Shown here: positions 1 through 64,000 of the stretch, in pieces
Layout of the letters: each line of letters opens with the position of its first letter
How positions within the stretch are numbered: position 1 is the first letter of the stretch
Assembly: GCA_014728175.1 (NCBI GenBank)
Contig: WJMA01000051.1
Span: forward strand, 7,279 to 71,278
Reading direction: 5' to 3'
Length of the DNA stretch: 64,000 nt
From: Candidatus Fermentibacterota bacterium
GTDB lineage: Bacteria > Fermentibacterota > Fermentibacteria > Fermentibacterales > JCC-6
Made by a program: the position numbers and the translations under genes
The notes under the pieces: generated by a model
The model's input: only the letters and a program-made list of their open reading frames with translations
Told to the model about the DNA's origin: nothing
The model's database searches: none

Positions 1-733
1 CCGTTCTCCAACGCTCTGGCCAGTGCCTTCTGGTTCACCAATCCCCCTCGGGCGGTATTTATGAAAACGGCCGACTGCTTCATCTTTCCCAGCTCGGCGT
101 AGTCTATGAAGCCGGCGGTCTCGGCGTTCAGGGGTAGATGAAGGGAGACTATATCGGAGTTCACCAACAAGGTATCGAGATCGACATACCTGCCTCCCAA
201 CGAGGTGAAATCCTCCCTTTCGGTTCGGCTGAATCCCCACAACCTGCAGCCGAAACAGGCGAACAGCCTGGCGGCGGCAATGCCGTTCCTTCCGGTTCCG
301 ATAATGCCCACGGACTTTTCGCCCAGCTCGGTTCCGGGCTGGTACTCCTCCCATCTGACCTCCCGTACCAGGTAGTCGGCGGTCTTCAACCTGCGCAGCA
401 GCGACATGGCCAGAAGAACCGTCAGCTCAGCCACGGAACGGGCCGAATAGCCGGGGGCGTTGGCCACCGCGACCTGGTTTTCCCTCGCGGAGGAAAGGTC
501 GACATTATCGTAATCGCTGTCGGCAATCGATATGAACTTAAGCGAGGATTTCGCTATCACCGGCCCGGGTACCTCAACGGATGCCGTAACCAGGTACTCC
601 AGAGATCCCAGCGTGGGTGGGCACACCTCCTCGTTGTTCCAGATGAGGGTGCAGCTGGGCAGTATCTCCGAGAAGCGTCTCTCCACTAACTCTCTGTCGA
701 TTCCCAAATCCTGCAGGAAAAGGACCTCGTCCA
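1..733 (-). CDS. D-isomer-specific 2-hydroxyacid dehydrogenase, NAD-binding (partial; 5' end in window, 3' end beyond window start)
   Basis: Minus-strand translation from ATG at ~733 reads MDEVLFLQDLG... and contains the Rossmann motif VGIIGTGRNGIAAARLF typical of the D-2-hydroxyacid dehydrogenase family. Absent from the ORF track because it runs off the window. Confidence 0.6.
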
Positions 734-752
734 TAATCGCTTCCCGTCCGCG

Positions 753-2240
753 CTACTTGCTCAACCTCTCGATCAGCTCGCTTAAAAAGTCCCAGAATTG
801 CTGTACCGAGGATATGCTTACCCTCTCTCCGGGCACGTGCACGTCCCGGATGTCGGGCCCCAGCGAGATCATATCCAGATTTTCCAGCTTATCCCCTATC
901 ACTCCGCACTCCAACCCGGCATGGATGGTCTCCACGATCGGTTCCTGGCCCCTGGTTCTTCCGTACAGATCGACGGCCGTCCTCAGAAGGGCCGAGTCGG
1001 ACCGGGGCCTCCACCCCGGATACCGTCCGCTGGTGGTAACCTCTCCGCCGGCCAGATTCCCCAGGGACTCAATGCTCCGCTCCACCTGACTCTTGGCGGA
1101 CTCGATGGAGCTGCGTATCGAGAGGGTGGCGGAGAATGCGCCGTTTCCGGCCTCCGCGGTGGCCAGGTTAACCGAGGTTTCCACCAAGCCCTCCACCACG
1201 CCGCTCATCTTGATCACTCCGTGGGGAAGGATTTGCAGAAGATCGGTCACCTTGCGAGCCGAGGAGTCGGACAGCAGCCTTCCGCTGACGTTCAGGGCGC
1301 CCATGGTTACGGTAAGGTCTTTCTCTATTCCCTCGTACTCGTACTCCAAATCCCGCCTTATTCCGGCCAGCTCTTCCCGGCAACGTTCCTCCGAGCCGTC
1401 GGGAACGTGAACCAAAAGGCGCGCAGACCTGGGTATGGCGTTGCGCTTGCTTCCACCCTTGATGCTGTGCAGACCACATCCCAGATCGCACAACCTGGTC
1501 AGGACCCTTCCCGTCACTCGAAGGGCGTTGGCCCTGTTCTTGTCTATCTCCACCCCCGAATGACCACCTCTGAGGCCGTCTATGGATATCTCCCAGAGCG
1601 CGTCGGCCCGGGCGTCCGAATCCAGGTCCACCGTCAGGCGTACGTCCACCCCCCCGGCGCAACCGATGCAGAACCTTCCCTCGTCCTCCGAATCTAGGTT
1701 TATCAGCCTGCGGGCCGTTATCCAGGAGGTTTCCAGGCTGCGAGCACCCGACAGGCCCCTCTCCTCGTCGACCGTGAACAGGCATTCCAGAGGGGGGTGC
1801 TCCAGAGCTTCGGAGTCCAGCAGCGCCAGCATGCAGGCCACGCCTATGCCGTTGTCGGCTCCCAGGGTGGTATCGACCGACTTTACCCAGTCACCCTCGA
1901 TGACCGGTCTGATTGAATCGCTCATGAAGTCGTGCACTATACCCGACCTCTTCTCGGCGACCATATCCACGTGGCCCTGTAACGCGACCGGATCGGATTC
2001 GGCTCCGGCTCCCAGGCCCGGCTTGCGCACCAGCACGTTCCCCGCCTCGTCCCGGATGCTTTCCAGACCCCTTTCGGATGCAAAACCCTCCAGGAAATCG
2101 GCAACCTGCTCCTCCCGGCCCGACGGTCTGGGGATCCGGCACAGCTCGGCGAACCACCGCCAGACCTCGCGAGGTTCCAACTCGTCCAGTCGTTTCTTCA
2201 AGCTTGGACAACCTCCATTTCCGAGTCGGCGGCAGGCCAT
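753..2240 (-). CDS. pepD: Aminoacyl-histidine dipeptidase (Xaa-His dipeptidase), M20 family
   Basis: The 502-aa ORF matches PepD across its full length (PREVWRWFAELCRIPRPSGREEQ, HVDMV, TTLGADNGIGVA, GGHSG, IHAGLECG). The start is probably the internal Met (MACRR), giving ~495 aa. Confidence 0.8.
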   Translation of the reverse strand: MACRRLGNGGCPSLKKRLDELEPREVWRWFAELCRIPRPSGREEQVADFLEGFASERGLESIRDEAGNVLVRKPGLGAGAESDPVALQGHVDMVAEKRSGIVHDFMSDSIRPVIEGDWVKSVDTTLGADNGIGVACMLALLDSEALEHPPLECLFTVDEERGLSGARSLETSWITARRLINLDSEDEGRFCIGCAGGVDVRLTVDLDSDARADALWEISIDGLRGGHSGVEIDKNRANALRVTGRVLTRLCDLGCGLHSIKGGSKRNAIPRSARLLVHVPDGSEERCREELAGIRRDLEYEYEGIEKDLTVTMGALNVSGRLLSDSSARKVTDLLQILPHGVIKMSGVVEGLVETSVNLATAEAGNGAFSATLSIRSSIESAKSQVERSIESLGNLAGGEVTTSGRYPGWRPRSDSALLRTAVDLYGRTRGQEPIVETIHAGLECGVIGDKLENLDMISLGPDIRDVHVPGERVSISSVQQFWDFLSELIERLSK

Positions 2241-2331
2241 CGGGATTCCGTGGCTTTTCACTTTTGCTTCCGCGTTCGGTTATTATCACCGCCTAAGATA
2301 GGAATTATCTGCGGAAACGGGCAAGAGGATG

Positions 2332-2787
2332 TCATGATTCGTCCTGCTCCTCGTGGTACTCCACGGAGTAGGTCAGGTCGGCGGCTTTGCCCAGCATGTA
2401 GGTGACTCCGCAGTACTTCTCCTGGGACAGCTCCACCGCGTGGTCCACCTTCTTTCTGGGGAGGTCTGTCCCATGGAAGCTAAAGGTCAGATGGATGTCC
2501 ACGAAGTGCACCGGGTGCTCGTCGTTGTATTTCCCGTCCGCGGTTATCTCCAGCTTGTAGTCCCGCACCTTCATCTTCTTCAGTATGGAGGCCACGTCCA
2601 TCCCGGTGCAACCTATCAGGGAGGAAAGCAGCAGGTTCTTGGGCCTGGGCCCCGCATCGACCCCCCCGAACTCCCGTGCGCCGTCCAACATGAACGTATG
2701 CCCGTCCTGCTCCATTCTGAACCTAAGGCCTCCCTCGTGCCTTCCCACAACGCTTACGCTCATTTCCGTACCTCCCGGGCTTGTCAT
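2332..2787 (-). CDS. OsmC/Ohr family peroxiredoxin-like protein
   Basis: The ~145-aa protein has an OsmC-like fold signature (two conserved Cys, LIGCTGMD and KYCGV). The start could be the second Met (MSVSVV, ~2763). Confidence 0.65.
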   Translation of the reverse strand: MTSPGGTEMSVSVVGRHEGGLRFRMEQDGHTFMLDGAREFGGVDAGPRPKNLLLSSLIGCTGMDVASILKKMKVRDYKLEITADGKYNDEHPVHFVDIHLTFSFHGTDLPRKKVDHAVELSQEKYCGVTYMLGKAADLTYSVEYHEEQDES

Positions 2788-2898
2788 CGAAGATTCAGCG
2801 GTTTAGTAAGTACTCGGCAATCCAGGGAGGTAGGTCAACGGTTGATTTTGAGAAGGGCGCTGTCCCGTTTCGTTCGCAGGTCGCACCGGTTCCCCTAC

Positions 2899-3867
2899 AT
2901 GAGGCTCAAATCCTCGAAAAGGTTCCTCACGGTAAGGATGGACGTTACCAACAAGTGCAACCTGCGCTGCAAGATGTGTCCGATGAGGCTCTCCGACCAG
3001 GACCCGGACAGGATATGGCATGACGTGGACCCCGACCTGTTCGAGAAGATACGCAAACAGGTCTTCCCCCGGGCGAAGGTGGTGGGTCTTTCCTGCGGGG
3101 CGGAGCCCTTCTGCTGCGAAGATCTGCCCAGGTATCTGCAACAGCTGTGGCAGGCCGACGTACCGGTCACCGAGTTGGTGACCAACGGAACGCTGATGAC
3201 CGACCGATCGATGCTTCCGCTTCTGGATTACCCTCCGACGTCCATCTTCGTGTCCGTAGACGGCGCCGACCCCCGGACCCACGCCCGGATCCGCGGGGGG
3301 TGTGACCTGGAGCTGCTCCTGTCCAACGTCCGAGGGCTGCAGGAAGCGAAGAGACGGCGGGGGCAGCGCTTTCCGCAGCTTTGCGTAGGGGTCACCCTCC
3401 AAAGATCGAACTACGACCAGCTCCCGGGGATTGTGGAGATCGCCTCCGATCTGGGGGCGGTGTCGGTGGGGGTGGTTCCCCTGGTCCCGTACCAGGGTCT
3501 GGATGTGGAAGACCAGGCGGTCGACATGCAATCGCCGGAGATACGGGGCTCGCTCCGGAACGCTCGAAGAACCGCTGAAGCCCGGGGGATCGACCTGGTC
3601 GTCCCCCCCACCTCCTCCCGCTCGGACACCTGCCCCTTCCTGGACAGCTGGGTTTACATCGACCCGGACGGGAGGGTGGACCCATGTCCCCATTGGAACG
3701 TATCCGAACCCCTGGGAAACCTCACCGACCAGAGCTTCGAGGAGATCTGGAACGGCGAGGCTTACTCCCGGCTCCGCAAAGGCCATCGCCAGGGAGAGCT
3801 CCACGGAAACTGCCTGCTCTGCCCGGTGATGGGCTCGGGGGAGAGAGCGGAGATTCCCAAGGTCTGA
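2899..3867 (+). CDS. Radical SAM protein with C-terminal SPASM/twitch domain (peptide- or cofactor-modifying type)
   Basis: The CNLRCKMC CxxxCxxC motif lies 17 residues after the Met at 2899. A C-terminal Cys-rich region (CPFLDSW, CPHWN, CLLCPV) matches a SPASM domain. The ORF-track frame opens at 2353, but that extension overlaps the opposite-strand OsmC gene, so the real start was taken at MRLKSS (2899). Confidence 0.7.
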   Translation: MRLKSSKRFLTVRMDVTNKCNLRCKMCPMRLSDQDPDRIWHDVDPDLFEKIRKQVFPRAKVVGLSCGAEPFCCEDLPRYLQQLWQADVPVTELVTNGTLMTDRSMLPLLDYPPTSIFVSVDGADPRTHARIRGGCDLELLLSNVRGLQEAKRRRGQRFPQLCVGVTLQRSNYDQLPGIVEIASDLGAVSVGVVPLVPYQGLDVEDQAVDMQSPEIRGSLRNARRTAEARGIDLVVPPTSSRSDTCPFLDSWVYIDPDGRVDPCPHWNVSEPLGNLTDQSFEEIWNGEAYSRLRKGHRQGELHGNCLLCPVMGSGERAEIPKV

Positions 3868-3868
3868 G

Positions 3869-5083
3869 CTAACGCTTCTCGCTCCACGCCCTCAGAGTTT
3901 CCGCTACGGTCAGGTAGGACAGCTCCAGACCACGGTCGGAAATCCATTCGGTGCGGGAATGGAACATCTCCCCTCCCGTGGGGAGGTTGACTGTCGGAAC
4001 GCCCATGCGGGACAGCCGCGAGCCATCGGTTCCTCCCCGTATGGCGCCCTCCACCGGCTCCAGGCCGGCGGCCCTGGTGCCTCTCATGGCGCAATCAACG
4101 ATCCTGGGGTCGTTTCTCACCACCTCGCCGGGATTGAGGTACTGGTTGGTGGTGTCGAGCTCGATACGGGAGCCGGGATAGGCCGCACGCAGAAAGGAGG
4201 CCACTTCCTCCAGCTGTTCCAGCCTTCTCTCGGCGCCCTCCACCGTGAAGTCTCGGATTAGCATCTTCACCCGAACCTCTCTGGTGGCGCCCTCCACCAA
4301 TATCGGGTACACGTATCCCTCCATGCCCGAGGTGCTCTCCGGCATCTCATCCCCCCTGAGCATGGATATCAGGTCTCCGGCTATCCTCACCGCGTTCACC
4401 ATCACCCCTTTGGCCGAGCCGGGGTGCACCTCACGTCCAACTATGGTCCAGAGTGCCTTCCAGGCGTTGAAGGTCTGGGTGTCGACGATTCCCACCGGGC
4501 CTCCGTCCACCGTGTACGCGAAGTCCACCCCGAACCTCTCCACATCGAAGCCGTCCATTCCCCTTCCGATCTCCTCATCGGTGGTGAAGGCCAACCGCAG
4601 GTCCGGCCGAGGGGCATCGGGGCTCTCCAGAAAATGCCTGCATATCTCCATTATCACCGCCACCCCGGCCTTGTCGTCCGCCCCCAGGAGGGTGCTGCCG
4701 TTGCTGGTTACGATGCAGCTTCCCCGGTACCGGTCCATGTCCTTGGTTTGAGTAGGCTCTATCACGTCTCCGGAGGGAAGTTCGATCGGTGAGCCGTTCC
4801 AGCTCCGGTGCAACACCGGTTTCACGCCGGCCCCCGGAGCATCGGGGCTGGTATCCACGTGAGCAAGGAGGCCCACGGTCGGTCCTTCCCGAGGGGGAAG
4901 CGAGGCGTAGAGGGTTCCCTTATCGCACAGGTATGGATCATCCACCCCCATCTCTACGAGCTCCTCCTCCAACAGCTCCAGAAAGCGCATCTGGGTAGCG
5001 GTGGAGGGAAGGGACTCCGAAGACTCGCAAGACGTGGTCTCCTCTTTTGCGTAGCGTAGAAAGCGTTCGATCAATGACTTCAT
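3869..5083 (-). CDS. pepT: Peptidase T (tripeptide aminopeptidase), M20B
   Basis: PepT-like from MKSLIERFLRYAKEETTS onward (HVDTSPD, DDKAGVA, TTDEEIG, GGTDGS). The start was trimmed to the MKSL Met (~5083); the ORF track extends to 5461. Confidence 0.8.
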   Translation of the reverse strand: MKSLIERFLRYAKEETTSCESSESLPSTATQMRFLELLEEELVEMGVDDPYLCDKGTLYASLPPREGPTVGLLAHVDTSPDAPGAGVKPVLHRSWNGSPIELPSGDVIEPTQTKDMDRYRGSCIVTSNGSTLLGADDKAGVAVIMEICRHFLESPDAPRPDLRLAFTTDEEIGRGMDGFDVERFGVDFAYTVDGGPVGIVDTQTFNAWKALWTIVGREVHPGSAKGVMVNAVRIAGDLISMLRGDEMPESTSGMEGYVYPILVEGATREVRVKMLIRDFTVEGAERRLEQLEEVASFLRAAYPGSRIELDTTNQYLNPGEVVRNDPRIVDCAMRGTRAAGLEPVEGAIRGGTDGSRLSRMGVPTVNLPTGGEMFHSRTEWISDRGLELSYLTVAETLRAWSEKR

Positions 5084-5157
5084 CAGCCTGTCCTCCCGTT
5101 CGTTCCTGCTAGTATATTCGCCCCGGGCGACCCATAGAAGCACCTGGCAGAGGTACA

Positions 5158-5871
5158 ATGGATATCTTTTTGCATACAAACGACATAGCGCGTTGCCTGG
5201 GCATGTCCGTTCGGGATACGGAGAAGCTCCTCCGCCGCAGCCCTCTTCAATGTCGGATGGTTGATGGACGAAAGATGTACTTTCGGGACGACCTCCTCCT
5301 CTGGCTACAGAACGAGTTCGACTCCCTGACGGTGGAGAAGCTTCGGGACATGGACCTGGCCGGGGCCAGCACCACGGGCATGAGCCACGACGTCCCGTTC
5401 GTAACCGAGCTGCTGTCTCCGGGTAGGATCCACCTGGACGTATCCGCCAACACGTCCTCATCCATGATAAGGAAGCTGGCCGGGTACGTTTGTCGAACGG
5501 GCCTGCTCTACGATCACGATGAGCTCATCCGGCAGATTTCGGCCAGGGAGGACGTCGGGAGCACCGCCCTGGACAACGGGGTCGCCTTTCCCCATCCCAA
5601 GAGCATCATGAAGGTTTACAGCGAAGGACATTTGCTGTTGCTGGCCCGGGCCGCGCACAGCATACCTTTCGGGGGACCGAAGGGGCGTCTGACATCTCTG
5701 TTCTTCCTGCTCTTCTTTCCCCGACCGGACATGCATCTGCATATTCTGGCCAGGCTGAACAGAATGATCAGAGACCGGGAGTTCCTGAACTCCCTTCTCC
5801 AAACCGGAACCGAGGAAAAGGCCCTCTCCATAATCGAGACCAGGGAGAGGGAGCTTATAGAGCAGCACTGA
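5158..5871 (+). CDS. HTH domain fused to a PTS EIIA(Ntr/Fru)-type regulatory domain protein
   Basis: The N-terminus has an HTH-like segment (NDIARCLGMSVRDTEKLLR). The C-terminus has a PTS_EIIA_2 signature with the phosphorylatable His (GVAFPHPK). It ends 34 nt upstream of pyrB. Confidence 0.5.
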   Translation: MDIFLHTNDIARCLGMSVRDTEKLLRRSPLQCRMVDGRKMYFRDDLLLWLQNEFDSLTVEKLRDMDLAGASTTGMSHDVPFVTELLSPGRIHLDVSANTSSSMIRKLAGYVCRTGLLYDHDELIRQISAREDVGSTALDNGVAFPHPKSIMKVYSEGHLLLLARAAHSIPFGGPKGRLTSLFFLLFFPRPDMHLHILARLNRMIRDREFLNSLLQTGTEEKALSIIETRERELIEQH

Positions 5872-5905
5872 GCGGCAAAGGGCCCGACGGAAAGGAGCGT
5901 GATCA

Positions 5906-6829
5906 ATGGCACCCTTCTTCGGGAGAGACATAATCTCGCTAAGAGACATGACCGTCGATGACCTGTGGAAGATCGTGGAGACCGCAGGCAGAGTGAAGAA
6001 GGGAGACTACGGAAACTTCCTGGAGAGCAAGTCTTTCGCTACGCTGTTCTTCGAGCCTTCCACCAGAACCCGGCTGTCATTCGAGTCCTCGATACTTCAG
6101 AAGGGCGGACGGGTGTTCGGCTTCGCCAACCCCAAAGGTTCCTCCCAGAGCAAGGGTGAGACGTTCGCGGACACCGTTCGGACGGTGGAGGGCTACTGCA
6201 ACGTGCTCATAATAAGGCATCCGGTGGAGGGGGCCGCGAGGCTGGCCTCGAAGGTGGTCTCCATTCCGGTGGTCAACGCCGGCGACGGGGCCAACCAGCA
6301 CCCCACCCAGACCTTCCTGGACCTGTTCACCATGCACGAGCAGATGGAAAGGCTGGAGGGCCTGTCCATAGGCATGATGGGAGACCTCAAGTACGGGAGG
6401 ACGGTCCATTCCCTGGCTCACGCCATGGCAATGTTCCGGGGACGGATGACCTTCATCTCGCCTCCCTCCCTGCAGATGCCCGAGGAGATAAAGAAGGAGC
6501 TGTTGACAGCGGGAATCGAGTTCTCCGAGGTCAGCGAGCCCGAGCAGGCCGCGGGCGACGAGCTCGACGTTCTCTACGTAACCAGGATTCAGAGGGAGAG
6601 GTTCGGCGACCCTCAGGAGTACGAGGTGGTCGCTCACAGCTACAGAGTCATCCCGGAAACGGTGGGGATGCTGGGCGGGCAGGTCAGGATCATGCACCCC
6701 CTTCCCAGGGTGGACGAGATAGACGAGAGAGTGGACGGGATGGAGAACGCCATCTACTTCCAACAGGCACACAACGCGATCCCCACCAGGCAGGCCCTTC
6801 TGGGGCTGGTCACCGGGGCATTGGAATGA
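5906..6829 (+). CDS. pyrB: Aspartate carbamoyltransferase catalytic subunit
   Basis: Carries the STRTR carbamoyl-phosphate-binding motif, HPTQ and HPLP motifs, at the expected 307-aa length. Confidence 0.9.
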   Translation: MAPFFGRDIISLRDMTVDDLWKIVETAGRVKKGDYGNFLESKSFATLFFEPSTRTRLSFESSILQKGGRVFGFANPKGSSQSKGETFADTVRTVEGYCNVLIIRHPVEGAARLASKVVSIPVVNAGDGANQHPTQTFLDLFTMHEQMERLEGLSIGMMGDLKYGRTVHSLAHAMAMFRGRMTFISPPSLQMPEEIKKELLTAGIEFSEVSEPEQAAGDELDVLYVTRIQRERFGDPQEYEVVAHSYRVIPETVGMLGGQVRIMHPLPRVDEIDERVDGMENAIYFQQAHNAIPTRQALLGLVTGALE

Positions 6830-6842
6830 CCGGGGGGAGGAG

Positions 6843-7316
6843 ATGACCAAAAGAGCCTACAAGGTCTACGCGATCGAGCACGGAACGGTCATAGACCATA
6901 TTCCCACGCCCGGGGCGCTACAGGTGGTCAGGATACTGGGCCTGGGCAACGAGGGCATCATGACCATAGGCATAGGCTTTCGCTCCAAGAAGCTGCCCCA
7001 GGGCAAGGACATAGTGAAGATAGAGAACAGGGAGCTTTCCAAGGAGGAAACCGACACCATAGCCCTCATAGCCCCCGAGGCCACCATAAACATAATCAAG
7101 GACGGAGAGGTCTTCGAGAAGCGGCAGATCTCCCTGCCCTCGTCCATATCCGGGGTCTTCCGGTGCCCCAATCCCAACTGCGCCACCAACAAGCTGGGAG
7201 CCGAGACCAGGTTCGAGCTGGAGGACAGCCGGAGCATCAGGTACAGATGCACCTACTGCGAGCGGGTAACGGTGGTGGAGCCCCATCTCCTCGCCGGGCA
7301 GCTGAGCTCCGTCTAG
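6843..7316 (+). CDS. pyrI: Aspartate carbamoyltransferase regulatory subunit
   Basis: A 157-aa protein with a PyrI-like N-terminus (YKVYAIEHGTVIDHIP) and a C-terminal Zn-binding CPNPNC...CxYC. It lies immediately downstream of pyrB. Confidence 0.85.
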   Translation: MTKRAYKVYAIEHGTVIDHIPTPGALQVVRILGLGNEGIMTIGIGFRSKKLPQGKDIVKIENRELSKEETDTIALIAPEATINIIKDGEVFEKRQISLPSSISGVFRCPNPNCATNKLGAETRFELEDSRSIRYRCTYCERVTVVEPHLLAGQLSSV

Positions 7317-7323
7317 GCTCTTA

Positions 7324-8928
7324 ATGCCGCTCTCCCGGAACTCCGAGAGAATCCTCGGCATCACCCTGGACGGGTGGGCCGGTGTCCTCATGCTCGCCCT
7401 GACCGTGACCATATTCCTCATCTTCTCCGACCAGCCCCTCATGGGCGACGCCTCGAACTACTCGTACAGAAGCGCCAGATGGATGGCCGAGCACGGCCTG
7501 AGCTTTATACCCTCCGGCGAGGGAAGGGGAGAGCAGGCCATGGGACATCCCACCCTCTTCTACTGGCTTTGGGCCGTGGCAATGAGATTGCTGGGAGACC
7601 AACTGTGGGTCGCCCACCTGCTTCCCTGCATCGCCACCTTCCTGGCCCTCCTGGGCTGCTACAAGCTGGGCAGCCATCTAGGGGGAGACCGATTGGCCGG
7701 CCTCCTGGCATCCCTGGGCCTGGCGGCCAGCCCCGTATTCCTCATGCAGTCCTTCCGGCCGTTGCCGGACTCCGCCCTGGTGGCCGCAGTAGCTTGGTCG
7801 GTTTACCTTTATGCCGACGGCAGATTCTACGCGGCCCTGCTCGTGGCTGCCGTGGCGGTGTGCATGCGGGAGCAGGGCTTGATGCTGGTCCCCGCCTATC
7901 TGGTGGCGGAGACGGCACACGGCGGCTGGCGCAGGCCGTGCAGATTGCTGGCCGTACTCGCTCCGGCCCTGGTTATCGTTCTCAACGGTCTGGCTTTCCT
8001 GGCGGTCAACGGGTACTTCTTCTTCGGCAGGCACATGGGAGCCCCCTCTTTTCCCGGTCTACACCTGCTGCTGGGAAGGCTGCGGCACTTCGGTGGTTAC
8101 CTTCTGGCCGGAGACTTCAGATGGATCCTGGCTTCCACCTGTCTGGCCCTTCTGCTGGCGGGAAAGGGAAGAAAGCTCTCCCCGCTGTCCCTGCTGATCC
8201 TTCTGGCGCCCGCCCTCCTGCGGCCCCCCCAGAGGCTGGCCTACTTGGCGGTCTGTGGATTGGCCATCGGCTGGATCCTGCTGAGGCGGAAAGCCCTTCC
8301 CTCCAGAGGCTGGCTGGCGTCGATACTGGTTCCGCTGTTCGTACTCACCTTCCTGGTGCTGATAAGCTGTTTCAACGCCGACCCCAGGCAACAGACGCTG
8401 TTCCGCTACTCCATAGCCGCCCTACCCCTGGTGATAACGGGCTTCGTCGCCGCCATAAGAAAGGTCTCGGACCGGTCTGTCCTGGCAGTCTCCGGCCTTC
8501 TGTTCGTACTCGCCACCCTCTACGCCAACGGCATGCCCACCTCCAGGACCCAGGCCTACTCCTCCCTTAACGGAACCCGTCTACCTCTCCTGGTAGAAAG
8601 GGCCGGAAAATGGGCGGCCGAGAGGGGCGACTCGGTTATTTGCGCTCCCTACTGGGTAGGCCATCTGCGCAATCCGGCCCTGGGGTGCGTGCAACGGCCG
8701 CTGCCGACCAGGGGATACAGACCGGGCGGCTCGCCACCCCAACCCGGAGTGAGTTACGCCGCCTTCATAGAGACCAGCCATCCGGTGGAGTCCGGCCTTC
8801 TGGATTCGCTGCTGGCGGTGGTTCCGGAAGGCTCGAAGGCCAGGCTGGACAGTGTTTTCCGCAGCGGCCAGTTCAGGCTGCAGGGAATCCTTATAAGGCC
8901 CGGGGAACCGGAGGGCTACTCGGAGTAA
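7324..8928 (+). CDS. Polytopic membrane glycosyltransferase (ArnT/PMT-like, GT39/GT83-type)
   Basis: The 534-aa protein has about 11 predicted hydrophobic helices followed by a soluble C-terminal domain, an architecture typical of undecaprenyl/dolichyl-phosphate sugar transferases. The assignment rests on architecture only. Confidence 0.45.
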   Translation: MPLSRNSERILGITLDGWAGVLMLALTVTIFLIFSDQPLMGDASNYSYRSARWMAEHGLSFIPSGEGRGEQAMGHPTLFYWLWAVAMRLLGDQLWVAHLLPCIATFLALLGCYKLGSHLGGDRLAGLLASLGLAASPVFLMQSFRPLPDSALVAAVAWSVYLYADGRFYAALLVAAVAVCMREQGLMLVPAYLVAETAHGGWRRPCRLLAVLAPALVIVLNGLAFLAVNGYFFFGRHMGAPSFPGLHLLLGRLRHFGGYLLAGDFRWILASTCLALLLAGKGRKLSPLSLLILLAPALLRPPQRLAYLAVCGLAIGWILLRRKALPSRGWLASILVPLFVLTFLVLISCFNADPRQQTLFRYSIAALPLVITGFVAAIRKVSDRSVLAVSGLLFVLATLYANGMPTSRTQAYSSLNGTRLPLLVERAGKWAAERGDSVICAPYWVGHLRNPALGCVQRPLPTRGYRPGGSPPQPGVSYAAFIETSHPVESGLLDSLLAVVPEGSKARLDSVFRSGQFRLQGILIRPGEPEGYSE

Positions 8929-9527
8929 AGAACCTCCGGGCCGGCCCCGCCCTCCTCGGGAGGCGGCTGCCCGCTTCGGCCGGGGGAGCCCAGCTTCAGG
9001 TACCTGTCCCTCTCGCTCAGAACGCAGCCGCAGTAGGGCTGGCGGTACAGCTCATTCTCCCTGGAGGTCCTAGCCGAGCGGGCGTAGAGCGGCCGGTAGT
9101 CCCTGTAGACGAAGCTGACCCCATGATCACGGGCGGCTTCCCGGCCGGCCCTGATCAACAGCTCCGGGCTCTGGTACGGGCTTACCGAAAGGGTAGTCGA
9201 GAAGAGGTCAATACCTTTCTCCGAGGCCAAGGCGGCGGTCCTTCCCAGCCTGTCCCGGAAACAGGCCAGGCAACGGTTGTCGGCTTCGAGGAGCATACGC
9301 AGGTTCTCCTCCAGGGGATAATCGTCGTCGACCGAGAGAGGCATATCCATTCTGGCCGAGTACCCTTCCAGGGACTCCAGCCTCCTCTCCCGCTCCCTCC
9401 AGGGATGGATGTTGGGGTTGTAAAAGAGCCCCTCCACCTCGTAACCCAGATCGCGGTAGCCTTCCAGCACCACGGTCAGGCAGGGAGCACAGCAAACGTG
9501 CAGCAGAAGGCGTCGTTTGGAGCTCAT
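8916..9527 (-). CDS. queH: Epoxyqueuosine reductase QueH (DUF208)
   Basis: LLHVCCAPC Cys cluster near the N-terminus and ~200-aa length, at the 3' end of the ruv operon. Confidence 0.75.
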   Translation of the reverse strand: MSSKRRLLLHVCCAPCLTVVLEGYRDLGYEVEGLFYNPNIHPWRERERRLESLEGYSARMDMPLSVDDDYPLEENLRMLLEADNRCLACFRDRLGRTAALASEKGIDLFSTTLSVSPYQSPELLIRAGREAARDHGVSFVYRDYRPLYARSARTSRENELYRQPYCGCVLSERDRYLKLGSPGRSGQPPPEEGGAGPEVLYSE

Positions 9528-9533
9528 CGGGAA

Positions 9534-10553
9534 CTAAAGATCCAGCGCTCCCTGACCGGAAGCCTGCAATCCCGTGTGCCTACACGCTTTGGGAGTGGCC
9601 ACTCGACCCCTGCGGGTTCTGTTCAGAAAGCCCGAGGACAGAAGGTAGGGCTCCACCACGTCGATCAGTGTGTCCTGCTCCTCGTTAAGGGTGGCCGCTA
9701 TGGCCGCCACTCCCACCGGGCCTCCGCCGTACTGCCTAATGATGACCTCCAGGTAGCGGCGGTCGAGGCGGTCCAGACCGGCCTCATCCACGCCGTGCAT
9801 GTCCATGGTCTCCACAGCGGCATCCTCGTCTATGCAGTCCTTCCGCTGAACCTGGGCGTAGTCCCTCACCCTTCGCAGCAGGCGGTTGGCTATCCGGGGG
9901 GTCCCCCGGGACCGCATTGCTATACACTCGGCGGCCTCGGCGGTAACCTTCAACTCCAGTATGCGCGCCGACCTCTCCACGATCTTAACCAGCTCGTCCA
10001 AGGAGTAGAACTCCAGGTGCATGGACAGCCCGAAACGGTCCCTCAGGGGCCCGGTTATCAAACCCGCCCGGGTGGTGGCGCCCACCACCGTGAACCTGTC
10101 CAGCTCCAGCCTTACGGTTCGGGCATGGGGACCGGGGTCCAGGACGAAGTCTATCCCGAACTCCTCCATGGCCGGGTAGAGGTACTCCTCCACCACCTTG
10201 GGAAGTCGGTGAATCTCATCTATGAACAGTATAGAGCCCTCCTGCATGTTGGTCAGGATGCCTACCAGATCGGCGGACCGTTCCAGAGCGGGACCGGAGG
10301 AGGTGATTATCTCCGTTCCCATCTCCAAGGCTATTACGTGGGCGAGAGTGGTCTTCCCCAGACCCGGGGGGCCGTGGAACAGCAGGTGGTCCAGAGCCTC
10401 CCCCCTCTCCTTGGCGGCCTGGATGGCAATGGCCAGGTTCTCCACCAGCGCCTTCTGCCCGATGTACTCGTCGAGGTTGCGGGGGCGAAGCGTACGAAGG
10501 ACTCTCTCGTCGTCACCGTTCGCCTGCAATCCGACCACGGATTCCCTGGTCAA
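9534..10553 (-). CDS. ruvB: Holliday junction branch-migration helicase RuvB
   Basis: Walker A motif GPPGLGKTTLA and RuvB-family conservation throughout; 339 aa. Confidence 0.95.
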   Translation of the reverse strand: MTRESVVGLQANGDDERVLRTLRPRNLDEYIGQKALVENLAIAIQAAKERGEALDHLLFHGPPGLGKTTLAHVIALEMGTEIITSSGPALERSADLVGILTNMQEGSILFIDEIHRLPKVVEEYLYPAMEEFGIDFVLDPGPHARTVRLELDRFTVVGATTRAGLITGPLRDRFGLSMHLEFYSLDELVKIVERSARILELKVTAEAAECIAMRSRGTPRIANRLLRRVRDYAQVQRKDCIDEDAAVETMDMHGVDEAGLDRLDRRYLEVIIRQYGGGPVGVAAIAATLNEEQDTLIDVVEPYLLSSGFLNRTRRGRVATPKACRHTGLQASGQGALDL

Positions 10554-11146
10554 CTCCCGCTCCTCATTCTCATCGCCAGCCTGACCAGCTCGGAGGGGTT
10601 CTCCGGGTCCTTAGCCTCGGACACCGCGGCGGAGGCCAGCCTTCTGGACTCGGAGGCCCCTATGCCCAGCTGCATCAATACCGCAGAGGCCTCGGACACC
10701 GCCGTACGATCTGCCTGCACCTCTCCGGCGGGAAACTCCTTCTTCATCTCGTCCTGAAGCTCGGCCACGATCCGCTTGGCCCGGGCTCTTCCCACGCCCT
10801 TTAGGGTGGTAAGGAACTCCACGTCCCCCCCGGCGATGGCTGCTCCCACTCTCCGAACGGGCTCGACCAGGGCCTTGACCGCCCCCCTCACCCCTATTCC
10901 GCTCACCGATATGAACCTTCGAAAGAACTCCCGGTCCGAGAGGTCCGGAAATCCCACCATAATCGGTACGGCCCGGTTTCCCTCGATCTGGATCTGCAGG
11001 TGCATGGGCATGCTGAGCGATTGGCCCTCTCGCAGCCGGTGCAGAAAATAGGGCGGGGCGAGAACGTGAAGAACCACGGGCCCCACCCGCAGGAGGATTC
11101 CTTCCTCCCCCACGGCCTCGATGGTTCCCCTAACGCTGTCTATCAC
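10550..11146 (-). CDS. ruvA: Holliday junction DNA helicase subunit RuvA
   Basis: 198 aa with an N-terminal OB-fold (MIDSVRGTI) and HhH motifs. It overlaps ruvB by 4 nt. Confidence 0.85.
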   Translation of the reverse strand: MIDSVRGTIEAVGEEGILLRVGPVVLHVLAPPYFLHRLREGQSLSMPMHLQIQIEGNRAVPIMVGFPDLSDREFFRRFISVSGIGVRGAVKALVEPVRRVGAAIAGGDVEFLTTLKGVGRARAKRIVAELQDEMKKEFPAGEVQADRTAVSEASAVLMQLGIGASESRRLASAAVSEAKDPENPSELVRLAMRMRSGS

Positions 11147-11636
11147 GCTTCACCGTCTCGAACGCCGCGATCGCAGCGGCCAGCGCGTCGCTCACATCCA
11201 ACGGGCTTACCGGCTGTGAGATGCCCAAAATATCCCTAACCATGTCTCTCACCTGCTCCTTGCTGGCCCTTCCCGAACCGGTGATCACCTTCTTTATCCT
11301 GGTGGCCGGTACGGCCAGAACCGATGTTTCAGCATGTCTGGCCGCCAAGCACAAAACCCCCCTGGCGTGGGCCATCACTATGGCCGTGGCCGGATGCTTG
11401 TAGTGGGAGTATACCTCCTCGATGCCCATCAGGGAGGGAACGAACTCGCTCAGCACTTCGGACAGTCCATCGTACAGCTCGGCCAGCCTGTGGGAAAGGG
11501 GACTCTTGGGGTCTGTGCGCAGGGTACCGGCGTCAAGCACTCTCAGCCCCTTCGGACCCGGGACCAGAACGCCGTATCCGGTAACCCCCAAACCGGGGTC
11601 GACACCCAGAACGGTTTTCGGCTCCAAGGCCCGCAA
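11130..11636 (-). CDS. ruvC: Crossover junction endodeoxyribonuclease RuvC
   Basis: Starts VLGVDPGLGVTGYGVL, matching RuvC family members; 168 aa. Confidence 0.85.
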   Translation of the reverse strand: MRALEPKTVLGVDPGLGVTGYGVLVPGPKGLRVLDAGTLRTDPKSPLSHRLAELYDGLSEVLSEFVPSLMGIEEVYSHYKHPATAIVMAHARGVLCLAARHAETSVLAVPATRIKKVITGSGRASKEQVRDMVRDILGISQPVSPLDVSDALAAAIAAFETVKRDRQR

Positions 11637-12362
11637 TCAGTCCGAGAGATCGAGGTTGGTGTGGACGTCCTGGACGTCGTCGTGCTCCTCCAGAACCAGA
11701 AGCAGCTTCAGAGCTTTCTCCGCCTCGTCCGGAGAGGGCTTCATCAGGGCGTCCGGCCTCTTGGTCACCTCGGCGTCCTCCACCTCGATGCCATAGTCCT
11801 CCAAGCCTTTTCTTACCTCGGACAGATCCGAAGGATCGGAGGTAACTATCAGGCTATCCTCCTCGAACTGCACGTCGTCAGCGCCCGCCTCCAGGGCGGC
11901 CTCGAGCACCGTATCCTCGTCGAACTTCGAGCCGTCGATGAATATCTGCCCCACGGTGTGGAACATGTAAGCCACGCTGTTCCTGGACCCCAGATGGCCT
12001 CCGCCCTTGGACAGTATGTGCCTGATCTCGGCGGTGGCCCGGTTGCGATTATCGGTCAGCACGTCGATGAGGATCGCCACCCCCCCGGGGCCGTACGCCT
12101 CGTAGGTAATCTCCTCGTAGCTGGTCCCTTCCAGCTCGCCCGTGCCCCGCTTTATCGCTCTCTCTATGTTGTCGTTGGGCATGTTCTTGGCCTTGGCGCT
12201 CTCCACGGCCACTCTCAGGCGGGAGTTGGTCTCGGGGTCACCACCGCCCTCCCGGGCGGCCACGGTTATCTCCTTGACCAACTTGCTGAAGACCCGGCCC
12301 CGGGCGGCGTCGGCCTTGCCCTTCTTGTGCTTTATCGAGCTCCATTTGTTGTGTCCGGACAT
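11637..12362 (-). CDS. yebC: YebC/PmpR family DNA-binding transcriptional regulator
   Basis: N-terminus MSGHNKWSSIKHKKGKADAARGRVFSKL; 241 aa. It abuts ruvC with no gap. Confidence 0.9.
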   Translation of the reverse strand: MSGHNKWSSIKHKKGKADAARGRVFSKLVKEITVAAREGGGDPETNSRLRVAVESAKAKNMPNDNIERAIKRGTGELEGTSYEEITYEAYGPGGVAILIDVLTDNRNRATAEIRHILSKGGGHLGSRNSVAYMFHTVGQIFIDGSKFDEDTVLEAALEAGADDVQFEEDSLIVTSDPSDLSEVRKGLEDYGIEVEDAEVTKRPDALMKPSPDEAEKALKLLLVLEEHDDVQDVHTNLDLSD

Positions 12363-12425
12363 CCACGACTCCTCTTTGAAAAGCTTTGTTGTCGTGCCAA
12401 ATGCAACACTAGAAACAGTTTATCC

Positions 12426-13127
12426 TCAGGTCAAGAAGCCCTCCATGCCGTTGTGAGCAAGTATGTCCGCGGCGTCCTCCATGCTCTCGTAGGTGACGGG
12501 CACTCCGGTATCGTCTATCTGGAAGCCCAGCTTGCCCGCCGGGCAGACTATGGCCAGAACGCTCACGTCCTTGGGCTCCAGCTCCACGTCCACACTGGCC
12601 AGGAAGTCCTTCTCCTCCACCTCGGCTCCGACCGCCACCGCATGAGCCAAGGCGATCGCGTCCGCCGGACTAACGCTTCCCCCCACCACGGGAGGGTAGG
12701 AATCCAACTGCGCCCTGCGCAGGGGGGGTGGATTCCTCTTCAGGGCCACCGCTATGGAGAGGGCCCTGGTGCAGGCAAAGGCCGGGATTATGAATGACTC
12801 GGTTCCCTGGTGCCCCCCCGTCTCCTGCAGGCCCCGCTCCTCGTGGGCGGTGAAATGCCTGGATGCAGATATCGCAGCGGATATGGACCTACGCCTGGTG
12901 ATCCTCTGCGATACCCCGACCGAGGCGCGTGCCAGCCAGAATGGCAAAAGCAAGGTACCGGAAGCGGGTACGCCCAGAATGGTTATGGGTGTTCTGACCA
13001 GTTCTTCCTCAAGGGTCCAGGCTCTGCCGCATTCGGTGCAGAAGAAGAGCACGTCCTCGGACAGCCCCTCCAACTCTGACGTACAGTGGGGGCAGCGGAG
13101 AAGGGCCACCTGCTGCATTCTAGACAA
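12426..13127 (-). CDS. Zinc-ribbon protein (paralog A of a trio), uncharacterised
   Basis: N-terminal CPHC-x17-CTEC zinc ribbon. A motif LLLPFWL follows the ribbon, and this motif is shared with the two upstream paralogs. No transmembrane segment. Confidence 0.5.
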   Translation of the reverse strand: MSRMQQVALLRCPHCTSELEGLSEDVLFFCTECGRAWTLEEELVRTPITILGVPASGTLLLPFWLARASVGVSQRITRRRSISAAISASRHFTAHEERGLQETGGHQGTESFIIPAFACTRALSIAVALKRNPPPLRRAQLDSYPPVVGGSVSPADAIALAHAVAVGAEVEEKDFLASVDVELEPKDVSVLAIVCPAGKLGFQIDDTGVPVTYESMEDAADILAHNGMEGFLT

Positions 13128-14196
13128 TCCTGTCCAGGCCCTTACCGGCCAGATCGTCCAGTATCTTTACGAACCGGTAGGTCCCGTACGCCAATGCCAA
13201 TACGAGTATCGCGCTCATGATCATGCAGTTGGGAGCGAAGCCTCTACCACGAATGTCCAGGCCGCTGGAGGAGAACAGATCGAAAACAACAGGCAGCCCC
13301 ACCCCCCAAAACGCCGCTGCCGCCGCGGAGATCAAACCTTTCTCCGAGAAGCTGCCCGGAAAGCGACCCCGAAGAACCTTCGCCGACGTCCCGTCGACCA
13401 CGGCCTGGTAACGCCGGTCTCCGTAGTAGAAATCGACCACCCAGAGCGGGTAATAGATCAGGCAGTTCCTCCTCCCCGTCAGAACCACGTACTTCCAACG
13501 CTGCTCCAGACCCTGGGCGTATCCTTCGGTGAGGCCGTCTATGTACTTCTCGGCCTCGGCCCTGGCCTCGGAAAGGCTTACCAGGGGGTCTACGAACACC
13601 CCCTCTGGCTTGTTCCTGGTGTCCAGTATCTCCAGCCCGTCGGGTAGACCGGAGCCCTGGATAGCTATTCCCTGCAACGACATCTGGGCCCGGGAGGACA
13701 TGGAGGGAATACCCAGCGGCTCCAGGTTCGCCGCACTTATGTTGACGTTGCCATAAAGCTGGATCTCCTTCTCCACGGCCTTGCTTCCGGTGCGCCTCTT
13801 GACCTTCCTCTTGGGCCCCATCACGGACATGCTCGTGCTCTCCCGTTCGTCAACCGCTATGGGGACATCCTCCTCCTTGTAGACGGGTTCCAGCCCCAGT
13901 ACGTATCCATGGGCCTGAGCGGTGAGGTGCCAGTAGGGCACGTAAAACAGGTTCGGCTTGGTCACCCTACATTGCTGGACCATGCTCTTCCCGCTCTTGG
14001 AGAGAACCTTTCTCACCTCTCTCAGGACCTGGGTGGTGCCGGTGCGGCAGGGAAGAACGTACTGCCTGACGGTTCCCATCAGAATGAGGCTGCTGGAGCA
14101 GTGGGGACATCTCAGATGGGTGTCCCCCTCGCCCATCGATATGGGCCCGCCGCAGGAGGGGCACTTGAGAGCTATGGAGGCTTGCCCGGCCGGCAC
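13120..14196 (-). CDS. Zinc-ribbon membrane-anchored protein (paralog B), uncharacterised
   Basis: N-terminal CPSC-x14-CPHC ribbon, an FYVPYW motif, and two C-terminal hydrophobic helices. Overlaps paralog A by 8 nt. Confidence 0.5.
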   Translation of the reverse strand: MPAGQASIALKCPSCGGPISMGEGDTHLRCPHCSSSLILMGTVRQYVLPCRTGTTQVLREVRKVLSKSGKSMVQQCRVTKPNLFYVPYWHLTAQAHGYVLGLEPVYKEEDVPIAVDERESTSMSVMGPKRKVKRRTGSKAVEKEIQLYGNVNISAANLEPLGIPSMSSRAQMSLQGIAIQGSGLPDGLEILDTRNKPEGVFVDPLVSLSEARAEAEKYIDGLTEGYAQGLEQRWKYVVLTGRRNCLIYYPLWVVDFYYGDRRYQAVVDGTSAKVLRGRFPGSFSEKGLISAAAAAFWGVGLPVVFDLFSSSGLDIRGRGFAPNCMIMSAILVLALAYGTYRFVKILDDLAGKGLDRIV

Positions 14197-14197
14197 G

Positions 14198-14878
14198 TCA
14201 GCCTCTCCTCAAGAGGTACAGGGTCACCCCGGCGCCCAGAACGGACAGAATAAGGGCTACCATCAACCTGCCTCCCCAGTCGGCGCCGGATGACTTGGCC
14301 AGAAAGTACACCGGGAGAGACAGGACGAGGGCGCCGGCGAGGGTCAGCCCGAAGATGGTCGAAGGCTTTCGCCCGGCGGCCTCGGCCACCGCGAGCGGAG
14401 ACTCGCTCAGAGCTTTGCCGGACACCCCGTCAACCAGGAGGCCCTCGCTGTAACCGGCAGTCTTAAGCATGACCATGAAGAAAGGATGCATGACGATCCG
14501 AGCTTCCTCGGGGTACTCGTCCGTCTTGTCCGGATCGGTGGGAACCATCTGCTCCGGCTCCACCATATCGTCGGAGAACACCACCCGGTCTCCCGCTGGG
14601 GGGTGGTACTCGTCCAGAACCTCGTACGGCTGGCTGAAGGCCGGAGTCAGCCCCCCCGCTGCCTCCAGGTAGGGAAAGTACATCAACTCGATAGATGCCA
14701 CCGTATCGGGCGGAAAGAGCTTGAGCACGTCGCTCTCGCTGACCGCGGTAGTAACCAGCCACGGAGCGTCCTCCGGGGCGGAGACCATTATGGTTGCCTC
14801 GCAGTAGGGACACCTGAGGTAGAAATCGGTCTCCAGAACCGCCAGCTCCGCGCCGCACTGGGTGCAGGAGAGCCTCAT
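14198..14878 (-). CDS. Zinc-ribbon membrane-anchored protein (paralog C), uncharacterised
   Basis: N-terminal CTQC-x13-CPYC ribbon, an MYFPYL motif, and two C-terminal helices. Its stop lies 1 nt before the start of paralog B. Confidence 0.5.
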   Translation of the reverse strand: MRLSCTQCGAELAVLETDFYLRCPYCEATIMVSAPEDAPWLVTTAVSESDVLKLFPPDTVASIELMYFPYLEAAGGLTPAFSQPYEVLDEYHPPAGDRVVFSDDMVEPEQMVPTDPDKTDEYPEEARIVMHPFFMVMLKTAGYSEGLLVDGVSGKALSESPLAVAEAAGRKPSTIFGLTLAGALVLSLPVYFLAKSSGADWGGRLMVALILSVLGAGVTLYLLRRG

Positions 14879-14988
14879 CTATGCTTCCCCCATCGCCGAA
14901 AAGGCGTCATCACCGATCCACAGCACGGAAAATAACCATCGATGGGTTCTTATCCCACCCCCGGTTACCTCCGCTCTCCGTCGATGTA

Positions 14989-17172
14989 TCAGCGGGCCAG
15001 CACGAAGCTTCTCACCCGACTCCCGGAGGGCGCGTCCAGCCTGCAGAAGTACAGCCCGTCGGGAGCAGGGCTGCCATCCCGCAGGGTGCAGGACCAGTGC
15101 AGCGTGGAGGCCCCGCGATCCGGGGTGCCCAGATCGGCGACGCACCTGCCGGCCAGGTCGTAGATGGCCACTCTGGCGGCTCCGGCGTCGGCGGGGGCTA
15201 ACACCACCGGTACGGCTGCCCAGGCCCCGGCGGGGTTGGGGGAAACATGGCCCAGAGTGGTGGCCCGTCTTCCCGCGACCTCGGCCCGGGAGTCAGCCAC
15301 CCCTACGGTGACCAGTGCGTACTCCGCCTCGGAGGGCCAGCTGGGCCCGAAGTCCGGATCGATGCCCACCGCCCTGTACCAGTACTCGCCGTCGGCATGG
15401 CCGGTGAAGCTGTAGGAGTTGGTAAGTATGTTCTTGTCCACGTATGTGTTGCTGTCCCAGGTCTCCACCTTGATATCGTCGATGTACAGGTCGCAGCTGC
15501 TTCCGTAGCTGGTCCAGCGGAAGTTGAGGGTCTCCCCGGCCCACTCGTCCAGCTCGTGAATGTTCCTCCTCCAGTTCCAGTCGTCTCTGGTAAAGGTCTG
15601 GAGGTAGTACCAGTTGCTTCCTCCGTCGGGGGAAACCTCGAAGGCCCCCTGTTGGCTTCCGTTGGTTATGTCGTAGTAGGCCCAGAAGCTCATCCTGCCG
15701 CCGCCGCCCGCCGGAATGCTCGCGGTCTCCGTCCAGGTCATGCTTCCGGTTCCGTCGGAGACGTAGCACAAGGAGGGTGAGTGGGACTGGGAGGAGGTCA
15801 TGGACCAGTTGTCCAGGGTGAACGGACCGGTCTCGCCGTTATCGTCCAGCAGGACCTGGTAACCTTCCAGCTCCTCCAGGGCGTAGCTGTCGGCGGTGGG
15901 AACCTCGCTCCAGCTTACCGTGAAGTTGGAGCCCACCTCCCCTATCGGGTCCATCTCGGGGATATCGGGCTCGTGGGGATCCTTGGGGCATCCGGCCAGC
16001 AGGACGGTCACCAGATAGCTGCGGAGGTTCCTGCGGGTAAGCTTCACCACCTCGGTGGCGCCGGGCCAGAATCCGGCGAAGTCCGCCCCGGTCTCATGGT
16101 TCCAGCTCATCGCGTCGTACAGGGCGTAGGCATGGTCCCGGGTGTTGCCCGAGCTGTAGTAGTTGATCTGGGCGGAGGGCCCGTGCAGCTCTCCGGTGGC
16201 CCACTGGACCATCATCTCCCCGGAAGTGTCGTACTCGGCGGCGTCCGTGGTGGGGTCGTCGGTCCAGCCCCAGGGATAGATCAGGATGTTTCCATAGGAG
16301 TGAGTGGAGTGCATCTGGGCGGGGGGATGGTCCTGCCAGAAGGCGTCTATGTTGGAGGCCTCCGGCTCGCTGAGCGGAGCGGTGCCCCGGTAGGTCTCAG
16401 AGCCGGGGCTGCCGCTGGAGCCGGCCCCTCCCCAACCCACCGACCAGTTCCGGTTGAGGTCGACTCCGTAGACGCCGCCACCGTTATCTCTTCGGTTCTT
16501 CCGCCACATTCCGCCGCCTCCGGGCGAGGTCTGCTCGTTGTAGTAGTAACCGTCGGGATTGTTGCAGGGCAGGCACCAGATCTCGCGGTTCTGAAGCACC
16601 CAGGTCGCCTGCAGGCCGCAGTAGCCCGGGCGGTCGTAATTCTCGCACAGCCATTCCATGAACGACCGTACGTTGCGCATCGTCGCCGGCTCCCGGGCAT
16701 GGATCAGCCCGTCGTACCAGGCGTTGGGAAGAGCCGGGTCGTCGTCGCCGAACACGTTGTTCTCCGAGATCTTCATAACCAGCTGGGGCCGGCCCTCTAT
16801 GGTGTTGCCTATGGAGGTGGCCGGGCTGGTAATGTCGGGATACGCCGAGTGCAGATCGTCCAGCCAGGTCTGGATCTCGTCCCAGGTCAAGAAGCCGCCC
16901 ATCTCCCGGTCACCGCATCGCCCCCGGTAGAAGCTCTCCAGGTCGTCTATCCTGGTCACGGTGATAAAGCCCTGCCGGTCCAGCATTCTTCTCTCGTAAT
17001 CGTTGGCTACGAAATCGACTCCCCCGTCTTCGTAGACGTGCACTATCTCCGGCCCGATGGCCTGGAATCTCAGCGCCTCCATCTGATCGACGGGCCTGAA
17101 GTACATAAGCGAGTACGTGTCGGCACCGGCCAACAGGGCCAACGTCACAACCAAAGTAAGGGCCAGTTTCAT
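14989..17172 (-). CDS. M14 family zinc carboxypeptidase with C-terminal T9SS sorting domain
   Basis: A signal peptide begins at MKLALTLVVTLALLAG. M14 motifs are present (HAREPAT, DLNRNW). The C-terminal ~80 aa (SPNPAG...IYDLAGRCVADL...PDGLYFCRL) match the Por-secretion C-terminal domain. The start was trimmed to the signal-peptide Met. Confidence 0.75.
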   Translation of the reverse strand: MKLALTLVVTLALLAGADTYSLMYFRPVDQMEALRFQAIGPEIVHVYEDGGVDFVANDYERRMLDRQGFITVTRIDDLESFYRGRCGDREMGGFLTWDEIQTWLDDLHSAYPDITSPATSIGNTIEGRPQLVMKISENNVFGDDDPALPNAWYDGLIHAREPATMRNVRSFMEWLCENYDRPGYCGLQATWVLQNREIWCLPCNNPDGYYYNEQTSPGGGGMWRKNRRDNGGGVYGVDLNRNWSVGWGGAGSSGSPGSETYRGTAPLSEPEASNIDAFWQDHPPAQMHSTHSYGNILIYPWGWTDDPTTDAAEYDTSGEMMVQWATGELHGPSAQINYYSSGNTRDHAYALYDAMSWNHETGADFAGFWPGATEVVKLTRRNLRSYLVTVLLAGCPKDPHEPDIPEMDPIGEVGSNFTVSWSEVPTADSYALEELEGYQVLLDDNGETGPFTLDNWSMTSSQSHSPSLCYVSDGTGSMTWTETASIPAGGGGRMSFWAYYDITNGSQQGAFEVSPDGGSNWYYLQTFTRDDWNWRRNIHELDEWAGETLNFRWTSYGSSCDLYIDDIKVETWDSNTYVDKNILTNSYSFTGHADGEYWYRAVGIDPDFGPSWPSEAEYALVTVGVADSRAEVAGRRATTLGHVSPNPAGAWAAVPVVLAPADAGAARVAIYDLAGRCVADLGTPDRGASTLHWSCTLRDGSPAPDGLYFCRLDAPSGSRVRSFVLAR

Positions 17173-17373
17173 GGCGCTCCTCCTCCATCCCGAGCATGAA
17201 AGCCTGCGTACCGCATAATATTCAAAAGGATAATCGGGATACATGGACCTCATGTCAAACCTGGGGTAAGGAGAGAAGTGTACACATTCGGCACCGAAGG
17301 TTTGCCCCGCCGGAGCCGGAGTGGCTATAACATTGAAAAGAACACGACGGAACAGCGCGGGAAGGAGTCCTTC

Positions 17374-19401
17374 ATGGACACGTTCAAGCAAAACATATCA
17401 AGAGGCATTCCCGACCGTTTGCCTCCGGAGCCGGAGTGGGACGACTCGGTCAGCCACGCCCCGTCCAGACCGGACGTGCTCACACCCCACCAGCGGATGC
17501 TGGCGGTATCCAACGCCCTGCGGTACTTCCCCCCCGAATGGCACCCGACCCTGGCCCCCGAGTTCGCCCGGGAGCTCAGTACCAGGGGGCGGATCTACAT
17601 GTACAGGTTCAGACCGGATTACGAGATGCGGGCCCGGCACATCGACGAATATCCCTGCAGATGCAGGCAGGCGGCGGCAATAATGCTGATGATCCAGAAC
17701 AATCTGGACCCTTCCGTTGCCCAGTACCCGCACGAGCTGGTCACCTACGGCGGTAACGGCACCGTCTTCCAGAACTGGGCCCAGTATTTGTTAACCATGC
17801 GTTACCTGTCGGAGATGACCGACGAGCAAACCCTGGTGATGAACTCCGGACACCCCATGGGCCTCTTCCCCTCCTCGAAGGACTCACCGAGAGCGGTGGT
17901 AAGCAACGGAATGGTCATACCCAACCACAGTACGATGGAGGACTACCACCGGATGGCCGCCCTGGGAGTAACCTCCTACGGCCAGATGACCGCGGGCAGC
18001 TACATGTACATAGGGCCTCAGGGAATAGTTCACGGCACCACCATCACCATGCTGGGAGCGGGCAGGAGGTATCTAGGCCTTTCCCCCGACGACGATCTCT
18101 CCGGCAAGCTCTTTGTCTCCTCCGGCCTGGGGGGGATGAGCGGGGCCCAGGCCAAGGCCTCGGTGATAGCCGGAGCGGTGGGGGTGATAGCCGAGGTGGA
18201 CCCGAAGGCGCTGCGCAAGAGGCTGGACCAGGGCTGGCTGCAGGAGGCCGAGAACGACCTGGACCGGATTCTGAGCAGGGTCGACACGGCTCTGAGCGAG
18301 AAGAGGCCGCTCTCTTTGGGATACAGGGGAAACGTGGTCGATCTATGGGAGGCCCTGGACCGCGAGGGATTCGAGGTGGATTTGGGAAGCGATCAGACCT
18401 CCCTGCACAACCCCTACAGCGGCGGATACTACCCGGTGGGCCTGACCATGGAGCAGAGCCGGGAGATGATGCGCAAAGACCCCCAGGGATTCAGGGAAGC
18501 GGTACACGAGTCCCTGCGTAGACAGGTCCGCGCCATAAACGGCCTTACCGATAGAGGAATGAGCTTCTGGGACTACGGCAACGCCTTCCTTCTCCAGTCT
18601 TCCCGGGCCGGGGCGGACATCACCCTGCCCGACGGCCACTTCCGCTATCCCTCCTACGTGGAGGACATCATGGGCCCCCTCTGCTTCGATTACGGCTTCG
18701 GCCCCTTCCGGTGGGTATGCACCTCCTGCGATCCCGCGGATCTGCGGCGGACGGACCGTATCGCGGCGTCGGTGCTGAAAGAGGCCTCGCAGAAGGCCGG
18801 ACCCCGAACCAGGCAACAGGTGGTGGACAACCTGCGATGGATAGAGCAGGCCGAGGAGAACGAGCTGGTAGTGGGTTCCCAGGCCCGTATCCTGTATGCG
18901 GACAGGGACGGCAGAAGACGGATAGCCGCCGCCTTCAACCGGGCCATAGCCGAGGGAAGCGTTTCCGCCCCCATCGTACTGGGGCGTGACCATCACGACA
19001 CCTCCGGTACAGACTCACCCTTCCGGGAGACCTCCAACATCTACGACGGAAGCATGTTCACGGCCGACATGGCGGTGCAGAACGTGATAGGGGACGCCTT
19101 CAGGGGAGCGACCTGGGTGGCTCTTCACAACGGAGGAGGTGTCGGCTGGGGAGAGGTCGTAAACGGCGGATTCGGCCTGGTCCTGGACGGAACCGAGAAG
19201 GCGGGTGAAAGGGCGGACCGGATGCTGTCCTGGGACGTAGCCAACGGCCTTGCCAGGAGGTCCTGGGCCGGCAACGAGGGAGCCCTCTACGCCGCGGCGG
19301 CGGCCGCCGACGGCGAGTCGGGAATGATAATCACGATGCCCAGCAAGGCCGGCCGGGGAATGGTCTCGGACGCGATCAGGGAAGCCTTCGGCGAGGGTTA
19401 G
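17374..19401 (+). CDS. hutU: Urocanate hydratase (urocanase)
   Basis: Long-form urocanase conserved throughout (GSYMYIGPQGIVHGT, GLGGMSGAQ, SNIYDGS). The start was taken at MDTFKQ. Confidence 0.9.
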   Translation: MDTFKQNISRGIPDRLPPEPEWDDSVSHAPSRPDVLTPHQRMLAVSNALRYFPPEWHPTLAPEFARELSTRGRIYMYRFRPDYEMRARHIDEYPCRCRQAAAIMLMIQNNLDPSVAQYPHELVTYGGNGTVFQNWAQYLLTMRYLSEMTDEQTLVMNSGHPMGLFPSSKDSPRAVVSNGMVIPNHSTMEDYHRMAALGVTSYGQMTAGSYMYIGPQGIVHGTTITMLGAGRRYLGLSPDDDLSGKLFVSSGLGGMSGAQAKASVIAGAVGVIAEVDPKALRKRLDQGWLQEAENDLDRILSRVDTALSEKRPLSLGYRGNVVDLWEALDREGFEVDLGSDQTSLHNPYSGGYYPVGLTMEQSREMMRKDPQGFREAVHESLRRQVRAINGLTDRGMSFWDYGNAFLLQSSRAGADITLPDGHFRYPSYVEDIMGPLCFDYGFGPFRWVCTSCDPADLRRTDRIAASVLKEASQKAGPRTRQQVVDNLRWIEQAEENELVVGSQARILYADRDGRRRIAAAFNRAIAEGSVSAPIVLGRDHHDTSGTDSPFRETSNIYDGSMFTADMAVQNVIGDAFRGATWVALHNGGGVGWGEVVNGGFGLVLDGTEKAGERADRMLSWDVANGLARRSWAGNEGALYAAAAAADGESGMIITMPSKAGRGMVSDAIREAFGEG

Positions 19402-19415
19402 AGCGGGGAAGGCTC

Positions 19416-20603
19416 TCAGTGGTCGCAGGCGTTGTCGCCCGCCTGCAGGTTTCCCTCCATGTATCTGCGGGCCAGCTCTTCGGGTGGGTCTTCCGGGAGC
19501 CCGCTTATCACTACCACGCCCGCCTCCTCCAGCATAGCCCTGGCCTTCCTCCCCAGACCGCCGGTAAGCAGAACGTCTACTCCCTTCTCGGAAAGCAGCC
19601 GTGGAAACGAACCCTCCTCGTGGGGGGGAGGGGCCGACCTTTCCGACTCCAGTATCTCCCTCTTCTCCGGGTCTGTGTCGTACATCACGAACTCCTCCGC
19701 CCTCCCGAAGTGACGGGACAACTTGCCTCCCGCCAGAGGAAGGGCGATCCTGACCCCCTTTCGGGGCTCGCTGGAGGGGGGAGCGGGCTCTTCGAGCGAA
19801 CCTTCCTCCATGGACCGGACGAGCCGTTCCAAAACGTCCTGGAAAGCCTCCGTATACGGGGTGTTCTCGTCGAAGTAGGCGAAGGGCCGGCCATGGTCTC
19901 CGGAATGGACTATGGCGGGGTCCACCGGGACCCTCCCCAGGAAAGGAACTCCCATCTCCGAGGCCATTCTCTCTCCTCCCCCGGTGCCGAAGAGGTCGGT
20001 CCGGTGGCCGCAGTTGGGGCAGACGAAGCCGGACATGTTCTCCACCACCCCCAGCACGGGCAGGGAGAGTTTCCGGCAGAACGTTATCGATCTGCGCACG
20101 TCGGAGGTGGAGAGGTCCTGGGGCGTTGTAACCAGCAGCGCTCCGGTGGGCTCGGGTATGAGCTGGGCCACGGAGAGCGGCTCGTCGCCGGTTCCGGGAG
20201 GGGAATCGACGATCAGGTAGTCCAGCTCGCCCCAGGCCACGTCCTCCAGAAGCTGCCTTATCACGTTCATCTTCATCGGGCCCCGCCAGATTACGGCGTC
20301 CGTTCTCTGGGGTAGCATGAAATCGATCGATACGACCTTCAACTCGCCCAGGGTGGCGGGAAGCACCCTGTCGCCTTCCACGGAGAGAGTGGTTCCCTCC
20401 AGACCCAGAAGCTTGGGTATGCTGGGCCCGTGGAAATCGGAGTCCAGAAGTCCCACCTTGTGACCCTGAAGAGAAAGTGACAACGCCAGGTTGGCCGCCA
20501 CCGTGCTCTTTCCGACCCCGCCCTTTCCGGACAGCACCATTATGGTCCTGTCGGCGGGAGATTTCTCCAGCCTGTACTCCCGCTTCTTTCCTTCCCTGTT
20601 CAT
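19416..20603 (-). CDS. apbC: Mrp/NBP35 (ApbC) Fe-S cluster carrier ATPase fused to a C-terminal NifX/NafY-like (dinitrogenase FeMo-cofactor-binding fold) domain
   Basis: ParA/Mrp P-loop GKGGVGKST and the CPNC motif form the ApbC part. The C-terminal ~110 aa (IALPLAGGKLSRHFGRAEEFVMYD...VLLTGGLGRKA) match the Nitro_FeMo-Co fold. The start was taken at MNREGKK. Confidence 0.75.
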   Translation of the reverse strand: MNREGKKREYRLEKSPADRTIMVLSGKGGVGKSTVAANLALSLSLQGHKVGLLDSDFHGPSIPKLLGLEGTTLSVEGDRVLPATLGELKVVSIDFMLPQRTDAVIWRGPMKMNVIRQLLEDVAWGELDYLIVDSPPGTGDEPLSVAQLIPEPTGALLVTTPQDLSTSDVRRSITFCRKLSLPVLGVVENMSGFVCPNCGHRTDLFGTGGGERMASEMGVPFLGRVPVDPAIVHSGDHGRPFAYFDENTPYTEAFQDVLERLVRSMEEGSLEEPAPPSSEPRKGVRIALPLAGGKLSRHFGRAEEFVMYDTDPEKREILESERSAPPPHEEGSFPRLLSEKGVDVLLTGGLGRKARAMLEEAGVVVISGLPEDPPEELARRYMEGNLQAGDNACDH

Positions 20604-20681
20604 AGCCAGTCCTTTCAGTAGGCTCTTCGTTTGCGATTCGCTAAATATACAGCCTGCCCCCGGCAAGGCCAGATCGCGGCG

Positions 20682-20710
20682 TTGACACCGCGAACCGGCT
20701 CCTCTATCTT
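20682..20710 (+). promoter_or_regulatory. Sigma70-like promoter (TTGACA-17nt-TATCTT) driving the Cys-rich leader ORF
   Basis: The -35 element TTGACA is at 20682-20687, followed by a 17-nt spacer and the -10 element TATCTT at 20705-20710. Confidence 0.3.
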
Positions 20711-20732
20711 CGCGCCTAGCGAAAGGACCGAG

Positions 20733-20786
20733 ATGATCAATTGCCTCTGTTGTTACTGTGTGAAAGGAGGAACGGCGGGGGCTTAG
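20733..20786 (+). CDS. Candidate Cys-rich leader peptide MINCLCCYCVKGGTAGA (17 aa)
   Basis: ATG at 20733 with an AAGGA Shine-Dalgarno 5 nt upstream. Four Cys codons fall within codons 4-9. The stop TAG is at 20784, 27 nt before a rho-independent terminator and ~200 nt before cysteine synthase. Confidence 0.35.
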   Translation: MINCLCCYCVKGGTAGA

Positions 20787-20812
20787 TGCATCCTACGGAT
20801 GAGGAACGGAAG

Positions 20813-20836
20813 ACCCGCCGGGAGGCGGGTTTTTTT
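20813..20836 (+). terminator. Rho-independent terminator (stem ACCCGCC/GGCGGGT, loop GGGA, T7 run)
   Basis: A 7-bp GC stem plus TTTTTTT on the plus strand. The upstream CGGCGGG (20773-20779) could pair with the 5' arm to form an antiterminator. Confidence 0.5.
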
Positions 20837-20990
20837 CTTATACGCTCGATACGGCAGTGAAGGGAGACAGCGTGGCCGCGATGAAAGTCCTTCTGATACC
20901 CGACGCACCGCCGCGCTCCGTCTGTCCGCGGCACGGACATTCGGTACGAAGTAGGCGGTAATCAACATCTTACCATAGGGAGAAGGAAGG

Positions 20991-21896
20991 ATGATCGGCA
21001 GCAAAGCAAAAAAACGGACCATGGCGGCGAGACCGGAAGGAAGGGTTTCCCTTCCCACCCCGGTGGTGGACATCACCCCGCCAGGGCTGCCCACGGGCGT
21101 AACCGTGCTGGCCAAGCTGGAAGGGCTCAATCCGGGCCTGTCGGTGAAAGACCGCGTGGCCAGATACATGGTGGACCGCGCCCTGAGGGACGTGGAGGAT
21201 CCGGCCTCCGTCACGCTGGTGGAGGCGTCCTCGGGAAACACCGCGATGGGAGTCGCCCTGGCCTCCAGGGAGATGGGAACCAACGCCTGGCTGTTCGTAC
21301 CCGAGGGCTCGGGTGCATCCCGGATCAAGAGAATAGCGGACCTGGGAGCCAGGCTTACCCTGACTCCCTCCGGGGAAGGAACCACCGGAGCGCAGAGAAG
21401 AGCGGTAAAGGCGGCCTCGAAGAACGATCGCACGCATTACCTCGGCCAGCACGAGCGGACCGACAACCTGATGGCCCACCTCACCTCCACCGGACCGGAG
21501 GCATGGTCGCAGACGTCCGGCAAGGTGGATATGTTCGTGGCCGGGGTGGGAACCGGTGGTACCCTGCTGGGAGTGGGCAGGTATCTCGGAGAGCGGCTGG
21601 AGAACCTGGAGCTGGTGGGCGTGGTTCCGGCCGAGGGAAGCAACATTCCCGGTCTGCGTTTCCACGACCCTGACACGGTGAGGTTGCACGGCCTGGTGGA
21701 CCCCGGGATACTGCTCAGGGTGACCGAGCAGGAGGCAACTCTTTGGAAACGGTGGATAGAGAGCAATCTATCGGTTCCGGTGGGTCCCTCCAGCGGAGCG
21801 GCAATGGCGGGAGTGGTAAAGGCCGCTCGGGATCTGGACCGGGGGGTGGTGCTCACCATCTTTCCCGACCACGGCTTCAACTACCTGGGCGGATAG
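20991..21896 (+). CDS. cysK: Cysteine synthase family protein (PLP-dependent, CysK/CysM-like)
   Basis: SVKDR PLP-lysine motif and GNTAMG glycine loop; 301 aa. A GGAAGG Shine-Dalgarno precedes the ATG. Confidence 0.8.
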   Translation: MIGSKAKKRTMAARPEGRVSLPTPVVDITPPGLPTGVTVLAKLEGLNPGLSVKDRVARYMVDRALRDVEDPASVTLVEASSGNTAMGVALASREMGTNAWLFVPEGSGASRIKRIADLGARLTLTPSGEGTTGAQRRAVKAASKNDRTHYLGQHERTDNLMAHLTSTGPEAWSQTSGKVDMFVAGVGTGGTLLGVGRYLGERLENLELVGVVPAEGSNIPGLRFHDPDTVRLHGLVDPGILLRVTEQEATLWKRWIESNLSVPVGPSSGAAMAGVVKAARDLDRGVVLTIFPDHGFNYLGG

Positions 21897-21897
21897 A

Positions 21898-22611
21898 ATG
21901 ACCTCCATCCGTTACCGGACCGTCCTGTTCGATCTGGACGGAACCCTGCTGGACTACGCCTCGGCCCAGCGTGACGCGGTGGCCCTGGCCCTGGAAGAGC
22001 TGGCCGGAGATACGCAGGAGCCGGAGAGGTACCTGGCGCTGGTCCGTTCCGACCAGGTCCAGGCGATGGAGGCATGCCGGCCCGATGCCCCTGCCCTGGA
22101 CTCCCGCGAGATTCGGGAAGCATTCGAAAGACAAGACGCAGGGCTCGATCCCCTCTCGTTTCTGCCCGTCTACTACCGGATGCTCTCCGGCCGTTCCCGG
22201 ACCATAGACGGAGCCCTGGAGCTGCTGTCCTCGCTGAGCGAGAGATGTGGTCTGGGCGTGGTCTCCAACGGGCCGGGGTCGGTGCAGAGGCCCCGGTTGG
22301 TGTCGTCGGGGATCATGGAGTACCTGGGCGTCCTGGTTCTGAGCTGCGAGGTGGCATTGGCCAAGCCCGACCCGGCTATACTGGGCTATGCCCTGGCCCT
22401 CCTGTCGGCCGAAAGGGACCATACCCTCTTCGTGGGAGACAGCGTGGGAAGCGACATGCCGTCGGCGTCGGCGGCGGGCATCGATTTCGTGTTGTTCTCG
22501 AAGGACGGCACCTTCCCGGAAAATACAGATGCGGTGGCGGAGTGCGCCGATCTGGCGGACATCCGACGGCTGGTCCTCGGCGAAGTTGACCCGGGCCTCG
22601 GCAGCGAGTAG
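21898..22611 (+). CDS. HAD-superfamily hydrolase, subfamily IA
   Basis: LFDLDGTLLD motif I and a downstream GDS motif; 237 aa. Begins 2 nt after the cysK stop. Confidence 0.7.
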   Translation: MTSIRYRTVLFDLDGTLLDYASAQRDAVALALEELAGDTQEPERYLALVRSDQVQAMEACRPDAPALDSREIREAFERQDAGLDPLSFLPVYYRMLSGRSRTIDGALELLSSLSERCGLGVVSNGPGSVQRPRLVSSGIMEYLGVLVLSCEVALAKPDPAILGYALALLSAERDHTLFVGDSVGSDMPSASAAGIDFVLFSKDGTFPENTDAVAECADLADIRRLVLGEVDPGLGSE

Positions 22612-22653
22612 CGTTCTGTCGATGAACAGCGACTCAACACTAAGGAGGGTGGA

Positions 22654-23148
22654 ATGAGGCTCTGTCTGCTAGCAGCGATGGTGCTTTCCCTGGCGGTCTT
22701 CGCCGGGGTAACGGAGTTCGGCATTCACGGGGGCGCGTTTCTTCCCACCGGAGACGCCTCGGACGCTTACAACATCTCCTTCGGAGCGGGAGGAAACGTA
22801 CTGGCTCACATGGCCACCTACGCCATAGAGGGCAGCATAAGCTACGTCTTCCTCAGCCCGGAGTACGACTGGGACGAGTTCTCGGCATACATGGTCCCGG
22901 TACTCGGTGGTATCAGGACTTACACCGGAAACATCTTCTACGGCGGCGGGCTGGCGCTTCACTACGTCCATGTAAGCTGGGAGGAGTCCGGCGAGGAGTG
23001 GGATGACAGCAACAGCGAGCTGGGCGCCTACGGAAACATAGGAACCATTCTGGGCACCGGAGGCACCGACGTCGAGATCAGCGGAAAGCTCCACTGGATC
23101 GACTTCGACAACTTCTGGATCGGCGCCACCGGAGGCATATACTTCTAG
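22654..23148 (+). CDS. Small outer-membrane beta-barrel protein (OmpW/OmpA-barrel-like)
   Basis: Signal peptide MRLCLLAAMVLSLAVFAG, alternating Gly/aromatic beta-strand pattern, and a C-terminal Phe. Confidence 0.55.
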   Translation: MRLCLLAAMVLSLAVFAGVTEFGIHGGAFLPTGDASDAYNISFGAGGNVLAHMATYAIEGSISYVFLSPEYDWDEFSAYMVPVLGGIRTYTGNIFYGGGLALHYVHVSWEESGEEWDDSNSELGAYGNIGTILGTGGTDVEISGKLHWIDFDNFWIGATGGIYF

Positions 23149-23173
23149 GCCGGAGCCGATTCGAACAGGGCGG

Positions 23174-23197
23174 AGCCGGGATCACCACTTCCCGGCT
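23174..23197. terminator. Possible bidirectional hairpin terminator between convergent genes
   Basis: A 7-bp stem AGCCGGG/CCCGGCT with a 10-nt loop lies between the OMP gene (+) and the MFS gene (-). The flanking T-rich tract is weak. Confidence 0.3.
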
Positions 23198-23206
23198 CCA
23201 TTTCTA

Positions 23207-24463
23207 TCAATCGACCAGCCCCGCCTCTCTCCTCCTGGCGTAGCGACCGAGGAACAACATGCCCGACAGGGCGAACAGGCAGGTGGAGAAGATGAAGGGG
23301 GCGGTGTAGCCGAGATGCTGCAGTATCTGGCTGCCCAGGATCGGGGCGAACAGACCCCTCAGCGCGGTTGCCGTAACGTGCAGGCCCTGGTAGGTGGCCG
23401 CCTGGTCGGAGGGAGCGAAGCTCATGCTGGACAGGTTCCAGGAAACGTTTATCCCGGCTATTCCTATAGCGAAGAAGCAGTAGGAAGCGTAGAACAGGAA
23501 GATGCCGATCGAAGGAAGCCAGCCTCCGGCGGCCATTACCAGGGGATAGAGAGCCAACACCAGCACTATTATGCCGGTGAACCTGAAGGGGTGGATCCTC
23601 TCCACCTTCGCCCCTAAGAACGGGCCCAGGAAAACCAGCCCCAGTTGTCCGATCACTCCCTTCGCGGTGGCGTACTGCTCGTAGGACAGACCCAGCTGGT
23701 CCCGGGCGAAGAACGGGATCGCGGGAAGAACGGCCTGAAAGGCTATTCCGTACAGCATGAAGTAGCATTCGAACCGGGCGAACTCCCGGTCCCGGTTGAA
23801 GACCCTCCACAGGCTGCCGAAGAAGTGCGCCACGCCTTTGCCCGCATGCTCCAGACGCGGGGAGGCCCTCATGCCCCGGGCCATGGCGGCGAAGAAGAAG
23901 GCCTGACCGGCCCCGAACAGGGCCTCTACCAGGAACGCTATCCTATATAGATCGAAATCCACGTCCAGCAGCGCTCCGACCAGCATGCTGGAGGGCAGGC
24001 TGATCAGGTTCCTTACGCTCATCGACCAACCGAACAGGCTGCCCCTGTGGCCCCTTTTGTAACGGTGCCTTATTATGGCGTTTTGAACGGGGATGACCAC
24101 GCTGTTGGAGGCGAAGAACAGAAGCAACAGGCCCAGCATCACGTTGACGCTGGAGGACAGGAGCATCAACCCCAGGGGAAGCCTCATCAGCCCGCCGACC
24201 AGAACCGCCTTCGAATAGCATCCTCTACCGTCTATCCAGTGGGTGAGAAATACGGACAGGAAGTTGCTGACCGGCCATATCATGGTAAGAATGGTTATCT
24301 GCCATACGCTCGCCCCCAGGCCCTTGGCCGCGATGTACTCGTGGTTTACCAGCACCCCCCAGGCCACGGCCATCATCACGGCGGAGAGGATGTGAAGACG
24401 AAACGTCCCCCGCTCCTCCCGGGCCAGCTGCGGGGCCAGGAGGGTCCTGGTCCTGTTCAGCAT
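23207..24463 (-). CDS. MFS transporter
   Basis: About 12 hydrophobic helices and an MFS-like organisation. The start was taken at MLNRTRT. Confidence 0.7.
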   Translation of the reverse strand: MLNRTRTLLAPQLAREERGTFRLHILSAVMMAVAWGVLVNHEYIAAKGLGASVWQITILTMIWPVSNFLSVFLTHWIDGRGCYSKAVLVGGLMRLPLGLMLLSSSVNVMLGLLLLFFASNSVVIPVQNAIIRHRYKRGHRGSLFGWSMSVRNLISLPSSMLVGALLDVDFDLYRIAFLVEALFGAGQAFFFAAMARGMRASPRLEHAGKGVAHFFGSLWRVFNRDREFARFECYFMLYGIAFQAVLPAIPFFARDQLGLSYEQYATAKGVIGQLGLVFLGPFLGAKVERIHPFRFTGIIVLVLALYPLVMAAGGWLPSIGIFLFYASYCFFAIGIAGINVSWNLSSMSFAPSDQAATYQGLHVTATALRGLFAPILGSQILQHLGYTAPFIFSTCLFALSGMLFLGRYARRREAGLVD

Positions 24464-24516
24464 GGGTTGGATCTGCGGGAAGAAGGCCACGGGAAACCGT
24501 ACCTTTCGGGCCGCCT

Positions 24517-25140
24517 CTAGGGCCGGTAATCTATGATGTTCTTTTCGGCCAGAGCGACCAGTATCCTCTCCGCGCCCTCCTCGGGCGAGAGGACGTCGGT
24601 ATCCAAGACCAGCTCAGGATGTAGAGGCTCCTCGTACGGCGCGCTTATGCCGGTGAAGGAAGGTATCTCGCCAGACCGGGCCTTGGCGTACAATCCCTTG
24701 GGGTCACGCTCTTCGGCCACCTCCAGCGGCACCTTCACGTAGACCTCCAGGAAGTCGTCTTCCCCGCGTATGGATCGGGCGAAATCCCGGTCCTCCCGGT
24801 AGGGGCTTATGAAGGCCAGGATGTTGACCACCCCGAAGGAGCTGAACAGCTTGGCCACCTCCGCGATCCGGCGGATGTTCTCCTTGCGGTCCTCCGGAGA
24901 GAAGCCCAGGTCGCGGTTGAGGCCGTGCCTGACGTTGTCCCCGTCCAGAATCGCGGTCAGCACGCCCATATCGTGTAGCCTTGCGGCCAGGGCGTCGGCG
25001 ATGGTGGACTTGCCCGAGCCGGAGAGGCCGGTCAGCCAGACGGTGGCACCCCGGTGCCCCAGCAGCCTTTCTCTGTCCGCCCTTGTGACATGGTGATGAT
25101 GCCAGGTTATGTGTTGGCTCTTGGGATCGTCTTCCAACAT
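24517..25140 (-). CDS. cysC: Adenylyl-sulfate (APS) kinase
   Basis: Walker A motif GLSGSGKST and CysC-family conservation. The start was trimmed to MLEDD; the ORF-track 5' extension has no support. Confidence 0.85.
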
Positions 25141-25317
25141 GGTTCCCCCATGGGTGAGGTACTTACTCGTCCTGTTTCTTCGGCGCAAACCGCGATAACA
25201 TAAGAAACAACCGGCTGCAGACGCTAACTCTGAACCGGAAGGGAGCTCGTCTTGCTGAACCGCGACCTGATCCGAAAGAACCTGGGAAGCTGTCTGACCG
25301 ATACGTCCGACCTGGGA

Positions 25318-26223
25318 ATGCCGGGGCTGAGGAAAGGTAAGGTCCGCGACGTTTACGACCTCGGGAACCGGCTTCTTATGGTGGCCACCGACAGGCAGAG
25401 CGCCTTCGACAGGGTGCTGGCCGCCGTACCTTTCAAGGGCCAGGTTCTCAACCAGGTCAGCGCTTTCTGGTTCGAAGAGACCGAGGACGTGGTTCCCAAC
25501 CACGTTATCTCGGCTCCCGACCCCAACGCGATGCTGGCCCGCAAGTGCGACGTCTACCCCGTCGAATTCGTGGTAAGAGGCTACATAACCGGCAGCACCA
25601 GCACTTCCGCCTGGACGCTCTACGAAAAGGGAGAGCGCAACTTATGCGGAAACGTCCTGCCCGATGGGCTGCGGAAGAACCAGAAGCTGCCCCGGCCGAT
25701 TCTGACTCCCACCACCAAGAGCGAGGAGCACGACGAGCCGGTAACCCCCGAGCAGATAGTACAGCGGGGGCTGATGGATCCCGAAGAGTGGAACCGGGCC
25801 TCCCGTACGGCCATGGCCCTGTACCGGAGGGGCGTGGAGATAGCCTCCCGCCACGGCCTCATCCTGGTGGACACCAAGTACGAGATGGGGCGCGATGATG
25901 AGGGCAGGTTGCGCCTGGTGGACGAGATCCACACCCCGGACTCTTCCCGCTACTGGATAGCCGAGAGCTACCGGGAGCGGTTCGACCAGGGGCTTAAGCC
26001 GGAGAACATAGACAAGGAGTTCCTCAGGCTGTGGTTCGTGGACCATTGCGACCCTTACGCCGACGAGGTCCTGCCCGAGCCGCCGGAGGATCTGGTGGTG
26101 GAGCTATCCTTCCGATACGTACAGCTCTACGAGATGATTACGGGCCGGGAGTTCCAACCCGCCGAGACCGAGGATCCGTTGGGAAGACTTCGCAGAAGCC
26201 TGGGTCGGGAGGGTCTTATCTAG
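25318..26223 (+). CDS. purC: Phosphoribosylaminoimidazole-succinocarboxamide (SAICAR) synthase
   Basis: KGKVRDVY and ATDRQSAFD motifs of PurC. The ATG at 25318 gives a typical N-terminus; an alternative TTG at 25252 is possible. Confidence 0.8.
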
Positions 26224-28343
26224 GTCTGGTCCGCCTCCTCGAAGAGGTCACCCGTACCATCGCCGCCAGCCTTTTGGGCCGCATCGGCCGACCGCCTGCG
26301 GAGCTTCTCCGCCTCGTCCACAATCTCTTCTATCGACCGGTCGGGCTTGCGGTCGGCATCGGGCTTTTGGGAGTCGGTCGAGGAAACGTCCCGTTGCTCG
26401 GAAGCATCTTCCTCGATTTCCTCTTCCTCCTCCGCCTTGGCCGGCACGGCCTTTACGCTGCTTATCTCCTTTCGTCCCCCCAGACGGACCCCCTTGGCGT
26501 CTGAGGAGGTCGCTCTGATGTCATCCAGGAGCCGCTCATCCTTGAACTTCCTCATCCTCTTCTTGCGCTTGAACCAGAACTCCAGCCTGCCCTCCTCCAG
26601 ATCCGAAAACAGAAGAAGCTCCGTGCCCTCCGGAACGTATCGGTACTCCTTCTCCAGTATGTAGCCGCCGGTGGCGAAGCGTTTCACGTAGGATAGTCGG
26701 CTGTCGGCCATTCGGTAGACCGCGGTGAACACCTTCTCCCTGTCGGCCAGGCCACAGTGGACCACATCACCGTCGACGAAGTACTTGTCCTGCACCGGCA
26801 CCACCCTGTAGGTACCGTCGGCCAGGAACAGGAAGACCCTGTCGTACTCGGAGGCGTTGAAGTAGGTGTCGCTCCTTACGTCCGTACCCACGAATCCCTT
26901 TTCCTCATCGAAGCCCACCTTCAGGTTGCGGTGGGCTATCCTCCTGACGTCTATGTCGCTGAAGGACTCTATCGAGGTTCGCCTGGGCCACCGTGCGCCG
27001 AACTCGTCCAGCAGGTCCGACAGAAATCCGATCGCGTAGCGCTTTACGTTGCGCAGCTTCTTCCTTACCTCCCGTAACCCGGCCCGGACCTCCTCCGACT
27101 GCTCCCGGTAGGACTCGATATCGAACCTGGATATCCTCCGTATCTTAAGCCCGACCAGCCTGTCTACGTCCTCCCGGGTAAGCTCTCCGAGGAGCTCTGG
27201 AAGGTGAGGCTTCAGGCCCTTGCGCACGGTCTGCCTGATCGCCTCCAGCGTATCGCACTCCTCTATCTGCTTGTAGATCCTGTTCTCTATGAACAGCTGC
27301 TCCAGAGTCAACCAACGCTCGCGGTCCAACAGATCGCTCTCCCGAAGCTTCAGCTCCCGTCTCAGGATCTCCACCAGCCGGTCCGTGCAATACTCGAGCA
27401 GCTGGTCGACGGCCATCTCGGTGGGGGCGTCGTCCCTTATCACCATCATGCTGCTGGAATGGCTGGCTTCACAATCGGTATGGGCGTAGAGCCTCTTCAG
27501 GCCCTCCTCCTGGCTTACCCCCCGGCCCAGCCTTACATGTATCTCCACCTCGTCGGACGTGTAGTCGTCTATGGAGGATATCTTCAGCTTCCCCTTGCCC
27601 GCCGCGCTCTCGATGGATCTAATCAGGCTCTCTGTGGTGCTTCCCCAGGGAAGCTCCCTGATCACCAGCTCCTTGCGCCCATGGCGGTCTATCCGGGCCC
27701 TGTTCCTCACCCTGCACAGGCCCCGGTCGTAGTCGGAGACGTCTATGCTTCCCCCTTGGGGGAAGTCGGGATATAGATCGTACTCCTTTCCCTTGAGGTA
27801 GCTGATCTGGGCCTGCAGGACCTCGCAGAAGTTGTGGGGCAGTATCCTGGTACTCATGCCCACCGCTATGCCCTCCACGCCCAGAAGCAGGATGACCGGG
27901 ATCTTGGCCGGAAGCAGGACCGGCTCTTCGTTGCGGCCGTCGTAGCTGGGCACCAGCTCGGTGACCCGGTCGTTGAACATCGTTCGCCGGGCCAGCTCGG
28001 TCAGCCTGCACTCTATGTACCTGGGCGCGGAGGCCTCGTCGCCGGTCAGCAGGTTGCCGAAGTTCCCCTGGCGGTCGACGAAGTAGCCGGTGTTGGCCAG
28101 ATGAACCAGTGCGTTGCCAATGGATTGGTCACCGTGGGGATGGTACCTCATGGTATGACCTATAACATTGGCTACCTTACTGTAACGTCCGTCATCCATC
28201 TCCTTGAGGGACCAGAGGATCCTCCTCTGAACCGGCTTGAGCCCGTCCGCTGCATCGGGTATGGCCCGTTCCTTTATCACGTAGGAGGCGTAATCGAGGA
28301 AGTTGTCCCGGAAGACGGTTCCCAGGGTTCCCTTGCGACTCAC
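26220..28343 (-). CDS. parC: DNA topoisomerase IV subunit A / gyrase A-like
   Basis: GyrA/ParC N-terminal domain (AIPDAADGLKPVQRRILW, HPHGD). At 707 aa and placed downstream of parE, ParC is favoured. Confidence 0.75.
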   Translation of the reverse strand: MSRKGTLGTVFRDNFLDYASYVIKERAIPDAADGLKPVQRRILWSLKEMDDGRYSKVANVIGHTMRYHPHGDQSIGNALVHLANTGYFVDRQGNFGNLLTGDEASAPRYIECRLTELARRTMFNDRVTELVPSYDGRNEEPVLLPAKIPVILLLGVEGIAVGMSTRILPHNFCEVLQAQISYLKGKEYDLYPDFPQGGSIDVSDYDRGLCRVRNRARIDRHGRKELVIRELPWGSTTESLIRSIESAAGKGKLKISSIDDYTSDEVEIHVRLGRGVSQEEGLKRLYAHTDCEASHSSSMMVIRDDAPTEMAVDQLLEYCTDRLVEILRRELKLRESDLLDRERWLTLEQLFIENRIYKQIEECDTLEAIRQTVRKGLKPHLPELLGELTREDVDRLVGLKIRRISRFDIESYREQSEEVRAGLREVRKKLRNVKRYAIGFLSDLLDEFGARWPRRTSIESFSDIDVRRIAHRNLKVGFDEEKGFVGTDVRSDTYFNASEYDRVFLFLADGTYRVVPVQDKYFVDGDVVHCGLADREKVFTAVYRMADSRLSYVKRFATGGYILEKEYRYVPEGTELLLFSDLEEGRLEFWFKRKKRMRKFKDERLLDDIRATSSDAKGVRLGGRKEISSVKAVPAKAEEEEEIEEDASEQRDVSSTDSQKPDADRKPDRSIEEIVDEAEKLRRRSADAAQKAGGDGTGDLFEEADQT

Positions 28344-28353
28344 CGGGCGTCTC

Positions 28354-30168
28354 TCATCTCAGGTTCTCCAGTATGAACCGCCGCCGCTGGGGAGTGTTGG
28401 GGCCCATGTAGAAGCGAAGCATGGACGGTACTTCCTTCAACCTGGTGATGCCCACAGGTTTCAGCCTTATGTCCTCGCCTATGAACCTGCCGAACTCGTC
28501 GGGCGATATCTCACCCAGGCCCTTGAACCGGGTAAGCTCGGCCTTGGGACCCAGCTTCTCCAGGGCCCTCTTGCGCTCGGCCTGGGTGAAGCAGTAGACG
28601 GTCTCGCTCTTTTTACGAACCCTGTACAAAGGCGTCTCCAGGATGAACAGATGCTCATCCAAGACCAAGCCCTCGAAGAAGTGAAGAAAGAGGGTCAGCA
28701 GCAGGTTGCGTATGTGCATGCCGTCGATGTCCGCGTCTGTCGCCAGCACGACGTGGTTGTAGCGCAACCCTTCCATGCCGTTCTCTATATTCAAAGCTCT
28801 CATGATGTTATACATCTCGGCGTTCTTGTACAGGGTGTCTCTGCGCAGACCGTAGCAGTTCAAAGGCTTTCCCCGCAGGGCGAACACCGCCTGGGTGTCG
28901 ACGTCCCGGCTGGAGATCATGCTCCCGGCGGCGCTCTGGCCCTCGGTCAGGAAAACCGTGCTCTCCTCCTCCCGGGGGTGATCGTCGCCCAGATGGATCT
29001 TGCAGTCCTTGAGGCCGGGGATCCTGAGAGCCGTCTTTTTGGCCCTTTCCCTGGCCTTCTTCTTAACGTTCTTCAGCTGGGTCCGGATTTTCCGGTTGGC
29101 CTCGACCTTCTGCACCAGCTTCTCAGCCAGGTCGGGGTCTTTGTGCAAGGCCTTCTCCAGCTCTCCGGAGACTTTGCCCACTATCCAGCCCTTGAGGTCG
29201 GTGTTACCCAGTTTGGTCTTGGTCTGGGACTCGAACACGGGCTCTTTGATCCTTACGGATATCGCCCCTATGACGCCTTCCCTTACGTCGGAGCCGGAGA
29301 ACCGCTCCCCCGTGAAGGCGTTTACTCCCTTGAGCACCCCCTCCTTGAACGCCGACAGGTGGGTTCCACCAGCCCTCGTATACTGTCCGTTGGCGAAGGA
29401 GAGGTAGCGCTCTCCGTACTCGGTGGTGTGGGTGAAGGCGAACTCTATGGTCTTCTCCCTGTAGTAGACCGTCGGATACAGGGCAACGTCTCCCGCCTCG
29501 TCCTCCAGGAGGTCCCTCAATCCGCTCTCCGAAACGTAGGTCTCCCCGTCGAACCTTATCTTGAGTCCGGTGTTCAGGTAGGCGTAGTGTCTGATCCTCT
29601 TGATCATCAGCTCTCGGTCGAACGAGTATTCGCCGAATATCTCCGGGTCGGGCCTGAAACTGACCATGGTGCCGTTGCGCTTCCTGGCCTTGCCCTGGTC
29701 CTCCTTTCGCAGCTCGCCCTTCTCGAACAGCGCCCGGCGGTACTCACCGTCACGATAGCTTACAACCTCGAAGGTCTCCGACAGGGCGTTAACCGCCTTG
29801 GCGCCGATTCCGTTCAGGCCCACGCTGAACATGAAGACGTCCGTGTTGTACTTGGCACCGGTGTTGATTCTGGAAACGCACTCGATGACCTTACCCAGGG
29901 GAATGCCCCTGCCGTAGTCCCTCACCGATACGGTATCCCCGTCCAGATCCACCTTCACCGTGGTTCCGTGGCCCATTATGAACTCGTCGATCGAGTTGTC
30001 CATCACCTCTTTGAGCATGATGTATATGCCGTCCTCGGGATGGCTTCCGTCACCCAGCCTGCCTATGTACATCCCGGTGCGAAGACGGATGTGCTCTATG
30101 GAGGAAAGGGTCTTGACCTTGCTCTCGTCGTAAACCGAGGACTGCTCGACCGTCGTCTTCTCAGTCAT
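28354..30168 (-). CDS. parE: DNA topoisomerase IV subunit B / gyrase B-like
   Basis: GHKL ATPase and TOPRIM motifs (EGDSAGGS-like TEGQSAAG, PLRGKPLN). The 604-aa short form lacks the GyrB insertion. Confidence 0.8.
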   Translation of the reverse strand: MTEKTTVEQSSVYDESKVKTLSSIEHIRLRTGMYIGRLGDGSHPEDGIYIMLKEVMDNSIDEFIMGHGTTVKVDLDGDTVSVRDYGRGIPLGKVIECVSRINTGAKYNTDVFMFSVGLNGIGAKAVNALSETFEVVSYRDGEYRRALFEKGELRKEDQGKARKRNGTMVSFRPDPEIFGEYSFDRELMIKRIRHYAYLNTGLKIRFDGETYVSESGLRDLLEDEAGDVALYPTVYYREKTIEFAFTHTTEYGERYLSFANGQYTRAGGTHLSAFKEGVLKGVNAFTGERFSGSDVREGVIGAISVRIKEPVFESQTKTKLGNTDLKGWIVGKVSGELEKALHKDPDLAEKLVQKVEANRKIRTQLKNVKKKARERAKKTALRIPGLKDCKIHLGDDHPREEESTVFLTEGQSAAGSMISSRDVDTQAVFALRGKPLNCYGLRRDTLYKNAEMYNIMRALNIENGMEGLRYNHVVLATDADIDGMHIRNLLLTLFLHFFEGLVLDEHLFILETPLYRVRKKSETVYCFTQAERKRALEKLGPKAELTRFKGLGEISPDEFGRFIGEDIRLKPVGITRLKEVPSMLRFYMGPNTPQRRRFILENLR

Positions 30169-30346
30169 ATCTTACCACTAAATATGGGGTATAGCTCCAG
30201 GAATAGTCCTATATCTTGTACCAAAGCTCATCTTTCCAAAAAGGCCTCCACAGCACTAGTACCGATCCCTGGCAACACACGGCACTATATATTGTAACCC
30301 TTGTCTTTCTGCAAACGATACGGCTTTCGGACCACTGGGGTGCAGG

Positions 30347-31807
30347 TTATCCGGAACCCTCACAGAGCTCCCGGTCTTCCCTGACCGTTCTGAGCATATT
30401 CAGACCTCCCAGGGGTAGCCATACCAGGATAAAGGCCAGGGCCGGCACCGCCAATCGAACCAGGGCGTGGGCCCCGGAAAGCAAAAGGGCCGATACGGCG
30501 GCGGGAATTGCAGCCAAAGCCGGTTTCCAGATCTCCCCGAATACGGGCAGAGGGCGTTTTCGACTGAGAGCGGCGTAGAAGAGAAAGGCCATCACCAGAT
30601 CGGACAGGATCACGGCCACCCCCGCCCCCATGAGGCCTATGCGCGGCAGCAGGATCAGGTTGGTTACTACGTTGACCACCATCCCTGTCAGGCCCACTTT
30701 GGCCGCGACTCTCTGCCTTCTGGCGGCAACTATGCCTCCCTGAAGAGCCACCAGCCAGAAGAAGAAGGGAATCGAGGCGATCACCAGCATGTAGGTCCCC
30801 AGCATCTCGGACGCTCCCACGCCCCGGAGGAAACCACCCCCCCACAGGAACCTCAAGAGAGAGAACCCGCCGGACATGAGTGGAATCGATACCAACAGCG
30901 AGAGCCCGACCACCAGCTGGGTCAGCTGGGCCATGCTCTTACGGGCCTTCTTCCAGCCGGAGGCGAAGGACTGGCAAAGCCATGGGAAAAGGGCCCCGGG
31001 AATCAGGGTGGGGTTGATGATCAGGATCGCCGCCTCCAGAAGCTTGAAGCACTCCTGGTAGGCGCCGACGTGCTCCACGCTCAGCATGGTTCTTATAACC
31101 ACGTTGTCCAGCTTCTGCGCCCCGAACATGAACAGGGCCATCACGGCCAGGGGCGCCGCCTCCCGGAAAAGCCCCCACATGGATCCGAAGCGGAAGGAGG
31201 GAACCACCCGGATCCTGAAGATCCTGTAAACCAGAATCGAGCTGACCACCACCACAACCAGCGACCGGGCCAGATAAGTCGCCACCGCCATCTTGGCGCC
31301 CAGATCGAAGCGCAGCACGAGTATGACCAGGATAACCGAGACCACGCCCGCGGATATCCTGGTGACCGCCTCGTGGATCATCCTCTCCCGGGCCCTGAAC
31401 ACGGAGAAATGGAGCTCGCATACGGCCTCGAAAGCCATTCCCGCACCCACCAGCCCGATAAAGAGGACCTCCCAGGGCTCGGCGCCGGAAACCGCGGAGA
31501 TTCCCAGCAGAAGGCCCAGCGCGGCTACGAACAGTACTATTCTCAGACCTAACGCCACGCTGAAGATGCGCTGGGCACTGGAAGGCTTCACGGAGACCTG
31601 TCTGTTGACTATGCCGCTTACGCCCATGTCGACGATGCCCCACAGCAGCTGACCCAGGGCGGCGGCGAACATCAGGCCCCCGAACGGCGTATCGGTCAGA
31701 TACCGGGAAAGAAGCATCATCGACAGCAGCAGCAGGAACTTGGACCCCACCTGGCCGACGGCCATGGCCGCGGTGTTCCTGGCTACCGAGTGCTTACGCG
31801 GGGGCAT
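30347..31807 (-). CDS. Polysaccharide biosynthesis protein / oligosaccharide flippase (MOP/Wzx-type)
   Basis: 486 aa with about 12-14 helices and a Wzx-like organisation. Confidence 0.6.
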   Translation of the reverse strand: MPPRKHSVARNTAAMAVGQVGSKFLLLLSMMLLSRYLTDTPFGGLMFAAALGQLLWGIVDMGVSGIVNRQVSVKPSSAQRIFSVALGLRIVLFVAALGLLLGISAVSGAEPWEVLFIGLVGAGMAFEAVCELHFSVFRARERMIHEAVTRISAGVVSVILVILVLRFDLGAKMAVATYLARSLVVVVVSSILVYRIFRIRVVPSFRFGSMWGLFREAAPLAVMALFMFGAQKLDNVVIRTMLSVEHVGAYQECFKLLEAAILIINPTLIPGALFPWLCQSFASGWKKARKSMAQLTQLVVGLSLLVSIPLMSGGFSLLRFLWGGGFLRGVGASEMLGTYMLVIASIPFFFWLVALQGGIVAARRQRVAAKVGLTGMVVNVVTNLILLPRIGLMGAGVAVILSDLVMAFLFYAALSRKRPLPVFGEIWKPALAAIPAAVSALLLSGAHALVRLAVPALAFILVWLPLGGLNMLRTVREDRELCEGSG

Positions 31808-31843
31808 AGAAATACCCCGGACTGCTTTCTATCGGGTGAACGC

Positions 31844-32908
31844 TCAGGGAAGCATCTCCCTCAGCTTCATGGCGAGCCTTCTCAGGCGGCGGTTGCGGCC
31901 CCGGAAGTTGAACACGGACTTCTCGCCCATGTTGCGCATGATCTCGTCGGGGTCGGCGCCCAGACGGGATACGAATTCCCGGAAGCCCTCCGGCTCCTCC
32001 CGGGGCTCGCGCTCCCTCACAATTCTCAGGGCCTCGTCCCGGTCGATCACTCCCGCCCGAACCATGTTGGCGTACAAGTACTCGTACTTGCCGAAACCGG
32101 TGCGGCAGCGAAAGAGATAACTGGAGTGTGGAGTTCCCAGGCAGTCGTACCTTATGTCGGACATGTCCTTGCCGTAATCGAGCTCTCTGTTCAGCGTCTC
32201 GTATATCCGGGGCAGGTCCCATCTGATGTAGTTGGGTACGCTGATCTGCTTCACCTTGAACATCCGCTTCCAGGAGGGGAAGAAGTAGTCCCATCGAAGC
32301 TCATCCAACGGAACGTGGCCCTTCATGATGTTCTTGAACATAACCCTGTCCATGTAGCTGGTCTCCGGCGGCGGAGCCTCCAGTATGTCGGAGAAGCCCG
32401 CGCAGATGAGCCTTATCCCGTGAGCGTCGGCTTCCCGGAATATCGCCGTCGGTATGAGAACCACGCAGGCCGAGCAGAACTCCCCCGTCGCCTCCAGGGC
32501 CCTCCTGTAGACCCTGTACAAAAGCTCTCTGTCGGGAAAGTACGTCACCAGATCGACGCCCAGCTTCCTGGCCGTGTATTTGACCACGTCCAGGGCGTCC
32601 GGATGGGCGAAGCCGTTGTCGAAGTTGAAGGCCAGGGGGGTCATGCCGTACCGGTTCTTCAACAGCCACAGGGTGTACGTGCTGTCCTTTCCGCCGCTGA
32701 ACGGAACCATGCAGTCCCACTTGATGCCTTTACCTCTGTACCTGTCCAGTATCTTCTCCAGCTTGCGCCTGCGGGCCTCCCAATCCACGTCGGCGTACTT
32801 CTCGTCGAACTCCCTGCACACTCTGCAAACACCGTTTTGGTCGAAATCGACGTTGGGATAGGTGTCCGGCAGAATACACCTGGTACATCTTCTGCGCTCT
32901 TCGCTCAT
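31844..32908 (-). CDS. N-acetyl sugar amidotransferase (PP-loop ATP pyrophosphatase, LPS/O-antigen type)
   Basis: N-terminal Cys pairs (CTRC...CRVC) followed by the PP-loop SGGKDS. The start was taken at MSEERRR. Confidence 0.7.
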   Translation of the reverse strand: MSEERRRCTRCILPDTYPNVDFDQNGVCRVCREFDEKYADVDWEARRRKLEKILDRYRGKGIKWDCMVPFSGGKDSTYTLWLLKNRYGMTPLAFNFDNGFAHPDALDVVKYTARKLGVDLVTYFPDRELLYRVYRRALEATGEFCSACVVLIPTAIFREADAHGIRLICAGFSDILEAPPPETSYMDRVMFKNIMKGHVPLDELRWDYFFPSWKRMFKVKQISVPNYIRWDLPRIYETLNRELDYGKDMSDIRYDCLGTPHSSYLFRCRTGFGKYEYLYANMVRAGVIDRDEALRIVREREPREEPEGFREFVSRLGADPDEIMRNMGEKSVFNFRGRNRRLRRLAMKLREMLP

Positions 32909-32986
32909 CGGGCCCCCAAAATCTTGTGGTACATATCTACAAGATTGGTATCCTATCTTACGGATCATCAAGCAACAAGCTCCGGA

Positions 32987-34729
32987 CTACGGTCGGTAGA
33001 TTTTCTCCCGTTCCAGGCCGGCCTCCCGCAGGACCTCCCTGCGGATGATCTTGTTCGTGGTCGTCTTGGGCAGCTCCTCCTCCCTGACCAGGAACCTCCT
33101 TATCGCCCGATAAGGCTGCTGGGAGCCGTTGTACCGCCGAACGACATCGCCCAGGCGTCTCACGACCTCTTCCCTGCTCAGGCTCTCACCCTCCTCCTCA
33201 GCCATACCTATGAACCGGTCGACGTCCGGAACGATAACCGCCCAGATCTCCTCCCCCTTGCTGGCAGAGCTTCTCCCGAAGATCATGGACTCCCGCACTA
33301 AACCGGATCTGTTGAGTACTCTCTCGATCTCCTCCGGGTAAACGTTCCTGCCGTTCTTGGCGATTATCACGTTCTTCTTCCTGCCGGTCACGTACAGGAA
33401 GCCGTCTTCGTCTACGTAACCCAGATCTCCGGTCCGCAACCAGCCTCGGTCGTCCAGAACCTCCCTGGTCGCTTCGGGGTCCCGGTGGTAACCCTTCATA
33501 ACGTTGGGCCCCCGTACCAGGATCTCACCCACCCCGTTTTCGTCAGGGGCTTCTATCCTGGCTTCCATCTCCGGGAGGACCGGGCCCACCGATCCGATTC
33601 TGTTGATGCAGTCTCTGTTGACGGACACTATGGGTGAGCACTCGGTAAGGCCGTAGCCCTGAATGAAGCGCAGACCGAGCTTCTCGTAGCCTCTGGCCAC
33701 CTCCGGATCCACCGCCGCTCCCCCGGAGATCAGCAGCCTCAGCCGTCCCCCGAATGCGCGGTGCACTGCCGAGAATACCTTTCTTCTCGCATCCAGGCCC
33801 AAGAGCCCGGAGACCGAGCAGATCATCCTTCCCAGCCCGTAGGAAACCGTGCCCAGGGGCCCCGACCGTATGCGCTGTCCGAGCCGGGCATAAATCGACT
33901 CCCACAGAAGGGGCACTCCCAGCATCACCGTGGCCCGGCTTTCCCTGAGATCCTCGGCGATGTGCTTCAACCCCCTGCAGATGTGTATCTCCGCCCCGGC
34001 GGCGATCGGAGCCAGAAGCCCGCCGGTGCATTCGAACGTATGGTGTACGGGCAGAACGGAAAGGAATTTGTCGTCCGGAAAAATCCTGAGGTAACGCAGG
34101 GTCTGCAGCACGTCGGAGAGGATGTTGCCGTGGGAAAGCACCACCCCCTTGGACTTTCCCATCGTTCCGGAGGTGTAGCATATCGACGCCGGGGCGTCCA
34201 GGTCGTAGCCGTCCAGCGGAGGAAGGGATCCTCCCTTTTGGTAAGCCAGCAGATCGTCCACAGACCTTGCTTGGGGCTCGTCCAGGGGCCTGGTGACGAA
34301 CGTATCTATTCCCCTGCCCTTGCCCTCCAGATGATCGGTCATCTCCCGTTCCAGCCCTCCGTCGACCATCAAAACGTTGGCCCCGGAGTAGTGGAGTATG
34401 GTGTGGACCTCTGCCCGGACCAGCTTGGGGTCTATGGGAACCACTACTCCCCCGGCCCGAATCGTCCCCAGATAGGCGGATGCCCAATCGATCCCGTTTC
34501 TTCCGAGAATTCCCACCACCGGCCGGTCCTGCCTTCCCAGTAGAGCCCGGGCGAAACGATCGGTCCGGTCGAGCATGCCGGCGTAGGTTATCCTCTCCCC
34601 CGGACCCTCTGCGGTTGGATCGGTCATGAAGACCGCTTCCGGCCGGTCGGTCGCAGCATTGTGGAGCATCTGCGGAATACTGCGGAAACGGGGGATTTCG
34701 TATAAGGCAATATCGGACAATCGGCTCAT
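32987..34729 (-). CDS. AMP-dependent synthetase/ligase (long-chain acyl-CoA synthetase-like)
   Basis: AMP-binding motifs YTSGTMGKSKGV and a YGLTE-like QGYGLTE. The start was trimmed to MSRLSD. Confidence 0.75.
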   Translation of the reverse strand: MSRLSDIALYEIPRFRSIPQMLHNAATDRPEAVFMTDPTAEGPGERITYAGMLDRTDRFARALLGRQDRPVVGILGRNGIDWASAYLGTIRAGGVVVPIDPKLVRAEVHTILHYSGANVLMVDGGLEREMTDHLEGKGRGIDTFVTRPLDEPQARSVDDLLAYQKGGSLPPLDGYDLDAPASICYTSGTMGKSKGVVLSHGNILSDVLQTLRYLRIFPDDKFLSVLPVHHTFECTGGLLAPIAAGAEIHICRGLKHIAEDLRESRATVMLGVPLLWESIYARLGQRIRSGPLGTVSYGLGRMICSVSGLLGLDARRKVFSAVHRAFGGRLRLLISGGAAVDPEVARGYEKLGLRFIQGYGLTECSPIVSVNRDCINRIGSVGPVLPEMEARIEAPDENGVGEILVRGPNVMKGYHRDPEATREVLDDRGWLRTGDLGYVDEDGFLYVTGRKKNVIIAKNGRNVYPEEIERVLNRSGLVRESMIFGRSSASKGEEIWAVIVPDVDRFIGMAEEEGESLSREEVVRRLGDVVRRYNGSQQPYRAIRRFLVREEELPKTTTNKIIRREVLREAGLEREKIYRP

Positions 34730-34923
34730 CGGGATCCGACGATCACCTCCAGTAACGGGTTCACCGTCGCTCGGAATGGGGCAAAAACGTACGGTCATGC
34801 ATAACCCGGCACCAGCCCGATGTCGAACGCATGATGCTCCGGCGGGGTCGTAGACATCCGGCAACCCGGGTCATATAGTCTTTTCCGCTCGGAAGGATCA
34901 AGGCCCAACACCCTGGATCTGCT

Positions 34924-35670
34924 ATGGGAAGAAAGATGGACAAGGAATCCGGCCCCACCCTCGAGGAGCAAACTCACGATACGGATAGTACCCCGGAAAA
35001 CGGAAACGTGCTCGACGATTACATCAAAGCCACTCTCGCCATAAAGAAAGAGCTGAACAAGTACTTCATAAGATCCGTCGAGTCCGAGCTGAAGGAAACG
35101 GTCTGGCAGATCAAGGACCAGCTGCAGAGCGCTACCACCTCGGCCCTGGACGACATCAAGAGAGACCTGGCGAAGGCCGAGAGCCTACTGGCCCAGCTCT
35201 CCACCCGCGAACAGAAGTCCGGTCGGGAGCTGGGTGGTCTTTCCGAGCAGATTCGAGCCTCCGCCGCCAAGACCACCGAGCATCGGGACCTCATCAAAAG
35301 TTCCCTCCAGTCCATACGCGAAAGTATGGCCAAGCTGCCCAAGGTGCAGGACGATTACTTCAAGCGCAGGCTGATGCCCATAATCGACGACCGCCTGGCA
35401 CACGTAGCCGCCAGGAGCGAGCAAGAGAAGCTGGAAGAGGACATCATGGCGGTTCGGGAGGTCCTGCAGAAGCACTACGACGTTCTATCGGGGCTGGCCG
35501 ACAGGAAGGGACAGGACCTGGCCATATCCGCCATAGACAAGCTGATGGGCCGGATAAAGGAGCTGCAGGCCAGAAGCGAGGAGCTGCAAAGGCAGTCCAG
35601 GCGACTGCTGTACGGCCTGGGCCTGATCGCCATTCTGGAAGCCGCGGCCATACTCCTGATAACGCTCTAA
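34924..35670 (+). CDS. Coiled-coil protein with C-terminal tail-anchor TM helix, uncharacterised
   Basis: Heptad-rich sequence ending in LLYGLGLIAILEAAAILLITL. Confidence 0.4.
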   Translation: MGRKMDKESGPTLEEQTHDTDSTPENGNVLDDYIKATLAIKKELNKYFIRSVESELKETVWQIKDQLQSATTSALDDIKRDLAKAESLLAQLSTREQKSGRELGGLSEQIRASAAKTTEHRDLIKSSLQSIRESMAKLPKVQDDYFKRRLMPIIDDRLAHVAARSEQEKLEEDIMAVREVLQKHYDVLSGLADRKGQDLAISAIDKLMGRIKELQARSEELQRQSRRLLYGLGLIAILEAAAILLITL

Positions 35671-35688
35671 CGGAGCTTTCTTCGGTCC

Positions 35689-36393
35689 TTACTCCATGAA
35701 GCCGTCGGCGGTGAAGCTGTGGCACCTGGATACCTCCACCGGTCCTTCCAGAACAACGGATGTGTCGGTTACCACGAAGGTATAATCGGCGCCCTGGTGC
35801 AGCAGCTCCTGCAAACCGTCGCCGTTTACGTCCTCCAGACGGTAGGTGTACTGCCTCAGGTACCCGTCGCGGTTCGTGCTCCAGCTCTTCTCGGCTCCGG
35901 TGAACACCACCTCCAAACCGGCGGGAGTGGGAAGGAGCAGCTCGAAGTAGCCCTCCACCCAGGTGCCGGTGCCGGGATGGCAGCTGCCGCTCAGCTTTAC
36001 CAGGGGGACGTCCATAGACGGATAACCGGGGGCCAGGTGGAGCACCTCGGCGCCCGCTCTCTCGCCCGTCTCCTGGCTGACCACCCCCCAGTCGAAATGA
36101 TCGCACCTCATCTGGATCATCTCGGACGCCCCGCCAGAAATCCTGTACAGGAAGCTGTATCCCCTGGTGGGAAGACGAAAACCCAGAGCCACCACCACGT
36201 AGGTATGACCCTCCCTCTCCAGGACCGCATGACACGACCCATGCAGCTCGCAGCCATGCTCGATACCGGTATCCTGAAGCAGGTCGTAGCAATACTTGGT
36301 CGCAGTCACCGAATCCAGAAGGAGGTCGGGCGGAGGCTCTTGCAGCATACCACTTTCGGCCATCAGAAAGAACACGAGCGAAGCCATGCCCAT
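35689..36393 (-). CDS. Hypothetical secreted/lipoprotein-like protein
   Basis: Protein-like composition with an N-terminal hydrophobic segment. Competing ORFs in other frames look like GC-frame noise. Confidence 0.35.
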   Translation of the reverse strand: MGMASLVFFLMAESGMLQEPPPDLLLDSVTATKYCYDLLQDTGIEHGCELHGSCHAVLEREGHTYVVVALGFRLPTRGYSFLYRISGGASEMIQMRCDHFDWGVVSQETGERAGAEVLHLAPGYPSMDVPLVKLSGSCHPGTGTWVEGYFELLLPTPAGLEVVFTGAEKSWSTNRDGYLRQYTYRLEDVNGDGLQELLHQGADYTFVVTDTSVVLEGPVEVSRCHSFTADGFME

Positions 36394-36459
36394 CGGTGTT
36401 AATCGGCGCGCGGAGGGATGAAGCCTACGACGCTCTTCGCAGCAGCCGCGGACATCGTA

Positions 36460-38955
36460 TCAATCGGCAACTTGCTTGCCCGACCTCAGGGCGGAGTACA
36501 CGGAGGTAAGTATGTCCGCCATCCGGTACGGCTTGGGGAGAAACGCCTTCGCGTGCCGGGCGATGAATTCCTGGTCCTCCGGGGAAGGGGTGTAGCCGCT
36601 CCCCACCAGAATCGGCAGCTCCGGACGTTCCTCTCGAAGCTCTCTGGCCAGCTCTATTCCCGTCCCGTCGGGCAGCATTACGTCAGTGAACAGCAGATCC
36701 ATCTCCAATCCTCTCTGGGCGAGTACCTTTCTGGCCTCGGCCAGAGTCTCCGAAAGAACCACCCGGTAGTTGTGAGCCTCCAGGACCTCGTTCAGGAACT
36801 GCAACACGTCGGGATTATCCTCTACCAGCAGAATCAGCTCATCACTTCCAGAGAAGTCTCTCTCCTCTTCGTCGTCCAGCATGGTCGGCAGCATCTCGTG
36901 GGTCGCCTCGGGGAAGTATACGTGGAACACGGTACCCTTGCCCTCGTCGCTCTCTACGTCTATCAGCCCATCGTGCTGCTTCACCAGCCCATGCACCACC
37001 GAAAGGCCCAATCCGGTACCTCTTCCCTCCCCCTTGGTAGTGTAGAAGGGATCGAATATCCGCTCGATCTCCTCCGGGGTCATGCCCGTTCCCTGGTCGG
37101 ACACCTTCAGGCAGACGAAGGAGGGTGCGTCGGCTTCTACGTCCAGAAGGGAGACCACCGCCTCGGTGGCCACTCGATTCATGTCTATGCCGATCTCCCC
37201 TCCCTCCGGCATGGCATCCCGGGCGTTGAGGACCAGGTTCATCACTATCTGCTCCAGCTTCTGGGTTTCCCCGAAGACGGGGGGTAGATCGTCTTCGGCG
37301 TTGACCACCAGCCTGGTGTTCTCTCCCACTATCCGCTCCAGCAGGCTGACCATTCGGAGAACAGTTTTACTCAGATCGATCACGGACTTTCTGACCGGTT
37401 TGTTCATGCTGAACTCGAGCAGCTGCTGGGTGAGAGAGCCTCCGCTTTCTACGGCGCTTACGATAGCCCGCAGCTTCTGCTCGTGCTCGGAACTGACCTT
37501 CCCTTTCAGAAGCATCTCCGCGTTGCCCAATATCACCGAAAGTATGTTGTTGAAGTCGTGGGCTATGCCGCCGGCCAGCTTTCCCAGGCTGGCCAGGCGT
37601 TGATCCCTGCCCAGCTCCATCTCCAGCTGCCTGCGAACCTCGTCGGATAGCATCCTGGCCCTGATCTCGCGCTGGAGCTCCTCGTTCCTCTGCCTTATCA
37701 TCTGCTCCAGCTTCGTCTTGTACTTGGCCAACTCCACGTTGCGCAACCTGTAGATCTCAGCTTCCTTGCGGGATTTCTCCACCTGGTGGGTTATCTCCAT
37801 GCTATGAAGCCTTTGCTCGGCCTTGTCCGACCGGAGCTCCTCTGAGAACCTATGGTGCTCTCTGTAGTGCTCTAGAGCCTCCCTGTGCCTTTTCAGCCTT
37901 TCGTTTACCTCGGCAAGGTTGCTGTGTATCCGGGCCAGATGGGGCTTAAGGTCGGCCTTCTCGGCCATCTCCAGGGCGCTCTGGAGTTGCTCCTGAGCCT
38001 TCTCGTAATCTTCGAGCTCCATCATGGAGCGGGCGATCCCGGACATCTGCTCGACCGCCCCCTTGCTGCTTCTCAGCTCCTCGTAGATGGAAAGGCTTTC
38101 CTCGTAGTAATCGATGGCTTCCTTGTGCTTCCCCATCATTCCCATGTGGTGGCCCAGGTTGCACAGTACGTCCGCTATGCCCTTTCTGTCCTCCAGATCA
38201 TTAAACAGGGCTAGCGACTCGCTGTAGTAGCGCTGCGCCTTGTCGTACTCGCCGAGCTTGGAGCTGAGAATACCGATGTTACACAGAGCGGGCGCGAGGC
38301 CCTGACGCATCTCGTTCTCTCGGTAAATCTCAATGCACTCGTCGTAGTACTCCAGGCCCTTCTCGTACATCTCCAGGGTGGTGTAGATGTTGCCAACGCT
38401 GAGAAGAGTGGTCGCTCTAAGGTTGGGCCGGTCCTCCAGCTGTTCCGAGGTTTCCTTGGCTCGCAGGTAGTAGTCGAGCGCCCTCTCGTAGTCGCCCAAC
38501 CTGAGGTAGACCGATCCGATGTTGATCAAGACCACCGGTTCCACCGGGTCATCGTGCGTCTCGCTTACCCTGAGAGCGTCCATGTAGCTGTCCAGGGCCT
38601 CACCGTAGTTGGTTCTTCTCAGGTGTATCGATCCCAGAACGTTTAGGGAGTCTCTCTCTCCCTCGGCGTCCTCCTGCCTGCGGTAGTCTTCCAGCGCCTG
38701 GAGGGTAAGCTGCTCGGACTGATCCAGACGAGCCTTGAAGAGCTGGCCCACCGCCTGAGCCAGCATGCATTTGGGAATCAGCTTAAGCAATCCCAGCTTC
38801 TCGGCCAGCTCCTGCCCGTCGGTACCGAGTTGTATGGCCCGGGAGGGGTCGAGGTGCTTCACGGCCCAGGCAAGTTCGATTATGGTCTCGGCTCTCTCTC
38901 CCTCGGAGAGGGACTCCTGGAGCTTCTTCTCCAGATGCTCTATCCTACGCTCCAT
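36460..38955 (-). CDS. Hybrid sensor histidine kinase/response regulator with N-terminal TPR repeats
   Basis: The protein contains a TPR array, a coiled coil, a HisKA domain (GGIAHDFNNIL), a HATPase domain, and a C-terminal REC domain (LLVEDNPDV...DVMLPDG). Confidence 0.8.
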   Translation of the reverse strand: MERRIEHLEKKLQESLSEGERAETIIELAWAVKHLDPSRAIQLGTDGQELAEKLGLLKLIPKCMLAQAVGQLFKARLDQSEQLTLQALEDYRRQEDAEGERDSLNVLGSIHLRRTNYGEALDSYMDALRVSETHDDPVEPVVLINIGSVYLRLGDYERALDYYLRAKETSEQLEDRPNLRATTLLSVGNIYTTLEMYEKGLEYYDECIEIYRENEMRQGLAPALCNIGILSSKLGEYDKAQRYYSESLALFNDLEDRKGIADVLCNLGHHMGMMGKHKEAIDYYEESLSIYEELRSSKGAVEQMSGIARSMMELEDYEKAQEQLQSALEMAEKADLKPHLARIHSNLAEVNERLKRHREALEHYREHHRFSEELRSDKAEQRLHSMEITHQVEKSRKEAEIYRLRNVELAKYKTKLEQMIRQRNEELQREIRARMLSDEVRRQLEMELGRDQRLASLGKLAGGIAHDFNNILSVILGNAEMLLKGKVSSEHEQKLRAIVSAVESGGSLTQQLLEFSMNKPVRKSVIDLSKTVLRMVSLLERIVGENTRLVVNAEDDLPPVFGETQKLEQIVMNLVLNARDAMPEGGEIGIDMNRVATEAVVSLLDVEADAPSFVCLKVSDQGTGMTPEEIERIFDPFYTTKGEGRGTGLGLSVVHGLVKQHDGLIDVESDEGKGTVFHVYFPEATHEMLPTMLDDEEERDFSGSDELILLVEDNPDVLQFLNEVLEAHNYRVVLSETLAEARKVLAQRGLEMDLLFTDVMLPDGTGIELARELREERPELPILVGSGYTPSPEDQEFIARHAKAFLPKPYRMADILTSVYSALRSGKQVAD

Positions 38956-39155
38956 ACTCTCCCATTCAACAGCCCTTTCCCGCCCGGGTACGACTTATAG
39001 ATAGCAGAGACGAGCATATCCGTAAACTACGAGCGGCGCGGGACACCGCCGTTGAAATATCGATCCTACGTTCATACCGCCCGCACAGGCCCCGACGATC
39101 CGCAGACTAATCACCTCCATACCTCCATGGAGTGGGGCGTTTATCACCGCTTCGG

Positions 39156-42100
39156 TCAGGCATCGTTTGCCGCCGGCCAATGGTCCGGCCACGGTACCTC
39201 ATCCCGGTCCACTTCCGAGTTCAGAAGTCCTTCACGCAGCAGGACTAGCTCCTCGAACTCGCTAGCTCCCAACTGAAACTCGCTTATCATATCACAGACT
39301 CGGCGGTAGCATTCTAGAGCCCGGGCGTGCCTTCCCTGAAGCAGATGCAGGTAGCCCATGCTGCCCATGGTGAGAGCCTCGCTCCTTCGGGCTCCAGTCT
39401 GCCTGGCGATTTCCAGCGCTTCTCGGCAGCAGCTCTCCGCTTCGTCCAGCCGGCCCTGTTTTCTTCGCAGTATCCCCAGATTGGCGTAGGTTATCCCCTC
39501 GCTGCTTCTGGCTCCGATCTCCCGGGCGATGCGGAGGGAGTCTCGATAATAGCTATCGGCCTCGGAGAGGCGGTCCTGCTTCATACACAGTGTCCCCAGG
39601 TTGCCCAAAGCGATGCCCTCGCCCTTCCTGTTTCCCACCTCCCGACGGATGGCCAGCGATTTGAGATGGCACTCCTCGGCCTTGGCGATTCGCCCCATCT
39701 GGTCGTAGAGGATTCCCATGTTGCCCAGGATGATTCCCTCTGCGCCGCGGGAGCCTATCTCCAGGGCTATTCGGAGTGCCTGGCCCAGGCGTTCCAGAGC
39801 GGTCTTGGGGCTACCGCGCTCGCGGTAAAGGTTGCCCAGATTACCGAGGATGGTGGCCTCGTCCCTTCGGCTTCCCATCTTTCTGGCCAGCTGGAGAGAT
39901 GCCTCGAAGCATCCGATAGCGTCCTCGAATCTTCCGCGATCCCGGTGCAGAATTCCCAGGTTGCCCAGGTTTCTCCTCTCGCTCCACTCGTCGCCCACCT
40001 CCCGGGCCATGCGCAGTGACCGGCTAACGCAACGCTCGGCGTCGTCCAGACGCCCATCCTGTCTGTGCACGGTGACCATGCCCCCTACGATCCTGCCCTC
40101 CAGGCGTCGTGCGCCGGCCGAGCGCACCAGCTCGAGGGCCCCCTCGTAAGCCTGCATGGCCTCTTGGGAGCGGCCGGTGTTCATCAGGAACCACCCCAGC
40201 CTTTCCCTCGCGTGGGCCCGGATCTCCTCGGCGCCGGAGGTGTCGGCCAGCCGGAGGGCCTTTCGGAGCTCGGATTCCTGCTCCGTCCTTCTTCCCTTCA
40301 GATCCAACGCATCCGCTTTGAGCAGCAGGACCTCGACCAGCAGCTCTCCCTTCGAACCGTCCTCGGGAGGTTCCTGCAACCATTCCTCCAGCTTCCCCGC
40401 CATATCCAGAGCCCCGTCCGCCTGGCTGTTTCTCGCCTGAAGCCTAAGAGAGGACATCCCCCACACCAGAGCTCTGTCGGTTCTGCCCGCCCTCTCCCAA
40501 TGGTAGGCCAGGGTTTCCGCCGCCTTCTCCCCCTCACCGCCTTGGATATCCTCGATGCATTCCGCCGCGGCGTGGTGCAGTATCGCCCTGTTTCTGTCCG
40601 TAAGGCTGCCGTAGGCGGTGTCGCGAAGCAGCAACTGCGTAAACCTGCACCTGCTCTCGAAGGCGCTGGTCTGCCGAGCCAAAAGATCCTTGTTCTCCAA
40701 TCCGGTCAGGGCCTCCCGCTCCGCTCTTCTTCCCACTACGCTCTCCGAGAGCATATCCAAAAGGGGCAGTGGGAATTCAACACCCAGGACCGAGGCCCTC
40801 TGTAGAACGTTTCGCCACGTTGTGGGTAGCCTGTCCAGGCGGGATTGAAGCAAACCGGCCAGCGAATCCGGAACGAACACCTCGTCCAGGGACCCGGTGG
40901 GCACCCATTTTCGCTCCACCGTCTCCACGGTCTGCGACTCGACCAGATCCATGACCATCTCCCTGAGGAAGTATGGATTTCCTCCGCTCTTTCGTAGCAC
41001 CAGGTCCAGGAGCCTATCCTCCATACCCTCGGAATCCGGATCGAGGAATTTGAGGACCTCCAGCAGAAGGTTCACGCAGGCCTTTCTCTCCAGGCGGCCC
41101 AACCTGATCTCGGCCAGCTCGGCGTAGCCGGGATGGATTTCTATTCGCACTGGCTCGCCGTTGTCCCTCTCCGGCCTGTAAAGAAGAACGAAGAGAATGC
41201 CCGGCCGGGTATCGCAATTCGCAACCACGAACTCCAGTACCTTGCGGCAGGTCTCCCCCATCCATTGAAGATCGTCCAGAACCAGGATGGTCCTTCGCGA
41301 GGAAGCCACCGATTCCACCAGGTCCCTCACCGCGGTGGTCGTCTCCAGGGCCAGAGCCCGGTCGTCGAGTCCCTCGATTCGGGGGTCCTTGGAATCGATT
41401 GACAGTATCCTGGCCAGAAACGGAGCGGACTGGATCAATCCCTCGTCGTTGGCCAGGGCGCCCACCCGGCGGCAGAGCTCGCCGTAATCCATACTCGGCA
41501 CATCGCCTTTGTATAGCAGGTTTTCGATCAACGTACGCCACAAGAAGTAAGGTGGTTGGGCGGAGGAACACGCCCTTCCCCAGAGAACCTGAATATCGCC
41601 GGAAGGGGAGCCGATCTCTTCCGTGAGCTCAGCCACCAGCCGCGACTTGCCCACGCCGGCTTCCCCGCTGATCCCCAACACGATGTGTCTGGCCCCGCCC
41701 CTGCGGTTGTTTCCTACGCCGCTCTCCTGTCTATGGAGGGCGTTACGCAACTCCTCCAGCTCCTCTTCTCTCCCCACGAACGGGCAGCTTCCAGCATCTC
41801 CCAAAACGACCGGGTCGGGGCCGGGCGAGTCGCCGGCCAGACTGTAGAACCTATTGGTGGGCGCGACATCGCAGGGCTCGAAACTAAAGCCTCCACCGCA
41901 GCCGCGGTACACGCTTTCGGTTACCAGCAGGCTCCCCTCACCGGTCGGATCGGCGAGATCCCTGGCTTCTCCAAGTATTCCCCCCCTGGTTATCGGATCG
42001 CCGGTCCCGTCGGTTACCACCTCTATCGGACCGGCCGAGGCTCCCATACCGAAATCGAGATCGATGCCCCTGGTAGAAAGCACCCGTCTCAGCTCCCTCA

Positions 42101-42875
42101 GGCCCTCGGCGAGCTTGACCGCGCTGCTCACCGCTCTGGAGCTGTCATCCTCCTTGGCCCTCTTTACCCCGAAGATGGACCGGAAATGCAGCGGCCCGGG
42201 CTTGGTGAGGTAACCACCGTAAGCTTCGACTACCCTGCGAACCATGGCCTCCACCGTATCCCGGACGCTCACCATCGCTCTCGGCAGCAGCGTTCCCCCC
42301 TGCTCGGTAAGTCCCGCCAGCCGCAGAGACAGAACGGCAACCCTTCGCCTTTCACCCGGCTGCAGCCTCGAGGTTCTCTCGGAGACAGCGTCTATGGTGC
42401 TCTCCAGCCTTCGTATATCCTCCTCCATCATCACCGAGAGGTTCGACAGATCGGCGGTTACGTTGGATACGGGAGAACCGAGCACCTCCAGGACCCCTTC
42501 CATGCACGATTCCAGGTCCTCCTCCAGCGCGTCATGCCATTGATGGGTAGATATGCAGTAGCGCATCCATTTGGAGAGCTCGACCTCTCCAATGCGGATC
42601 GGTACGATTGGGATGCCACAGCTTACCGCCTGCTCCAGCTCCCGTCTGACCTGGGGCGACCGGTTCGAGCTCTCCGAAAGCACCAGCAACAGTCTGGACG
42701 CGTTCTCTATGGCGTCCACTATGGCCGCCGCCCAGTCCGCTCCGGCCGGGATGTCCCTGGGAGCCATCCAGCAGGAGACGCCCCTGTCCTCCAGAAAATC
42801 CAGGATGCTGCCCGCCCGGTCAGCATCGGAGCTGGAATAGCTGACGAAAACCGCTCTCCCGGGCCTGCCGTTCAA
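39156..42875 (-). CDS. TIR domain - class III adenylyl/guanylyl cyclase domain - P-loop STAND/AAA NTPase - TPR repeat protein (1239 aa)
   Basis: The N-terminal TIR_2 domain matches VFVSYSSSD...CWMAPRDI...LVLSESSNRSPQVRREL with a candidate catalytic Glu. A cyclase-homology domain follows (RRVAVLSLRLAGLTE...). The Walker A motif is GISGEAGVGKSRL. About 400 aa of TPR repeats form the C-terminus. Confidence 0.75.
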   Translation of the reverse strand: MNGRPGRAVFVSYSSSDADRAGSILDFLEDRGVSCWMAPRDIPAGADWAAAIVDAIENASRLLLVLSESSNRSPQVRRELEQAVSCGIPIVPIRIGEVELSKWMRYCISTHQWHDALEEDLESCMEGVLEVLGSPVSNVTADLSNLSVMMEEDIRRLESTIDAVSERTSRLQPGERRRVAVLSLRLAGLTEQGGTLLPRAMVSVRDTVEAMVRRVVEAYGGYLTKPGPLHFRSIFGVKRAKEDDSSRAVSSAVKLAEGLRELRRVLSTRGIDLDFGMGASAGPIEVVTDGTGDPITRGGILGEARDLADPTGEGSLLVTESVYRGCGGGFSFEPCDVAPTNRFYSLAGDSPGPDPVVLGDAGSCPFVGREEELEELRNALHRQESGVGNNRRGGARHIVLGISGEAGVGKSRLVAELTEEIGSPSGDIQVLWGRACSSAQPPYFLWRTLIENLLYKGDVPSMDYGELCRRVGALANDEGLIQSAPFLARILSIDSKDPRIEGLDDRALALETTTAVRDLVESVASSRRTILVLDDLQWMGETCRKVLEFVVANCDTRPGILFVLLYRPERDNGEPVRIEIHPGYAELAEIRLGRLERKACVNLLLEVLKFLDPDSEGMEDRLLDLVLRKSGGNPYFLREMVMDLVESQTVETVERKWVPTGSLDEVFVPDSLAGLLQSRLDRLPTTWRNVLQRASVLGVEFPLPLLDMLSESVVGRRAEREALTGLENKDLLARQTSAFESRCRFTQLLLRDTAYGSLTDRNRAILHHAAAECIEDIQGGEGEKAAETLAYHWERAGRTDRALVWGMSSLRLQARNSQADGALDMAGKLEEWLQEPPEDGSKGELLVEVLLLKADALDLKGRRTEQESELRKALRLADTSGAEEIRAHARERLGWFLMNTGRSQEAMQAYEGALELVRSAGARRLEGRIVGGMVTVHRQDGRLDDAERCVSRSLRMAREVGDEWSERRNLGNLGILHRDRGRFEDAIGCFEASLQLARKMGSRRDEATILGNLGNLYRERGSPKTALERLGQALRIALEIGSRGAEGIILGNMGILYDQMGRIAKAEECHLKSLAIRREVGNRKGEGIALGNLGTLCMKQDRLSEADSYYRDSLRIAREIGARSSEGITYANLGILRRKQGRLDEAESCCREALEIARQTGARRSEALTMGSMGYLHLLQGRHARALECYRRVCDMISEFQLGASEFEELVLLREGLLNSEVDRDEVPWPDHWPAANDA

Positions 42876-43572
42876 ATGGAGATCACCTTCCCTATACGGA
42901 TCGTAGCCTGCTGCAGAGCAAGGTGATCCACCGGCTCAGCGGCCTTCTGCCGAGGAAAAGGCAAAAGTGCTTTTCTGCACTCTCCATGGCCATCACCGTC
43001 TCTTTCGCTGGACCACTCACGGGTACCGTTCGCATTCGAAGGCTCGGGATGAGCCTTAGCGTGGCGATTGAGGAATTGATAAAAGCACAAGGCTTCCAAA
43101 ACCAGTATCGGGGAGATCACAAGACGGCCCCGATCACTCTAGAGTCCCCCATGCGGGAGCTCTTAGAGGATTTCGATGGCTAAAGAAGACCTTCCTCAGT
43201 CATTCCAGCAGCTAACAGGAATATTGGAGGTCGGTAACACCGCGGTTACCTGACCCGGTTGCACCGGTTTGCACATTGGCTGTAAACTACAGCACAGTAC
43301 CACAAGAAATATGTTTGTTTATAATTTGATGAAATATATAATAGCACAGTTGGACTAAATTTTCCTCTGGTAAGCATATTGCTCAAGTTTTATACGAGTT
43401 GACCGTGTACGGGTCGGCCCGCCGGGAAGAGGAATCGTTCCAGGGTATACCCGAAGGCCCGACCGCCAAGTGGACACGGCAACGAGACTGAGGACTTCCC
43501 AACCGGAGTCCCCCACCACGCCGATGGGGCCCGTGGTAACCTTTCCGCGGGCCCTATCTTTGTCGGAGGAAG

Positions 43573-44916
43573 CTATTGCGGACTATCCGGGACGGCCGCC
43601 GGCCGTAATCCTACGAAAGGATAGCCCATCTCCGACTCCAATACCAGCCGGCTGTCTACTCGGCACATGGAACTGTCGGAGATCCAGCTTCCTCCGGCGG
43701 CCAGTACCCTGGAGGTATCTTCCGGATCCACCACCATCTCCCATACGTTTCCCGCCATGTCGTAGATCATCCAGGGATTGGGAGGGAAGCATCCGGTGGG
43801 AGCGGTGATGGGGTAGCCATCGTCCAGACCTGGACACCTCTGCAGAATGGTCTCGCTGGAATCGGACAGGTTGAGCCTCCCTCCGGTGGGAGAGCAGTCG
43901 CCCCACGGGTAAGGGCCCCTTCTCCCGGCTCTCGCCGATACCTCCCACTGATGGATGGTAGGCAGATCGAACCGCAAGTCTGGCAGCCCCTGGGGAGGGT
44001 TCTCTGTAAGCCATTCACAGTAAAGCTCGGAGGCTTCTCGGGTCATGCCGACCGCCGGATGGTCCTCCAGGCCCTTTGCCGGGACGTACCCGGCGACGGA
44101 ATCGGCAAGGATGCCGATTCTCCAATCCACAGGGAACAGCCTCTCCATGAGCAGGGTGTAACCTTCCCTGCAGGTAGTGTCCCTTTCCATGTCCGGATCC
44201 ACGTCGGACAGGCACCTGCAGAACTGTCGGTTCGTCACCTCTCGCCGGGCTATGAAAAACGGCCGAAGCTCGACCCTTTCCAGGGCAGCCGGGGTCGTAT
44301 CCGAAGGCGATCGGGAGGAGACGTAGTAGGACCCTCCGGGGACCCGTACGAATCCTCCGTCGTGGGTGATTCGGGGAAGGACGTAGTTGTGGGTTCGCGG
44401 TCGGTTGGTGAGGAGGGTAACGCTGTCCAGCACCGAGATCCCGGAGGGCAGAGACAACAAAAGCTGGTGCGCACCGGGCCGGGAGACCTTCAACGAGACA
44501 GGGGTGGATCCGGACCGGACTCCGTTCAGATAGACAAAAGCCCCCGGGGGCTCGGAGACTACGTTCACCTCGAAGAGGTAAGGTAGCTCTATCGTGAGAC
44601 TGGCAGAATGCGGATGTACAACGGTATCGACCGGAACCCGGTTCGGGGCGGACAGGTTTACCGAGACGCCCTCCTGGGGTACGGGGATGACCGCCGGGGT
44701 GGAAAGACGCATCCCGTCGCCGGTGCGTACCGTGGCATCGGGAATGCAATAGACGGTCACCATTCTGACCGGCCAATCGGGAACCAGGATAAGCAGAAGC
44801 AAAATGGCCAGCAGAATAACTTCGCCAACCAGGAGAAGGTTGTCACCCAGCTTTCGGAGGATTGGCTGGATCAGCCCGACCAATCGTTGCTCAGTGCGGC
44901 CTTGAAGTCGTTCCAC
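43573..44916 (-). CDS. Formylglycine-generating enzyme (SUMF1/FGE) family protein with N-terminal TM and PEGA domain
   Basis: The FGE-sulfatase domain (RGGSW-like AAGGSW, YRxxxxP-like, CRVDSR) is C-terminal. A PEGA-like segment (EPPGAFVYLNGVRSGSTP) follows an N-terminal transmembrane helix. Confidence 0.6.
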   Translation of the reverse strand: MERLQGRTEQRLVGLIQPILRKLGDNLLLVGEVILLAILLLLILVPDWPVRMVTVYCIPDATVRTGDGMRLSTPAVIPVPQEGVSVNLSAPNRVPVDTVVHPHSASLTIELPYLFEVNVVSEPPGAFVYLNGVRSGSTPVSLKVSRPGAHQLLLSLPSGISVLDSVTLLTNRPRTHNYVLPRITHDGGFVRVPGGSYYVSSRSPSDTTPAALERVELRPFFIARREVTNRQFCRCLSDVDPDMERDTTCREGYTLLMERLFPVDWRIGILADSVAGYVPAKGLEDHPAVGMTREASELYCEWLTENPPQGLPDLRFDLPTIHQWEVSARAGRRGPYPWGDCSPTGGRLNLSDSSETILQRCPGLDDGYPITAPTGCFPPNPWMIYDMAGNVWEMVVDPEDTSRVLAAGGSWISDSSMCRVDSRLVLESEMGYPFVGLRPAAVPDSPQ

Positions 44917-46304
44917 AACTGCCCCATCCGCAGATCACGCCAGAACCTCTTCCAGACGTACGAGAACCGGAAGTAGAAACGGCGGTGGAACAGCGCGTAG
45001 CAATGGCGGATCGTTTTCCAATCCAGGTTCTCGTGCTGCCACACGTCGCTGGTGGAGTGGAAGTTATAACGGCTCCAGTCCTTAGAGAGTATCCTCCCGT
45101 CCCGCTCCACGAGCTTGTAAAGAGGTGAGGAGGGATAGGGAAGGGTCATGGTGGTCTTGGCGTAGGTGAGGGGAAGGCTGCGGGCGAACTCGATGGTCCG
45201 GCGCATGGTCTCCTCGGTCTCTCCGGGCAGGCCCATCATGAAGAAACCCACCGTCTCCAGGCCGGCGTCGTCAGCCATCTGGACCGCGTTCCTTATCTGC
45301 TCGGGGGTCTGGTCCTTGTTCACCCGGTGGAGTATCTCCGGAACTCCGCTCTCGATGCCGAAGGATATCTGGTAGCATCCGGCCGCCGCCGCCAGCTCGA
45401 AGAACTCCCTGTCCACATCCTCCACGTTCACCCCGGTAGGGAGAGCCCATGGGGCGGAGAAGCCCTTCTCCATCATCAGCCTGATCGTCTTCTTGGCGGT
45501 TTCGATGTCCGCGGTGAAGTTGTCGTCCTTTATGTGGATGTCACGGAAGCCCATATCCAGCATCCTGAACATCTCGTCCACTACCCGCTGCGGTGACTTC
45601 GAACGGACCTCGTGGCCGAAGATCCTCTGGCTGCAGTAAAGGCAATGGTGGTTGCATCCCCGGTTGGTCTCCATGTACCCTACGGGGTTGTCCCGACTGG
45701 CTATGTGCGGCGCCCGGTAGCGACTGAGGTCGTGCAGCTGCCAGGCCGGAAGGGGAAGGTCGTCGAGGTTCTCTATCAGCTTTCTGGGAGGGGTTTTCGT
45801 GAAATCGTCCCCCTTTCCGAAAGCTATGCCGTCGATCCTCTCCGGGTCGATGCCGCTGGCTATCTCCACCATGGTCCGCTCGCCCTCCCCCAGGCAGACC
45901 AGGTCGAAGTTGCCTTCCTCCAGGGACTCCCTGGGAAGAGTTGTGGGGTGGATACCTCCGGCTATGGTGGTTACCTCCGGCAGCGTCTCGTGCGCTATAC
46001 CGGCCAGATGTAGGGCCTCGTGGTACATGGGGGTGGCGAAGGTTATCCCCACGTAATGGGGCCGGAACTCCTTTAGCTGCTGCAGGTAAGCGTCCAGTGG
46101 ATGTTCCTCGACTATCAGGTCGAGTATCCTGACCTCGTGATCCTCTTCCAGCAGTGCGCCGGCAAGGCTGGCCAGAGCTATGAAGGGGGCCTTGGTCATG
46201 GCCACCTTCACCTTGCTCTTGCTGTAAAGGCCCAGCGCCGACGCCGGGTTCACCAGAAGAACTCTGCTCAAATCTCCCCGCCCTTCCGCATCAGGTGAGA
46301 ACAC
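44871..46304 (-). CDS. B12-binding domain radical SAM protein (class B), divergent member
   Basis: N-terminal B12-binding fold followed by a radical SAM domain with CNHHCLYCS; 477 aa. Confidence 0.75.
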   Translation of the reverse strand: MFSPDAEGRGDLSRVLLVNPASALGLYSKSKVKVAMTKAPFIALASLAGALLEEDHEVRILDLIVEEHPLDAYLQQLKEFRPHYVGITFATPMYHEALHLAGIAHETLPEVTTIAGGIHPTTLPRESLEEGNFDLVCLGEGERTMVEIASGIDPERIDGIAFGKGDDFTKTPPRKLIENLDDLPLPAWQLHDLSRYRAPHIASRDNPVGYMETNRGCNHHCLYCSQRIFGHEVRSKSPQRVVDEMFRMLDMGFRDIHIKDDNFTADIETAKKTIRLMMEKGFSAPWALPTGVNVEDVDREFFELAAAAGCYQISFGIESGVPEILHRVNKDQTPEQIRNAVQMADDAGLETVGFFMMGLPGETEETMRRTIEFARSLPLTYAKTTMTLPYPSSPLYKLVERDGRILSKDWSRYNFHSTSDVWQHENLDWKTIRHCYALFHRRFYFRFSYVWKRFWRDLRMGQLWNDFKAALSNDWSG

Positions 46305-46445
46305 TAGTCAAACCCCCATAATCAAACAAGGACCTCGGGGACGTTTTTCAAAATGCCAAAAACCCCGATGATTCCCGATGCCGAAACCAGCCCTCCCCTC
46401 GCACCGTACATTAATAGTACCAATTATGATAAAGGCTTAAAAGGT

Positions 46446-47987
46446 TTAGGAACGTCCCCGGTTGTGGATGCGGTTCAGGATCAGGGCGAAGCGCTCCTTC
46501 GCACCGCCCGTGTTCATCGCCTTCAGCAGCCCGTGGTACAGGGGATTCAGAAGGCGTATGAGGAACCTCAGAGGAGGAGTCTCCATGAGCTTGACCAGGG
46601 GCCGGAAGGAGAGAACCTTGAGAAGCCAGCCGGGAGCGCCCTTGTTCAGGAGGGTGAACAGAATGTTCACGTACCTGGCCTCCCGGTGGTGGTCCTCCTT
46701 CAGGTAGTGAGCCCTGGGGTCCTCTATCACTCCTTCCTCCAGGGCCTTTTTGTGGAGCTCGGTACCCGGGAAGTAGGTCAGGGAGAACAGTTGCAGCTTG
46801 CGGGGCTGCGGAAGCCGCATGGCCACCTCGAAGGTCCGTATTATTGAGTCCACGCTCTCGAAGGGGTTGTCCAGGATGATGTCGTAGGTGAGCTCGCAGG
46901 ATCCATCGGTCATCCGCTGCAGCTCCAGAGACCTTTCCACCAGCTGGTCCGGGGAAAAGTGTCCCCGCTTGTACAGCCTGTTGGTGCGGTCGGAAGCGGA
47001 CTGCAGACCCACCTCCGCTCTGTTAAGACCGGCCCTCAGCAAAGGCTGCAGCCTCTTCTCTATCATGTAGTCCTCCGTCAGAAGACAGAAGAAGGGCAGG
47101 CCTATCTCATCGCGGTACCTCTCGGTGAACGCCCTCAGGTCATCGAGCTTCACCGCCGCGAAGCAGTCGTCGACGAACACCAGGCGGTTGAACCAGGGGT
47201 ACATCTCCCTCATGGAAACCAACTCGGACATCAGGTGCTCCACGCTGCGCTTTCTGTAGAACCGCTCACCCTGGTAGAGCTCCAGCAGATAGTCGTTTAT
47301 GCAGAAGGAGCAGTGGTAGGGGCAGCCCCTGGTCCAGATCGTCTCGTAGACAACGCTGTCCGCCTCGTCGAAGTTGGAGCCCGCGGTCCAGAACTCCCTC
47401 ATAAGAAGCTCGGTCAGGGGAACTATCTCGTCGCCCAGCAGAACGTGGTGGTCGTCCAGGGAGTAATCCGGGGGAGGTACCGAGTCCAGATCGGATATCA
47501 GGGGGCGCAGGGGGTTCATAACCTCCCGCCCTTCCTTCCTGACCATCATGTTGGGGACGTCGAGAGGCCTCTCTTCCTCCTCCAGACGCCCGGCGAGCTC
47601 CAACAGGGCCTCCTCGCCCTCTCCTACGCAGACGTAGTCGGCATGCTCCAGGCACTCCTCCGGAGACACGGTTGGATGGACCCCGCCCCAGACCACCGGA
47701 ACGGAGATCCTCTCCCTCACCCTGTCGGTCAGGTCACCGACTTTATGGAAATAATTGGTCGCCAGGGAGAATCCGACCAAACCCGCGTCCTGGCACAGCT
47801 CTACCAGCTGATCGACCGCCCGGTCGGGGTAGTTGCCCACGAAGTCTACGCCGTTGGTGGCCATGGACACTACGTCCGGCATGAACACCAGCCTGGTGGA
47901 GTGTCCCTTCCTCTTCAGATATGAGCTGAGCACGCGAATGCCCAGAGTTGTGAGCTGGGAATAGGGAGAGACGAGCACGATCCTCAC
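46446..47987 (-). CDS. B12-binding radical SAM protein, tandem paralog 1
   Basis: MRIVLVSPY... B12 domain plus TRGCPYHCSFCIN; 513 aa. About 60% identical to the next two genes. Confidence 0.8.
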   Translation of the reverse strand: MRIVLVSPYSQLTTLGIRVLSSYLKRKGHSTRLVFMPDVVSMATNGVDFVGNYPDRAVDQLVELCQDAGLVGFSLATNYFHKVGDLTDRVRERISVPVVWGGVHPTVSPEECLEHADYVCVGEGEEALLELAGRLEEEERPLDVPNMMVRKEGREVMNPLRPLISDLDSVPPPDYSLDDHHVLLGDEIVPLTELLMREFWTAGSNFDEADSVVYETIWTRGCPYHCSFCINDYLLELYQGERFYRKRSVEHLMSELVSMREMYPWFNRLVFVDDCFAAVKLDDLRAFTERYRDEIGLPFFCLLTEDYMIEKRLQPLLRAGLNRAEVGLQSASDRTNRLYKRGHFSPDQLVERSLELQRMTDGSCELTYDIILDNPFESVDSIIRTFEVAMRLPQPRKLQLFSLTYFPGTELHKKALEEGVIEDPRAHYLKEDHHREARYVNILFTLLNKGAPGWLLKVLSFRPLVKLMETPPLRFLIRLLNPLYHGLLKAMNTGGAKERFALILNRIHNRGRS

Positions 47988-48040
47988 GGGAACAACCCCC
48001 GAAAACAGTCGAGCGGGCGCTATGCCCGCAATTTCGTGGC

Positions 48041-48070
48041 ATTATGTGCCCGCCGCGGAGCGGACGTCAA
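48041..48070 (-). promoter_or_regulatory. Sigma70-like promoter TTGACG-18nt-CATAAT for rSAM paralog 1
   Basis: The reverse complement of 48041-48070 reads TTGACGtccgctccgcggcgggcaCATAAT. It lies ~55 nt upstream of the start at 47987. Confidence 0.45.
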
Positions 48071-49611
48071 GGAAGCTCGTCCGCCTCCTCCATGTTCTCG
48101 AAGATCCGGGTGAAGTTCTCCTTGGCCCAGGCTCGCCGTGCTCTCCTTATCCTCTTCCAGACAATGGGCTGCAGACGGTTGAACAGGAAGCGGAAGGGTG
48201 GAGATTCCATTAGGTACACCAGGGGAGGGAAGGACAGGATCCTGAAGAGCCACGTAGGAATCTTTCTGTTGAGCAGCACGAAGAGGAAATTGATGTACCT
48301 GGCCTCCCGCTTCTCGTTGTCCTTGAGGTAATGCACTCTGGGATCCTCTATTGTTCCATCCTCCAGAGCCTTCCGGTGCAGCTCTATGCCCGGATAGAAG
48401 GTGAACGAGAACAGATGGAGCCACTTGGGCTCCGGGAGCTTCGCGGCCAGGCGGAGGGTCTTCAGATGGTCGCTCACGGTCTCGTACGGGTTGTCCAGAA
48501 TGATGTCGTAGTTTATACGTGCCCTTCCCCCGGATAGATCGGCGAAATCGAGCGTCCGCTCGACGAACTGGTCGGACGAGAAGTGCTTCCTCCTGTAAAT
48601 CTCGTTCATTCTCGGCGATGCGGTCTGCAGCCCCATCTCCACCATTCTCAGGCCGGCATCCAGCAGGGGCTCCACTCTGGGCGGCACCATGTAGGAATCC
48701 GTGAACAGTGTGAAAAACGGCTTGTCTATCTCAGCCTTGTACCGCTGCGAGAATTTCCTGAGCTCCTCGGGCTTTGCGGCTGTGAAGCAGTCGTCCGTGA
48801 AGACCACGTGGGTGAACCAGGGGAACCTCTCCTTTATATGGCTCAGCTCTGACATCAGATGGTCCACGCTTCGCCTGCGGAAGTAGCTCTCCCCCTTGTA
48901 GAGGTGGAGGAGGTGGTCGTTTATGCAGAACGAACAGTGGTAGGGGCAGCCCCTGGTGTACTGGGTCTCGTAGATGATGTCGTTCTCGCATTCGAAGTAG
49001 GAGCATGCGGTCCAGTACTTTCTCATGAGGGACTCGGTAAGGGGCTTTATGGTGTCGCCCACCAGAACGTGGTGGTCATCAAGCGAGTAATCGGGTATGG
49101 GCACGGTGTCGAGATTCTCGATCAGCGGGTGGAGGGGATTTCTTGCCACCTCGCCGCCGGACCTGGACCAGGTGTTGGGCACGTCTGTGGGACACTCTTC
49201 GATCTCGAGGCGGTTTGCAAGCTCCAGCAAGGCATCCTCGCACTCTCCCAGGCAGACGTAGTCGGCGTAGTCCAGGCATTCCTCAGGGGAGACTGTCGGA
49301 TGCGCGCCTCCCCAGACCACCGGAATGGATAGTCTCTCCCTAAGCGCCTTGCTAAGCTCTGACACCTTGTAGAAGTAATTGGTCATCAGTGAGAAGCCCA
49401 CCAGGCCGGCGTCCTGGCAAAGCTCGATGAGCTGCTCGTCCACACCCTCGGGATAGCTGGCCGAAAAATCGCTGCAGGAAGAAATAATCGACCTTACGTC
49501 GGGCAGAAACACCAGTCTCGTACTGTGTCCGTTCTTCCTCAGATACGAGCTGAGACAGCGCACGCCCATGGATGCAAGCTCGATGTAGGGCGAAACCAGA
49601 ACAACCTTCAT
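48067..49611 (-). CDS. B12-binding radical SAM protein, tandem paralog 2
   Basis: MKVVLVSPY... plus TRGCPYHCSFCIN; 514 aa. Confidence 0.8.
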   Translation of the reverse strand: MKVVLVSPYIELASMGVRCLSSYLRKNGHSTRLVFLPDVRSIISSCSDFSASYPEGVDEQLIELCQDAGLVGFSLMTNYFYKVSELSKALRERLSIPVVWGGAHPTVSPEECLDYADYVCLGECEDALLELANRLEIEECPTDVPNTWSRSGGEVARNPLHPLIENLDTVPIPDYSLDDHHVLVGDTIKPLTESLMRKYWTACSYFECENDIIYETQYTRGCPYHCSFCINDHLLHLYKGESYFRRRSVDHLMSELSHIKERFPWFTHVVFTDDCFTAAKPEELRKFSQRYKAEIDKPFFTLFTDSYMVPPRVEPLLDAGLRMVEMGLQTASPRMNEIYRRKHFSSDQFVERTLDFADLSGGRARINYDIILDNPYETVSDHLKTLRLAAKLPEPKWLHLFSFTFYPGIELHRKALEDGTIEDPRVHYLKDNEKREARYINFLFVLLNRKIPTWLFRILSFPPLVYLMESPPFRFLFNRLQPIVWKRIRRARRAWAKENFTRIFENMEEADELP

Positions 49612-49661
49612 AGGCGAAAACCCCGCGGCGGAATCTAAGGATGCCTGAAATTCCCCTTCGG

Positions 49662-49690
49662 GATTATTTACTTGCTGCCATTATACGTCA
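49662..49690 (-). promoter_or_regulatory. Sigma70-like promoter TTGACG-17nt-AATAAT for rSAM paralog 2
   Basis: The reverse complement reads TTGACGtataatggcagcaagtaAATAAT. A TATAAT copy directly abuts the -35 element. Confidence 0.4.
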
Positions 49691-49723
49691 AGGAAATACC
49701 GCTGAGACCCCGCTGAATAAGCA

Positions 49724-51303
49724 TCAGGCAGGCGTATCGGCCTTGCTCTCGACATCCGCAGAGCTCTCCGTCCGACGCGGCGATCCCTCGTCCAGCATGC
49801 CGGCGAAGTTCTGCTCGGCCCATCTTATCCGGTCGGCGCGCAGCATTCTCCAGTACAGAGGCTTGAGAAGACCGAACAGGAACCGAAAGGGCGGGGACTC
49901 CATCAACCGTACCCATGGCTTGAAGGCCAGGATCTTGAGCATCCATCGGGGTACGCCCTTGTTTAGAAGAGTGAACAGGAAATTTACGTAGCGGGCCTCG
50001 CGGTGATGGTTGTCCTTCGTATAGTGAACTCTGGGGTCCTCAATTGTTCCGTCCGCCAGGGCTTTCCGATGCAGCTCTATGCCCGGATAGAAGGTGAACG
50101 AGAACAGGTGGAGCTTCTTGGGCGGGGGCAGCCTTTCCGCAAGCCATAGGGTCTTGAGCAGGGCGTCGACGTCGTCGTAGGGATTGTCCAGAATGATGTC
50201 GTATATGATCGGAACCTCGCCCTCGGTCAGCTCCGTGAACCGCCTGGCCCTTCTCAGAATCCTCTCCGGGGAAAAGTGCGGCCTTCTGTACAGCCGGTTG
50301 GTTCTGTCGTCTGCCGACTGCAAGCCCACCTCCACTATCTGCATCCCGGCTTTCTTCAACGGCTCTATCCTTTCGTCCACCATGTACGTATCCGTGAACA
50401 GGCAGAAGAAGGGAACCCCTATCTCCTCCCTGTAGCGCTGGGCGAAATGCTGCAGCTGCTCGACCGGGTTCGCCGTGAAGCAGTCGTCGGTGAATACGAT
50501 GTTGTTGAACCATGGGAAGCGCTCCCTGATGGATGTAAGCTCCGTCATCAGGTGGTCGACGCTCCGCCTGCGGAAGAACCTCTCCTCACCGTACAGGCCC
50601 AGGAGGTATCCGTTGATGCAGAACGAGCAGTGGTAGGGGCAGCCCCTGGTCCACATGGTCTCGTATATGACCTCGTCGGGCTGGTCGAAGTAGGAGCAGG
50701 CCGTCCAGAACGTCCGCATCAGGGACTCGTCCAGGGGGACTATCCGGTCCCCGAGGAGAACGTGGTGATCCTGCAGCGAGTAATCGAGTTGGGGCAGAGA
50801 GTCCAGATCGATTATTAGAGGCTTCAGCGGGTTGCGGACCACTTTCCCGTCGACCAGGTTGAGCATGTTGCCCACGTCCTTGGGGTTCTCTCCCTTCTCC
50901 AGCCTGTCCGCCAGCTCCAGAATGGAGTCCTCTCCCTCTCCCACGCAAACGTAGTCGGCGTACTCCAGGCATTCCTCCGGCGATATGGTGGGGTGAACGC
51001 CTCCCCAGACTACGGGCACGGATAGCCTTTCCCGCACCGTCCTGCTCAGCTCTGCGACCTTGAAAAAGTAGTTCGTGGACAGGGAGAACGCCACCAGGTC
51101 GGCATCGGTGCAGAGATCCACCAACTGCTCGTCCACCCCTTCCGGGTACGGCTGGGCGTAGTCGGAGCCCTTGTCTCTGGTGGAGATTACGTCCGGCAGG
51201 AAAATCAGCCTGGTTCGATGGCCGTGGGCCTTTAGATAGGCACCTATAGACCTCACCCCGATCGATGTAAGCTGGGCGTAGGGTGAGATGATCGCGACGA
51301 GCA
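49724..51303 (-). CDS. B12-binding radical SAM protein, tandem paralog 3
   Basis: MLVAIISPY... plus TRGCPYHCSFCIN. The start was trimmed to MLVAII (~51303). Confidence 0.8.
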
Positions 51304-51357
51304 TTTGGCTCCCCCCGGAAACTAAGACGGACGGGCCTTCACCCACTATGGTTTGGC

Positions 51358-51387
51358 CATTATACGAGCCCCGTTAACAAGCCGTCA
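51358..51387 (-). promoter_or_regulatory. Sigma70-like promoter TTGACG-18nt-TATAAT for rSAM paralog 3
   Basis: The reverse complement reads TTGACGgcttgttaacggggctcgTATAAT, ~55 nt upstream of the ATG, with a GGGGGAG Shine-Dalgarno. Confidence 0.45.
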
Positions 51388-51396
51388 AGTAAGCGT

Positions 51397-52219
51397 CTAT
51401 GCACTCTTTTCGGTGCTACGCCGATCCGAATCGAGACCCATAGCCAAAGCCCAGGACAAGGCCAGAAGGCAAACCGTAAGAACCGGGGAGGACTCCGGTC
51501 CGAAGCCGGCCCACAGAGGATTTCTCTGGCTGAGAACGGAGGGCAGCTGGAAGCCGCTCACCCTCCAACCCAGCACCATTCCGGTGGTCAGGTTCCAGCC
51601 GTAGTGAACCAGGATGGGAGCGATTATTCCGCCACTGGCCATTCTGAGCAGACACAGCAACACTCCGAACAGACCTATGTTGACTACCGCCAAAGGCCCG
51701 GCCCCCGGATTTGCGGAGTGAGCGACGGCGAACAGCAGGGAAGACAACCCAATTCCGATGTACGACCGGCCACAGAAGCTCAAGGTGTCCAGGAAGTACA
51801 GCCTGAACACGATCTCCTCCGCGGAGGCGGCCAGGATCAAGGCCAGAGCGGCGACCAGCCATTTCCCGGGCAGCGCGGTACCCAGGCTGGGATTCCCGAG
51901 CGTGGAGACGTAGACGAAGGGCAGCAGCAGGGCCGCGGCCGAGAGCAGGATCAGGTCCGGGTTCCGCAGCCGCCATCTTCCGAATACCGGGTGCACGCAA
52001 AGCAGGAAGGGCAGTAGAAGGGTAGAAGCGGCCATTCCCCCCAGGGCGGCCCGGACCAGAAAGTCGTCGCTGCCGGCCAACCGGGCAAAGAGATCGCTGG
52101 CACAGCTCCACGTGAGCACCCCTGAGAGAAGAACCAGCCTGGTGGCTACATCCTTCAATCGGTGGCCGGCAGCGCAGGTATCGGCGTCCGTCAACTCCTC
52201 AGATGGAAAGGCCTGGAAC
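51397..52219 (-). CDS. CPBP family intramembrane glutamic endopeptidase (CAAX protease/Abi-like)
   Basis: EEIVFR (EExxxR), FAVAHS (FxxxH) and HYGWN motifs within a multi-helix membrane protein. The start was taken at MFQAF. Confidence 0.65.
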
Positions 52220-54161
52220 ATCTGATGATCTCCATGAAGCTCTCCGCCTCGAGGCTGGCCCCGCCCACCAGTACGCCGTTGACGTGGGGCTGGCTGAGTA
52301 TCTCGAAAGCGTTCTTCGGCTTCACGCTTCCCCCGTAGATTATCCGCAGTGAAAGCGCTTCCCTGGTACCGGTCAGCTCCTCCACCCAGCCCCGTATCAA
52401 TCCGTGCACTCTGTTGGCTTCCTCGGCGGTGGCGGTTTTGCCCGTACCGATGGCCCACACCGGCTCGTAGGCGATTGCCAGGTTGAACGGGTTCCAGCAG
52501 TCCAGGTTCTCCAGGGCTGCCAGGACTTGACCTCTCACCACCTCCTCGGTGCGGTCGGCTTCCCGTTCCTCCAGGAGCTCGCCCACGCACAGAACGCCTC
52601 TCAACCCGTACCTGAGCCCGGCCTCCAGTTTCCTGGCCACCGTCTCGTCGTTCTCACCCAGCACGTGCCGGCGCTCGCTGTGGCCGGCCAGGAACCAGCA
52701 ACCACCCGCGTCGGCTATCATCCCCGGGCTAACCTCGCCCGTATAGGCTCCCTGGAGCTCGTAGTAAATGTCCTGGGCGCCGGTCTGCACCCCAGTCTCC
52801 CATGCGGGTCGGGAGAGCTCCGACAACAGGGTGAAGGAGGGGAACAGCACCACCTCCGCGGCCTCCGAGGGAACCATCTCCTCGTCCAGGCTTCGGAGGA
52901 AGCTCCGGGCGTGGGAGGGGTCGCCGTTCATCTTCCAGTTGCCCCCGATCAGTGGTCGCAGAGGCGGAGGGTTTTCGCTCAGAGGATGCAGAGCGACGAG
53001 CTGCTCACCCTTCAGCAGGGTCAGGGACGCTCCTCCGCCGGTGGAGACGAAGCTGACGGAGTCGGCTCTACCGGCCTCCGCCACCGCTCTGGCCGAATCG
53101 CCGCCTCCCACCAGGGTAGTGGCGCCCTTTTCCGTAGCCCTGGAAAGGGACTCCGCCATGGCCCTGGTCGCCTTGTCGAAGGGAGGGACCTCGAACATTC
53201 CCATGGGCCCGTTCCAGATCACGGTTCCACTCTCCATGATCAGCCCGTCGAACTCCTCGACGGTCCTCTCTCCCACGTCCAGGCCGGCCGCGTCCTCCGG
53301 CATCTCCGAGGAGTCGACCGTGGTCGCCCGGGAAGGCTCCTCCGCCGACGGGGCCACCACTACGTCCGAAGGAAGAACCAGCCTGGTTCCCTCTGACTCG
53401 GCCATCTCCATTATCCTCCCGGCCGTATCCACGCTGTCCTCCTCCAACAGGCTCCGCCCGACTTCCAGGCCCTTCGCTCTGAGGAAGGTGAATGCCATGG
53501 CCCCTCCGACCAGCAGGTTGTCGACCCGGGGTATGAGATTCTCCATCACCTCGACCTTGTCGGAAACCTTGGCCCCGCCCATCAGCAGCGTAACCGGGGC
53601 CTCGGGCTCGGTGGTCGCCTTCTCGAAGGCGGACAGCTCCTTCTCCACCAGCATCCCGATGTAGCCTCCGCCCATTGCCTCGGGTACTCCGTGCATCGAG
53701 GCATGCTTCCGGTGGCAGGTGGCGAAGGCGTCGTTCACGTAGACGTCCACCAGGGAAGCCAGCTTCCGGGCGAACTCCCGGTCGTTGGCCTTCTCTCCCT
53801 CCCGGAAGCGGAGGTTCTCCAGCAGGATTACCTGGCCCGGCCTCATGCCCGCGACCATGCTCTTCACCCTCTCTCCCACGCAGTCGGGCGCGAACAGAAC
53901 GGGCACTCCCAGGATGCCCGATATCCGCCGGGCCACCGGAACCAGGCTGAGCTCCGGATCAGGCCGGCCCCCGGGCCGCCCCAGATGGCTGGCCAGTACG
54001 ACTATGCCTCCACCCGCGATCAACCTGTGCAGGGTGGGCAACATGGCCGTGATTCGGGTATCGTCAGCTACCTTGCCGTTTTTCAGTGGAACGTTGAGGT
54101 CGGCCCTGAGGAAGACCCTTCTTCCCGCGACGTCCGCGTCCCTTACGGATGCGTACCTCAC
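52191..54161 (-). CDS. pgk-tpiA: Phosphoglycerate kinase - triosephosphate isomerase fusion protein
   Basis: The PGK part (RVFLRADLNVP...GGGAS) is continuous in frame with the TIM part (IGGNWKMNG...). A GTG start at ~54161 (VRYASV) overlaps the gap stop; the ATG at 54233 would overlap gap by 75 nt. Confidence 0.75.
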   Translation of the reverse strand: MRYASVRDADVAGRRVFLRADLNVPLKNGKVADDTRITAMLPTLHRLIAGGGIVVLASHLGRPGGRPDPELSLVPVARRISGILGVPVLFAPDCVGERVKSMVAGMRPGQVILLENLRFREGEKANDREFARKLASLVDVYVNDAFATCHRKHASMHGVPEAMGGGYIGMLVEKELSAFEKATTEPEAPVTLLMGGAKVSDKVEVMENLIPRVDNLLVGGAMAFTFLRAKGLEVGRSLLEEDSVDTAGRIMEMAESEGTRLVLPSDVVVAPSAEEPSRATTVDSSEMPEDAAGLDVGERTVEEFDGLIMESGTVIWNGPMGMFEVPPFDKATRAMAESLSRATEKGATTLVGGGDSARAVAEAGRADSVSFVSTGGGASLTLLKGEQLVALHPLSENPPPLRPLIGGNWKMNGDPSHARSFLRSLDEEMVPSEAAEVVLFPSFTLLSELSRPAWETGVQTGAQDIYYELQGAYTGEVSPGMIADAGGCWFLAGHSERRHVLGENDETVARKLEAGLRYGLRGVLCVGELLEEREADRTEEVVRGQVLAALENLDCWNPFNLAIAYEPVWAIGTGKTATAEEANRVHGLIRGWVEELTGTREALSLRIIYGGSVKPKNAFEILSQPHVNGVLVGGASLEAESFMEIIRCSRPFHLRS

Positions 54162-55174
54162 AGGCCTTTGCCCAACATGTACCGGGCCATGTCCACCATC
54201 CGGGCCGCATAGCCATACTCGTTGTCGTACCAAGAGAGTACCTTGACCAAGCCGCCGTCCATGACCCGAGTCATCTCCGCGTCGAATATCGAGCTGCGGG
54301 CGTCACCCACTATATCGGTGGACACCAGGGGCTCCTCACTGTAGCCCAGGATGCCCTGGAGCGGGCCCTCGGCCGCGGTTCTCATAGCCGAGTTCACCTG
54401 GTCGACCGTGACGTCCTTCTCCAGCTCGCAGACCAGGTCCACCAGCGAGCCGTCCGTCAGCGGTACCCTGGCCGCCATACCGTCGAGCCTTCCGTTGAGC
54501 TCGGGAATGACCAGACCCACCGCCTTCGCCGCGCCGGTGGTGGTGGGAACCAGGTTCACCGCCGCCGCCCGGCCCCGTCTGAGGTCCTTGTGGGGGAGGT
54601 CGAGAATATTCTGGTTGCTGGTGTAGGCGTGGATGGTGGTCATTATCCCCCTGCGGATACCGAACCTGTCGTGGAGAACCTTGGCCACCGGGACCAGGCA
54701 GTTGGTCGTGCAGCTGGCCGTAGACAGCACCGTATGGCTGCCGGGGTTGTAAAGTTCGTGGTTGACCCCGTAGACCACGGTCAGATCGGCCCCCTCTTCG
54801 CCCTTGGCCGGGGCGCTGAGGAGGATCTTTGCCGCGCCGGCCTGGAGATGCTTGGCCGCCTTGTCCCTGGTTCTGAAAAGCCCCGTGGACTCGATCACTA
54901 TGCCCACGTCCATCTCCTCCCAGGGTAGCTTGGAGGGATCCGGCTCGGAGAGCACCTTCACCGATTCGTCTCCGGTGGTAATCACATCGCCCTCCAGGAC
55001 CACCTCACCGGGGAACTTGCCGTGAACCGAGTCGTACCTGAGCAGATAGGCCAGGGTGGCGGGATCGGTAATGTCGTTGACCGCCACCACGTCTATATCA
55101 CCGGTCCTCAGAGCGTGCCTGTAGACCAACCTTCCTATTCTACCGAAACCGTTTATAGCGACTTTTGTACCCAT
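54158..55174 (-). CDS. gap: Glyceraldehyde-3-phosphate dehydrogenase
   Basis: NGFGRIGR Rossmann motif, ASCTTNCL active site and WYDNE; 338 aa. Confidence 0.95.
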   Translation of the reverse strand: MGTKVAINGFGRIGRLVYRHALRTGDIDVVAVNDITDPATLAYLLRYDSVHGKFPGEVVLEGDVITTGDESVKVLSEPDPSKLPWEEMDVGIVIESTGLFRTRDKAAKHLQAGAAKILLSAPAKGEEGADLTVVYGVNHELYNPGSHTVLSTASCTTNCLVPVAKVLHDRFGIRRGIMTTIHAYTSNQNILDLPHKDLRRGRAAAVNLVPTTTGAAKAVGLVIPELNGRLDGMAARVPLTDGSLVDLVCELEKDVTVDQVNSAMRTAAEGPLQGILGYSEEPLVSTDIVGDARSSIFDAEMTRVMDGGLVKVLSWYDNEYGYAARMVDMARYMLGKGL

Positions 55175-55189
55175 ATTTTTCGGTGCCTC

Positions 55190-56227
55190 CTATCCGAAGA
55201 ATAACTTTGCGACGTCGTAGCGATCCTGGGGTACGGTCTTCAACTTGCCGACTGCTTCCGACAGGTCGACCGGTACTATCTCTCCGCCCTTCAGGCCGGC
55301 CATCTTGCCGGCTAGTCCTTGCTCGGCCATCTCCACGACCTTCACCCCTACCCTGGTTCCCAGAACCCTGTCGAAGGCGGAAGGCTTTCCGCCCCTCTGC
55401 ACATGACCGAGAACCACGTGTCTGGTGCTCAGCTCGGTCCGGTCGCTGATCTCGTTGGACAGCACCTCGGCGATCCCTATTCCGGTTCCCAACTGGACAT
55501 GACCGAACGAGTCGGTCTCGGCCGAATGCATGATGTGCTTCCGCAACCTGGAGTCCATCGCTCCCTCGGACACGGCCACTATGGCATACTTTCTGCCCTC
55601 CTCGAACCGCCTGGTCAGGATCTGGCACACCTCGTCCGTATCGAACTCCTCCTCCGGCAGAAGTATCACGTGGGCTCCGCCGGCAATGCCTCCGTGCAGG
55701 GTTATCCATCCAGCATGGCGGCCCATGATCTCAACCACGAAGACCCTCTCGTGACTTCTGGCGGTTGTATGGAGCTTGTCCAGGGCGTCGGTTACGTAGT
55801 TGATCGCCGTGTCGAAGCCGAAGGTGTAATCGGTCGCGTTGAGGTCGTTGTCTATGGTCTTGGGAGCGCCGATCACCTTCAGGCCTTCCTCGCTCAACCT
55901 CTTGGCCACCCCCAGGGTATCCTCACCACCCGCTGCTATCAGGAAGTCTACGTTCAGGTCCCTCATGGTCTTCTCGATCTTCTCCACCCCGTTCTCGGTC
56001 TTGAGGGGATTTGCCCTGGAGGAAAGAAGAATCGTGCCTCCCTCTCGATGGATGTCCCTGACGCCGTCCAGATCGAGGTCGATCGCGGTGTTCTCCATGG
56101 CCCCCTTCCAGCCTTTGAGGAAACCCACCACGCTGTGCCCGCCCTGGACAGCCCTGTAAACGACCCCCCTGATGACCGCGTTGAGCCCCGGGGCGTCACC
56201 TCCTCCGTTCAGATAACCTAGTATCAC
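55190..56227 (-). CDS. pfp: 6-phosphofructokinase, probably pyrophosphate-dependent (PPi-PFK)
   Basis: PFK family motifs GGGDAPGLNA and MGRHAGW. Positions equivalent to E. coli Gly104 and Gly124 are Asp (GGEDT) and Lys (PKTIDND), the PPi-PFK signature. Confidence 0.7.
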   Translation of the reverse strand: MILGYLNGGGDAPGLNAVIRGVVYRAVQGGHSVVGFLKGWKGAMENTAIDLDLDGVRDIHREGGTILLSSRANPLKTENGVEKIEKTMRDLNVDFLIAAGGEDTLGVAKRLSEEGLKVIGAPKTIDNDLNATDYTFGFDTAINYVTDALDKLHTTARSHERVFVVEIMGRHAGWITLHGGIAGGAHVILLPEEEFDTDEVCQILTRRFEEGRKYAIVAVSEGAMDSRLRKHIMHSAETDSFGHVQLGTGIGIAEVLSNEISDRTELSTRHVVLGHVQRGGKPSAFDRVLGTRVGVKVVEMAEQGLAGKMAGLKGGEIVPVDLSEAVGKLKTVPQDRYDVAKLFFG

Positions 56228-56256
56228 CTGCTACCTCCCAAGCTCGAAATATTAGA

Positions 56257-57060
56257 TCAACGCTCGATAGTATCGCTGTTGATGTGTTCTCTGATCCATT
56301 CGTCCAGTCGATGCACCTTGTCCGCTATGGCTTCGAAATCGACCACGGAAAGGGACTGGCCCCCGTCGGAGAGAGCCTTGTCCGGATCGGGATGCACTTC
56401 CAGCATTAACCCGTCGGCTCCGGCTCCGATGGCCGCCAGGGATAGGGGCTCCAGAAGATCCCTGCGCCCGGACGAATGGCAGGGATCGACCACCACCGGA
56501 TACCCGCCCATGCCCCTGACCAGAGGCACCGACGAGATATCGAGGGTGGCCCTGGTCCAGGGCTCGAAGGTGCGGATGCCCCTCTCGCACAGGACCACCT
56601 GCTCGTTGCCCTCCTTTACCACGTACTCCGCCGCCATGAGCCACTCCTCGACCGTGGCCATGAACCCCCGCTTCAGAAGGACGGGAACGCCCGCTCTGCC
56701 CACGGCGGACAGCAGGGTGAAGTTGTGCATGTTGCGGGCACCGATCTGGAACATGTCTATGTACTCCAGGGCGGGCTCGATCTGGTCGACGGCCATCACC
56801 TCGCTTACCACCGGCATGCCCTGCTCCCGTCTTACCTTATCCAGCATCCGGTAGCCTTCCACCCCCAGACCCTGGAAGGAGTAGGGGGAGGTCCGGGGCT
56901 TGAAGGCTCCGCCCCTCAGCATATCCGCACCACCGGCCCTGGCGGCCCCGGCAACGGTCTGCAGCATCTGAAGTCCCTCTACGGCGCACGGCCCGGCGAT
57001 GAGAACGGTTCTGTCCCCCCCGAACACCACGTTACCGACTTTCACCTCTCTGACCGTCAA
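56257..57060 (-). CDS. aroF: 3-deoxy-7-phosphoheptulonate (DAHP) synthase, class I-beta (unfused)
   Basis: LIAGPCAVE and RGGAFKPRTSPYSFQGLG motifs. The KDO8P synthase alternative is disfavoured by the PC and KPRTSPYSFQG signatures. Confidence 0.7.
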   Translation of the reverse strand: MTVREVKVGNVVFGGDRTVLIAGPCAVEGLQMLQTVAGAARAGGADMLRGGAFKPRTSPYSFQGLGVEGYRMLDKVRREQGMPVVSEVMAVDQIEPALEYIDMFQIGARNMHNFTLLSAVGRAGVPVLLKRGFMATVEEWLMAAEYVVKEGNEQVVLCERGIRTFEPWTRATLDISSVPLVRGMGGYPVVVDPCHSSGRRDLLEPLSLAAIGAGADGLMLEVHPDPDKALSDGGQSLSVVDFEAIADKVHRLDEWIREHINSDTIER

Positions 57061-57063
57061 CGG

Positions 57064-58740
57064 TTACCTCTTCTCGAAGGTGCTGATTATGAACCTGATT
57101 ATGTCTCTCACCGCGCTGTCGGAGAGCGGGCCCGGATTGTGGCCCACCACGTTTTCCACCTGTTCCTCGACCCATGTGGGATCGAATCCGACGGGCAGCT
57201 TGCTTACCATGTCCGCCCTGTGGTTGAGCAATCGGACCAGCTCCACGTCGGTGCGGAGAAGCTCGCCCCTGTAGTCGGGCTCTATCTCTCTCTTGCCGAT
57301 CGCTTTGCGGTCTATTTTCCCATTGGCGGTCCGGGGAAGACCGGGAACGAAGCTGAACACCTTGGGCATCTTGTGTTCCTCGACCATCGGCTTTAAAAAC
57401 CGCCGCATCTCGGCTCCGGTGATCTCCCTGCCCGGCCTGGGGACTATGTAGGCCGCCGCTATCTCTCCCCTGACGGGATGGTGAGCACCCACCACACAGG
57501 CGTCGGCGACCTCGGGATGCCTTAGTATCGCCAGCTCCAGCTCCAGAGGGTAAAGCTTGAGGCCGGACGATTTCACCAGGCCGCCCCTCCTGCCCAGGAA
57601 AACCAGCTTGCCGTTCTCCCTGCGGAAAACGTCGCCGGTTCTGTACCATCCGTCCCTCAGGGACTCCTCCGTAGCGGTGCGGTCCCCCAGGTACCGCCTA
57701 ACCACGCCCTTGCCGGCGACCCATAGCTCGCCGCGGTTGATATCGCTCCCGCCGCTCTCGTCCAGCTTTCGGATCTGGATTTGGTAGCCGTCGACCACTT
57801 TGGTGAAACCCGTCTCCCCGGGGTTTCCGACCAGGACCACCCCGCTGGTCTCCGTGCTCCCCCAAACCCCGTACAGGGGCACTCCCGTCCTCTTCTGGAA
57901 GCCATCGATGAACTCCTGTGAGGTGTGCATTCCTCCGGCCTCGGCCAGCCGGAGCGAGGACAAGTCCACGTCTCCTCTCGCCGACAGCCGGGCCAGGCTG
58001 TCCAGCTGGGGAGGCAGACCCATAAGACAGGAGACCCGCTCCCTGGCTACGGCCTGCAGTATCTCCCGGGGGTAGCGCATCGTGGTCAGGACGGTCTTTC
58101 CCCCCAGGTAGAGCCCCCTCATGAACAGCTCGTGGGGATGGCCTATCACCCCGAACAGCGACATGTGCACGTCGTCGGGAGACAGGGACATGGTGTCGCA
58201 GAATCCGATCGTGTTAGCCATGAGCTGGGAGTGGGTGGTCTCCGCGACCTTGGCCAGGCCGGTGGAGGCGGAGGTGACGTTGAGGTACACCACTTCGTCC
58301 GGCCCCACCTCCGGAACCTCTTCGGGATCCTCGTTGCCTTCCATCAGGTTGTTCGGGCAGACCTCGAGATACCTCTCCACATGCCATGCCGAGATCTCGA
58401 ATGTTCCATCGGAAAGCAGGAAGCGCTCCGGCCAGCGTTGAAAGACCCTCTCCCTCTCCGAGGGCGGCCATCCCGGGTTCAGGGCGACGAACCTCGCGCC
58501 CACCAAGGATATCGAGATGAAAGAGACCGGAAGAAAGACCGTCTTGCGGCTGAGAACACCCACGATGTCGCCCTCCTGTACGCCGCTGCGTTGCAGGAGG
58601 GCAGCCAGGTGCCTCGACTTTCTCCACCAGGCCGAGAAGTCCAGGGAGCGTTGGTCGTCGACCAGCGCCGGCTCGGAGGGTGTGGACCGGGCCTGCTCCT
58701 CCAGCAGCCGGTGAACGGTCAACCCAGGATGCACCAGGTT
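57064..58740 (-). CDS. AMP-dependent synthetase/ligase (acyl-CoA synthetase-like)
   Basis: AMP-binding core motifs. The start is probably a non-ATG codon near LVHPGLTVHRLLEEQA, placing the 5' end at ~58740 next to the SPFH gene stop. Confidence 0.65.
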   Translation of the reverse strand, partial: NLVHPGLTVHRLLEEQARSTPSEPALVDDQRSLDFSAWWRKSRHLAALLQRSGVQEGDIVGVLSRKTVFLPVSFISISLVGARFVALNPGWPPSERERVFQRWPERFLLSDGTFEISAWHVERYLEVCPNNLMEGNEDPEEVPEVGPDEVVYLNVTSASTGLAKVAETTHSQLMANTIGFCDTMSLSPDDVHMSLFGVIGHPHELFMRGLYLGGKTVLTTMRYPREILQAVARERVSCLMGLPPQLDSLARLSARGDVDLSSLRLAEAGGMHTSQEFIDGFQKRTGVPLYGVWGSTETSGVVLVGNPGETGFTKVVDGYQIQIRKLDESGGSDINRGELWVAGKGVVRRYLGDRTATEESLRDGWYRTGDVFRRENGKLVFLGRRGGLVKSSGLKLYPLELELAILRHPEVADACVVGAHHPVRGEIAAAYIVPRPGREITGAEMRRFLKPMVEEHKMPKVFSFVPGLPRTANGKIDRKAIGKREIEPDYRGELLRTDVELVRLLNHRADMVSKLPVGFDPTWVEEQVENVVGHNPGPLSDSAVRDIIRFIISTFEKR

Positions 58741-59881
58741 ATTCCTGCTCCGCTCCGCACTCTGGGCAGAACTTGGTCCCGGGAGCGATCTCCGCGCCGC
58801 ATTCCTGGCAGGTGGCAACTCCCAGCTTCTGGCCGCAGTTGGGGCAGAACTTGGCGTCCGGGCCTACCGGCTCGTTGCAGTTGGGGCAGGCCTTCTGCAG
58901 AGGTTTGCCGCACTCGGAGCAGAACTTGGACTGGGGAACCTGCTTCCCGCAGGAGGGACAGGTGACCATTGGAGGGCCGCCGGTCTGGGTGGCCCCGCCC
59001 GCGCCTCCTCCTCCCTGCTGGGAACGAGACATGGTCTGGCCCATCATGTTGGCCATGGTCATTCCCATGCCCAACCCGGCTCCCATGCCTACTCCGGCTC
59101 CGGCGGCTCCGCCTCCACCCTCGCTCTGGGCCGCATCGCCCATCGCGGTGGCAGTCTTGAAGCGCATGTAGTCGTCCAGGTTGCCCATGGCGCTCATCGC
59201 GCTGCGCTCGTCGATCCTCTTCTGGACCTCCTCCGGCGGCGTGATGGCGTTTACATAGAAGTCTACCAAGTTGATGCCGTACTTCTCGAAATCGTCACCC
59301 AGCCTGGTCTTGATCAGGGTGGCTATCTCGTCGTAGTACTGCGGCAGGTCGAAGATGCTCTCCAGGGTCTCGCCCAGAAGATCCGCCAGCCTGGAGGTTA
59401 TCACGTCCTTGAGGTATCCTTCGATCTCGTCGGCCGTGAACTTGCCCTCGGTCCCCACCAGCTTGTTTATGAACAGCTGGCTCTGGGCCACCCGCATCGA
59501 GAACCTGCCGAAGGCCCTTAGACGGACCATCTGCAGTTCCTTGTCCCGGAATATGATGGGCTCCTTGGTCCCCCATTTCATCTCCGTGAAAGTCTTCTTG
59601 TTGACGAAGTAGACCTCGGCCCGGAAAGGTGAGCCCTCTCCCTCGAAGGCCATGTCCGCCAGCCCGGCCAGGATGGGCACGTTCTCCGTGGTCAGGGTGT
59701 GTCTGCCCGGACCGAAGGTGTCCAGGGCCTTTCCGTCCCGGAAGAAGACGGCCTCCTGGTTCTCTCTGACCACCAGCTGGCTGCCCAACCTGAACTCCCC
59801 CGATCCGGTCTCGGGAACCCGGCTGACAATATTGTCGCCGACCTCGTCCAGGAACTCTATTATCTCCATTCTCTTGAACAT
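58739..59881 (-). CDS. SPFH/band-7 domain protein with Gly-rich linker and three tandem C-terminal zinc ribbons
   Basis: The N-terminal SPFH domain spans ~250 aa. The tail carries three repeats of CPxCG-x8-9-CxxCG (CPSCGK..CSECGK, CPNCNE..CPNCGQ, CQECGA..CPECGA). Confidence 0.65.
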   Translation of the reverse strand: MFKRMEIIEFLDEVGDNIVSRVPETGSGEFRLGSQLVVRENQEAVFFRDGKALDTFGPGRHTLTTENVPILAGLADMAFEGEGSPFRAEVYFVNKKTFTEMKWGTKEPIIFRDKELQMVRLRAFGRFSMRVAQSQLFINKLVGTEGKFTADEIEGYLKDVITSRLADLLGETLESIFDLPQYYDEIATLIKTRLGDDFEKYGINLVDFYVNAITPPEEVQKRIDERSAMSAMGNLDDYMRFKTATAMGDAAQSEGGGGAAGAGVGMGAGLGMGMTMANMMGQTMSRSQQGGGGAGGATQTGGPPMVTCPSCGKQVPQSKFCSECGKPLQKACPNCNEPVGPDAKFCPNCGQKLGVATCQECGAEIAPGTKFCPECGAEQE

Positions 59882-59916
59882 GGACCTTGTCCTTCCCTAA
59901 CGAATATCCGCCCGGA

Positions 59917-60444
59917 TCAGTCCACCGGGGCGTTCCTTTCCAGATCAACCATCAGATCGCGGCGGGAGGCCAGCTTCTCGCTGAAGCGCTGGAGGATATC
60001 GACGACCTCCTGGACTGCCTGGTCCAGGTCTCCACCGGCGCCGACCTTTTCCGTAAAATCCTGTACGGCTTTCTCCAGAACCTCCACGTCCTCGACCAGC
60101 CCGACATCGAACTGGTAGAGCTTGTCCAGCTCGTCCTCCCTGACCTTGTGCATGTCGAACCAGCCCCGGTAGCCCCTGTCGGCCAGCCTTATCTCGTCCC
60201 TCACCTTCTCCAGCCGCTTCACGACTCTCTCGAACCCCGAGACCGACCGCAGGGCGTCAGGGCCCTTCAGGCCGGCGGTAGACTCCCTGAGAGCCGTTCT
60301 CAGGTTGTCCAGGCGTCTTATCAGCATGGATCTAAAGAGCTGGTCGTTGTCCCTTCTCTCTTCCTTCCTCTTGTATCCCTTGTAACCTGGAATAAGCCGG
60401 ATCGCCTTTTCAAGGAAGCCCAGCTTCCTTCCTCCTTCACTCAT
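59917..60444 (-). CDS. Hypothetical coiled-coil protein co-oriented upstream of the SPFH gene
   Basis: 175 aa, charged and helical, with no recognisable motif. Confidence 0.4.
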   Translation of the reverse strand: MSEGGRKLGFLEKAIRLIPGYKGYKRKEERRDNDQLFRSMLIRRLDNLRTALRESTAGLKGPDALRSVSGFERVVKRLEKVRDEIRLADRGYRGWFDMHKVREDELDKLYQFDVGLVEDVEVLEKAVQDFTEKVGAGGDLDQAVQEVVDILQRFSEKLASRRDLMVDLERNAPVD

Positions 60445-60513
60445 CTGCCCAATCCTTTCCTCTGGTACCTGTTTTCATAAAGCACAGTCAAGATAAGACG
60501 GGGCACACCCCCG

Positions 60514-61515
60514 TCAATCCGAGTTTCCCGACCTTACCAGGGCCACGTTTCGGAGGTGCTGGGGGTGGCTTCTGGCGAACAGGTGCCCCCCACTGCCGTC
60601 GACCCTGCTGACGAAGTAAAGATAACCATTCGAGGTATCGGGAGAAACGGCCGCTGCGAACGACGACGAGCCCGGCGAGCAGATGGGAGCGGGAGGTAGC
60701 CCGGGATGTAGGTAGGTGTTGAAGACGCTCTCCACCTGCAGGTCGGACAGAAGTATCTTCTCCTTCGCGTTGCCCAGCGCGTACTGAACGGTGGCGCAGC
60801 TCTCCAGGTTCATCCCCAGCCTCAGACGCCTCAGGAACACCCCGGCGATAACCGGCCTCTCCGACTCCAGCTTGGCCTCCCTTTCCACGATGGACGCCAG
60901 GATGAGCACTTCGCGCTCCGAAAGGTCATCCGGCCGGCCTTCGAGCATGCGCGAGAACCTGGACCTCGCGGTGGCGACCATCCTGGACAGTATTTGCGCC
61001 GGAGCCAAGCTGTCGGCGAACTCGTAGGTCTCCGGATACAGGTAGCCTTCCAGCTGCCCCACGCCCAGCTCGGCCAAGAAGGCGGAGTCGGTGGCCAGGC
61101 TGTCCAGAGAGCTCTTGCTCACTGGCAGCGCGGAAGCCAGCGCGTCGAAGGTCTGATCTACCGTGAAACCCTCGGGCACGGTCACCCAATGGGTGGGAAC
61201 GGGTATCACCTCTCCCCTGGCCATGACCGCCAGTATGCTCTCGGCGGGCATGGTGTCGGAGAGCATGTAACTGCCGGCCTGAAGCGATTTGGGCTCATCC
61301 AACCTGGAGTACCGCCAGACCACGTACCAGCCGCAGCGGACCAGGCCGGAGTCGGCCAGGGCATCAACTATCTCGCGGGCACCCATGCCTTTGCGCACCT
61401 CGAACCTTACCGTCTTTCCCTCCCCCGGAACACCCCTGCAATACGAGTAGACACCCACAGCTACAGCCGCAAGGATCACGACCAGGGCAGCCAGGACGAC
61501 GGCGGCTTTTCTCAT
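60514..61515 (-). CDS. mltG: Endolytic murein transglycosylase MltG (YceG family)
   Basis: N-terminal transmembrane helix and YceG-like domain (EGYLYPETY, ASIVEREA); 333 aa. Confidence 0.8.
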   Translation of the reverse strand: MRKAAVVLAALVVILAAVAVGVYSYCRGVPGEGKTVRFEVRKGMGAREIVDALADSGLVRCGWYVVWRYSRLDEPKSLQAGSYMLSDTMPAESILAVMARGEVIPVPTHWVTVPEGFTVDQTFDALASALPVSKSSLDSLATDSAFLAELGVGQLEGYLYPETYEFADSLAPAQILSRMVATARSRFSRMLEGRPDDLSEREVLILASIVEREAKLESERPVIAGVFLRRLRLGMNLESCATVQYALGNAKEKILLSDLQVESVFNTYLHPGLPPAPICSPGSSSFAAAVSPDTSNGYLYFVSRVDGSGGHLFARSHPQHLRNVALVRSGNSD

Positions 61516-61898
61516 GGCTCACCCAGGAACCGCTTGAGTATGACGCACGCCGCCACCGAATCGACCCTGCCCGACCTGTCGGTGCCTCCCAGAAGCTCCT
61601 CGGCCTCTTCGGAGGACCTTACCTCGGTCTGCAGCTGCACCTGGAATCCTTTTTCCCGAAGGTATTCCCCCAGCCTTTCGACCTCCCTGGACAGCTCGGT
61701 CGGCTTTCCCCCGGCCGAAAGCGGAAGACCCAGGACCACGGTTCCCGAGCCGTGGTCTTCGGCTATTCTTCTCAGCCTTTCCACCAGGCCTTCCCAGGTG
61801 GACGGGCACAGGGGCTTCAGGGGAACGACTACCCCGTTCACGTTTGCCGCCAGGCCCGTTCTGCGCCTGCCGTAGTCCACTCCCACCTGCGTCACGCC
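61512..61898 (-). CDS. ruvX: Putative pre-16S rRNA nuclease / Holliday junction resolvase-like RuvX (YqgF)
   Basis: VGVDYGRRRTGLA motif at the N-terminus, ~130 aa. The start is probably the GTG at VTQVGV. Overlaps mltG by 4 nt. Confidence 0.65.
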   Translation of the reverse strand, partial: GVTQVGVDYGRRRTGLAANVNGVVVPLKPLCPSTWEGLVERLRRIAEDHGSGTVVLGLPLSAGGKPTELSREVERLGEYLREKGFQVQLQTEVRSSEEAEELLGGTDRSGRVDSVAACVILKRFLGEP

Positions 61899-63568
61899 GC
61901 GAAATCCCTTCGTCGAAGGCTCCGCCCGGCCAGCCGCACCGATACCCACACCACCGAGGCCGAAAGGGGAATGCAAAAAGCCGAGGCCCTCAACAGAGGG
62001 GCGACCAGCACGTCCTCCCGGAAGCCCTCGGTAAGGTAGCTGCGGGTGACGAACGACAGAACCGCCACTATCACCAGAACGTACCCGGTGGAAGCGAAGG
62101 CGGATATTATTCCTCCCTGGCCGCTGGCGATGTTTGCCGCGTTGTTGTCTCCGAAGTCCGGATAGATGCTTCCCAGCGCAACGTTGATGCTAACCAGCAC
62201 GGCGCACATGACCAGCAGGGACACCGCCGACTCCACAACCAGTACCGTACCCGCCCCTATGCTGATCGCCGACAGCACCACCGTACCCACCATGAAGGGC
62301 AGAACCACGGTGAACGACTGCAGCCATTTGGAGGAGAACAGCAGCGATCTGCCGCCGGGGACCTGCAGGAGAGAGTGCAGGCCCGGACCCTCCAGACTTA
62401 CCGCGGGGAAGGCGAACCTCACCAGAAGAGTGGCGGTAACGAACCCCGCGAAGGAGATGTTCATGAACACGGCCACCGAAAGCCATATCGGATCCGTGAA
62501 ATCCATTGGGAATCGCCTGAGGTTGACCGCGTAGAGAATGAACAACCCTCCCAGAAGGCCCAGCTGGCTCCACTGGATCGGGTCCCGAAAGAACAGGATC
62601 AGGTCCTTGCGCCATACCGCACCCAGCCTACCTCCCTTCTTCAGCAGCCTTCCCATCCCCGCGGCGCTCTTGGCCTTGCCCGCCCCCACCGCGGCGAACC
62701 GCATCCTGAACTCCCGGCAGATCAGCACTAGGGCGGCCGCCATGACCACCGCGCTCTCCAGCAGCAGCAGAAGGGCCCTGACCGCCGCCCTCCCCGGCTG
62801 CCCCGCCGCCAGGTTGGCCACCGAGGAGGAGTACAGGGCGTGGGGCCAGCCGCTCCACCCGGTGGAGGGCAGCGCGGAAACGAACCGCTGAACGGCGGTC
62901 TCGGTGGCCGAAGCGTCGGGTATCACTATCTCCTGGGGGCTGGTGCTGGCCAGCAGCACCACGATCCCTGCGGCCGCGGCCAGCACCACCCCGCCGACCG
63001 CCCGCCACAGGGTGGACAGGTCTCCCAGCCTGGAGAAGAGCCCCAAAAGAAGCGTTCCCAGGGCCAGCCAAATCGCTACGAAGAAGGGAAAGAGCAGCAC
63101 CGCGAACAGCACTGAGGCAACCGGCTGCTGAAGCGCCCCCGCGTACGCGATCACTATGGGCACACCCAGCAGCAGAGTGGCCCAACCAGCATAGAACCAG
63201 CTCTCAACGGTCCTGAAAAAGGCCACGGTTCTTCCCGGCACCGGCAGAGAGAGCAGGTGGGAGGTCTGGCCGGATCTGAAGAGGGTGGATATTCCGGTGA
63301 TCAGGGAGGATACGGCTATGAATATGCCGAAGGTCATCAGGGCCATTCCCAGCAGCCTCCTGGCCAGAGCCTCTCCAAAGGTGGCGTTCTCCAACCCGGT
63401 CAGATAGCTGAACAGGAAGTCGAACAGCAGGTACATGGAGGGCGCTATCACCGCGACCGTGAGCAGGCCGGCGATCAGCTTGAGCCGGTTGCCCTGCCAG
63501 CCTGACCGCACGGCACCCTTCAGCGATCTCAGCCTGTTGGAGAGCAGTATCCGGGAGTAAGCAAGCAT
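61892..63568 (-). CDS. Polytopic membrane protein (putative ABC-2/exporter-permease-like)
   Basis: 558 aa with about 12 hydrophobic helices. There is no adjacent ATPase and no diagnostic motif. Confidence 0.4.
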   Translation of the reverse strand: MLAYSRILLSNRLRSLKGAVRSGWQGNRLKLIAGLLTVAVIAPSMYLLFDFLFSYLTGLENATFGEALARRLLGMALMTFGIFIAVSSLITGISTLFRSGQTSHLLSLPVPGRTVAFFRTVESWFYAGWATLLLGVPIVIAYAGALQQPVASVLFAVLLFPFFVAIWLALGTLLLGLFSRLGDLSTLWRAVGGVVLAAAAGIVVLLASTSPQEIVIPDASATETAVQRFVSALPSTGWSGWPHALYSSSVANLAAGQPGRAAVRALLLLLESAVVMAAALVLICREFRMRFAAVGAGKAKSAAGMGRLLKKGGRLGAVWRKDLILFFRDPIQWSQLGLLGGLFILYAVNLRRFPMDFTDPIWLSVAVFMNISFAGFVTATLLVRFAFPAVSLEGPGLHSLLQVPGGRSLLFSSKWLQSFTVVLPFMVGTVVLSAISIGAGTVLVVESAVSLLVMCAVLVSINVALGSIYPDFGDNNAANIASGQGGIISAFASTGYVLVIVAVLSFVTRSYLTEGFREDVLVAPLLRASAFCIPLSASVVWVSVRLAGRSLRRRDFAA

Positions 63569-63750
63569 GGCTGGAAGATAACAGCGGGCGGCAGCTCTCA
63601 GGTAGGCTCTGACAAGGGAAGTCTATAGTGCGAGGCGTCAGAAGGCATCCAACAGCCTATTGGAGCCTCCAACAGCTTGCGGCACATTCGCATGCAGTTA
63701 TGGTTAAAAGGGCTTTTTACGTTACAATAGACCGACCCAAGCTCGTCACG

Positions 63751-64000
63751 CTACAGCTTCACCAGCCTCAACGAGGCCAGCCTTCCGGCTGATGCCGCCC
63801 GGATCAGGTAGGTCCCCGGAGGAACCTCCTCACCGGAAGCGTCAGAACCGTCCCAGAGAAACACTCCCTCGTTCCTGCCGTTGCCCAGGCTGCGTATCAA
63901 TCGACCGGACAGGTCGTACACGGCAAGCTGCCTGGGAAGCGGATCGGCAACCGCTGTGATGGTTACCATCTCATCGAAAGGGTTGCAGCTCGCGACAAGC
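63751..64000 (-). CDS. C-terminal fragment of a secreted protein with a T9SS-type C-terminal sorting domain (N-terminus beyond window end)
   Basis: The last 70 aa (VYDLSGRLIRSL...WDGSDASGEEVPPGTYLIRAASAG...LVKL) match the Por_Secre_tail/FlgD-Ig-like CTD. Confidence 0.55.
   Translation of the reverse strand, partial: LVASCNPFDEMVTITAVADPLPRQLAVYDLSGRLIRSLGNGRNEGVFLWDGSDASGEEVPPGTYLIRAASAGRLASLRLVKL

Follow-up and report, generated by a model that had tools for sequence, protein, structure and literature searches.

A putative cysteine-codon leader-peptide attenuator upstream of a CysK/CysM-like gene in a Candidatus Fermentibacterota bacterium

Upstream of a cysM-like gene in a Candidatus Fermentibacterota contig, a short leader combines a promoter-like site, a 17-codon open reading frame with four cysteine codons (uORF1), mutually exclusive hairpins, and an intrinsic terminator. 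We consider it highly probable that this leader attenuates transcription through ribosome-mediated sensing of charged tRNA-Cys, and that its target is an operon of the cysM-like gene and a HAD-family hydrolase gene; as read from the sequence, the cysM-like gene would most likely be switched on by cysteine shortage. We favor this mechanism because conservation is selective by block, Cys codons are kept amid codon drift, distant relatives carry Cys peptides within the same logic, such leaders are enriched ~110-fold, and the enrichment is confined to Cys. Positions refer to the 64,000-nt stretch of DNA that was analyzed, hereafter the window.

Results

Reading the forward strand from 20682 to 20836, we find in order a promoter-like site, a Shine-Dalgarno (SD) sequence, the ATG and body of uORF1, and an intrinsic terminator. 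The sigma-70-like promoter (20682–20710, + strand) is composed of TTGACA (20682–20687), a 17-nt spacer, and TATCTT (20705–20710); it matches the consensus at 10 of 12 positions and is the sole promoter-like site on either strand between 19000 and 23000, from which transcription would be expected to start near 20717–20719. An SD-like GAAAGGA (20721–20727, +) is followed 5 nt downstream by the ATG at 20733. This opens uORF1, MINCLCCYCVKGGTAGA* (20733–20786, +), a short frame that could be translated from a start of its own, co-oriented with the gene it would regulate and with the promoter 23 nt upstream. Its codons read ATG ATC AAT TGC CTC TGT TGT TAC TGT GTG AAA GGA GGA ACG GCG GGG GCT TAG, placing Cys at codons 4 (TGC, 20742–20744), 6 (TGT, 20748–20750), 7 (TGT, 20751–20753), and 9 (TGT, 20757–20759), in agreement with the original prediction of four Cys in codons 4–9. 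The promoter, SD-ATG, terminator, and CGGCGGG segment on which that prediction was built were all located where it had placed them. The terminator (20813–20836, +) lies between uORF1 and the first structural gene, 154 nt before cysM, and comprises ACCCGCC (20813–20819), a GGGA loop, GGCGGGT (20824–20830), and U7 (20830–20836). It had been described as strong, and its fold of −18.3 kcal/mol (z = −4.5), equaled in 0 of 200 shuffles, bears this out. It was detected by a separate purpose-made scan and went unreported in a consensus terminator scan, probably owing to the extension of its stem into the T-run. Folding of the 132-nt leader as a whole gave −54.8 kcal/mol (z = −3.9 against shuffles), and a promoter scan from 20836 to the cysM start returned no further sigma-70-like site. 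The leader unit adjoins a gene for an Fe-S carrier, MrpORP (483 bits).

We next considered which pairings are open to this RNA. Segment 1, GCCUCUGUUGU (20743–20753, +), covers the codons for Cys4 to Cys7 and pairs with segment 2, ACGGCGGGGGC (20772–20782, +), whose CGGCGGG core (20773–20779) falls in the last codons of uORF1 and can pair instead with the 5′ arm of the terminator (segment 3). As had been claimed for this core, it complements the terminator arm, and does so exactly (CCCGCCG, 20814–20820). Predicted energies are −20.2 kcal/mol for the 1:2 hairpin (z = −5.2, 0 of 200 shuffles as stable) and −20.9 kcal/mol for the 2:3 antiterminator (z = −2.3, 4 of 200 as stable), with an inner hairpin, CAUCC-UAC-GGAUG (20789–20801, +), predicted inside the antiterminator stem. 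Together with the terminator (3:4), these form a trp-type set that is near-isoenergetic and mutually exclusive (−20.2, −20.9, and −18.3 kcal/mol) and includes the two conformations whose comparison had been proposed, 2:3 and 3:4. The original assignment to the Trp, His, Leu, and Thr type of attenuator agrees with all computable features and with the comparative data, but it overlooked that segment 1 consists of the Cys codons themselves; in our model, the 1:2 hairpin may possibly act as an anti-antiterminator or a pause hairpin. The 2:3 complementarity in the window spans only 7 bp and joins two G/C-rich stretches. When segment 2 was shuffled by mononucleotide, 5% of shuffles paired as well (p = 0.05 in the window; median z of −1.1 across 20 loci), and we do not rely on this duplex test, which has low power because segments 2 and 3 are both G/C-rich.

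Folding simulations indicate how ribosome position could select amongst these pairings. In a nascent RNA ending before segment 4, the 1:2 hairpin forms and segment 3 is free when no ribosome is present, the 2:3 antiterminator forms when a ribosome mask is set at Cys7 or Cys9, and a ribosome placed at the uORF1 stop codon masks segment 2. In the complete leader at equilibrium, the terminator is predicted even with a mask at the Cys codons. Since the equilibrium fold never switches once the full terminator is included, an attenuator model needs kinetic, co-transcriptional folding. The trp attenuator likewise depends on kinetic folding.

We therefore describe the proposed mechanism in these kinetic terms. 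Transcription would begin near 20718, and we infer that a ribosome works through uORF1 behind an RNA polymerase still engaged on the leader, coupling the two processes. When Cys-tRNA is ample, the ribosome would advance as far as the TAG at 20784, a position from which it would hide segment 2 (20772–20782) under its footprint, leaving 3:4 to pair and releasing a transcript of ~119 nt at U7. When Cys-tRNA is scarce, the ribosome would stall at Cys codon 4, 6, 7, or 9, where it would occupy segment 1 and expose segment 2, which lies at least 16 nt beyond the codon in the A site. The exposed segment 2 could then capture segment 3 as it emerges, blocking the terminator and allowing cysteine-responsive read-through into uORF2 (described below), cysM, and the HAD gene. 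With no ribosome on the leader, 1:2 and 3:4 would form and transcription would terminate.

We then asked how the leader has fared in relatives. Two close relatives, L001 and L002, encode CysM proteins 93% and 79% identical to that of the window, and in both the promoter, uORF, and terminator are 85–88% identical, compared to 53–64% for flanking sequence. By block, L002 retains 86% identity in promoter and SD, 85% in uORF1, and 87.5% in the terminator, against 53–64% in spacer and flanks. The −35 and −10 hexamers are invariant in both relatives and the SD CGAAAGGA is kept in both. Their uORF1 counterparts, MRNCLCCSCVKGGTAGA in L001 and MSNCLCCCCGKGGTAGA in L002, preserve all four Cys positions, and L002 gains a fifth. 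Across the two, amino acid replacements fall at codons 2, 8, and 10, and one Cys codon shows a synonymous change (TGT>TGC). This pattern supports a function for the leader. The 1:2 pairing is identical in L001 and L002 and thus offers no covariation; it is partly predicted in L005 and L083, and absent from the predictions for L006 and L007.

More distant relatives share the design with unrelated peptides. This group of ten loci (L003–L008, L083, L164, L166, and L167), from Ca. Fermentibacteria MAGs and similar contigs, has ~45–50% CysM identity, and its leader peptides contain Cys yet are otherwise dissimilar (MMIASAFCCCRESTVTG, MSTDHTICCCGESEATG, MAICCCGRTG, MTGSFERCCCACDREDIPAG, and M..ACTCPDSGGDPQAG). 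The check on conservation that had been suggested thus came out in favor of the uORF at both depths, with Cys kept in place in the close relatives and recurring in unrelated peptides in the distant ones. The distant uORF1 frames hold one to four Cys codons (one in L164; two each in L003, L004, and L008); sites of the GAAAGG or GGAG type precede them in L005, L083, L006, L007, and L008; and in L003-type relatives a −10-like TAGTCT lies only ~11 nt from the ATG, a spacing that may make these uORFs near-leaderless. Each distant locus has a CCCGCC/GGCGGG terminator 26–35 nt past the uORF, and in nine of the ten the terminator 5′ arm has its complement at the 3′ end of the uORF or in the nucleotides directly past its stop. 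The exception is L008, in which pairing of segment 2 with segment 3 gave no convincing antiterminator. Inner hairpins analogous to that at 20789–20801 are predicted in L005, L007, and L003, and the antiterminator hairpin scores z = −4.1 in L005 and −4.7 in L007.

Alignment of 12 sequences, representing ~5–6 independent lineages, allowed the pairings to be compared position by position. A plain MAFFT alignment misplaced segment 2, and we realigned the sequences with left ends of our own choosing to register it, which biases the following antiterminator values: 77.7% of cells were paired, and the pairing and covariation scores were each matched by 0 of 500 shuffles. The covariation rests on two flanking pairs (CG:4/AU:3/UG:1 and CG:4/UA:2/UG:2), whose compensating changes differ from lineage to lineage, because the 6-bp core of both helices is invariant in the group. 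In the terminator, 98.9% of cells were paired, with a closing pair that varies (AU:6/GC:5) around an invariant CCCGCC/GGCGGG core.

These comparisons bear on whether a conditional terminator might answer to a factor unconnected with uORF1 translation, be it an RNA-binding protein, a small RNA, or an unrecognized metabolite-binding RNA, with the Cys codons incidental or a reflection of the U/G-rich sequence required by the 1:2 stem. The Cys-codon stretch does double as one strand of a strong hairpin, so selection at the RNA level could retain UGU/UGC-like sequence; some relatives have just one or two Cys codons; and folding energies by themselves do not bring about the switch. However, in-frame Cys runs persist in the SD-led short ORFs of relatives whose leader sequences differ widely, including L006 and L007, for which a 1:2 stem is not predicted, and a Cys codon changed synonymously where its neighbors changed amino acid. 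Enrichment is moreover limited to Cys among the 20 residues and to the sense strand, and neither the window nor 20 related loci match an Rfam riboswitch or T-box. We judge such control quite unlikely.

We next quantified how unusual a Cys-dense leader is. The chance of at least 4 Cys in 16 codons is 1.2 × 10−3 from base composition and 1.5 × 10−5 from the Cys frequency of eight neighboring genes; uORF1 has 4 Cys in 17 codons, compared to 0.98% Cys in the neighboring genes. Seven Cys-dense short ORFs occur on the two strands of the 64-kb window, and uORF1 is the only one with a T-run 3′ of it. Upstream of cysM-like genes, Cys-dense short ORFs were found at 20 of 149 loci, relative to 4 on the reverse complement and a mean of 6.7 in shuffles; amongst the 20 amino acids, Cys alone showed strand asymmetry (18 vs 4, binomial p = 0.004). 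When a terminator was also demanded, as in the search that had been proposed at related cysM-like genes, 12 cases fell within the 62 kb upstream of cysM compared to 3 in 1.76 Mb elsewhere, a ~110-fold excess over background. Coincidence might have brought a short ORF and a terminator together with G/C-rich runs that happen to be complementary; in favor of this stand the ease with which G/C-rich segments pair in a 61% GC genome and the duplex shuffle result of p = 0.05, but the low Cys-run probabilities, this enrichment, the selective block conservation, and the recurrence in distant lineages render it extremely improbable.

The same unit could instead be a stand-alone gene, with a ~120-nt transcript that acts as a small RNA in trans or encodes a functional micropeptide, rich in Cys and involved in the chemistry of metals or Fe-S centers, and with cysM expressed separately. 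Promoter, SD, and terminator are all present within the unit, which adjoins the MrpORP Fe-S carrier gene, and leader transcripts and peptides of trp attenuators are reported to act in trans in Sinorhizobium (PMC7298713; bioRxiv 10.1101/606483). Yet the relatives' peptides share only Cys and range from 10 to 38 residues; the unit always stands immediately 5′ of a cysM-like gene and co-oriented with it, Acidobacteriota loci included; no promoter-like site separates the terminator from cysM; and the terminator overlaps an alternative pairing. We regard an independent gene as distinctly unlikely, and a function in trans could exist beside one in cis.

Beyond the terminator lies the operon that the attenuator would control. 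Its first gene (20991–21896, +) encodes a 301-aa PLP-dependent enzyme of the CysK/CysM family (Pfam PALP, 4.6 × 10−53), preceded by an SD region, GGGAGAAGGAAGG (20978–20990, +). The family assignment of the original prediction stands, but the enzyme is divergent, and its best NCBIfam match, cysM, scores 202 bits, under the 394-bit cut-off. A HAD-family hydrolase gene (21898–22611, +) begins 1 nt after the cysM stop and is probably co-transcribed given this gap, and the order of cysM, HAD, and a 163-aa frame is kept in L163, L166, and L167.

Between the terminator and cysM, a second frame, uORF2 (VAAMKVLLIPDAPPRSVCPRHGHSVRSRR*, 20872–20961, +), follows a strong SD (AGGGAGA, 20861–20867) and includes one Cys codon (TGT, 20923–20925). 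An SD-led ORF follows directly after the terminator in 13 of 13 related loci. At 10 of these loci it carries a conserved CCTGT (Cys) motif, 59–68 nt ahead of where cysM begins, and in related loci it is often richer in Cys codons than uORF1. Its sequence suggests a candidate second Cys-codon leader forming a second tier of control. The cysM SD region is predicted to pair with UCCUUCU (20888–20894) within uORF2, in a fold no better than shuffles (z = 0.34), and the UCCUUCU:AGAAGGA helix appears in a three-sequence consensus fold. Simulated stalling on uORF2 raised the accessibility of the cysM SD in 6 of 13 loci and left it unchanged in 7. We also considered uORF2 as an N-terminal extension of CysM and rejected this, since it is out of frame with cysM in all 13 loci.

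This second frame raises the question of whether cysteine control might be mainly translational through uORF2, or exerted at initiation by a regulator protein, with the uORF1 terminator a constitutive damper. The strong SD, the conserved Cys motif, and the presence of uORF2 at every related locus would fit, and mycobacterial polyCys small ORFs (sORFs) do work translationally (bioRxiv 10.1101/834739). Against it, the conserved antiterminator geometry and covarying flanks would go unexplained, and the predicted unmasking of the cysM SD is inconsistent across loci. As a replacement for attenuation at uORF1, we find it very unlikely; as an added layer, it is compatible with our main explanation.

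Discussion

We looked for known RNA families that might account for the leader. The Rfam leader scan that had been suggested, made with Rfam 15, returned no family at the gathering threshold, in the whole window or in 20 related loci; at E ≤ 10 between 20550 and 21100, the best match was Trp_leader (RF00513), which covered the terminator only and scored 14.8 bits against a 41-bit cut-off (E = 3.8). As no meaningful Rfam match emerged from these scans, we reject a riboswitch, a T-box, and a known leader family. The classical attenuators are trpL, hisL, leuL, thrL, ilvL, and pheL of Proteobacteria. In common with the trpL type, the leader described here has a short SD-led ORF enriched in codons for the end product, a predicted set of 1:2, 2:3, and 3:4 pairings, a terminator before the first structural gene, and a segment 2 that would be masked by a ribosome at the stop codon and left free by one at the regulatory codons. 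It differs in its Cys codons, its Fermentibacteria-like host, the second Cys uORF past the terminator, and its lack of sequence or Rfam kinship.

The attenuation principle is textbook and Cys versions are known in other bacteria, so the concept is not new; the trp-type design applied to cysteine, as originally proposed, holds at this locus, but Cys leader peptides were already on record elsewhere. In mycobacteria, polycysteine leaderless sORFs form a "Cys ribulon" with a cysteine response proven in M. smegmatis (Canestrari et al., bioRxiv 10.1101/834739; cited as Mol Microbiol 2020 in PMC13236596), and at Ms5788A the SD of the downstream gene is unmasked, a translational attenuation that operates without a terminator (bioRxiv 10.1101/834739). 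Like these, uORF1 is an unannotated ORF with a Cys run 5′ of a cysteine-metabolism operon, for which stalling on limiting Cys-tRNA is proposed, and it shares the feature of at least two consecutive Cys codons (Cys6-Cys7, TGT TGT), here 5′ of a CysK/M-family gene. Unlike these, it appears to be SD-led, with the putative −10 ending 22 nt before the ATG, is accompanied by a terminator and an antiterminator, belongs to another phylum, and encodes a non-homologous peptide. By analogy, it is uORF2 that might resemble the mycobacterial mechanism.

In Actinobacteria, comparative genomics identified candidate Cys leader peptides with Cys runs near the stop at cys and cbs operons (Seliverstov et al. 2005, PMC1262725), for which no terminators were found and Rho-dependent termination was suggested (PMC1262725), whereas the present leader has a canonical hairpin with U7 and an antiterminator. 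Closer in form is uORFC-8-2 of cysS in Rhodobacterales, a stem-embedded Cys uORF followed by an intrinsic terminator, for which Cys-tRNA attenuation was proposed (Brewer et al. 2021, PMC8632094), and whose two Cys codons stand in tandem near positions 14–15 (PMC8632094). A 10-aa leader with two Cys precedes cysS in Deinococcus deserti (PMC4007540). Compared by its published description, uORFC-8-2 differs from our leader, which has a PALP cysteine-synthase-family gene downstream, Cys at codons 4, 6, 7, and 9, and a home in Fermentibacteria-like taxa. Our literature search, conducted largely outside subscription journals, found no description of a terminator-based Cys leader in Fermentibacteria or Acidobacteriota.

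Given these precedents, which are terminator-less (Actinobacteria), translational (mycobacteria), or predictions linked to cysS, the leader would extend the trp-type terminator design to a cysteine biosynthetic gene and supply the first hypothesis on how an uncultured candidate phylum regulates its sulfur amino-acid metabolism. For a divergent CysK/CysM-like enzyme that scores under family cut-offs, it would also be an independent line of evidence for a role in cysteine supply. More broadly, unannotated ORFs of 10–40 codons could be recognized as sensors from their codon content and terminator context, and the second Cys uORF, if functional, would stack ribosome-based sensors within one leader.

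Tentatively, we combine two extensions into a single reading: that the leader is a two-stage sensor, in which uORF1 gates the terminator and uORF2 gates cysM translation by ribosome occlusion or SD unmasking, and that terminator-type Cys leaders at cysM-like genes are a widespread, probably polyphyletic, unannotated class. Besides Fermentibacteria-like bacteria, the class would include at a minimum Acidobacteriota (Vicinamibacterales and others) and lineages from sediment or groundwater that are still unassigned. On this reading, its leaders could mark divergent PLP enzymes as real cysteine makers. Leaders with a Cys-run uORF and a terminator do occur 5′ of cysM-like genes in Acidobacteriota and in unassigned contigs as well. 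At seven loci (L134, L140, L141, L150, L158, L159, and L160), CysM is only 39–45% identical to that of any named locus.

Leader elements upstream of the cysM-like gene

Within 20400-21300 we recovered the promoter, Shine-Dalgarno (SD) sequence with ATG, cysteine-rich upstream ORF, terminator and complementary CGGCGGG segment of the original prediction, all as described and all on the plus strand; the feature at 20682-20836 is real. The sigma-70-like site TTGACA-17-TATCTT (20682-20710) matches 10 of 12 consensus positions and was the sole such site found by a promoter scan of both strands across 19000-23000. The SD sequence GAAAGGA (20721-27) lies 5 nt ahead of the ATG at 20733, which opens a 17-codon ORF, uORF1 (20733-20786; product MINCLCCYCVKGGTAGA), with the codons ATG ATC AAT TGC CTC TGT TGT TAC TGT GTG AAA GGA GGA ACG GCG GGG GCT TAG. 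The intrinsic terminator consists of ACCCGCC (20813-19), a GGGA loop, GGCGGGT (20824-30) and a T7 run (20830-36). It was absent from the consensus terminator-scan list, probably because stem extension ran into the T-run, and was recovered by a separate scan of our own and by folding. CGGCGGG (20773-79) and CCCGCCG (20814-20) are exactly complementary. One feature had been missed: the Cys-codon stretch itself (segment 1, GCCUCUGUUGU, 20743-53) pairs with segment 2 (ACGGCGGGGGC, 20772-82), completing a four-segment set in which 1:2 is the anti-antiterminator, 2:3 the antiterminator and 3:4 the terminator.

Cys-dense short ORFs number seven in the whole window, and only uORF1 has a T-run downstream. 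Because at least four Cys in 16 codons has a probability of 1.2e-3 given base composition and 1.5e-5 given a Cys frequency of 0.98% in eight neighbouring genes, and because of this sole T-run association, chance is a poor explanation for uORF1 and its terminator, less consistent with the data than attenuation. We also observed that three of the four uORF1 Cys codons are TGT, as is the Cys codon (20923-20925) of a second small ORF, uORF2, an unusual choice relative to the eight neighbouring genes (14989-25503; TGT 5, TGC 28). This bias may reflect G-U pairs within the 1:2 stem, or selection for a slowly read codon.

Folding of the leader and the proposed switch

For the 132-nt leader, the predicted fold has an energy of -54.8 kcal/mol (z = -3.9). 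Folded separately, the three hairpins have nearly equal stabilities: -20.2 kcal/mol for 1:2 (z = -5.2, 0/200 shuffles at least as good), -20.9 kcal/mol for 2:3 (z = -2.3, 4/200) and -18.3 kcal/mol for 3:4 (z = -4.5, 0/200). We then considered the nascent RNA up to 20823, which excludes the terminator 3' arm, and represented the ribosome by masking positions -15 to +12 relative to the A-site codon, in keeping with the size of the ribosome footprint. In the absence of a ribosome, segment 1 pairs with segment 2 and leaves segment 3 single-stranded; a ribosome placed at Cys7 or Cys9 allows formation of the 2:3 antiterminator around a small CAUCC/GGAUG hairpin, and one placed at the stop codon covers segment 2. 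In terms of geometry, the final Cys codon begins 16 nt ahead of segment 2, just beyond a stalled ribosome, and the stop codon begins 5 nt past the segment-2 core, well within a terminating one. Once the complete terminator is present, equilibrium folding prefers it in every ribosome state; therefore the switch must be kinetic, as is likewise assumed for trp.

The best-supported reading, and one we consider probable, is that the leader acts as an attenuator of the trp type that senses Cys-tRNA. When cysteine is plentiful, the ribosome would reach the stop codon and mask segment 2, allowing the terminator to form and release a transcript of roughly 119 nt. When cysteine is scarce, the ribosome would stall on segment 1, 2:3 would form and polymerase would read through into cysM and the adjoining HAD hydrolase gene. 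The analysis demonstrates the sequence elements, how they are conserved, their alternative pairings and the geometry; from these we infer translation of uORF1, its coupling to transcription, ribosome stalling and the physiological response. Control of the terminator by some other factor is less consistent with the data.

Conservation in close and distant relatives

Two contigs (L001 and L002) encode enzymes 93% and 79% identical to that of the window, with the same divergent gene pair. Their leader peptides, MRNCLCCSCVKGGTAGA and MSNCLCCCCGKGGTAGA, both retain all Cys positions of uORF1, with one extra in L002. At codon 9 the change is synonymous (TGT>TGC), and codons 2, 8 and 10 differ in amino acid. 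Identity of the 79% relative to the window differs sharply between blocks: 86% for the promoter/SD block, 85% for uORF1 and 87.5% for the terminator, compared with 58% for the spacer, 53-59% after the terminator and 64% on the side of the divergent MrpORP gene.

Among loci for enzyme relatives drawn from genomes, metagenomes and assemblies, ten were of Fermentibacteria type at 45-50% enzyme identity. All ten have a short Cys-codon ORF, SD-led or near-leaderless (MMIASAFCCCRESTVTG, MSTDHTICCCGESEATG, MAICCCGRTG, MTGSFERCCCACDREDIPAG, MITSMAVACTCPDSGGDPQAG, MIESIARTCTCPDSGGDPQAG, MMNRSMVRVYCTCHDSGGDPQAG, MTSDCCGDAM, MHRSCRERMR), each with a CCCGCC/GGCGGG terminator no more than about 30 nt downstream. 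These peptides are unrelated to the window peptide except for Cys. A stand-alone micropeptide or small RNA is less consistent with the data than an attenuator. In L003 (2720-2760), L004, L166 and L167, uORF1 starts about 11 nt past a -10-like TAGTCT, with TTGACC 17 nt upstream; translation in these loci may thus be leaderless or almost leaderless, like that of the mycobacterial Cys short ORFs.

In all distant loci except L008, the uORF 3' end, or the bases just past the stop, are complementary to the terminator 5' arm, and this complementarity shifts along with the flank: CGGCGGG with CCCGCCG in the window, AGGCGGGC with GCCCGCCT in L003, CCGGCGGGCT with AGCCCGCCGG in L007, CGGGTTGAC with GTCAACCCG in L083 and GAGGCGGG with CCCGCCTC in L006. 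In a 12-sequence alignment representing about five or six lineages, with left ends hand-chosen to bring segment 2 into register, 77.7% of antiterminator cells were paired and 0/500 shuffles reached the observed pairing or covariation score. Two flanking pairs change on both sides (CG:4/AU:3/UG:1 and CG:4/UA:2/UG:2), and the 6-bp core does not vary. The terminator was paired in 98.9% of cells, its closing pair covarying (AU:6/GC:5). Comparing the 2:3 duplex with shuffles, a weak test for G/C-rich segments, gave p = 0.05 for the window and a median z of -1.1; antiterminator hairpins clearly beat shuffles in L005 (z = -4.1) and L007 (z = -4.7). The attenuator proposal is supported in silico and strengthened by the comparative data.

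A second upstream ORF

All 13 Fermentibacteria-type loci have, directly past the terminator, a second ORF preceded by a strong SD and always in a frame different from that of cysM. In the window, uORF2 runs from GTG 20872 to TAA 20961 (plus strand, SD from 20861; product VAAMKVLLIPDAPPRSVCPRHGHSVRSRR); its counterparts lie at L001 1470-1559, L002 1697-1801, L003 2895-3041, L004 2820-2972, L005 2868-3065, L006 2591-2818, L007 317-553, L008 2861-3052, L083 2858-2932, L164 2365-2544, L166 2398-2544 and L167 2391-2459. It ends 13-42 nt ahead of the cysM start in four loci and overlaps cysM by 3-118 nt in nine. The most conserved nucleotides between terminator and cysM SD form a CCTGT motif, which encodes Cys in the uORF2 frame (contexts TCTC, RTC or SVC) and is found at a distance of 59-68 nt from the start of cysM in 10/13 loci. 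Because this SD-led ORF with its Cys motif near the cysM start is conserved, uORF2 may constitute a second, translational tier of cysteine sensing. In tests for sequestration of the cysM SD, the predicted fold was no better than shuffles (z = 0.34), and simulated stalling in uORF2 raised SD accessibility in 6/13 loci and left it unchanged in 7. Predominantly translational control through uORF2 is less consistent with the data than transcriptional attenuation.

A possible wider class and known systems

More distant cysM-like genes (32-38% identity) are likewise preceded by Cys-dense short ORFs with terminators, in Acidobacteriota MAGs (L025 2767-2927, L030 2739-2906, L040 2834-2981, L071 2756-2931, L072 2764-2900; for example MTVCHACACCCLG.. 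and ..ECACCCPVRTC..) and metagenome contigs (L134, L140, L141, L150, L158, L159, L160; for example MKTYPTTCACCCTTVSCGEVGV and ..AAMCCCCCANAARGGS). Since these ORFs are mutually unrelated, carry Cys runs and strong intrinsic terminators and lie directly upstream of cysM-like genes, they point to a broader class of Cys leader attenuators that is probably polyphyletic. A Cys-dense ORF occurred on the sense strand of 20/149 upstream regions, compared with 4 in the reverse complement and a mean of 6.7 (maximum 12) in shuffles; Cys was the one amino acid of the 20 to show strand asymmetry (18 vs 4, p = 0.004). Paired with a strict terminator, such ORFs numbered 12 in 62 kb upstream of cysM vs 3 in 1.76 Mb elsewhere (19.4 vs 0.17 per 100 kb). 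Separately, L028 and L076 share a short ORF containing ..FEACPCRP..

Cysteine leader peptides as such are not new. Experiments in M. smegmatis established that polycysteine leaderless short ORFs confer cysteine-responsive translational attenuation (bioRxiv 10.1101/834739, a study that PMC13236596 cites as well). Candidate Cys leader peptides, for which no terminators were found, have been predicted ahead of cysteine biosynthesis genes in Actinobacteria (PMC1262725), and two-Cys leaders are predicted upstream of cysS in Rhodobacterales, with an intrinsic terminator (PMC8632094), and in Deinococcus deserti, with 10 aa (PMC4007540). The window leader matches no Rfam family and falls outside all Rfam leader families, the mycobacterial leaderless class and the cysS motif. 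Our search of literature largely from outside the subscription journals found no cysteine-synthase gene preceded by a Cys leader of the terminator type, and no element of this kind in either Fermentibacteria or Acidobacteriota. The proposed mechanism is ordinary in kind, yet in the literature covered it is unreported for a cysM-like gene and for these lineages.

Neighbouring genes

The 301-aa PLP enzyme downstream (plus strand) belongs to the CysK/CysM family and matches Pfam PALP; its best NCBIfam model, cysM, scores 202 bits, far under the 394-bit cut-off. Its nearest named relatives are from Candidatus Fermentibacteria MAGs (46-50% identity), which makes the source organism a Fermentibacteria-like bacterium, uncultured and thinly sampled. 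The HAD hydrolase gene starts 1 nt past the cysM stop, its product nearest YjjG-type nucleotidases yet under cut-off (110 vs 160 bits). Next comes a 164-aa protein (22654-23148, plus strand) with no Pfam or NCBIfam match, kept 3' of the HAD gene in relatives; with its signal-peptide-like N-terminal segment and C-terminal ..GGIYF, it looks by eye like a small outer-membrane beta-barrel. An MFS transporter (23207-24490) and a 328-aa APS kinase (CysC) ORF (24517-25503) follow on the minus strand. The kinase domain covers only residues about 150-301; either the 150 N-terminal residues match no family, or translation really begins at a later start codon. The order MrpORP(-), cysM-HAD-163/164-aa(+), MFS(-) is kept down to about 50% CysM identity (L163, L166, L167/L168) and shared by several of the ten Fermentibacteria-type loci.

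The divergent upstream gene (19416-20603, minus strand) encodes an MrpORP-type Fe-S cluster carrier (483 bits vs a 450-bit cut-off), placing an Fe-S carrier beside a putative Cys-regulated operon. The block TAAATATACAGCCTG (20640-20668) is invariant in the window, L001 and L002; its minus-strand sequence is CAGGCTGTATATTTA, with an extended -10-like TGTATATT upstream of MrpORP, and for these reasons it is probably the MrpORP promoter. A minus-strand hairpin with a T-rich tail (20667-20653), flagged by the terminator scan, more likely belongs to this promoter region than to a terminator.

Follow-up and report, generated by a model that had tools for sequence, protein, structure and literature searches.

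A TIR-STAND-TPR protein with a degenerate cyclase domain in Fermentibacterota: a candidate NLR-like sensor-effector

Avs (AVAST) antiphage proteins are single polypeptides in which a NAD+-targeting effector (TIR or SIR2) stands at the N-terminus, a STAND NTPase in the centre and a TPR-type sensor at the C-terminus; the SIR2-STAND-repeat protein Avs5 is one example. Their TIR domains are treated as NAD+-depleting effectors (10.64898/2025.12.03.692087), and STAND clades active in defence lie scattered among others that are not (PMC13581612). The order TIR, NOD and repeats is also that of plant TIR-NLRs and bacterial TIR-AP-ATPase-TPR proteins. Kaur et al. 2020 (PMC7159879) described AP-ATPases flanked by an N-terminal TIR and C-terminal TPRs, and also cNMP cyclase domains in conflict systems that have lost their catalytic activity. 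Pycsar/Pucsar systems bring together a cyclase-fold protein and a TIR NADase or transmembrane effector; the cyclase is active and acts in trans, its cNMP activating a separate TIR effector via a cNMP-binding domain (10.64898/2026.08.12.744502). In MalT/AfsR-type STAND regulators, an AAA_16-type NTPase is followed by MalT-like TPRs. Lastly, cyclase-AAA_16-TPR proteins, many of which are annotated 'class 3 adenylate cyclase/TPR repeat protein' and which include the TIGR03903 TOMM kinase/cyclase fusion, keep their catalytic residues and a PF00211 match, and many have N-terminal zinc ribbons. M. tuberculosis Rv0386 is a signalling STAND of this type.

The window, a stretch of 64,000 nucleotides of a Candidatus Fermentibacterota contig, encodes a 1239-aa protein that can be set against each of these systems. 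It shares the single-polypeptide effector-STAND-TPR layout of Avs and, by analogy, would be expected to activate its effector through ligand-induced oligomerisation. The proposed likeness to Avs and other TIR-STAND sensors stands for the layout. However, the match to Avs HMMs is limited to the P-loop (Avs2, E 0.024 over 50 residues), the NTPase is AAA_16/MalT-like with a dead cyclase between it and the effector, and this copy has no clear defence-island context. The order of domains follows TIR-NLRs and TIR-AP-ATPase-TPR proteins, and the predicted NTPase structure superposes on Apaf-1, CED-4 and plant NLRs, including the TIR-NLRs Roq1, RPP1 and WRR4A. Unlike these, the protein has no Pfam match to NB-ARC and has the extra dead cyclase; nor do the neighbouring genes scanned encode vWA-MoxR or peptide-processing domains. 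In contrast to Pycsar/Pucsar, the protein carries its cyclase in cis and in a dead form, it includes a STAND/TPR module and the Pfam scan found no cNMP-binding domain in it, although relatives of the locus do include a small membrane protein. Compared with MalT/AfsR, the protein has a TIR as effector and no DNA-binding domain. Homology to cyclase-AAA_16-TPR proteins extends over the cyclase-like domain, NTPase and TPRs, with GERR and EDDxxRA motifs in common, but here the N-terminus is a TIR and the cyclase is dead.

The gene lies at 39156..42875 on the minus strand, as do all its parts given below, and comprises a TIR, a degenerate cyclase homology domain, a STAND NTPase and TPRs. The single open reading frame originally predicted is real: it starts at a TTG codon preceded by a GGAAGG(TG) motif, and the same TTG is used by a 92%-identical orthologue, against which dN/dS for the whole gene is 0.18. 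Its product is identical to NCBI MBD3370564.1, annotated 'tetratricopeptide repeat protein [Candidatus Fermentibacteria bacterium]'. The combination of TIR, cyclase-like, AAA_16 and TPR domains had been called unusual, and it is indeed rare, with approximately 13 clusters at 50% identity among 1.84 billion representatives. All named members of the family come from the phylum Fermentibacterota.

The TIR_2 domain (aa 9-117; 42525..42851) matches Pfam at E 5.8e-22 (78.9 bits; cut-off 28). No other domain of the family is as conserved: its mean pairwise identity is the highest (64%), and its dN/dS is 0.065-0.078. Within the invariant SNxSPQVRRELExAVS motif, E79, the Glu of RREL (42639-42641), is invariant across the family alignment and is the candidate catalytic residue. 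In alignments it falls opposite the 'WDELEQA' Glu of Cat1 and the corresponding Glu of oyster TIR-STING; both proteins are among the PDB profile matches of the domain (TIR-STING 1.6e-10; Cat1 1.2e-5). The closest PADLOC models are TIR-SAVED (CBASS), TIR-pAgo and Thoeris ThsB. The catalytic-type Glu foreseen in the original prediction is present, and the domain is probably NAD-cleaving.

The STAND module (aa 363-860; 40296..41789), with nucleotide-binding, helical and winged-helix parts, also bears out what was claimed for it. Pfam AAA_16 matches aa 365-561 (E 1.6e-15), and the Walker A GEAGVGKS (41643-41666), Walker B LVLDD (41271-41285) and YRPE motifs are invariant in the family. An AlphaFold2 model of the NTPase (pLDDT 85) matched Apaf-1, 6mfv, CED-4, MalT (8bob), ZAR1, plant NLRs and one bacterial STAND-TPR protein in Foldseek (E 2e-10 to 1e-7), which supports a predicted fold of a genuine STAND NTPase. 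The presumed sensor is a TPR array (aa 861-1205; 39261..40295) matched by TPR_12, TPR_1 and TPR_MalT over roughly aa 860-1200 (TPR_12 E 2.5e-49; TPR_MalT E 2.6e-21) and by the AfsR NCBIfam model; at roughly 350 aa, it is somewhat shorter than the 400 aa first suggested. It is followed, up to the stop at 39156, by a short conserved tail with PWPxHW at its end. With a mean pairwise identity of 35%, the TPRs are among the least conserved regions of the family, and those of orthologues show purifying rather than diversifying selection (dN/dS 0.14-0.17).

The tripartite effector-STAND-TPR logic holds, with an invariant candidate catalytic Glu in its TIR. With moderate confidence, the protein can be read as a single-polypeptide, NLR-like sensor-effector with a TPR sensor, a STAND switch, a TIR NADase and a dead-cyclase scaffold, serving in conflict or defence. 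The C-terminal TPR array would keep the protein off and bind a ligand, probably a protein or peptide. Binding would lead to nucleotide exchange and oligomerisation of the STAND NTPase, which would bring the N-terminal TIR domains together. The clustered TIRs may then cleave NAD+, with its depletion, or the release of an ADP-ribose-derived signal, resulting in growth arrest or cell death. A conflict or defence role of this abortive-infection type is plausible, and the most probable one, in Fermentibacterota, where the family shows gain or loss and paralogue expansion. For example, its members occur as paralogue pairs and tandem arrays, one array of three adjoins three more TIR proteins and a transposase, and an AbiEi/AbiEii pair is linked to one sister subclade across genera. 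Together with the variable TPRs and the loss of a paralogue (B) beside the gene, these are signs of a conflict gene.

Other observations speak against a defence role. The NTPase is of the AAA_16/MalT-like kind, a group in which most of the known proteins act in signalling, and no relatives were found among IMG/VR viral contigs. The gene's surroundings belong to the core chromosome: scanned neighbours on either side encode glycolysis, radical-SAM, acyl-activating and signalling functions, of which the glycolysis genes and radical-SAM enzymes are found upstream, and in the syntenic locus L001 gyrB follows further downstream. Synteny is kept in relatives whose protein identity is as low as 70%, and PADLOC returned only domain-level matches on the contig, recognising no defence system. 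The suggestion of a defence module on this contig is consequently not supported.

These features fit a possible, though less probable, alternative: a housekeeping or environmental signalling STAND, which would report a cellular or environmental ligand and whose TIR would produce a regulatory signal of the ADP-ribose type or else serve as an interaction adaptor, perhaps providing input to the adjacent hybrid kinase. The closest non-family relatives are indeed signalling architectures, in which a cyclase, a Ser/Thr kinase or a SARP precedes AAA_16 and TPRs, and purifying selection covers the whole protein, TPRs included. Two family copies (L007 and L023) adjoin PAS-GGDEF genes. Immediately downstream, as predicted, lies a TPR-HisKA-HATPase_c-Response_reg hybrid histidine kinase (36460..38955, minus strand; Pfam), and a terminator scan found no terminator-like site between it and the TIR gene. 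However, the kinase is syntenic only in the close clade (four loci) and is absent as a neighbour from 15 other family loci, and its TPRs resemble those of the TIR protein only generically (23-30% identity). The invariant catalytic-type Glu argues for an enzyme over a mere adaptor, and the tandem arrays, transposase and AbiE neighbours and the loss of paralogue B are better suited to the conflict gene of the sensor-effector reading.

Upstream of the gene, 697 bp (42876-43572) hold no intact gene. The AT-rich island noted there is real: 43201-43400 has 40% GC, the lowest 200-bp value of the window and more than 5 sd below its mean (61%, sd 4%), with a core at 43290-43400 of 31%. Its reading as a mark of recent horizontal acquisition, or as a strong regulated promoter, is very unlikely, even though the island, after a deletion, now sits approximately 350-500 bp upstream of the gene. 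The TIR gene has a window-like GC content (58-70%), and its colinearity with relatives (70-92% protein identity) extends into the flank on each side. Sequence comparison instead identifies the spacer as a deletion scar, with the island lying in an old intergenic region beyond gene relics. At this position, three close relatives hold a TM2/zinc-ribbon gene, a zinc-ribbon membrane-protein gene and the TIR-STAND paralogue B, of which the window retains only short relics. The TM2/zinc-ribbon relic (42892..43035, minus strand; blastn and translation against positions 4397-4786 of the relative locus L008) is a 47-codon reading frame that retains 23 codons from the start of the gene along with a 17-nt 'CLFLG' island, with the zinc ribbon and TM2 domain deleted; intact versions in L001, L006 and L008 match TM2 at E 1e-19. 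The other two relics share 43124..43215 (plus strand; translation against L008 proteins, and blastn of 43151-43212 to L008 3579-3639). One joins the N-terminal ~9 codons of the 233-aa zinc-ribbon membrane-protein gene to its C-terminal end ('...PMRELLEDFDG*'); the other consists of ~12 codons from the start of paralogue B ('..KKTFLSHSSS*'). Between the two sets of relics, a conserved divergent intergenic block (43036..43121) is 84% identical to L008 (blastn 42966-43156 to L008 4466-4274). This block, a better promoter candidate than the island, is likely the promoter site for the TM2-TIR operon and for the lost zinc-ribbon/paralogue B operon; a sigma-70 scan found no promoter-like hexamers. 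The remainder (43225..43572), which includes much of the island, aligns three ways with L006 and L001 as the ancestral convergent intergenic region between paralogue B and a PEGA/FGE-sulfatase gene, downstream of the ends of both genes. It includes a 30-nt block (43492-43521) identical in relatives, matches no Rfam family and has no other copy in the window or among the relative loci fetched for that comparison.

Both profile and fold identify the remaining domain (aa 173-346; 41838..42359) as a true class III cyclase homology domain, but its catalytic residues are lost. NCBIfam TOMM_kin_cyc (TIGR03903) aligns over aa 174-956 (E 1.3e-46), with a score of 159 that is far under the cut-off of 706. 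A family profile of aa 140-362 matches the PDB cyclases 2w01, 6fht and 3r5g (E 2e-10 to 1.5e-7), and the AlphaFold2 model resembles class III cyclase domains (Foldseek E 1e-12 to 1e-9; target-normalised TM-score 0.75-0.83). The two metal Asp residues are replaced by R185 and L229, and the Asn and Arg of 'GDxVNxAARLE' by G302 and D306; because these are missing, the domain should make no cyclic nucleotide. Of the original claim, the homology stands and the role as second-messenger generator does not. A dual enzyme, with the TIR and an active class III cyclase both signalling under STAND/TPR control, is extremely unlikely despite this homology, since the substrate Lys and RiG Arg are also replaced, the replacing residues vary within the family whereas aligned canonical relatives keep all, and PF00211 matches neither this protein at E <= 0.1 nor any family cluster scanned.

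The nearest relatives outside the family are canonical cyclase(PF00211)-AAA_16-TPR proteins (25-29% identity over ~80% of the length), which supports a scenario in which the dead domain was inherited from such a signalling ancestor and the TIR replaced the ancestor's effector. The domain is still constrained, given its dN/dS of 0.15-0.18. Class III cyclases function as dimers, and the domain and the helix preceding it would most likely have been retained to pair the TIR domains, as a dimerising scaffold; the placement of TIR against cyclase-like domain is uncertain in the AlphaFold2 model (pTM 0.51). This long helix (aa 143-167) is predicted at low pLDDT within the linker (aa 118-172; 42360..42524), directly N-terminal to the cyclase-like domain; it bears the conserved DLSxLSxLLEDD motif, and S147, D153 and L157 are invariant in the family alignment.

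The TIR gene (39156-42875, minus strand) is one long open reading frame of 1239 aa with a TTG start. A GGAAGG(TG) motif lies a few bases 5' of this codon, and the same start is used by the 92%-identical orthologue on a metagenomic contig. HMM searches with Pfam found three kinds of domain in the protein: TIR_2 (PF13676, aa 9-117, E 5.8e-22, 78.9 bits against a cut-off of 28), AAA_16 (aa 365-561, E 1.6e-15) and an array of TPRs at about aa 860-1200 (TPR_12, E 2.5e-49; TPR_MalT, E 2.6e-21). This agrees with the TIR, P-loop NTPase and TPR architecture of the original prediction, and since the reading frame, the domains, the adjoining kinase, the spacer and its low GC content were all detected, the features it described are present in the sequence. 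Its interpretation fared less evenly: a TIR-STAND-TPR protein is retained, but an active cyclase and an AT-rich island marking gene transfer are not. The NCBI entry (MBD3370564.1, Candidatus Fermentibacteria bacterium, 71-kb contig) is annotated only as 'tetratricopeptide repeat protein', a public description that covers neither the TIR domain nor the dead cyclase nor the STAND module. The public gene call of protein P0002 in the syntenic locus L001 (about 9893-10001) begins at 'MAPRDI', within the TIR domain; it is N-terminally truncated, because DNA homology to the window runs ~85 nt upstream of its start.

The TIR domain looks functional, with NAD+ cleavage as its predicted activity. An AlphaFold2 model shows an alternating strand-helix fold across aa 9-108. 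The candidate catalytic glutamate expected in the RREL motif is E79, within SNxSPQVRRELExAVS. It is invariant in 14 members of the family, defined here as proteins that combine a TIR domain, a degenerate cyclase-like domain, an AAA_16 STAND and TPRs, and in alignment it is also kept in proteobacterial relatives. E79 lines up with the glutamate in the 'WDELEQA' stretch of Cat1, a CRISPR-associated TIR protein, and with the corresponding residue of oyster TIR-STING, and thus occupies the position of the conserved catalytic glutamate in the alpha-C helix of TIR NADases. The TIR domain is also the most conserved part of the family, with a mean pairwise identity of 64%, followed by the NTPase (53%), the helical part (46%), the cyclase-like domain (42%), the linker (36%) and the TPRs (35%); its dN/dS against the orthologue is 0.065. 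The closest PADLOC TIR models are TIR-SAVED (3.7e-10), TIR-pAgo and ThsB.

The same TIR subfamily (CWxAPRDI ... SNxSPQVRRE) occurs in poly-TIR proteins (P0124, P0130, P0135 and P0143). P0124 (780 aa) carries 4-5 tandem TIR domains, and proteins of 1800-2200 aa carry up to 7. In Massilia and other Gammaproteobacteria, a small protein of this subtype (227-272 aa) is encoded directly 3' of a Tll0287-like and HAMP gene (L042 9101-11807; L026 9124-10702), a recurring gene pair that looks like signalling.

Three motifs of the NTPase module are invariant in the family: Walker A (GxxGxGKS), Walker B (hhhhL[DE]D) and YRPE. Sequence searches of the module against the PDB, with a single sequence and with a 15-sequence profile, returned no match. 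Its structure model (pLDDT 85) matched Apaf-1 (1.8e-10), the bacterial STAND-TPR protein 6mfv (5.6e-10) and MalT (5e-8) in Foldseek, as well as CED-4, ZAR1 and the plant TIR-NLRs Roq1, RPP1 and WRR4A. It was therefore the fold search, not the sequence search, that put the module among the STANDs; judged by this model, it is a genuine STAND, with a P-loop and predicted helical and winged-helix parts.

For the cyclase-like domain, Pfam gave no match to PF00211 (Guanylate_cyc) in the window protein at E <= 0.1, and this domain was absent from every family member and cluster scanned, so a family profile, NCBIfam and a structure model were needed to establish homology. In NCBIfam, the model for TOMM kinase/cyclase fusions (TIGR03903) covered aa 174-956 with its cyclase and ATPase portion (E 1.3e-46). 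A profile built on ten family members (aa 140-362) matched Cya2 (2w01, E 2.2e-10), the phytochrome-cyclase 6fht and CyaB (3r5g) in the PDB, with E-values from 2e-10 to 1.5e-7. Structure prediction agreed: for an AlphaFold2 model of aa 1-365 (mean pLDDT 75), the top Foldseek matches were class III cyclase domains only (E 1e-12 to 1e-9; TM-score 0.75-0.83, normalised to the target). Profiles and modelled fold thus show real homology to class III cyclases, and this part of the original prediction stands, although the domain does not reach the PF00211 threshold.

The proposal that this domain makes a second messenger did not survive alignment with 14 canonical cyclase-AAA_16-TPR relatives that match PF00211. 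The first metal aspartate motif, 'LFaDvvGST', is replaced by 'LSLRLAGLT' in the window protein and by 'LHItfs..' in other family members, and 'KfiGDavmavFG', which holds the substrate lysine and the second metal aspartate, is replaced by 'KPGPLHFRSIFG'. Further along, 'RiGinsG' of the canonical relatives becomes 'fGmGasaG', and 'GDxVNvAARLE', with its asparagine and arginine, becomes 'GgiLgeArdLAd'. The two metal aspartates and the transition-state asparagine and arginine are consequently R185, L229, G302 and D306 in the window protein, so that the catalytic residues are gone. These positions are conserved in the canonical relatives and variable across the family, which means that no alternative catalytic set is conserved among its members. 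The structural motifs GERR and EDDxxRA are retained, and the domain is constrained (dN/dS 0.15-0.18). From these alignments, it is best described as a pseudo-enzyme.

The preferred mechanism is an Avs- or NLR-like switch, of which we infer every step from ligand binding onwards. The TPRs would bind a trigger, trigger binding would lead the STAND NTPase to oligomerise, and the clustered TIR domains would cleave NAD+. Class III cyclase domains function as dimers, and for this reason the dead cyclase domain, together with the conserved helix that precedes it (aa 143-167, low model confidence), is proposed to act as a built-in dimeriser. If this model holds, the family clearly illustrates how the effector of a STAND protein can be replaced: an enzyme domain was demoted to a scaffold and the TIR domain became the output. 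It would also show NLR-like receptors evolving from ordinary signalling ATPases, add a TIR-STAND type that current defence catalogues miss, and provide a small system in which to test how the geometry of pairing governs TIR NADase activity.

The family appears to be confined to one phylum. With a word-indexed search, 13 full-length relatives (36-92% identity) were retrieved, and all of them have TIR_2, AAA_16 and TPRs and lack PF00211; the next proteins beyond them were canonical cyclase-AAA_16-TPR proteins at 25-29% identity. In an exhaustive HMMER search of 1.84 billion cluster representatives with a TIR-plus-cyclase-like profile, ~13 clusters spanned both domains and several thousand other strong matches were TIR-only; intermediates with a TIR domain and an active cyclase were sought among these representatives and none was found. 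Based on one genome per GTDB species, all full-length loci with an organism name (15/15) came from Fermentibacterota (Fermentibacterales, Fermentibacteraceae, Sabulitectum and Aegiribacteria). No relatives were found in IMG/VR viral contigs. The simplest history would be that a cyclase-AAA_16-TPR signalling STAND gained an N-terminal TIR domain in Fermentibacterota, after which the cyclase lost catalysis and its structure stayed.

In the published literature, we found no description of the family, of its architecture or of TIR proteins in Fermentibacteria, and no earlier description of a dead cyclase between a TIR domain and a STAND NTPase. TIR-AP-ATPase-TPR proteins, as well as inactive cNMP cyclase domains in other conflict systems, have been described by Kaur et al. 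(PMC7159879). In its proposed working mode, the window protein is like Avs proteins with TIR domains and plant TIR-NLRs. By PADLOC HMMs, however, it is not a member of Avs1-5, its sole Avs match being to Avs2 (E 0.024 over aa 370-420), and unlike bNACHT proteins it has neither a NACHT (PF05729) match in Pfam nor a bNACHT match in PADLOC. Matches to ThsB of Thoeris are weak (E 0.011-0.015), and no SIR2, Macro or SLOG domain of a ThsA-type partner was present among the neighbours scanned. The protein differs from TOMM kinase/cyclase fusions in scoring 159 bits against an equivalog cut-off of 706 for TIGR03903 and in matching profile positions 283-1045 only, without the N-terminal kinase domain. 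It is descended from the cyclase-AAA_16-TPR group and is not a functional member of it.

The TIR gene is preceded by 697 bp (42876-43572) that hold no intact gene, as had been noted from the sequence, and 43201-43400, at 40% GC, is the lowest 200-bp value of the window (mean 61%, sd 4%). Comparison with three syntenic relatives, L008 (92% orthologue), L001 and L006 (70%), points to a different origin for this spacer than the two that had been offered, horizontal acquisition and a strongly regulated promoter. All three relatives carry a divergent cassette between a PEGA/FGE-sulfatase gene and the TIR gene. On its own strand, the TIR gene is directly preceded by a gene for a small zinc-ribbon/TM2 protein; the opposite strand carries a gene for a zinc-ribbon membrane protein of 233-288 aa and, after it, a second TIR-STAND paralogue (paralogue B), ~40% identical to the first.

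Of this cassette, the window retains only relics. The TM2 gene is represented by a 47-codon ORF (42892-43035, minus strand) made up of its first 23 codons and a 17-nt island of the TM2 domain. It is followed by the divergent intergenic block (43036-43121, 84% identical to L008), by the two ends of the zinc-ribbon gene, a few codons each, fused ('...PMRELLEDFDG*'), and by the first ~12 codons of paralogue B ('..KKTFLSHSSS*'), to about 43215. From 43225 to 43572 the window runs colinear with the intergenic DNA that, in the relatives, separates the 3' ends of paralogue B and the sulfatase-like gene; this stretch includes a 30-nt block identical in all three aligned sequences (window, L001 and L006); the AT-rich core (43290-43400, 31% GC) is its poorly alignable middle. 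By this alignment the spacer is evidently a deletion scar and its core a part of the relatives' convergent intergenic region, so the AT-rich island is not a mark of TIR-gene acquisition. The core had no second copy in the window or in the loci compared at that stage and no flanking repeats suggesting a mobile element, and the window has no tRNA genes that might mark an integration site. Nor is the island, most likely, the TIR gene's promoter: no promoter-like sites were found in the spacer, its one terminator-like site is within chance expectation, and the conserved divergent block 43036-43121 is the better candidate. Rfam gave no match on the whole window or on the spacer.

The TIR gene is present in the window, L008, L001 and L006; the flanking cassette is lost in the window. 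The deletion scar shows that TIR-STAND copies are gained and lost at this locus. A second presence/absence difference is a VanW gene that separates the TIR gene from the kinase in L001 (13708-14511) and L006 and is absent from the window (38956-39155) and L008. The conserved 30-nt block (43492-43521, GGACTTCCCAACCGGAGTCCCCCACCACGC) lies just 3' of the PEGA/FGE-sulfatase gene, with flanks that diverge in L001 and L006; the block includes a short hairpin (GGACT...AGTCC) and matches no Rfam family. A second family member of paralogue-B type, P0006 (MBD3370401.1, 'Candidatus Fermentibacteria bacterium'), has an accession number close to MBD3370564.1 and may come from the same MAG as the window protein. 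Its identity to L008 paralogue B is only 69%, which rules it out as the lost gene moved elsewhere. The TM2 and zinc-ribbon genes were rejected as general family partners, being restricted to the close syntenic clade.

The main rival to an Avs- or NLR-like switch in defence is a non-defence signalling role of the window protein, which fits the core-genome setting of the window copy, the descent of its NTPase module and the finding that the TPRs of the orthologues are under purifying selection (dN/dS 0.14-0.17). The neighbours scanned in the window are core metabolic or signalling genes. As had been noted, a TPR hybrid histidine kinase (TPR-HisKA-HATPase_c-REC by Pfam; 36460-38955, minus strand) lies immediately downstream, followed by two small genes that Pfam did not match significantly and a gene for an AMP-binding enzyme; gyrB lies further downstream in L001. 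The kinase adjoins the TIR gene only in the close clade, and a specific TPR sensor shared by the two proteins was rejected, because their TPRs resemble each other only generically. Upstream are four tandem B12-radical-SAM genes, a CAAX protease gene, a PGK-TIM fusion, GAPDH, PFK, KDO8P synthase and YceG. PADLOC, run as the defence-system check, recognised no system.

Outside the window locus, the family looks more like a conflict gene. At 15 non-syntenic loci, with 98 neighbour ORFs in total, the family that occurred most often was AbiEii with AbiEi. These genes adjoin the TIR-STAND gene in 4/15 loci (L002, 13869-15310; L010, 8662-10148; L015, twice, 8163-9640 and 15596-17043; L017, 10083-11515), with a remnant in L013. 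The AbiE-linked TIR-STAND genes belong to one subclade (48-86% identity) that spans several Fermentibacterota genera, with differing positions and orientations. A TIR island in L004/L005 (2217-23708) begins with three TIR-STAND paralogues in tandem, of 1233, 1278 and 1235 aa. After them come three further TIR_2 proteins (587, 890 and 991 aa), a Na/H exchanger and an AAA_16 protein of 1360 aa, and the upstream end of the island in L004 carries a DDE transposase. Other family loci adjoin FG-GAP and PAS-GGDEF genes. Clade membership alone cannot decide between defence and signalling, because defence and non-defence clades are interspersed in the STAND phylogeny (PMC13581612).

A broader and more tentative reading, which we consider possible but rather unlikely in full, is that Fermentibacterota carry their own NLR-like receptor repertoire. 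Here, a cyclase-STAND-TPR signalling protein would have been TIR-capped and its cyclase silenced, leaving the dead cyclase dimer and the preceding helix as a TIR-pairing platform; in the ancestral locus, the protein may have acted together with zinc-ribbon/TM2 membrane partners whose genes directly precede each paralogue. If true, this would be an undescribed means of coupling a TIR NADase to a STAND switch.

The block upstream of the spacer (43573-52590, minus strand) comprises the PEGA/FGE-sulfatase-like gene, the four tandem B12-binding radical-SAM paralogues (44871-51346, minus strand) and the Rce1/CAAX-type protease gene (51397-52590, minus strand). In L001, synteny extends over the sulfatase-like gene and its three nearest radical-SAM genes. 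The phosphoglycerate kinase-triosephosphate isomerase fusion is a 680-aa ORF (52191-54233, minus strand), and further upstream (58739-59881, minus strand) an SPFH/Band 7 protein with a C-terminal double zinc ribbon is encoded.

Follow-up and report, generated by a model that had tools for sequence, protein, structure and literature searches.

Three paralogous class-B radical SAM genes inserted into an old Fermentibacteria gene string, with a possible role in membrane-lipid modification

Background

Class-B (cobalamin-binding) radical SAM enzymes achieve demanding reactions at unactivated carbons, and for most of them the function is not known. Several class-B methylases are used in proteusin systems, and CPBP proteases occur near some bacteriocin loci. 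Among the described enzymes that act on lipids, Gmm, Cgm (Saci_1785), Pgm and Ted form a clade whose members are reported to share 31-34% identity, with E values of 1e-60 to 1e-72 (PMC11214058; bioRxiv 10.1101/2025.10.20.683597). These proteins are about 500-610 aa long, carry a C-terminal membrane-binding region, and are often present as several paralogs in a genome or cluster. Cgm and Ted, both archaeal, are reported to be peripheral membrane proteins that are bound through their C-termini (bioRxiv 10.1101/2025.10.20.683597). GrsA and GrsB, likewise B12-type radical SAM enzymes with lipid tails as substrates, are paralogs that differ in regiospecificity, C7 versus C3 (Zeng et al. 2019; PMC13459092).

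The array and its flanking genes

The window (the whole 64,000-nt stretch of Candidatus Fermentibacterota DNA that was analysed) contains three paralogous class-B radical SAM genes, G, F and E, followed by a fourth, D. Loci of other genomes are referred to by L numbers.

51397..52221 (-), CPBP/Rce1-like glutamic intramembrane protease; PF02517 64.3 bits (cut-off 22.4); start at ATG 52221 or GTG 52119
49724..51304 (-), paralog G, 526-aa class-B radical SAM protein of an uncharacterised family; orthologues in L001 (93%) and L090 (91%); dN/dS 0.135
48067..49611 (-), paralog F, 514-aa class-B radical SAM protein; orthologues in L001 (93%) and L090 (89%); dN/dS 0.18
46446..47987 (-), paralog E, 513-aa class-B radical SAM protein, the copy modelled with AF2; dN/dS 0.10
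44871..46271 (-), D, 466-aa class-B radical SAM protein of a BchE/HpnJ/Ted-like subgroup, conserved across Fermentibacteria
43573..44916 (-), membrane-anchored protein with PEGA and FGE-sulfatase domains; the ORF overlaps the end of D

The first-pass annotation of this DNA had recognised three intact paralogs and a divergent fourth gene, and that description holds. E, F and G (513-526 aa) are 58-63% identical in pairwise comparison, and D is 26% identical to the trio. All four share one domain plan: a cobalamin-binding Rossmann domain, a radical SAM barrel with a CxxxCxxC motif, and a C-terminal helical tail. The B12-binding fold, whose absence would have overturned the annotation, is found by profile in every one of them, since the N-terminal domain (PF02310; cut-off 32.1) scores 59-71 bits across D, E, F and G; the radical SAM core (PF04055) scores 51-88 bits against 29.5. 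The cluster motif, CPYHCSFC in E, F and G and CNHHCLYC in D, is invariant in the alignment, and the AF2 model of E superposes on the cobalamin domains of MgmA, TsrM, TokK and MetH. We infer from these sequence features that the four enzymes bind a [4Fe-4S] cluster and cobalamin and cleave SAM. Essentially all conserved family columns are retained in E, F and G, and the four genes are intact and under purifying selection (dN/dS 0.10-0.18 for the trio), as opposed to pseudogenised copies. Protein E matches an NCBI Ca. Fermentibacteria protein at 100%; an exact-sequence look-up with protein F returned no record.

Promoters and spacers

Each of the three paralogs has its own predicted sigma-70-like promoter, and all three are conserved in L001.

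51359..51388 (-), promoter of G, TTGACG-18-TATAAT (11 of 12 positions), in the spacer upstream of G
49663..49691 (-), promoter of F, TTGACG-17-AATAAT, upstream of F
48041..48070 (-), promoter of E, TTGACG-18-CATAAT, upstream of E

Three matches in 283 nt of spacers compare with 0.036 expected (Poisson P about 8e-6). The array spacers are 79-141 nt long and hold predicted promoters; the only small ORF lies at 46322-46423. This 33-aa ORF was rejected as a precursor peptide, because L001 does not conserve it and has indels in the corresponding spacer. The earlier statement that the spacers contain no evident precursor holds. A riboswitch is not indicated, since an Rfam search of the window gave no matches and the 5'-UTR folds were no more stable than shuffled controls. 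A terminator scan gave background level only.

Origin of the array

In Ca. Fermentibacter daniensis (L093) the gene order is PGK-TIM-CPBP-D-PEGA/FGE-AMP ligase, without E, F or G, and the CPBP and D genes overlap by 4 nt. The window is collinear with this locus except for E/F/G and a TIR/histidine-kinase block. If the CPBP gene starts at ATG 52221, it overlaps the pgk-tpi stop by 31 nt. CPBP orthologues occupy the same position in L001 (67% identity) and in Ca. F. daniensis (40%), and an orthologue of the PEGA/FGE protein immediately follows D in L001 (67%) and L093 (39%). D itself has orthologues of 60-74% identity in Fermentibacteraceae, Aegiribacteria and Ca. F. daniensis. Thus, CPBP, D and the PEGA/FGE protein make up an ancient unit of Fermentibacteria, placed at the end of a string of glycolytic genes, and the E/F/G trio is a 5.1-kb lineage-specific insertion between CPBP and D. 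Close relatives of the E/F/G clade are few, whereas D is found phylum-wide; the trio arose by duplication within this lineage.

The first-pass annotation had taken the CPBP and FGE/PEGA genes as functional flanks of the array. Because Ca. F. daniensis has the string without the trio, and because none of about 85 other loci (apart from the near-identical L001) has CPBP and FGE beside relatives of E/F/G, these two genes go with D and the trio was inserted later. The flippase and acyl-CoA ligase, also put forward as partners, belong to the same ancestral synteny and lie 10-15 kb away. No NCBIfam equivalog (MrtS, MrtJ or others) reaches its cut-off with the CPBP protein. In the PEGA/FGE protein, PF03781 scores 111.6 bits (cut-off 23.3) and PF08308 (PEGA) 34.3 (20.8), and a hydrophobic N-terminal segment can be read off the translation; scores against the GldK, PvdO and SenA equivalogs are far under their cut-offs.

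Part of the array has a still more recent history, visible as a tract of raised identity to L001.

47815..51113 (.), raised-identity tract against L001; sliding identity 0.91-0.96, flanks 0.78-0.88

The tract spans most of G, the whole of F and the 5' end of E, with one exception, a 300-nt bin over the G-F spacer at 0.87 identity. Synonymous divergence (dS) is 0.23 for G and 0.21 for F, versus 0.78 for E, 0.58 for D, 0.88 for PFK and 0.69 for GAP. In L090 the same 3.3 kb is present at 89% nucleotide identity in an unrelated context. Because dS is about 0.2 against 0.6-0.9 in the flanks, and because an 89% identical pair lies elsewhere, comparison of the sequences indicates that the G-F pair has been exchanged recently between lineages.

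The E/F/G family and its neighbourhoods

The family comprises 12,521 cluster representatives (50% identity clusters, E≤1e-30). Its members come almost only from uncultured anaerobes among the matches listed, a sample from a scan of genome contigs that gave at least 600 matches. No characterised member and no lipid data for Fermentibacteria were found in the literature, and no curated NCBIfam model reaches its cut-off with E, F or G. Most family genes are solitary or stand in paralog arrays without conserved biosynthetic neighbours, which fits action on a common cell component. When the 3,113 ORFs of 85 loci were clustered all against all, a lone "conserved neighbour" emerged, which was an artefact, an ORF antisense to the family gene; among 98 neighbours of the core loci tallied by Pfam, no family was enriched. 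Multi-subfamily arrays are seen among the family loci.

In three unrelated loci (L009, L021 and L040) family members adjoin an LpxL-type lipid acyltransferase and a second B12-binding radical SAM gene, with a SPASM radical SAM gene in addition in L009 and L040; L012 and L040 each have a phytoene-desaturase-like flavoprotein next to the family member. The link to lipids comes from no more than 3-4 of 18 core loci. Glycan genes stand beside other core members: GT2, NmrA/epimerase and MFS genes in L022, PMT_2 in L021 and L007, GT4 in L008, and an epimerase, a polysaccharide deacetylase, a glycosyl hydrolase and DUF4015 in L013. NAD-epimerases recur near more distant cousins (10 loci), and in both L090 and L092 a relative is followed by sulfotransferase- or sulfatase-like genes. 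The earlier suggestion of a lipid or glycan substrate is plausible.

Comparison with known systems

The solved class-B enzymes, MgmA (9ccb), AprD4 (6fd2), CysS (9n1b), TsrM (6wte), TokK (7kdx) and OxsB (5ul2), show only 14-20% sequence identity. MgmA is the best structural match to the E model, at 18-20% identity, a likeness at the level of the general fold that is equalled by AprD4, CysS and TsrM. The solved enzymes act on substrates (protein, aminoglycoside, carrier-bound acid, tryptophan, carbapenam) that are no guide for E, F and G. Two parts of the trio set it apart. Between the cobalamin domain and the cluster motif there is a family-specific insert of roughly 18-40 residues, where D has an 18-column gap, and the C-terminal ~100 residues of E/F/G, helices 439-512 of the E model, lack a counterpart in any solved structure.

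In their C-terminal 85 residues E, F and G have a net positive charge (+5 to +10), whereas the remainder of each protein is acidic (-19 to -24). The tails of E and F contain amphipathic helices that are among the strongest anywhere in the protein, and D ends in an aromatic/basic amphipathic helix, RRFYFRFSYVWKRFWRDLR. We infer that all four proteins associate with the membrane, a reading of their tails that agrees with the C-terminal membrane-binding region of Gmm, Cgm, Pgm and Ted, proteins of similar size to E, F and G.

The trio does not group with any of these lipid enzymes. Against Ted, whose sequence was taken as L010:6080-7924 (both published cloning primers match), E is 25% identical over 360 aa with an E value of 2e-18, below the 31-34% and 1e-60 to 1e-72 of the Gmm/Cgm/Pgm/Ted clade; hhalign with the E/F/G profile gives 4.5e-30 and leaves the C-terminus uncovered. 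A search of metagenomes for the S. acidocaldarius Cgm through a published primer gave no match. A GDGT ring synthase (Grs) identity was also rejected. The putative Grs at L010:4337-6052, so named from the published placing of the grs gene beside ted, has no significant BLASTP similarity to E, F and G (E 0.017), and hhalign aligns the radical SAM core only (E 9e-8, 170 columns).

Curated profiles likewise place the genes outside the established families. Scores are far under the NCBIfam equivalog cut-offs for BchE-, HpnJ-, HpnR- and HpnP-type enzymes: for D, BchE (TIGR02026) 180 bits versus 481, HpnJ (TIGR03471) 179 versus 578 and HpnR (TIGR04367) 104 versus 650; for E, F and G, HpnJ 67-80 versus 578 and HpnR 33-35 versus 650. 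TIGR04072 ("lipid biosynthesis", ladderane-type; cut-off 360) gives 67-98 bits in two fragments for the trio; with BchE, HpnJ and HpnR it is among the best sub-threshold matches, yet the score is no better than any class-B enzyme would reach; the unrelated Ted also scores 98 bits. For the RiPP methylases, TIGR03975 (PoyB/C-type) gives 36-48 bits in E, F and G and 85 in D versus 281.85, and ApyD 35-53 and 111 versus 750. The proteusin and hopanoid analogies named in the first-pass annotation are not supported by these profiles. No bacteriochlorophyll, hopanoid or ladderane genes lie near the array, and no fatty-acid synthesis genes (ACP/FabF/FabZ) are adjacent to it.

Proposed function and alternatives

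We tentatively favour a role for E, F, G and D as peripheral-membrane enzymes that would methylate or otherwise modify lipid or glycolipid chains, although we hold this at somewhat below even chance. Each enzyme, using its [4Fe-4S] cluster and cobalamin, would convert SAM to a 5'-deoxyadenosyl radical. At the membrane's cytoplasmic face this radical would remove hydrogen from an unactivated carbon in a hydrophobic molecule, for which acyl or alkyl chains of membrane lipids or glycolipids are the most likely candidates. After that, the enzyme would most likely pass on a methyl group from methylcobalamin; ring closure or desaturation may occur instead, as with the archaeal Grs and Ted, and sequence cannot separate methylation from other chemistry. 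Archaeal tetraether B12-dependent radical SAM chemistry is directed at inert lipid carbons, although the present host is a bacterium. Each of the three paralogs would have its own position or substrate, so that they could act in series on one molecule; the regiospecificity of the GrsA and GrsB paralogs is a model for what such an array could do.

Should a membrane lipid prove to be the substrate, the family would supply a missing piece in the methylation or other remodelling of lipid tails by anaerobic bacteria, a question that bears on biomarkers such as brGDGTs. We know of no identified producers or enzymes of the branched and "overly branched" GDGT-type lipids. A bolder form of the lipid proposal, which we consider unlikely, is that the family is the bacterial machinery that methylates, cyclises or desaturates mid-chain membrane-lipid carbons under anoxia, for example adding the extra methyls of these lipids; the paralogs would then set the methylation positions used by palaeoclimate proxies. 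As it stands, this is an ordinary enzyme family with a tidy evolutionary history. The Fermentibacteria trio, with three diverged intact copies under their own predicted promoters, is a compact test set, and Ca. F. daniensis, with the same locus lacking E/F/G, is a natural control.

The paralogs might instead modify a cell-surface glycan or lipid-linked sugar, for instance through C-methylation of sugars in a capsule, glycoprotein or O-antigen-like polymer, in which case the three copies would give variant decorations. We regard this as rather doubtful. The glycan genes beside core members, the epimerases near distant cousins and the sulfotransferase- or sulfatase-like genes speak for it, as does the recent lateral exchange of the G-F cassette, which is typical of surface-structure genes. 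However, the window, L001, L003 and L005 have no adjacent glycan gene, the 98 core-locus neighbours show no enrichment of any single glycan family, and the basic amphipathic tail is better suited to a substrate embedded in the membrane than to a soluble sugar nucleotide; a polyprenol-linked sugar would nevertheless be compatible.

Radical modification of a specific cellular protein, such as the post-translational C-methylation of methyl-coenzyme M reductase by Mmp10 and MgmA, is improbable. MgmA does modify a protein, but its likeness to the E model extends to the general fold and is shared with AprD4, CysS and TsrM. TIGR04014 (cut-off 360) scores E and G at 22-25 bits and lists no match for F; the neighbourhood has no conserved gene that could be the target, and three diverged paralogs and multi-subfamily arrays would be unusual for a single protein site. 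Equally hard to credit is a role like that of BchE, PhpK or GenK in tailoring small molecules or cofactors such as tetrapyrroles, phosphonates or secondary metabolites. Such pathways often include class-B radical SAM enzymes, and BchE and HpnJ are the best, if sub-threshold, profile matches of D; yet all profile scores are 3- to 20-fold under the family cut-offs, and no PKS, NRPS, sugar, phosphonate or tetrapyrrole core genes neighbour the array, either in the window or among relatives.

Iterative methylation of a ribosomal peptide followed by processing by the CPBP protease, as the first-pass annotation had considered from the habits of bacteriocin and proteusin loci, is very unlikely, and nothing points to a peptide antibiotic: although L090 has a PqqD, radical SAM and ScmC-like set 5 kb away from its G-F pair, the window's locus has no precursor, RRE/PqqD recognition domain, leader peptidase or ABC exporter, its spacers hold predicted promoters, its CPBP gene is an ancestral partner of D, the RiPP methylase scores are far under cut-off, and most family members are solitary genes.

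Gene D can be set beside the lipid enzymes separately from the trio. It is 27% identical to Ted over 450 aa with a pairwise E value of 9e-53, a borderline level against clade-internal values of 31-34% and 1e-60 to 1e-72, and D and Ted show a matching pattern of weak HpnJ and BchE profile scores. The similarity between D and Ted is about that reported between Ted and Gmm.

Gene order around the radical SAM genes

All relevant genes of the window lie on the minus strand, and the four class-B (cobalamin-binding) radical SAM genes, named G, F, E and D, are flanked as follows.

Genes around the array, in transcription order
58739-59881, minus strand, SPFH/zinc-ribbon protein
57064-58818, minus strand, AMP-dependent ligase
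56257-57060, minus strand, DAHP/KDO8P-synthase-like protein
52191-54233, minus strand, fused PGK-TIM, preceded by PFK and then GAPDH
51397-52221, minus strand, CPBP/CAAX (Rce1-like) intramembrane protease (CPBP)
49724-51304, minus strand, class-B radical SAM protein G
48067-49611, minus strand, class-B radical SAM protein F
46446-47987, minus strand, class-B radical SAM protein E
44871-46271, minus strand, class-B radical SAM protein D
43573-44916, minus strand, PEGA protein with a formylglycine-generating-enzyme domain (FGE)
39156-42875, minus strand, TIR-AAA_16(STAND)-TPR protein
36460-38955, minus strand, TPR-histidine kinase-receiver hybrid

The AMP-dependent ligase has a weak C-terminal chorismate-mutase-like segment (CM_2, 21.5 bits, under the cut-off). 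Its pairing with the DAHP/KDO8P-synthase-family gene, upstream of the glycolytic genes, is kept both in a near-identical locus (L001) and in Candidatus Fermentibacter daniensis (L093). PGK and TIM form one fused 680-aa protein in the window and in L001; in L093 they are separate genes with a 4-nt overlap. The gene at 31844-32971, which the first-pass annotation called a sugar amidotransferase, is without a Pfam match at E≤1e-4 and has a counterpart of 72% identity in Ca. F. daniensis, adjoining the flippase.

Three intact paralogs and a divergent fourth protein

The proposal of three paralogous B12-binding radical SAM genes with a divergent fourth is borne out. All four proteins (4/4) pass the Pfam thresholds for the B12-binding and Radical_SAM domains. 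Pairwise identity among E, F and G is 58-63%, and TRGCPYHCSFCIN is common to all three, whereas D is 26% identical to them. At the DNA level there are three tandem copies, spaced by 1624 and 1693 nt. An NCBI entry, "radical SAM protein [Candidatus Fermentibacteria bacterium]", agrees with E at 100% identity, and the AF2 model of E (pLDDT 95.3, pTM 0.93) matches the solved class-B enzymes MgmA, TsrM, CysS, AprD4, TokK and OxsB in Foldseek (E 1e-18 to 1e-15). The paralogs are also intact: of 54 family columns that are ≥90% conserved, E retains 54, F 52 and G 51, and comparison with orthologues gives dN/dS values of 0.10-0.18.

In E, F and G the C-terminal 85 residues carry a net positive charge (+5 to +10) and are hydrophobic-rich, while the remainder of each protein is acidic; the tails of E and F hold some of each protein's most amphipathic helices. 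The C-terminus of D is an aromatic/basic amphipathic helix. Structure comparison of the E model found no counterpart of the tail among solved structures.

An older D unit and an inserted array

Orthologues of D at 60-74% identity are present in Fermentibacteraceae, Aegiribacteria and Ca. F. daniensis. The last of these has the order SPFH-AMP ligase-DAHP synthase-like-PFK-GAPDH-PGK-TIM-CPBP-D-PEGA/FGE-AMP ligase-...-flippase-...-GyrB, collinear with that of the window; its CPBP gene shares 4 nt with D, FGE begins 2 nt past D, and E, F and G are absent. Relative to this locus the window carries two insertions, a 5.1-kb E/F/G array at the CPBP/D junction and a TIR/histidine-kinase block after FGE. 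CPBP and FGE adjoin E/F/G relatives only in L001, with no case found in all other fetched loci. Because of this, and because both are present without E/F/G in L093, gene order places CPBP and FGE with D rather than with the array. Thus, the enzyme class in the earlier interpretation stands, but CPBP and FGE as flanks of the array do not.

The protease, D and the membrane-anchored PEGA/FGE protein make up a tightly packed unit, which at least three Fermentibacteria genomes have at the end of the string of glycolytic genes (window 43573-52221; L093:8189-11707). At another locus (L094) the D orthologue comes after another B12-radical SAM gene, without CPBP or FGE. The second insertion (36460-42875), which L093 lacks, may serve in defence or signalling; L001 has two TIR-STAND-TPR paralogs at the equivalent position.

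History of the array

In a neighbour-joining tree E, F and G form a single lineage-specific clade, (E,(G,F)). L001 has an orthologue of each, and a further locus, L090, has those of G and F only. Between window and L001, dS is lower in G (0.23) and F (0.21) than in E (0.78), D (0.58), PFK (0.88) and GAPDH (0.69). Sliding identity to L001 from ~51113 to 47815 is 0.91-0.96, except for one 300-nt bin over the G-F spacer (0.87), compared with 0.78-0.88 for the genes on either side. This 3.3-kb G-F block (47815-51113) is 89% identical to L090:2404-5692, where its context is unrelated. Taken together, the low dS, the raised identity tract and the L090 copy indicate recent movement or recombination between lineages, with G-F laterally exchanged as a two-gene cassette.

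The spacers that precede G, F and E each have a predicted sigma-70-like promoter (TTGACG-17/18-xATAAT), which is kept in L001; three such matches in 283 nt would arise by chance with a probability of ~8e-6 (Poisson estimate). No riboswitch or other Rfam element was found in the window.

A large family

No NCBIfam model matches E/F/G at its cut-off, the best being TIGR04072 (67-98 bits), TIGR04013 (75-89) and HpnJ (67-80), whose cut-offs are 251-578 bits, and sequence searches of PDB chains gave marginal matches only. At E≤1e-30 a 72-sequence family profile recovers 12,521 representatives of clusters made at 50% identity, with >150 full-length matches below 1e-138. Named members come from bacterial MAGs (Fermentibacteria, delta-proteobacterial, Thermodesulfobacteriota) and from Nitrospirae/Nitrospinae, Anaerolineales, UBP4, Omnitrophota, Ca. 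Magnetominusculus and a "Thermoplasmata archaeon"; among the matches listed, nearly all hosts are uncultured. Arrays in other phyla mix deep subfamilies: L007 has members of three, and L009, L011 and L021 have members of two each. The trio is an entry point to a large family for which literature searches found no characterised bacterial member.

B12-radical SAM enzymes modify archaeal tetraether lipids: Grs is the ring-forming enzyme, Gmm/Cgm/Pgm are methylases and Ted is a desaturase (PMC11214058; bioRxiv 10.1101/2025.10.20.683597; PMC13459092). They are reported to be peripheral membrane proteins, C-terminally bound (bioRxiv 10.1101/2025.10.20.683597). The Ted locus was taken from a Guaymas metagenome contig via published cloning primers, both of which fit the ORF ends. 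E is just 25% identical to Ted over 360 aa (E 2e-18; profile comparison 4.5e-30), and the adjoining putative Grs matches the E/F/G family in the core only. Consequently, as judged by sequence, E/F/G are not members of these archaeal clades. D is 27% identical to Ted over 450 aa (E 9e-53), and both give the same weak HpnJ/BchE profile pattern.

Neighbourhoods and possible function

We tentatively read E, F, G and D as peripheral-membrane class-B radical SAM enzymes that may act on a lipid or glycolipid chain. They would attack unactivated carbons of the chain at the membrane, most commonly by methylation, and the paralogs would be distinguished by position or substrate.

Many family members are solitary genes. 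Neighbourhood clustering of 85 loci gave no conserved partner gene, and a tally of 98 neighbours gave no enriched Pfam family; the sole apparent conserved neighbour was an antisense ORF of the family gene itself and was rejected. At three unrelated loci, family members have genes for an LpxL-type acyltransferase and another B12-radical SAM protein next to them, with a SPASM radical SAM gene also in L009 and L040.

Recurring family/B12-radical SAM/LpxL module, unrelated lineages
L009:1606-9284; L040:7980-16355; L021:98-10983

The partners look orthologous from their alignments (LpxL-like proteins, L009-L040, 31% identity, E 9e-53; SPASM proteins, L009-L040, 32%, E 1.5e-55; second B12-radical SAM proteins, L021-L040, 33%, E 8e-83), and a phytoene-desaturase-like flavoprotein is additionally present in L012 and L040. 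This module seems to be a hitherto undescribed cluster for modifying lipids or glycolipids. The L040 family gene is apparently split (7980-8903 and 8936-9487).

Other loci instead have glycan genes beside family members, in keeping with the main rival to a lipid or glycolipid substrate, modification of a surface glycan by the paralogs, which we consider rather unlikely. Modification of proteins and tailoring of small molecules are both doubtful. The RiPP scenario of the first-pass annotation is very improbable, since no conserved small ORF was found at the array, no recognition element or exporter was found, and CPBP is older than the array.

L090 does contain a possible RiPP cluster, absent from the window, ~5 kb downstream of G-F; it consists of a PqqD-like, a radical SAM and a weak ScmC-like gene (L090:10986-13533). 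The window itself encodes a 504-aa radical SAM-SPASM protein (2353-3867), ~40 kb from the array and with an M20-family peptidase gene on either side (753-2261; 3869-5461). This protein and a SPASM protein of the L009 cluster share 28% identity (E 2e-30).

Close E/F/G relatives are followed by a sulfatase gene in L092 (3988-6960) and by a weak sulfotransferase-like gene in L090 (6024-7037). In the window, the FGE-domain protein comes after D, and an APS kinase (24517-25503) lies ~20 kb away. E/F/G relatives may be linked to sulfated molecules, or these placements may be coincidence.
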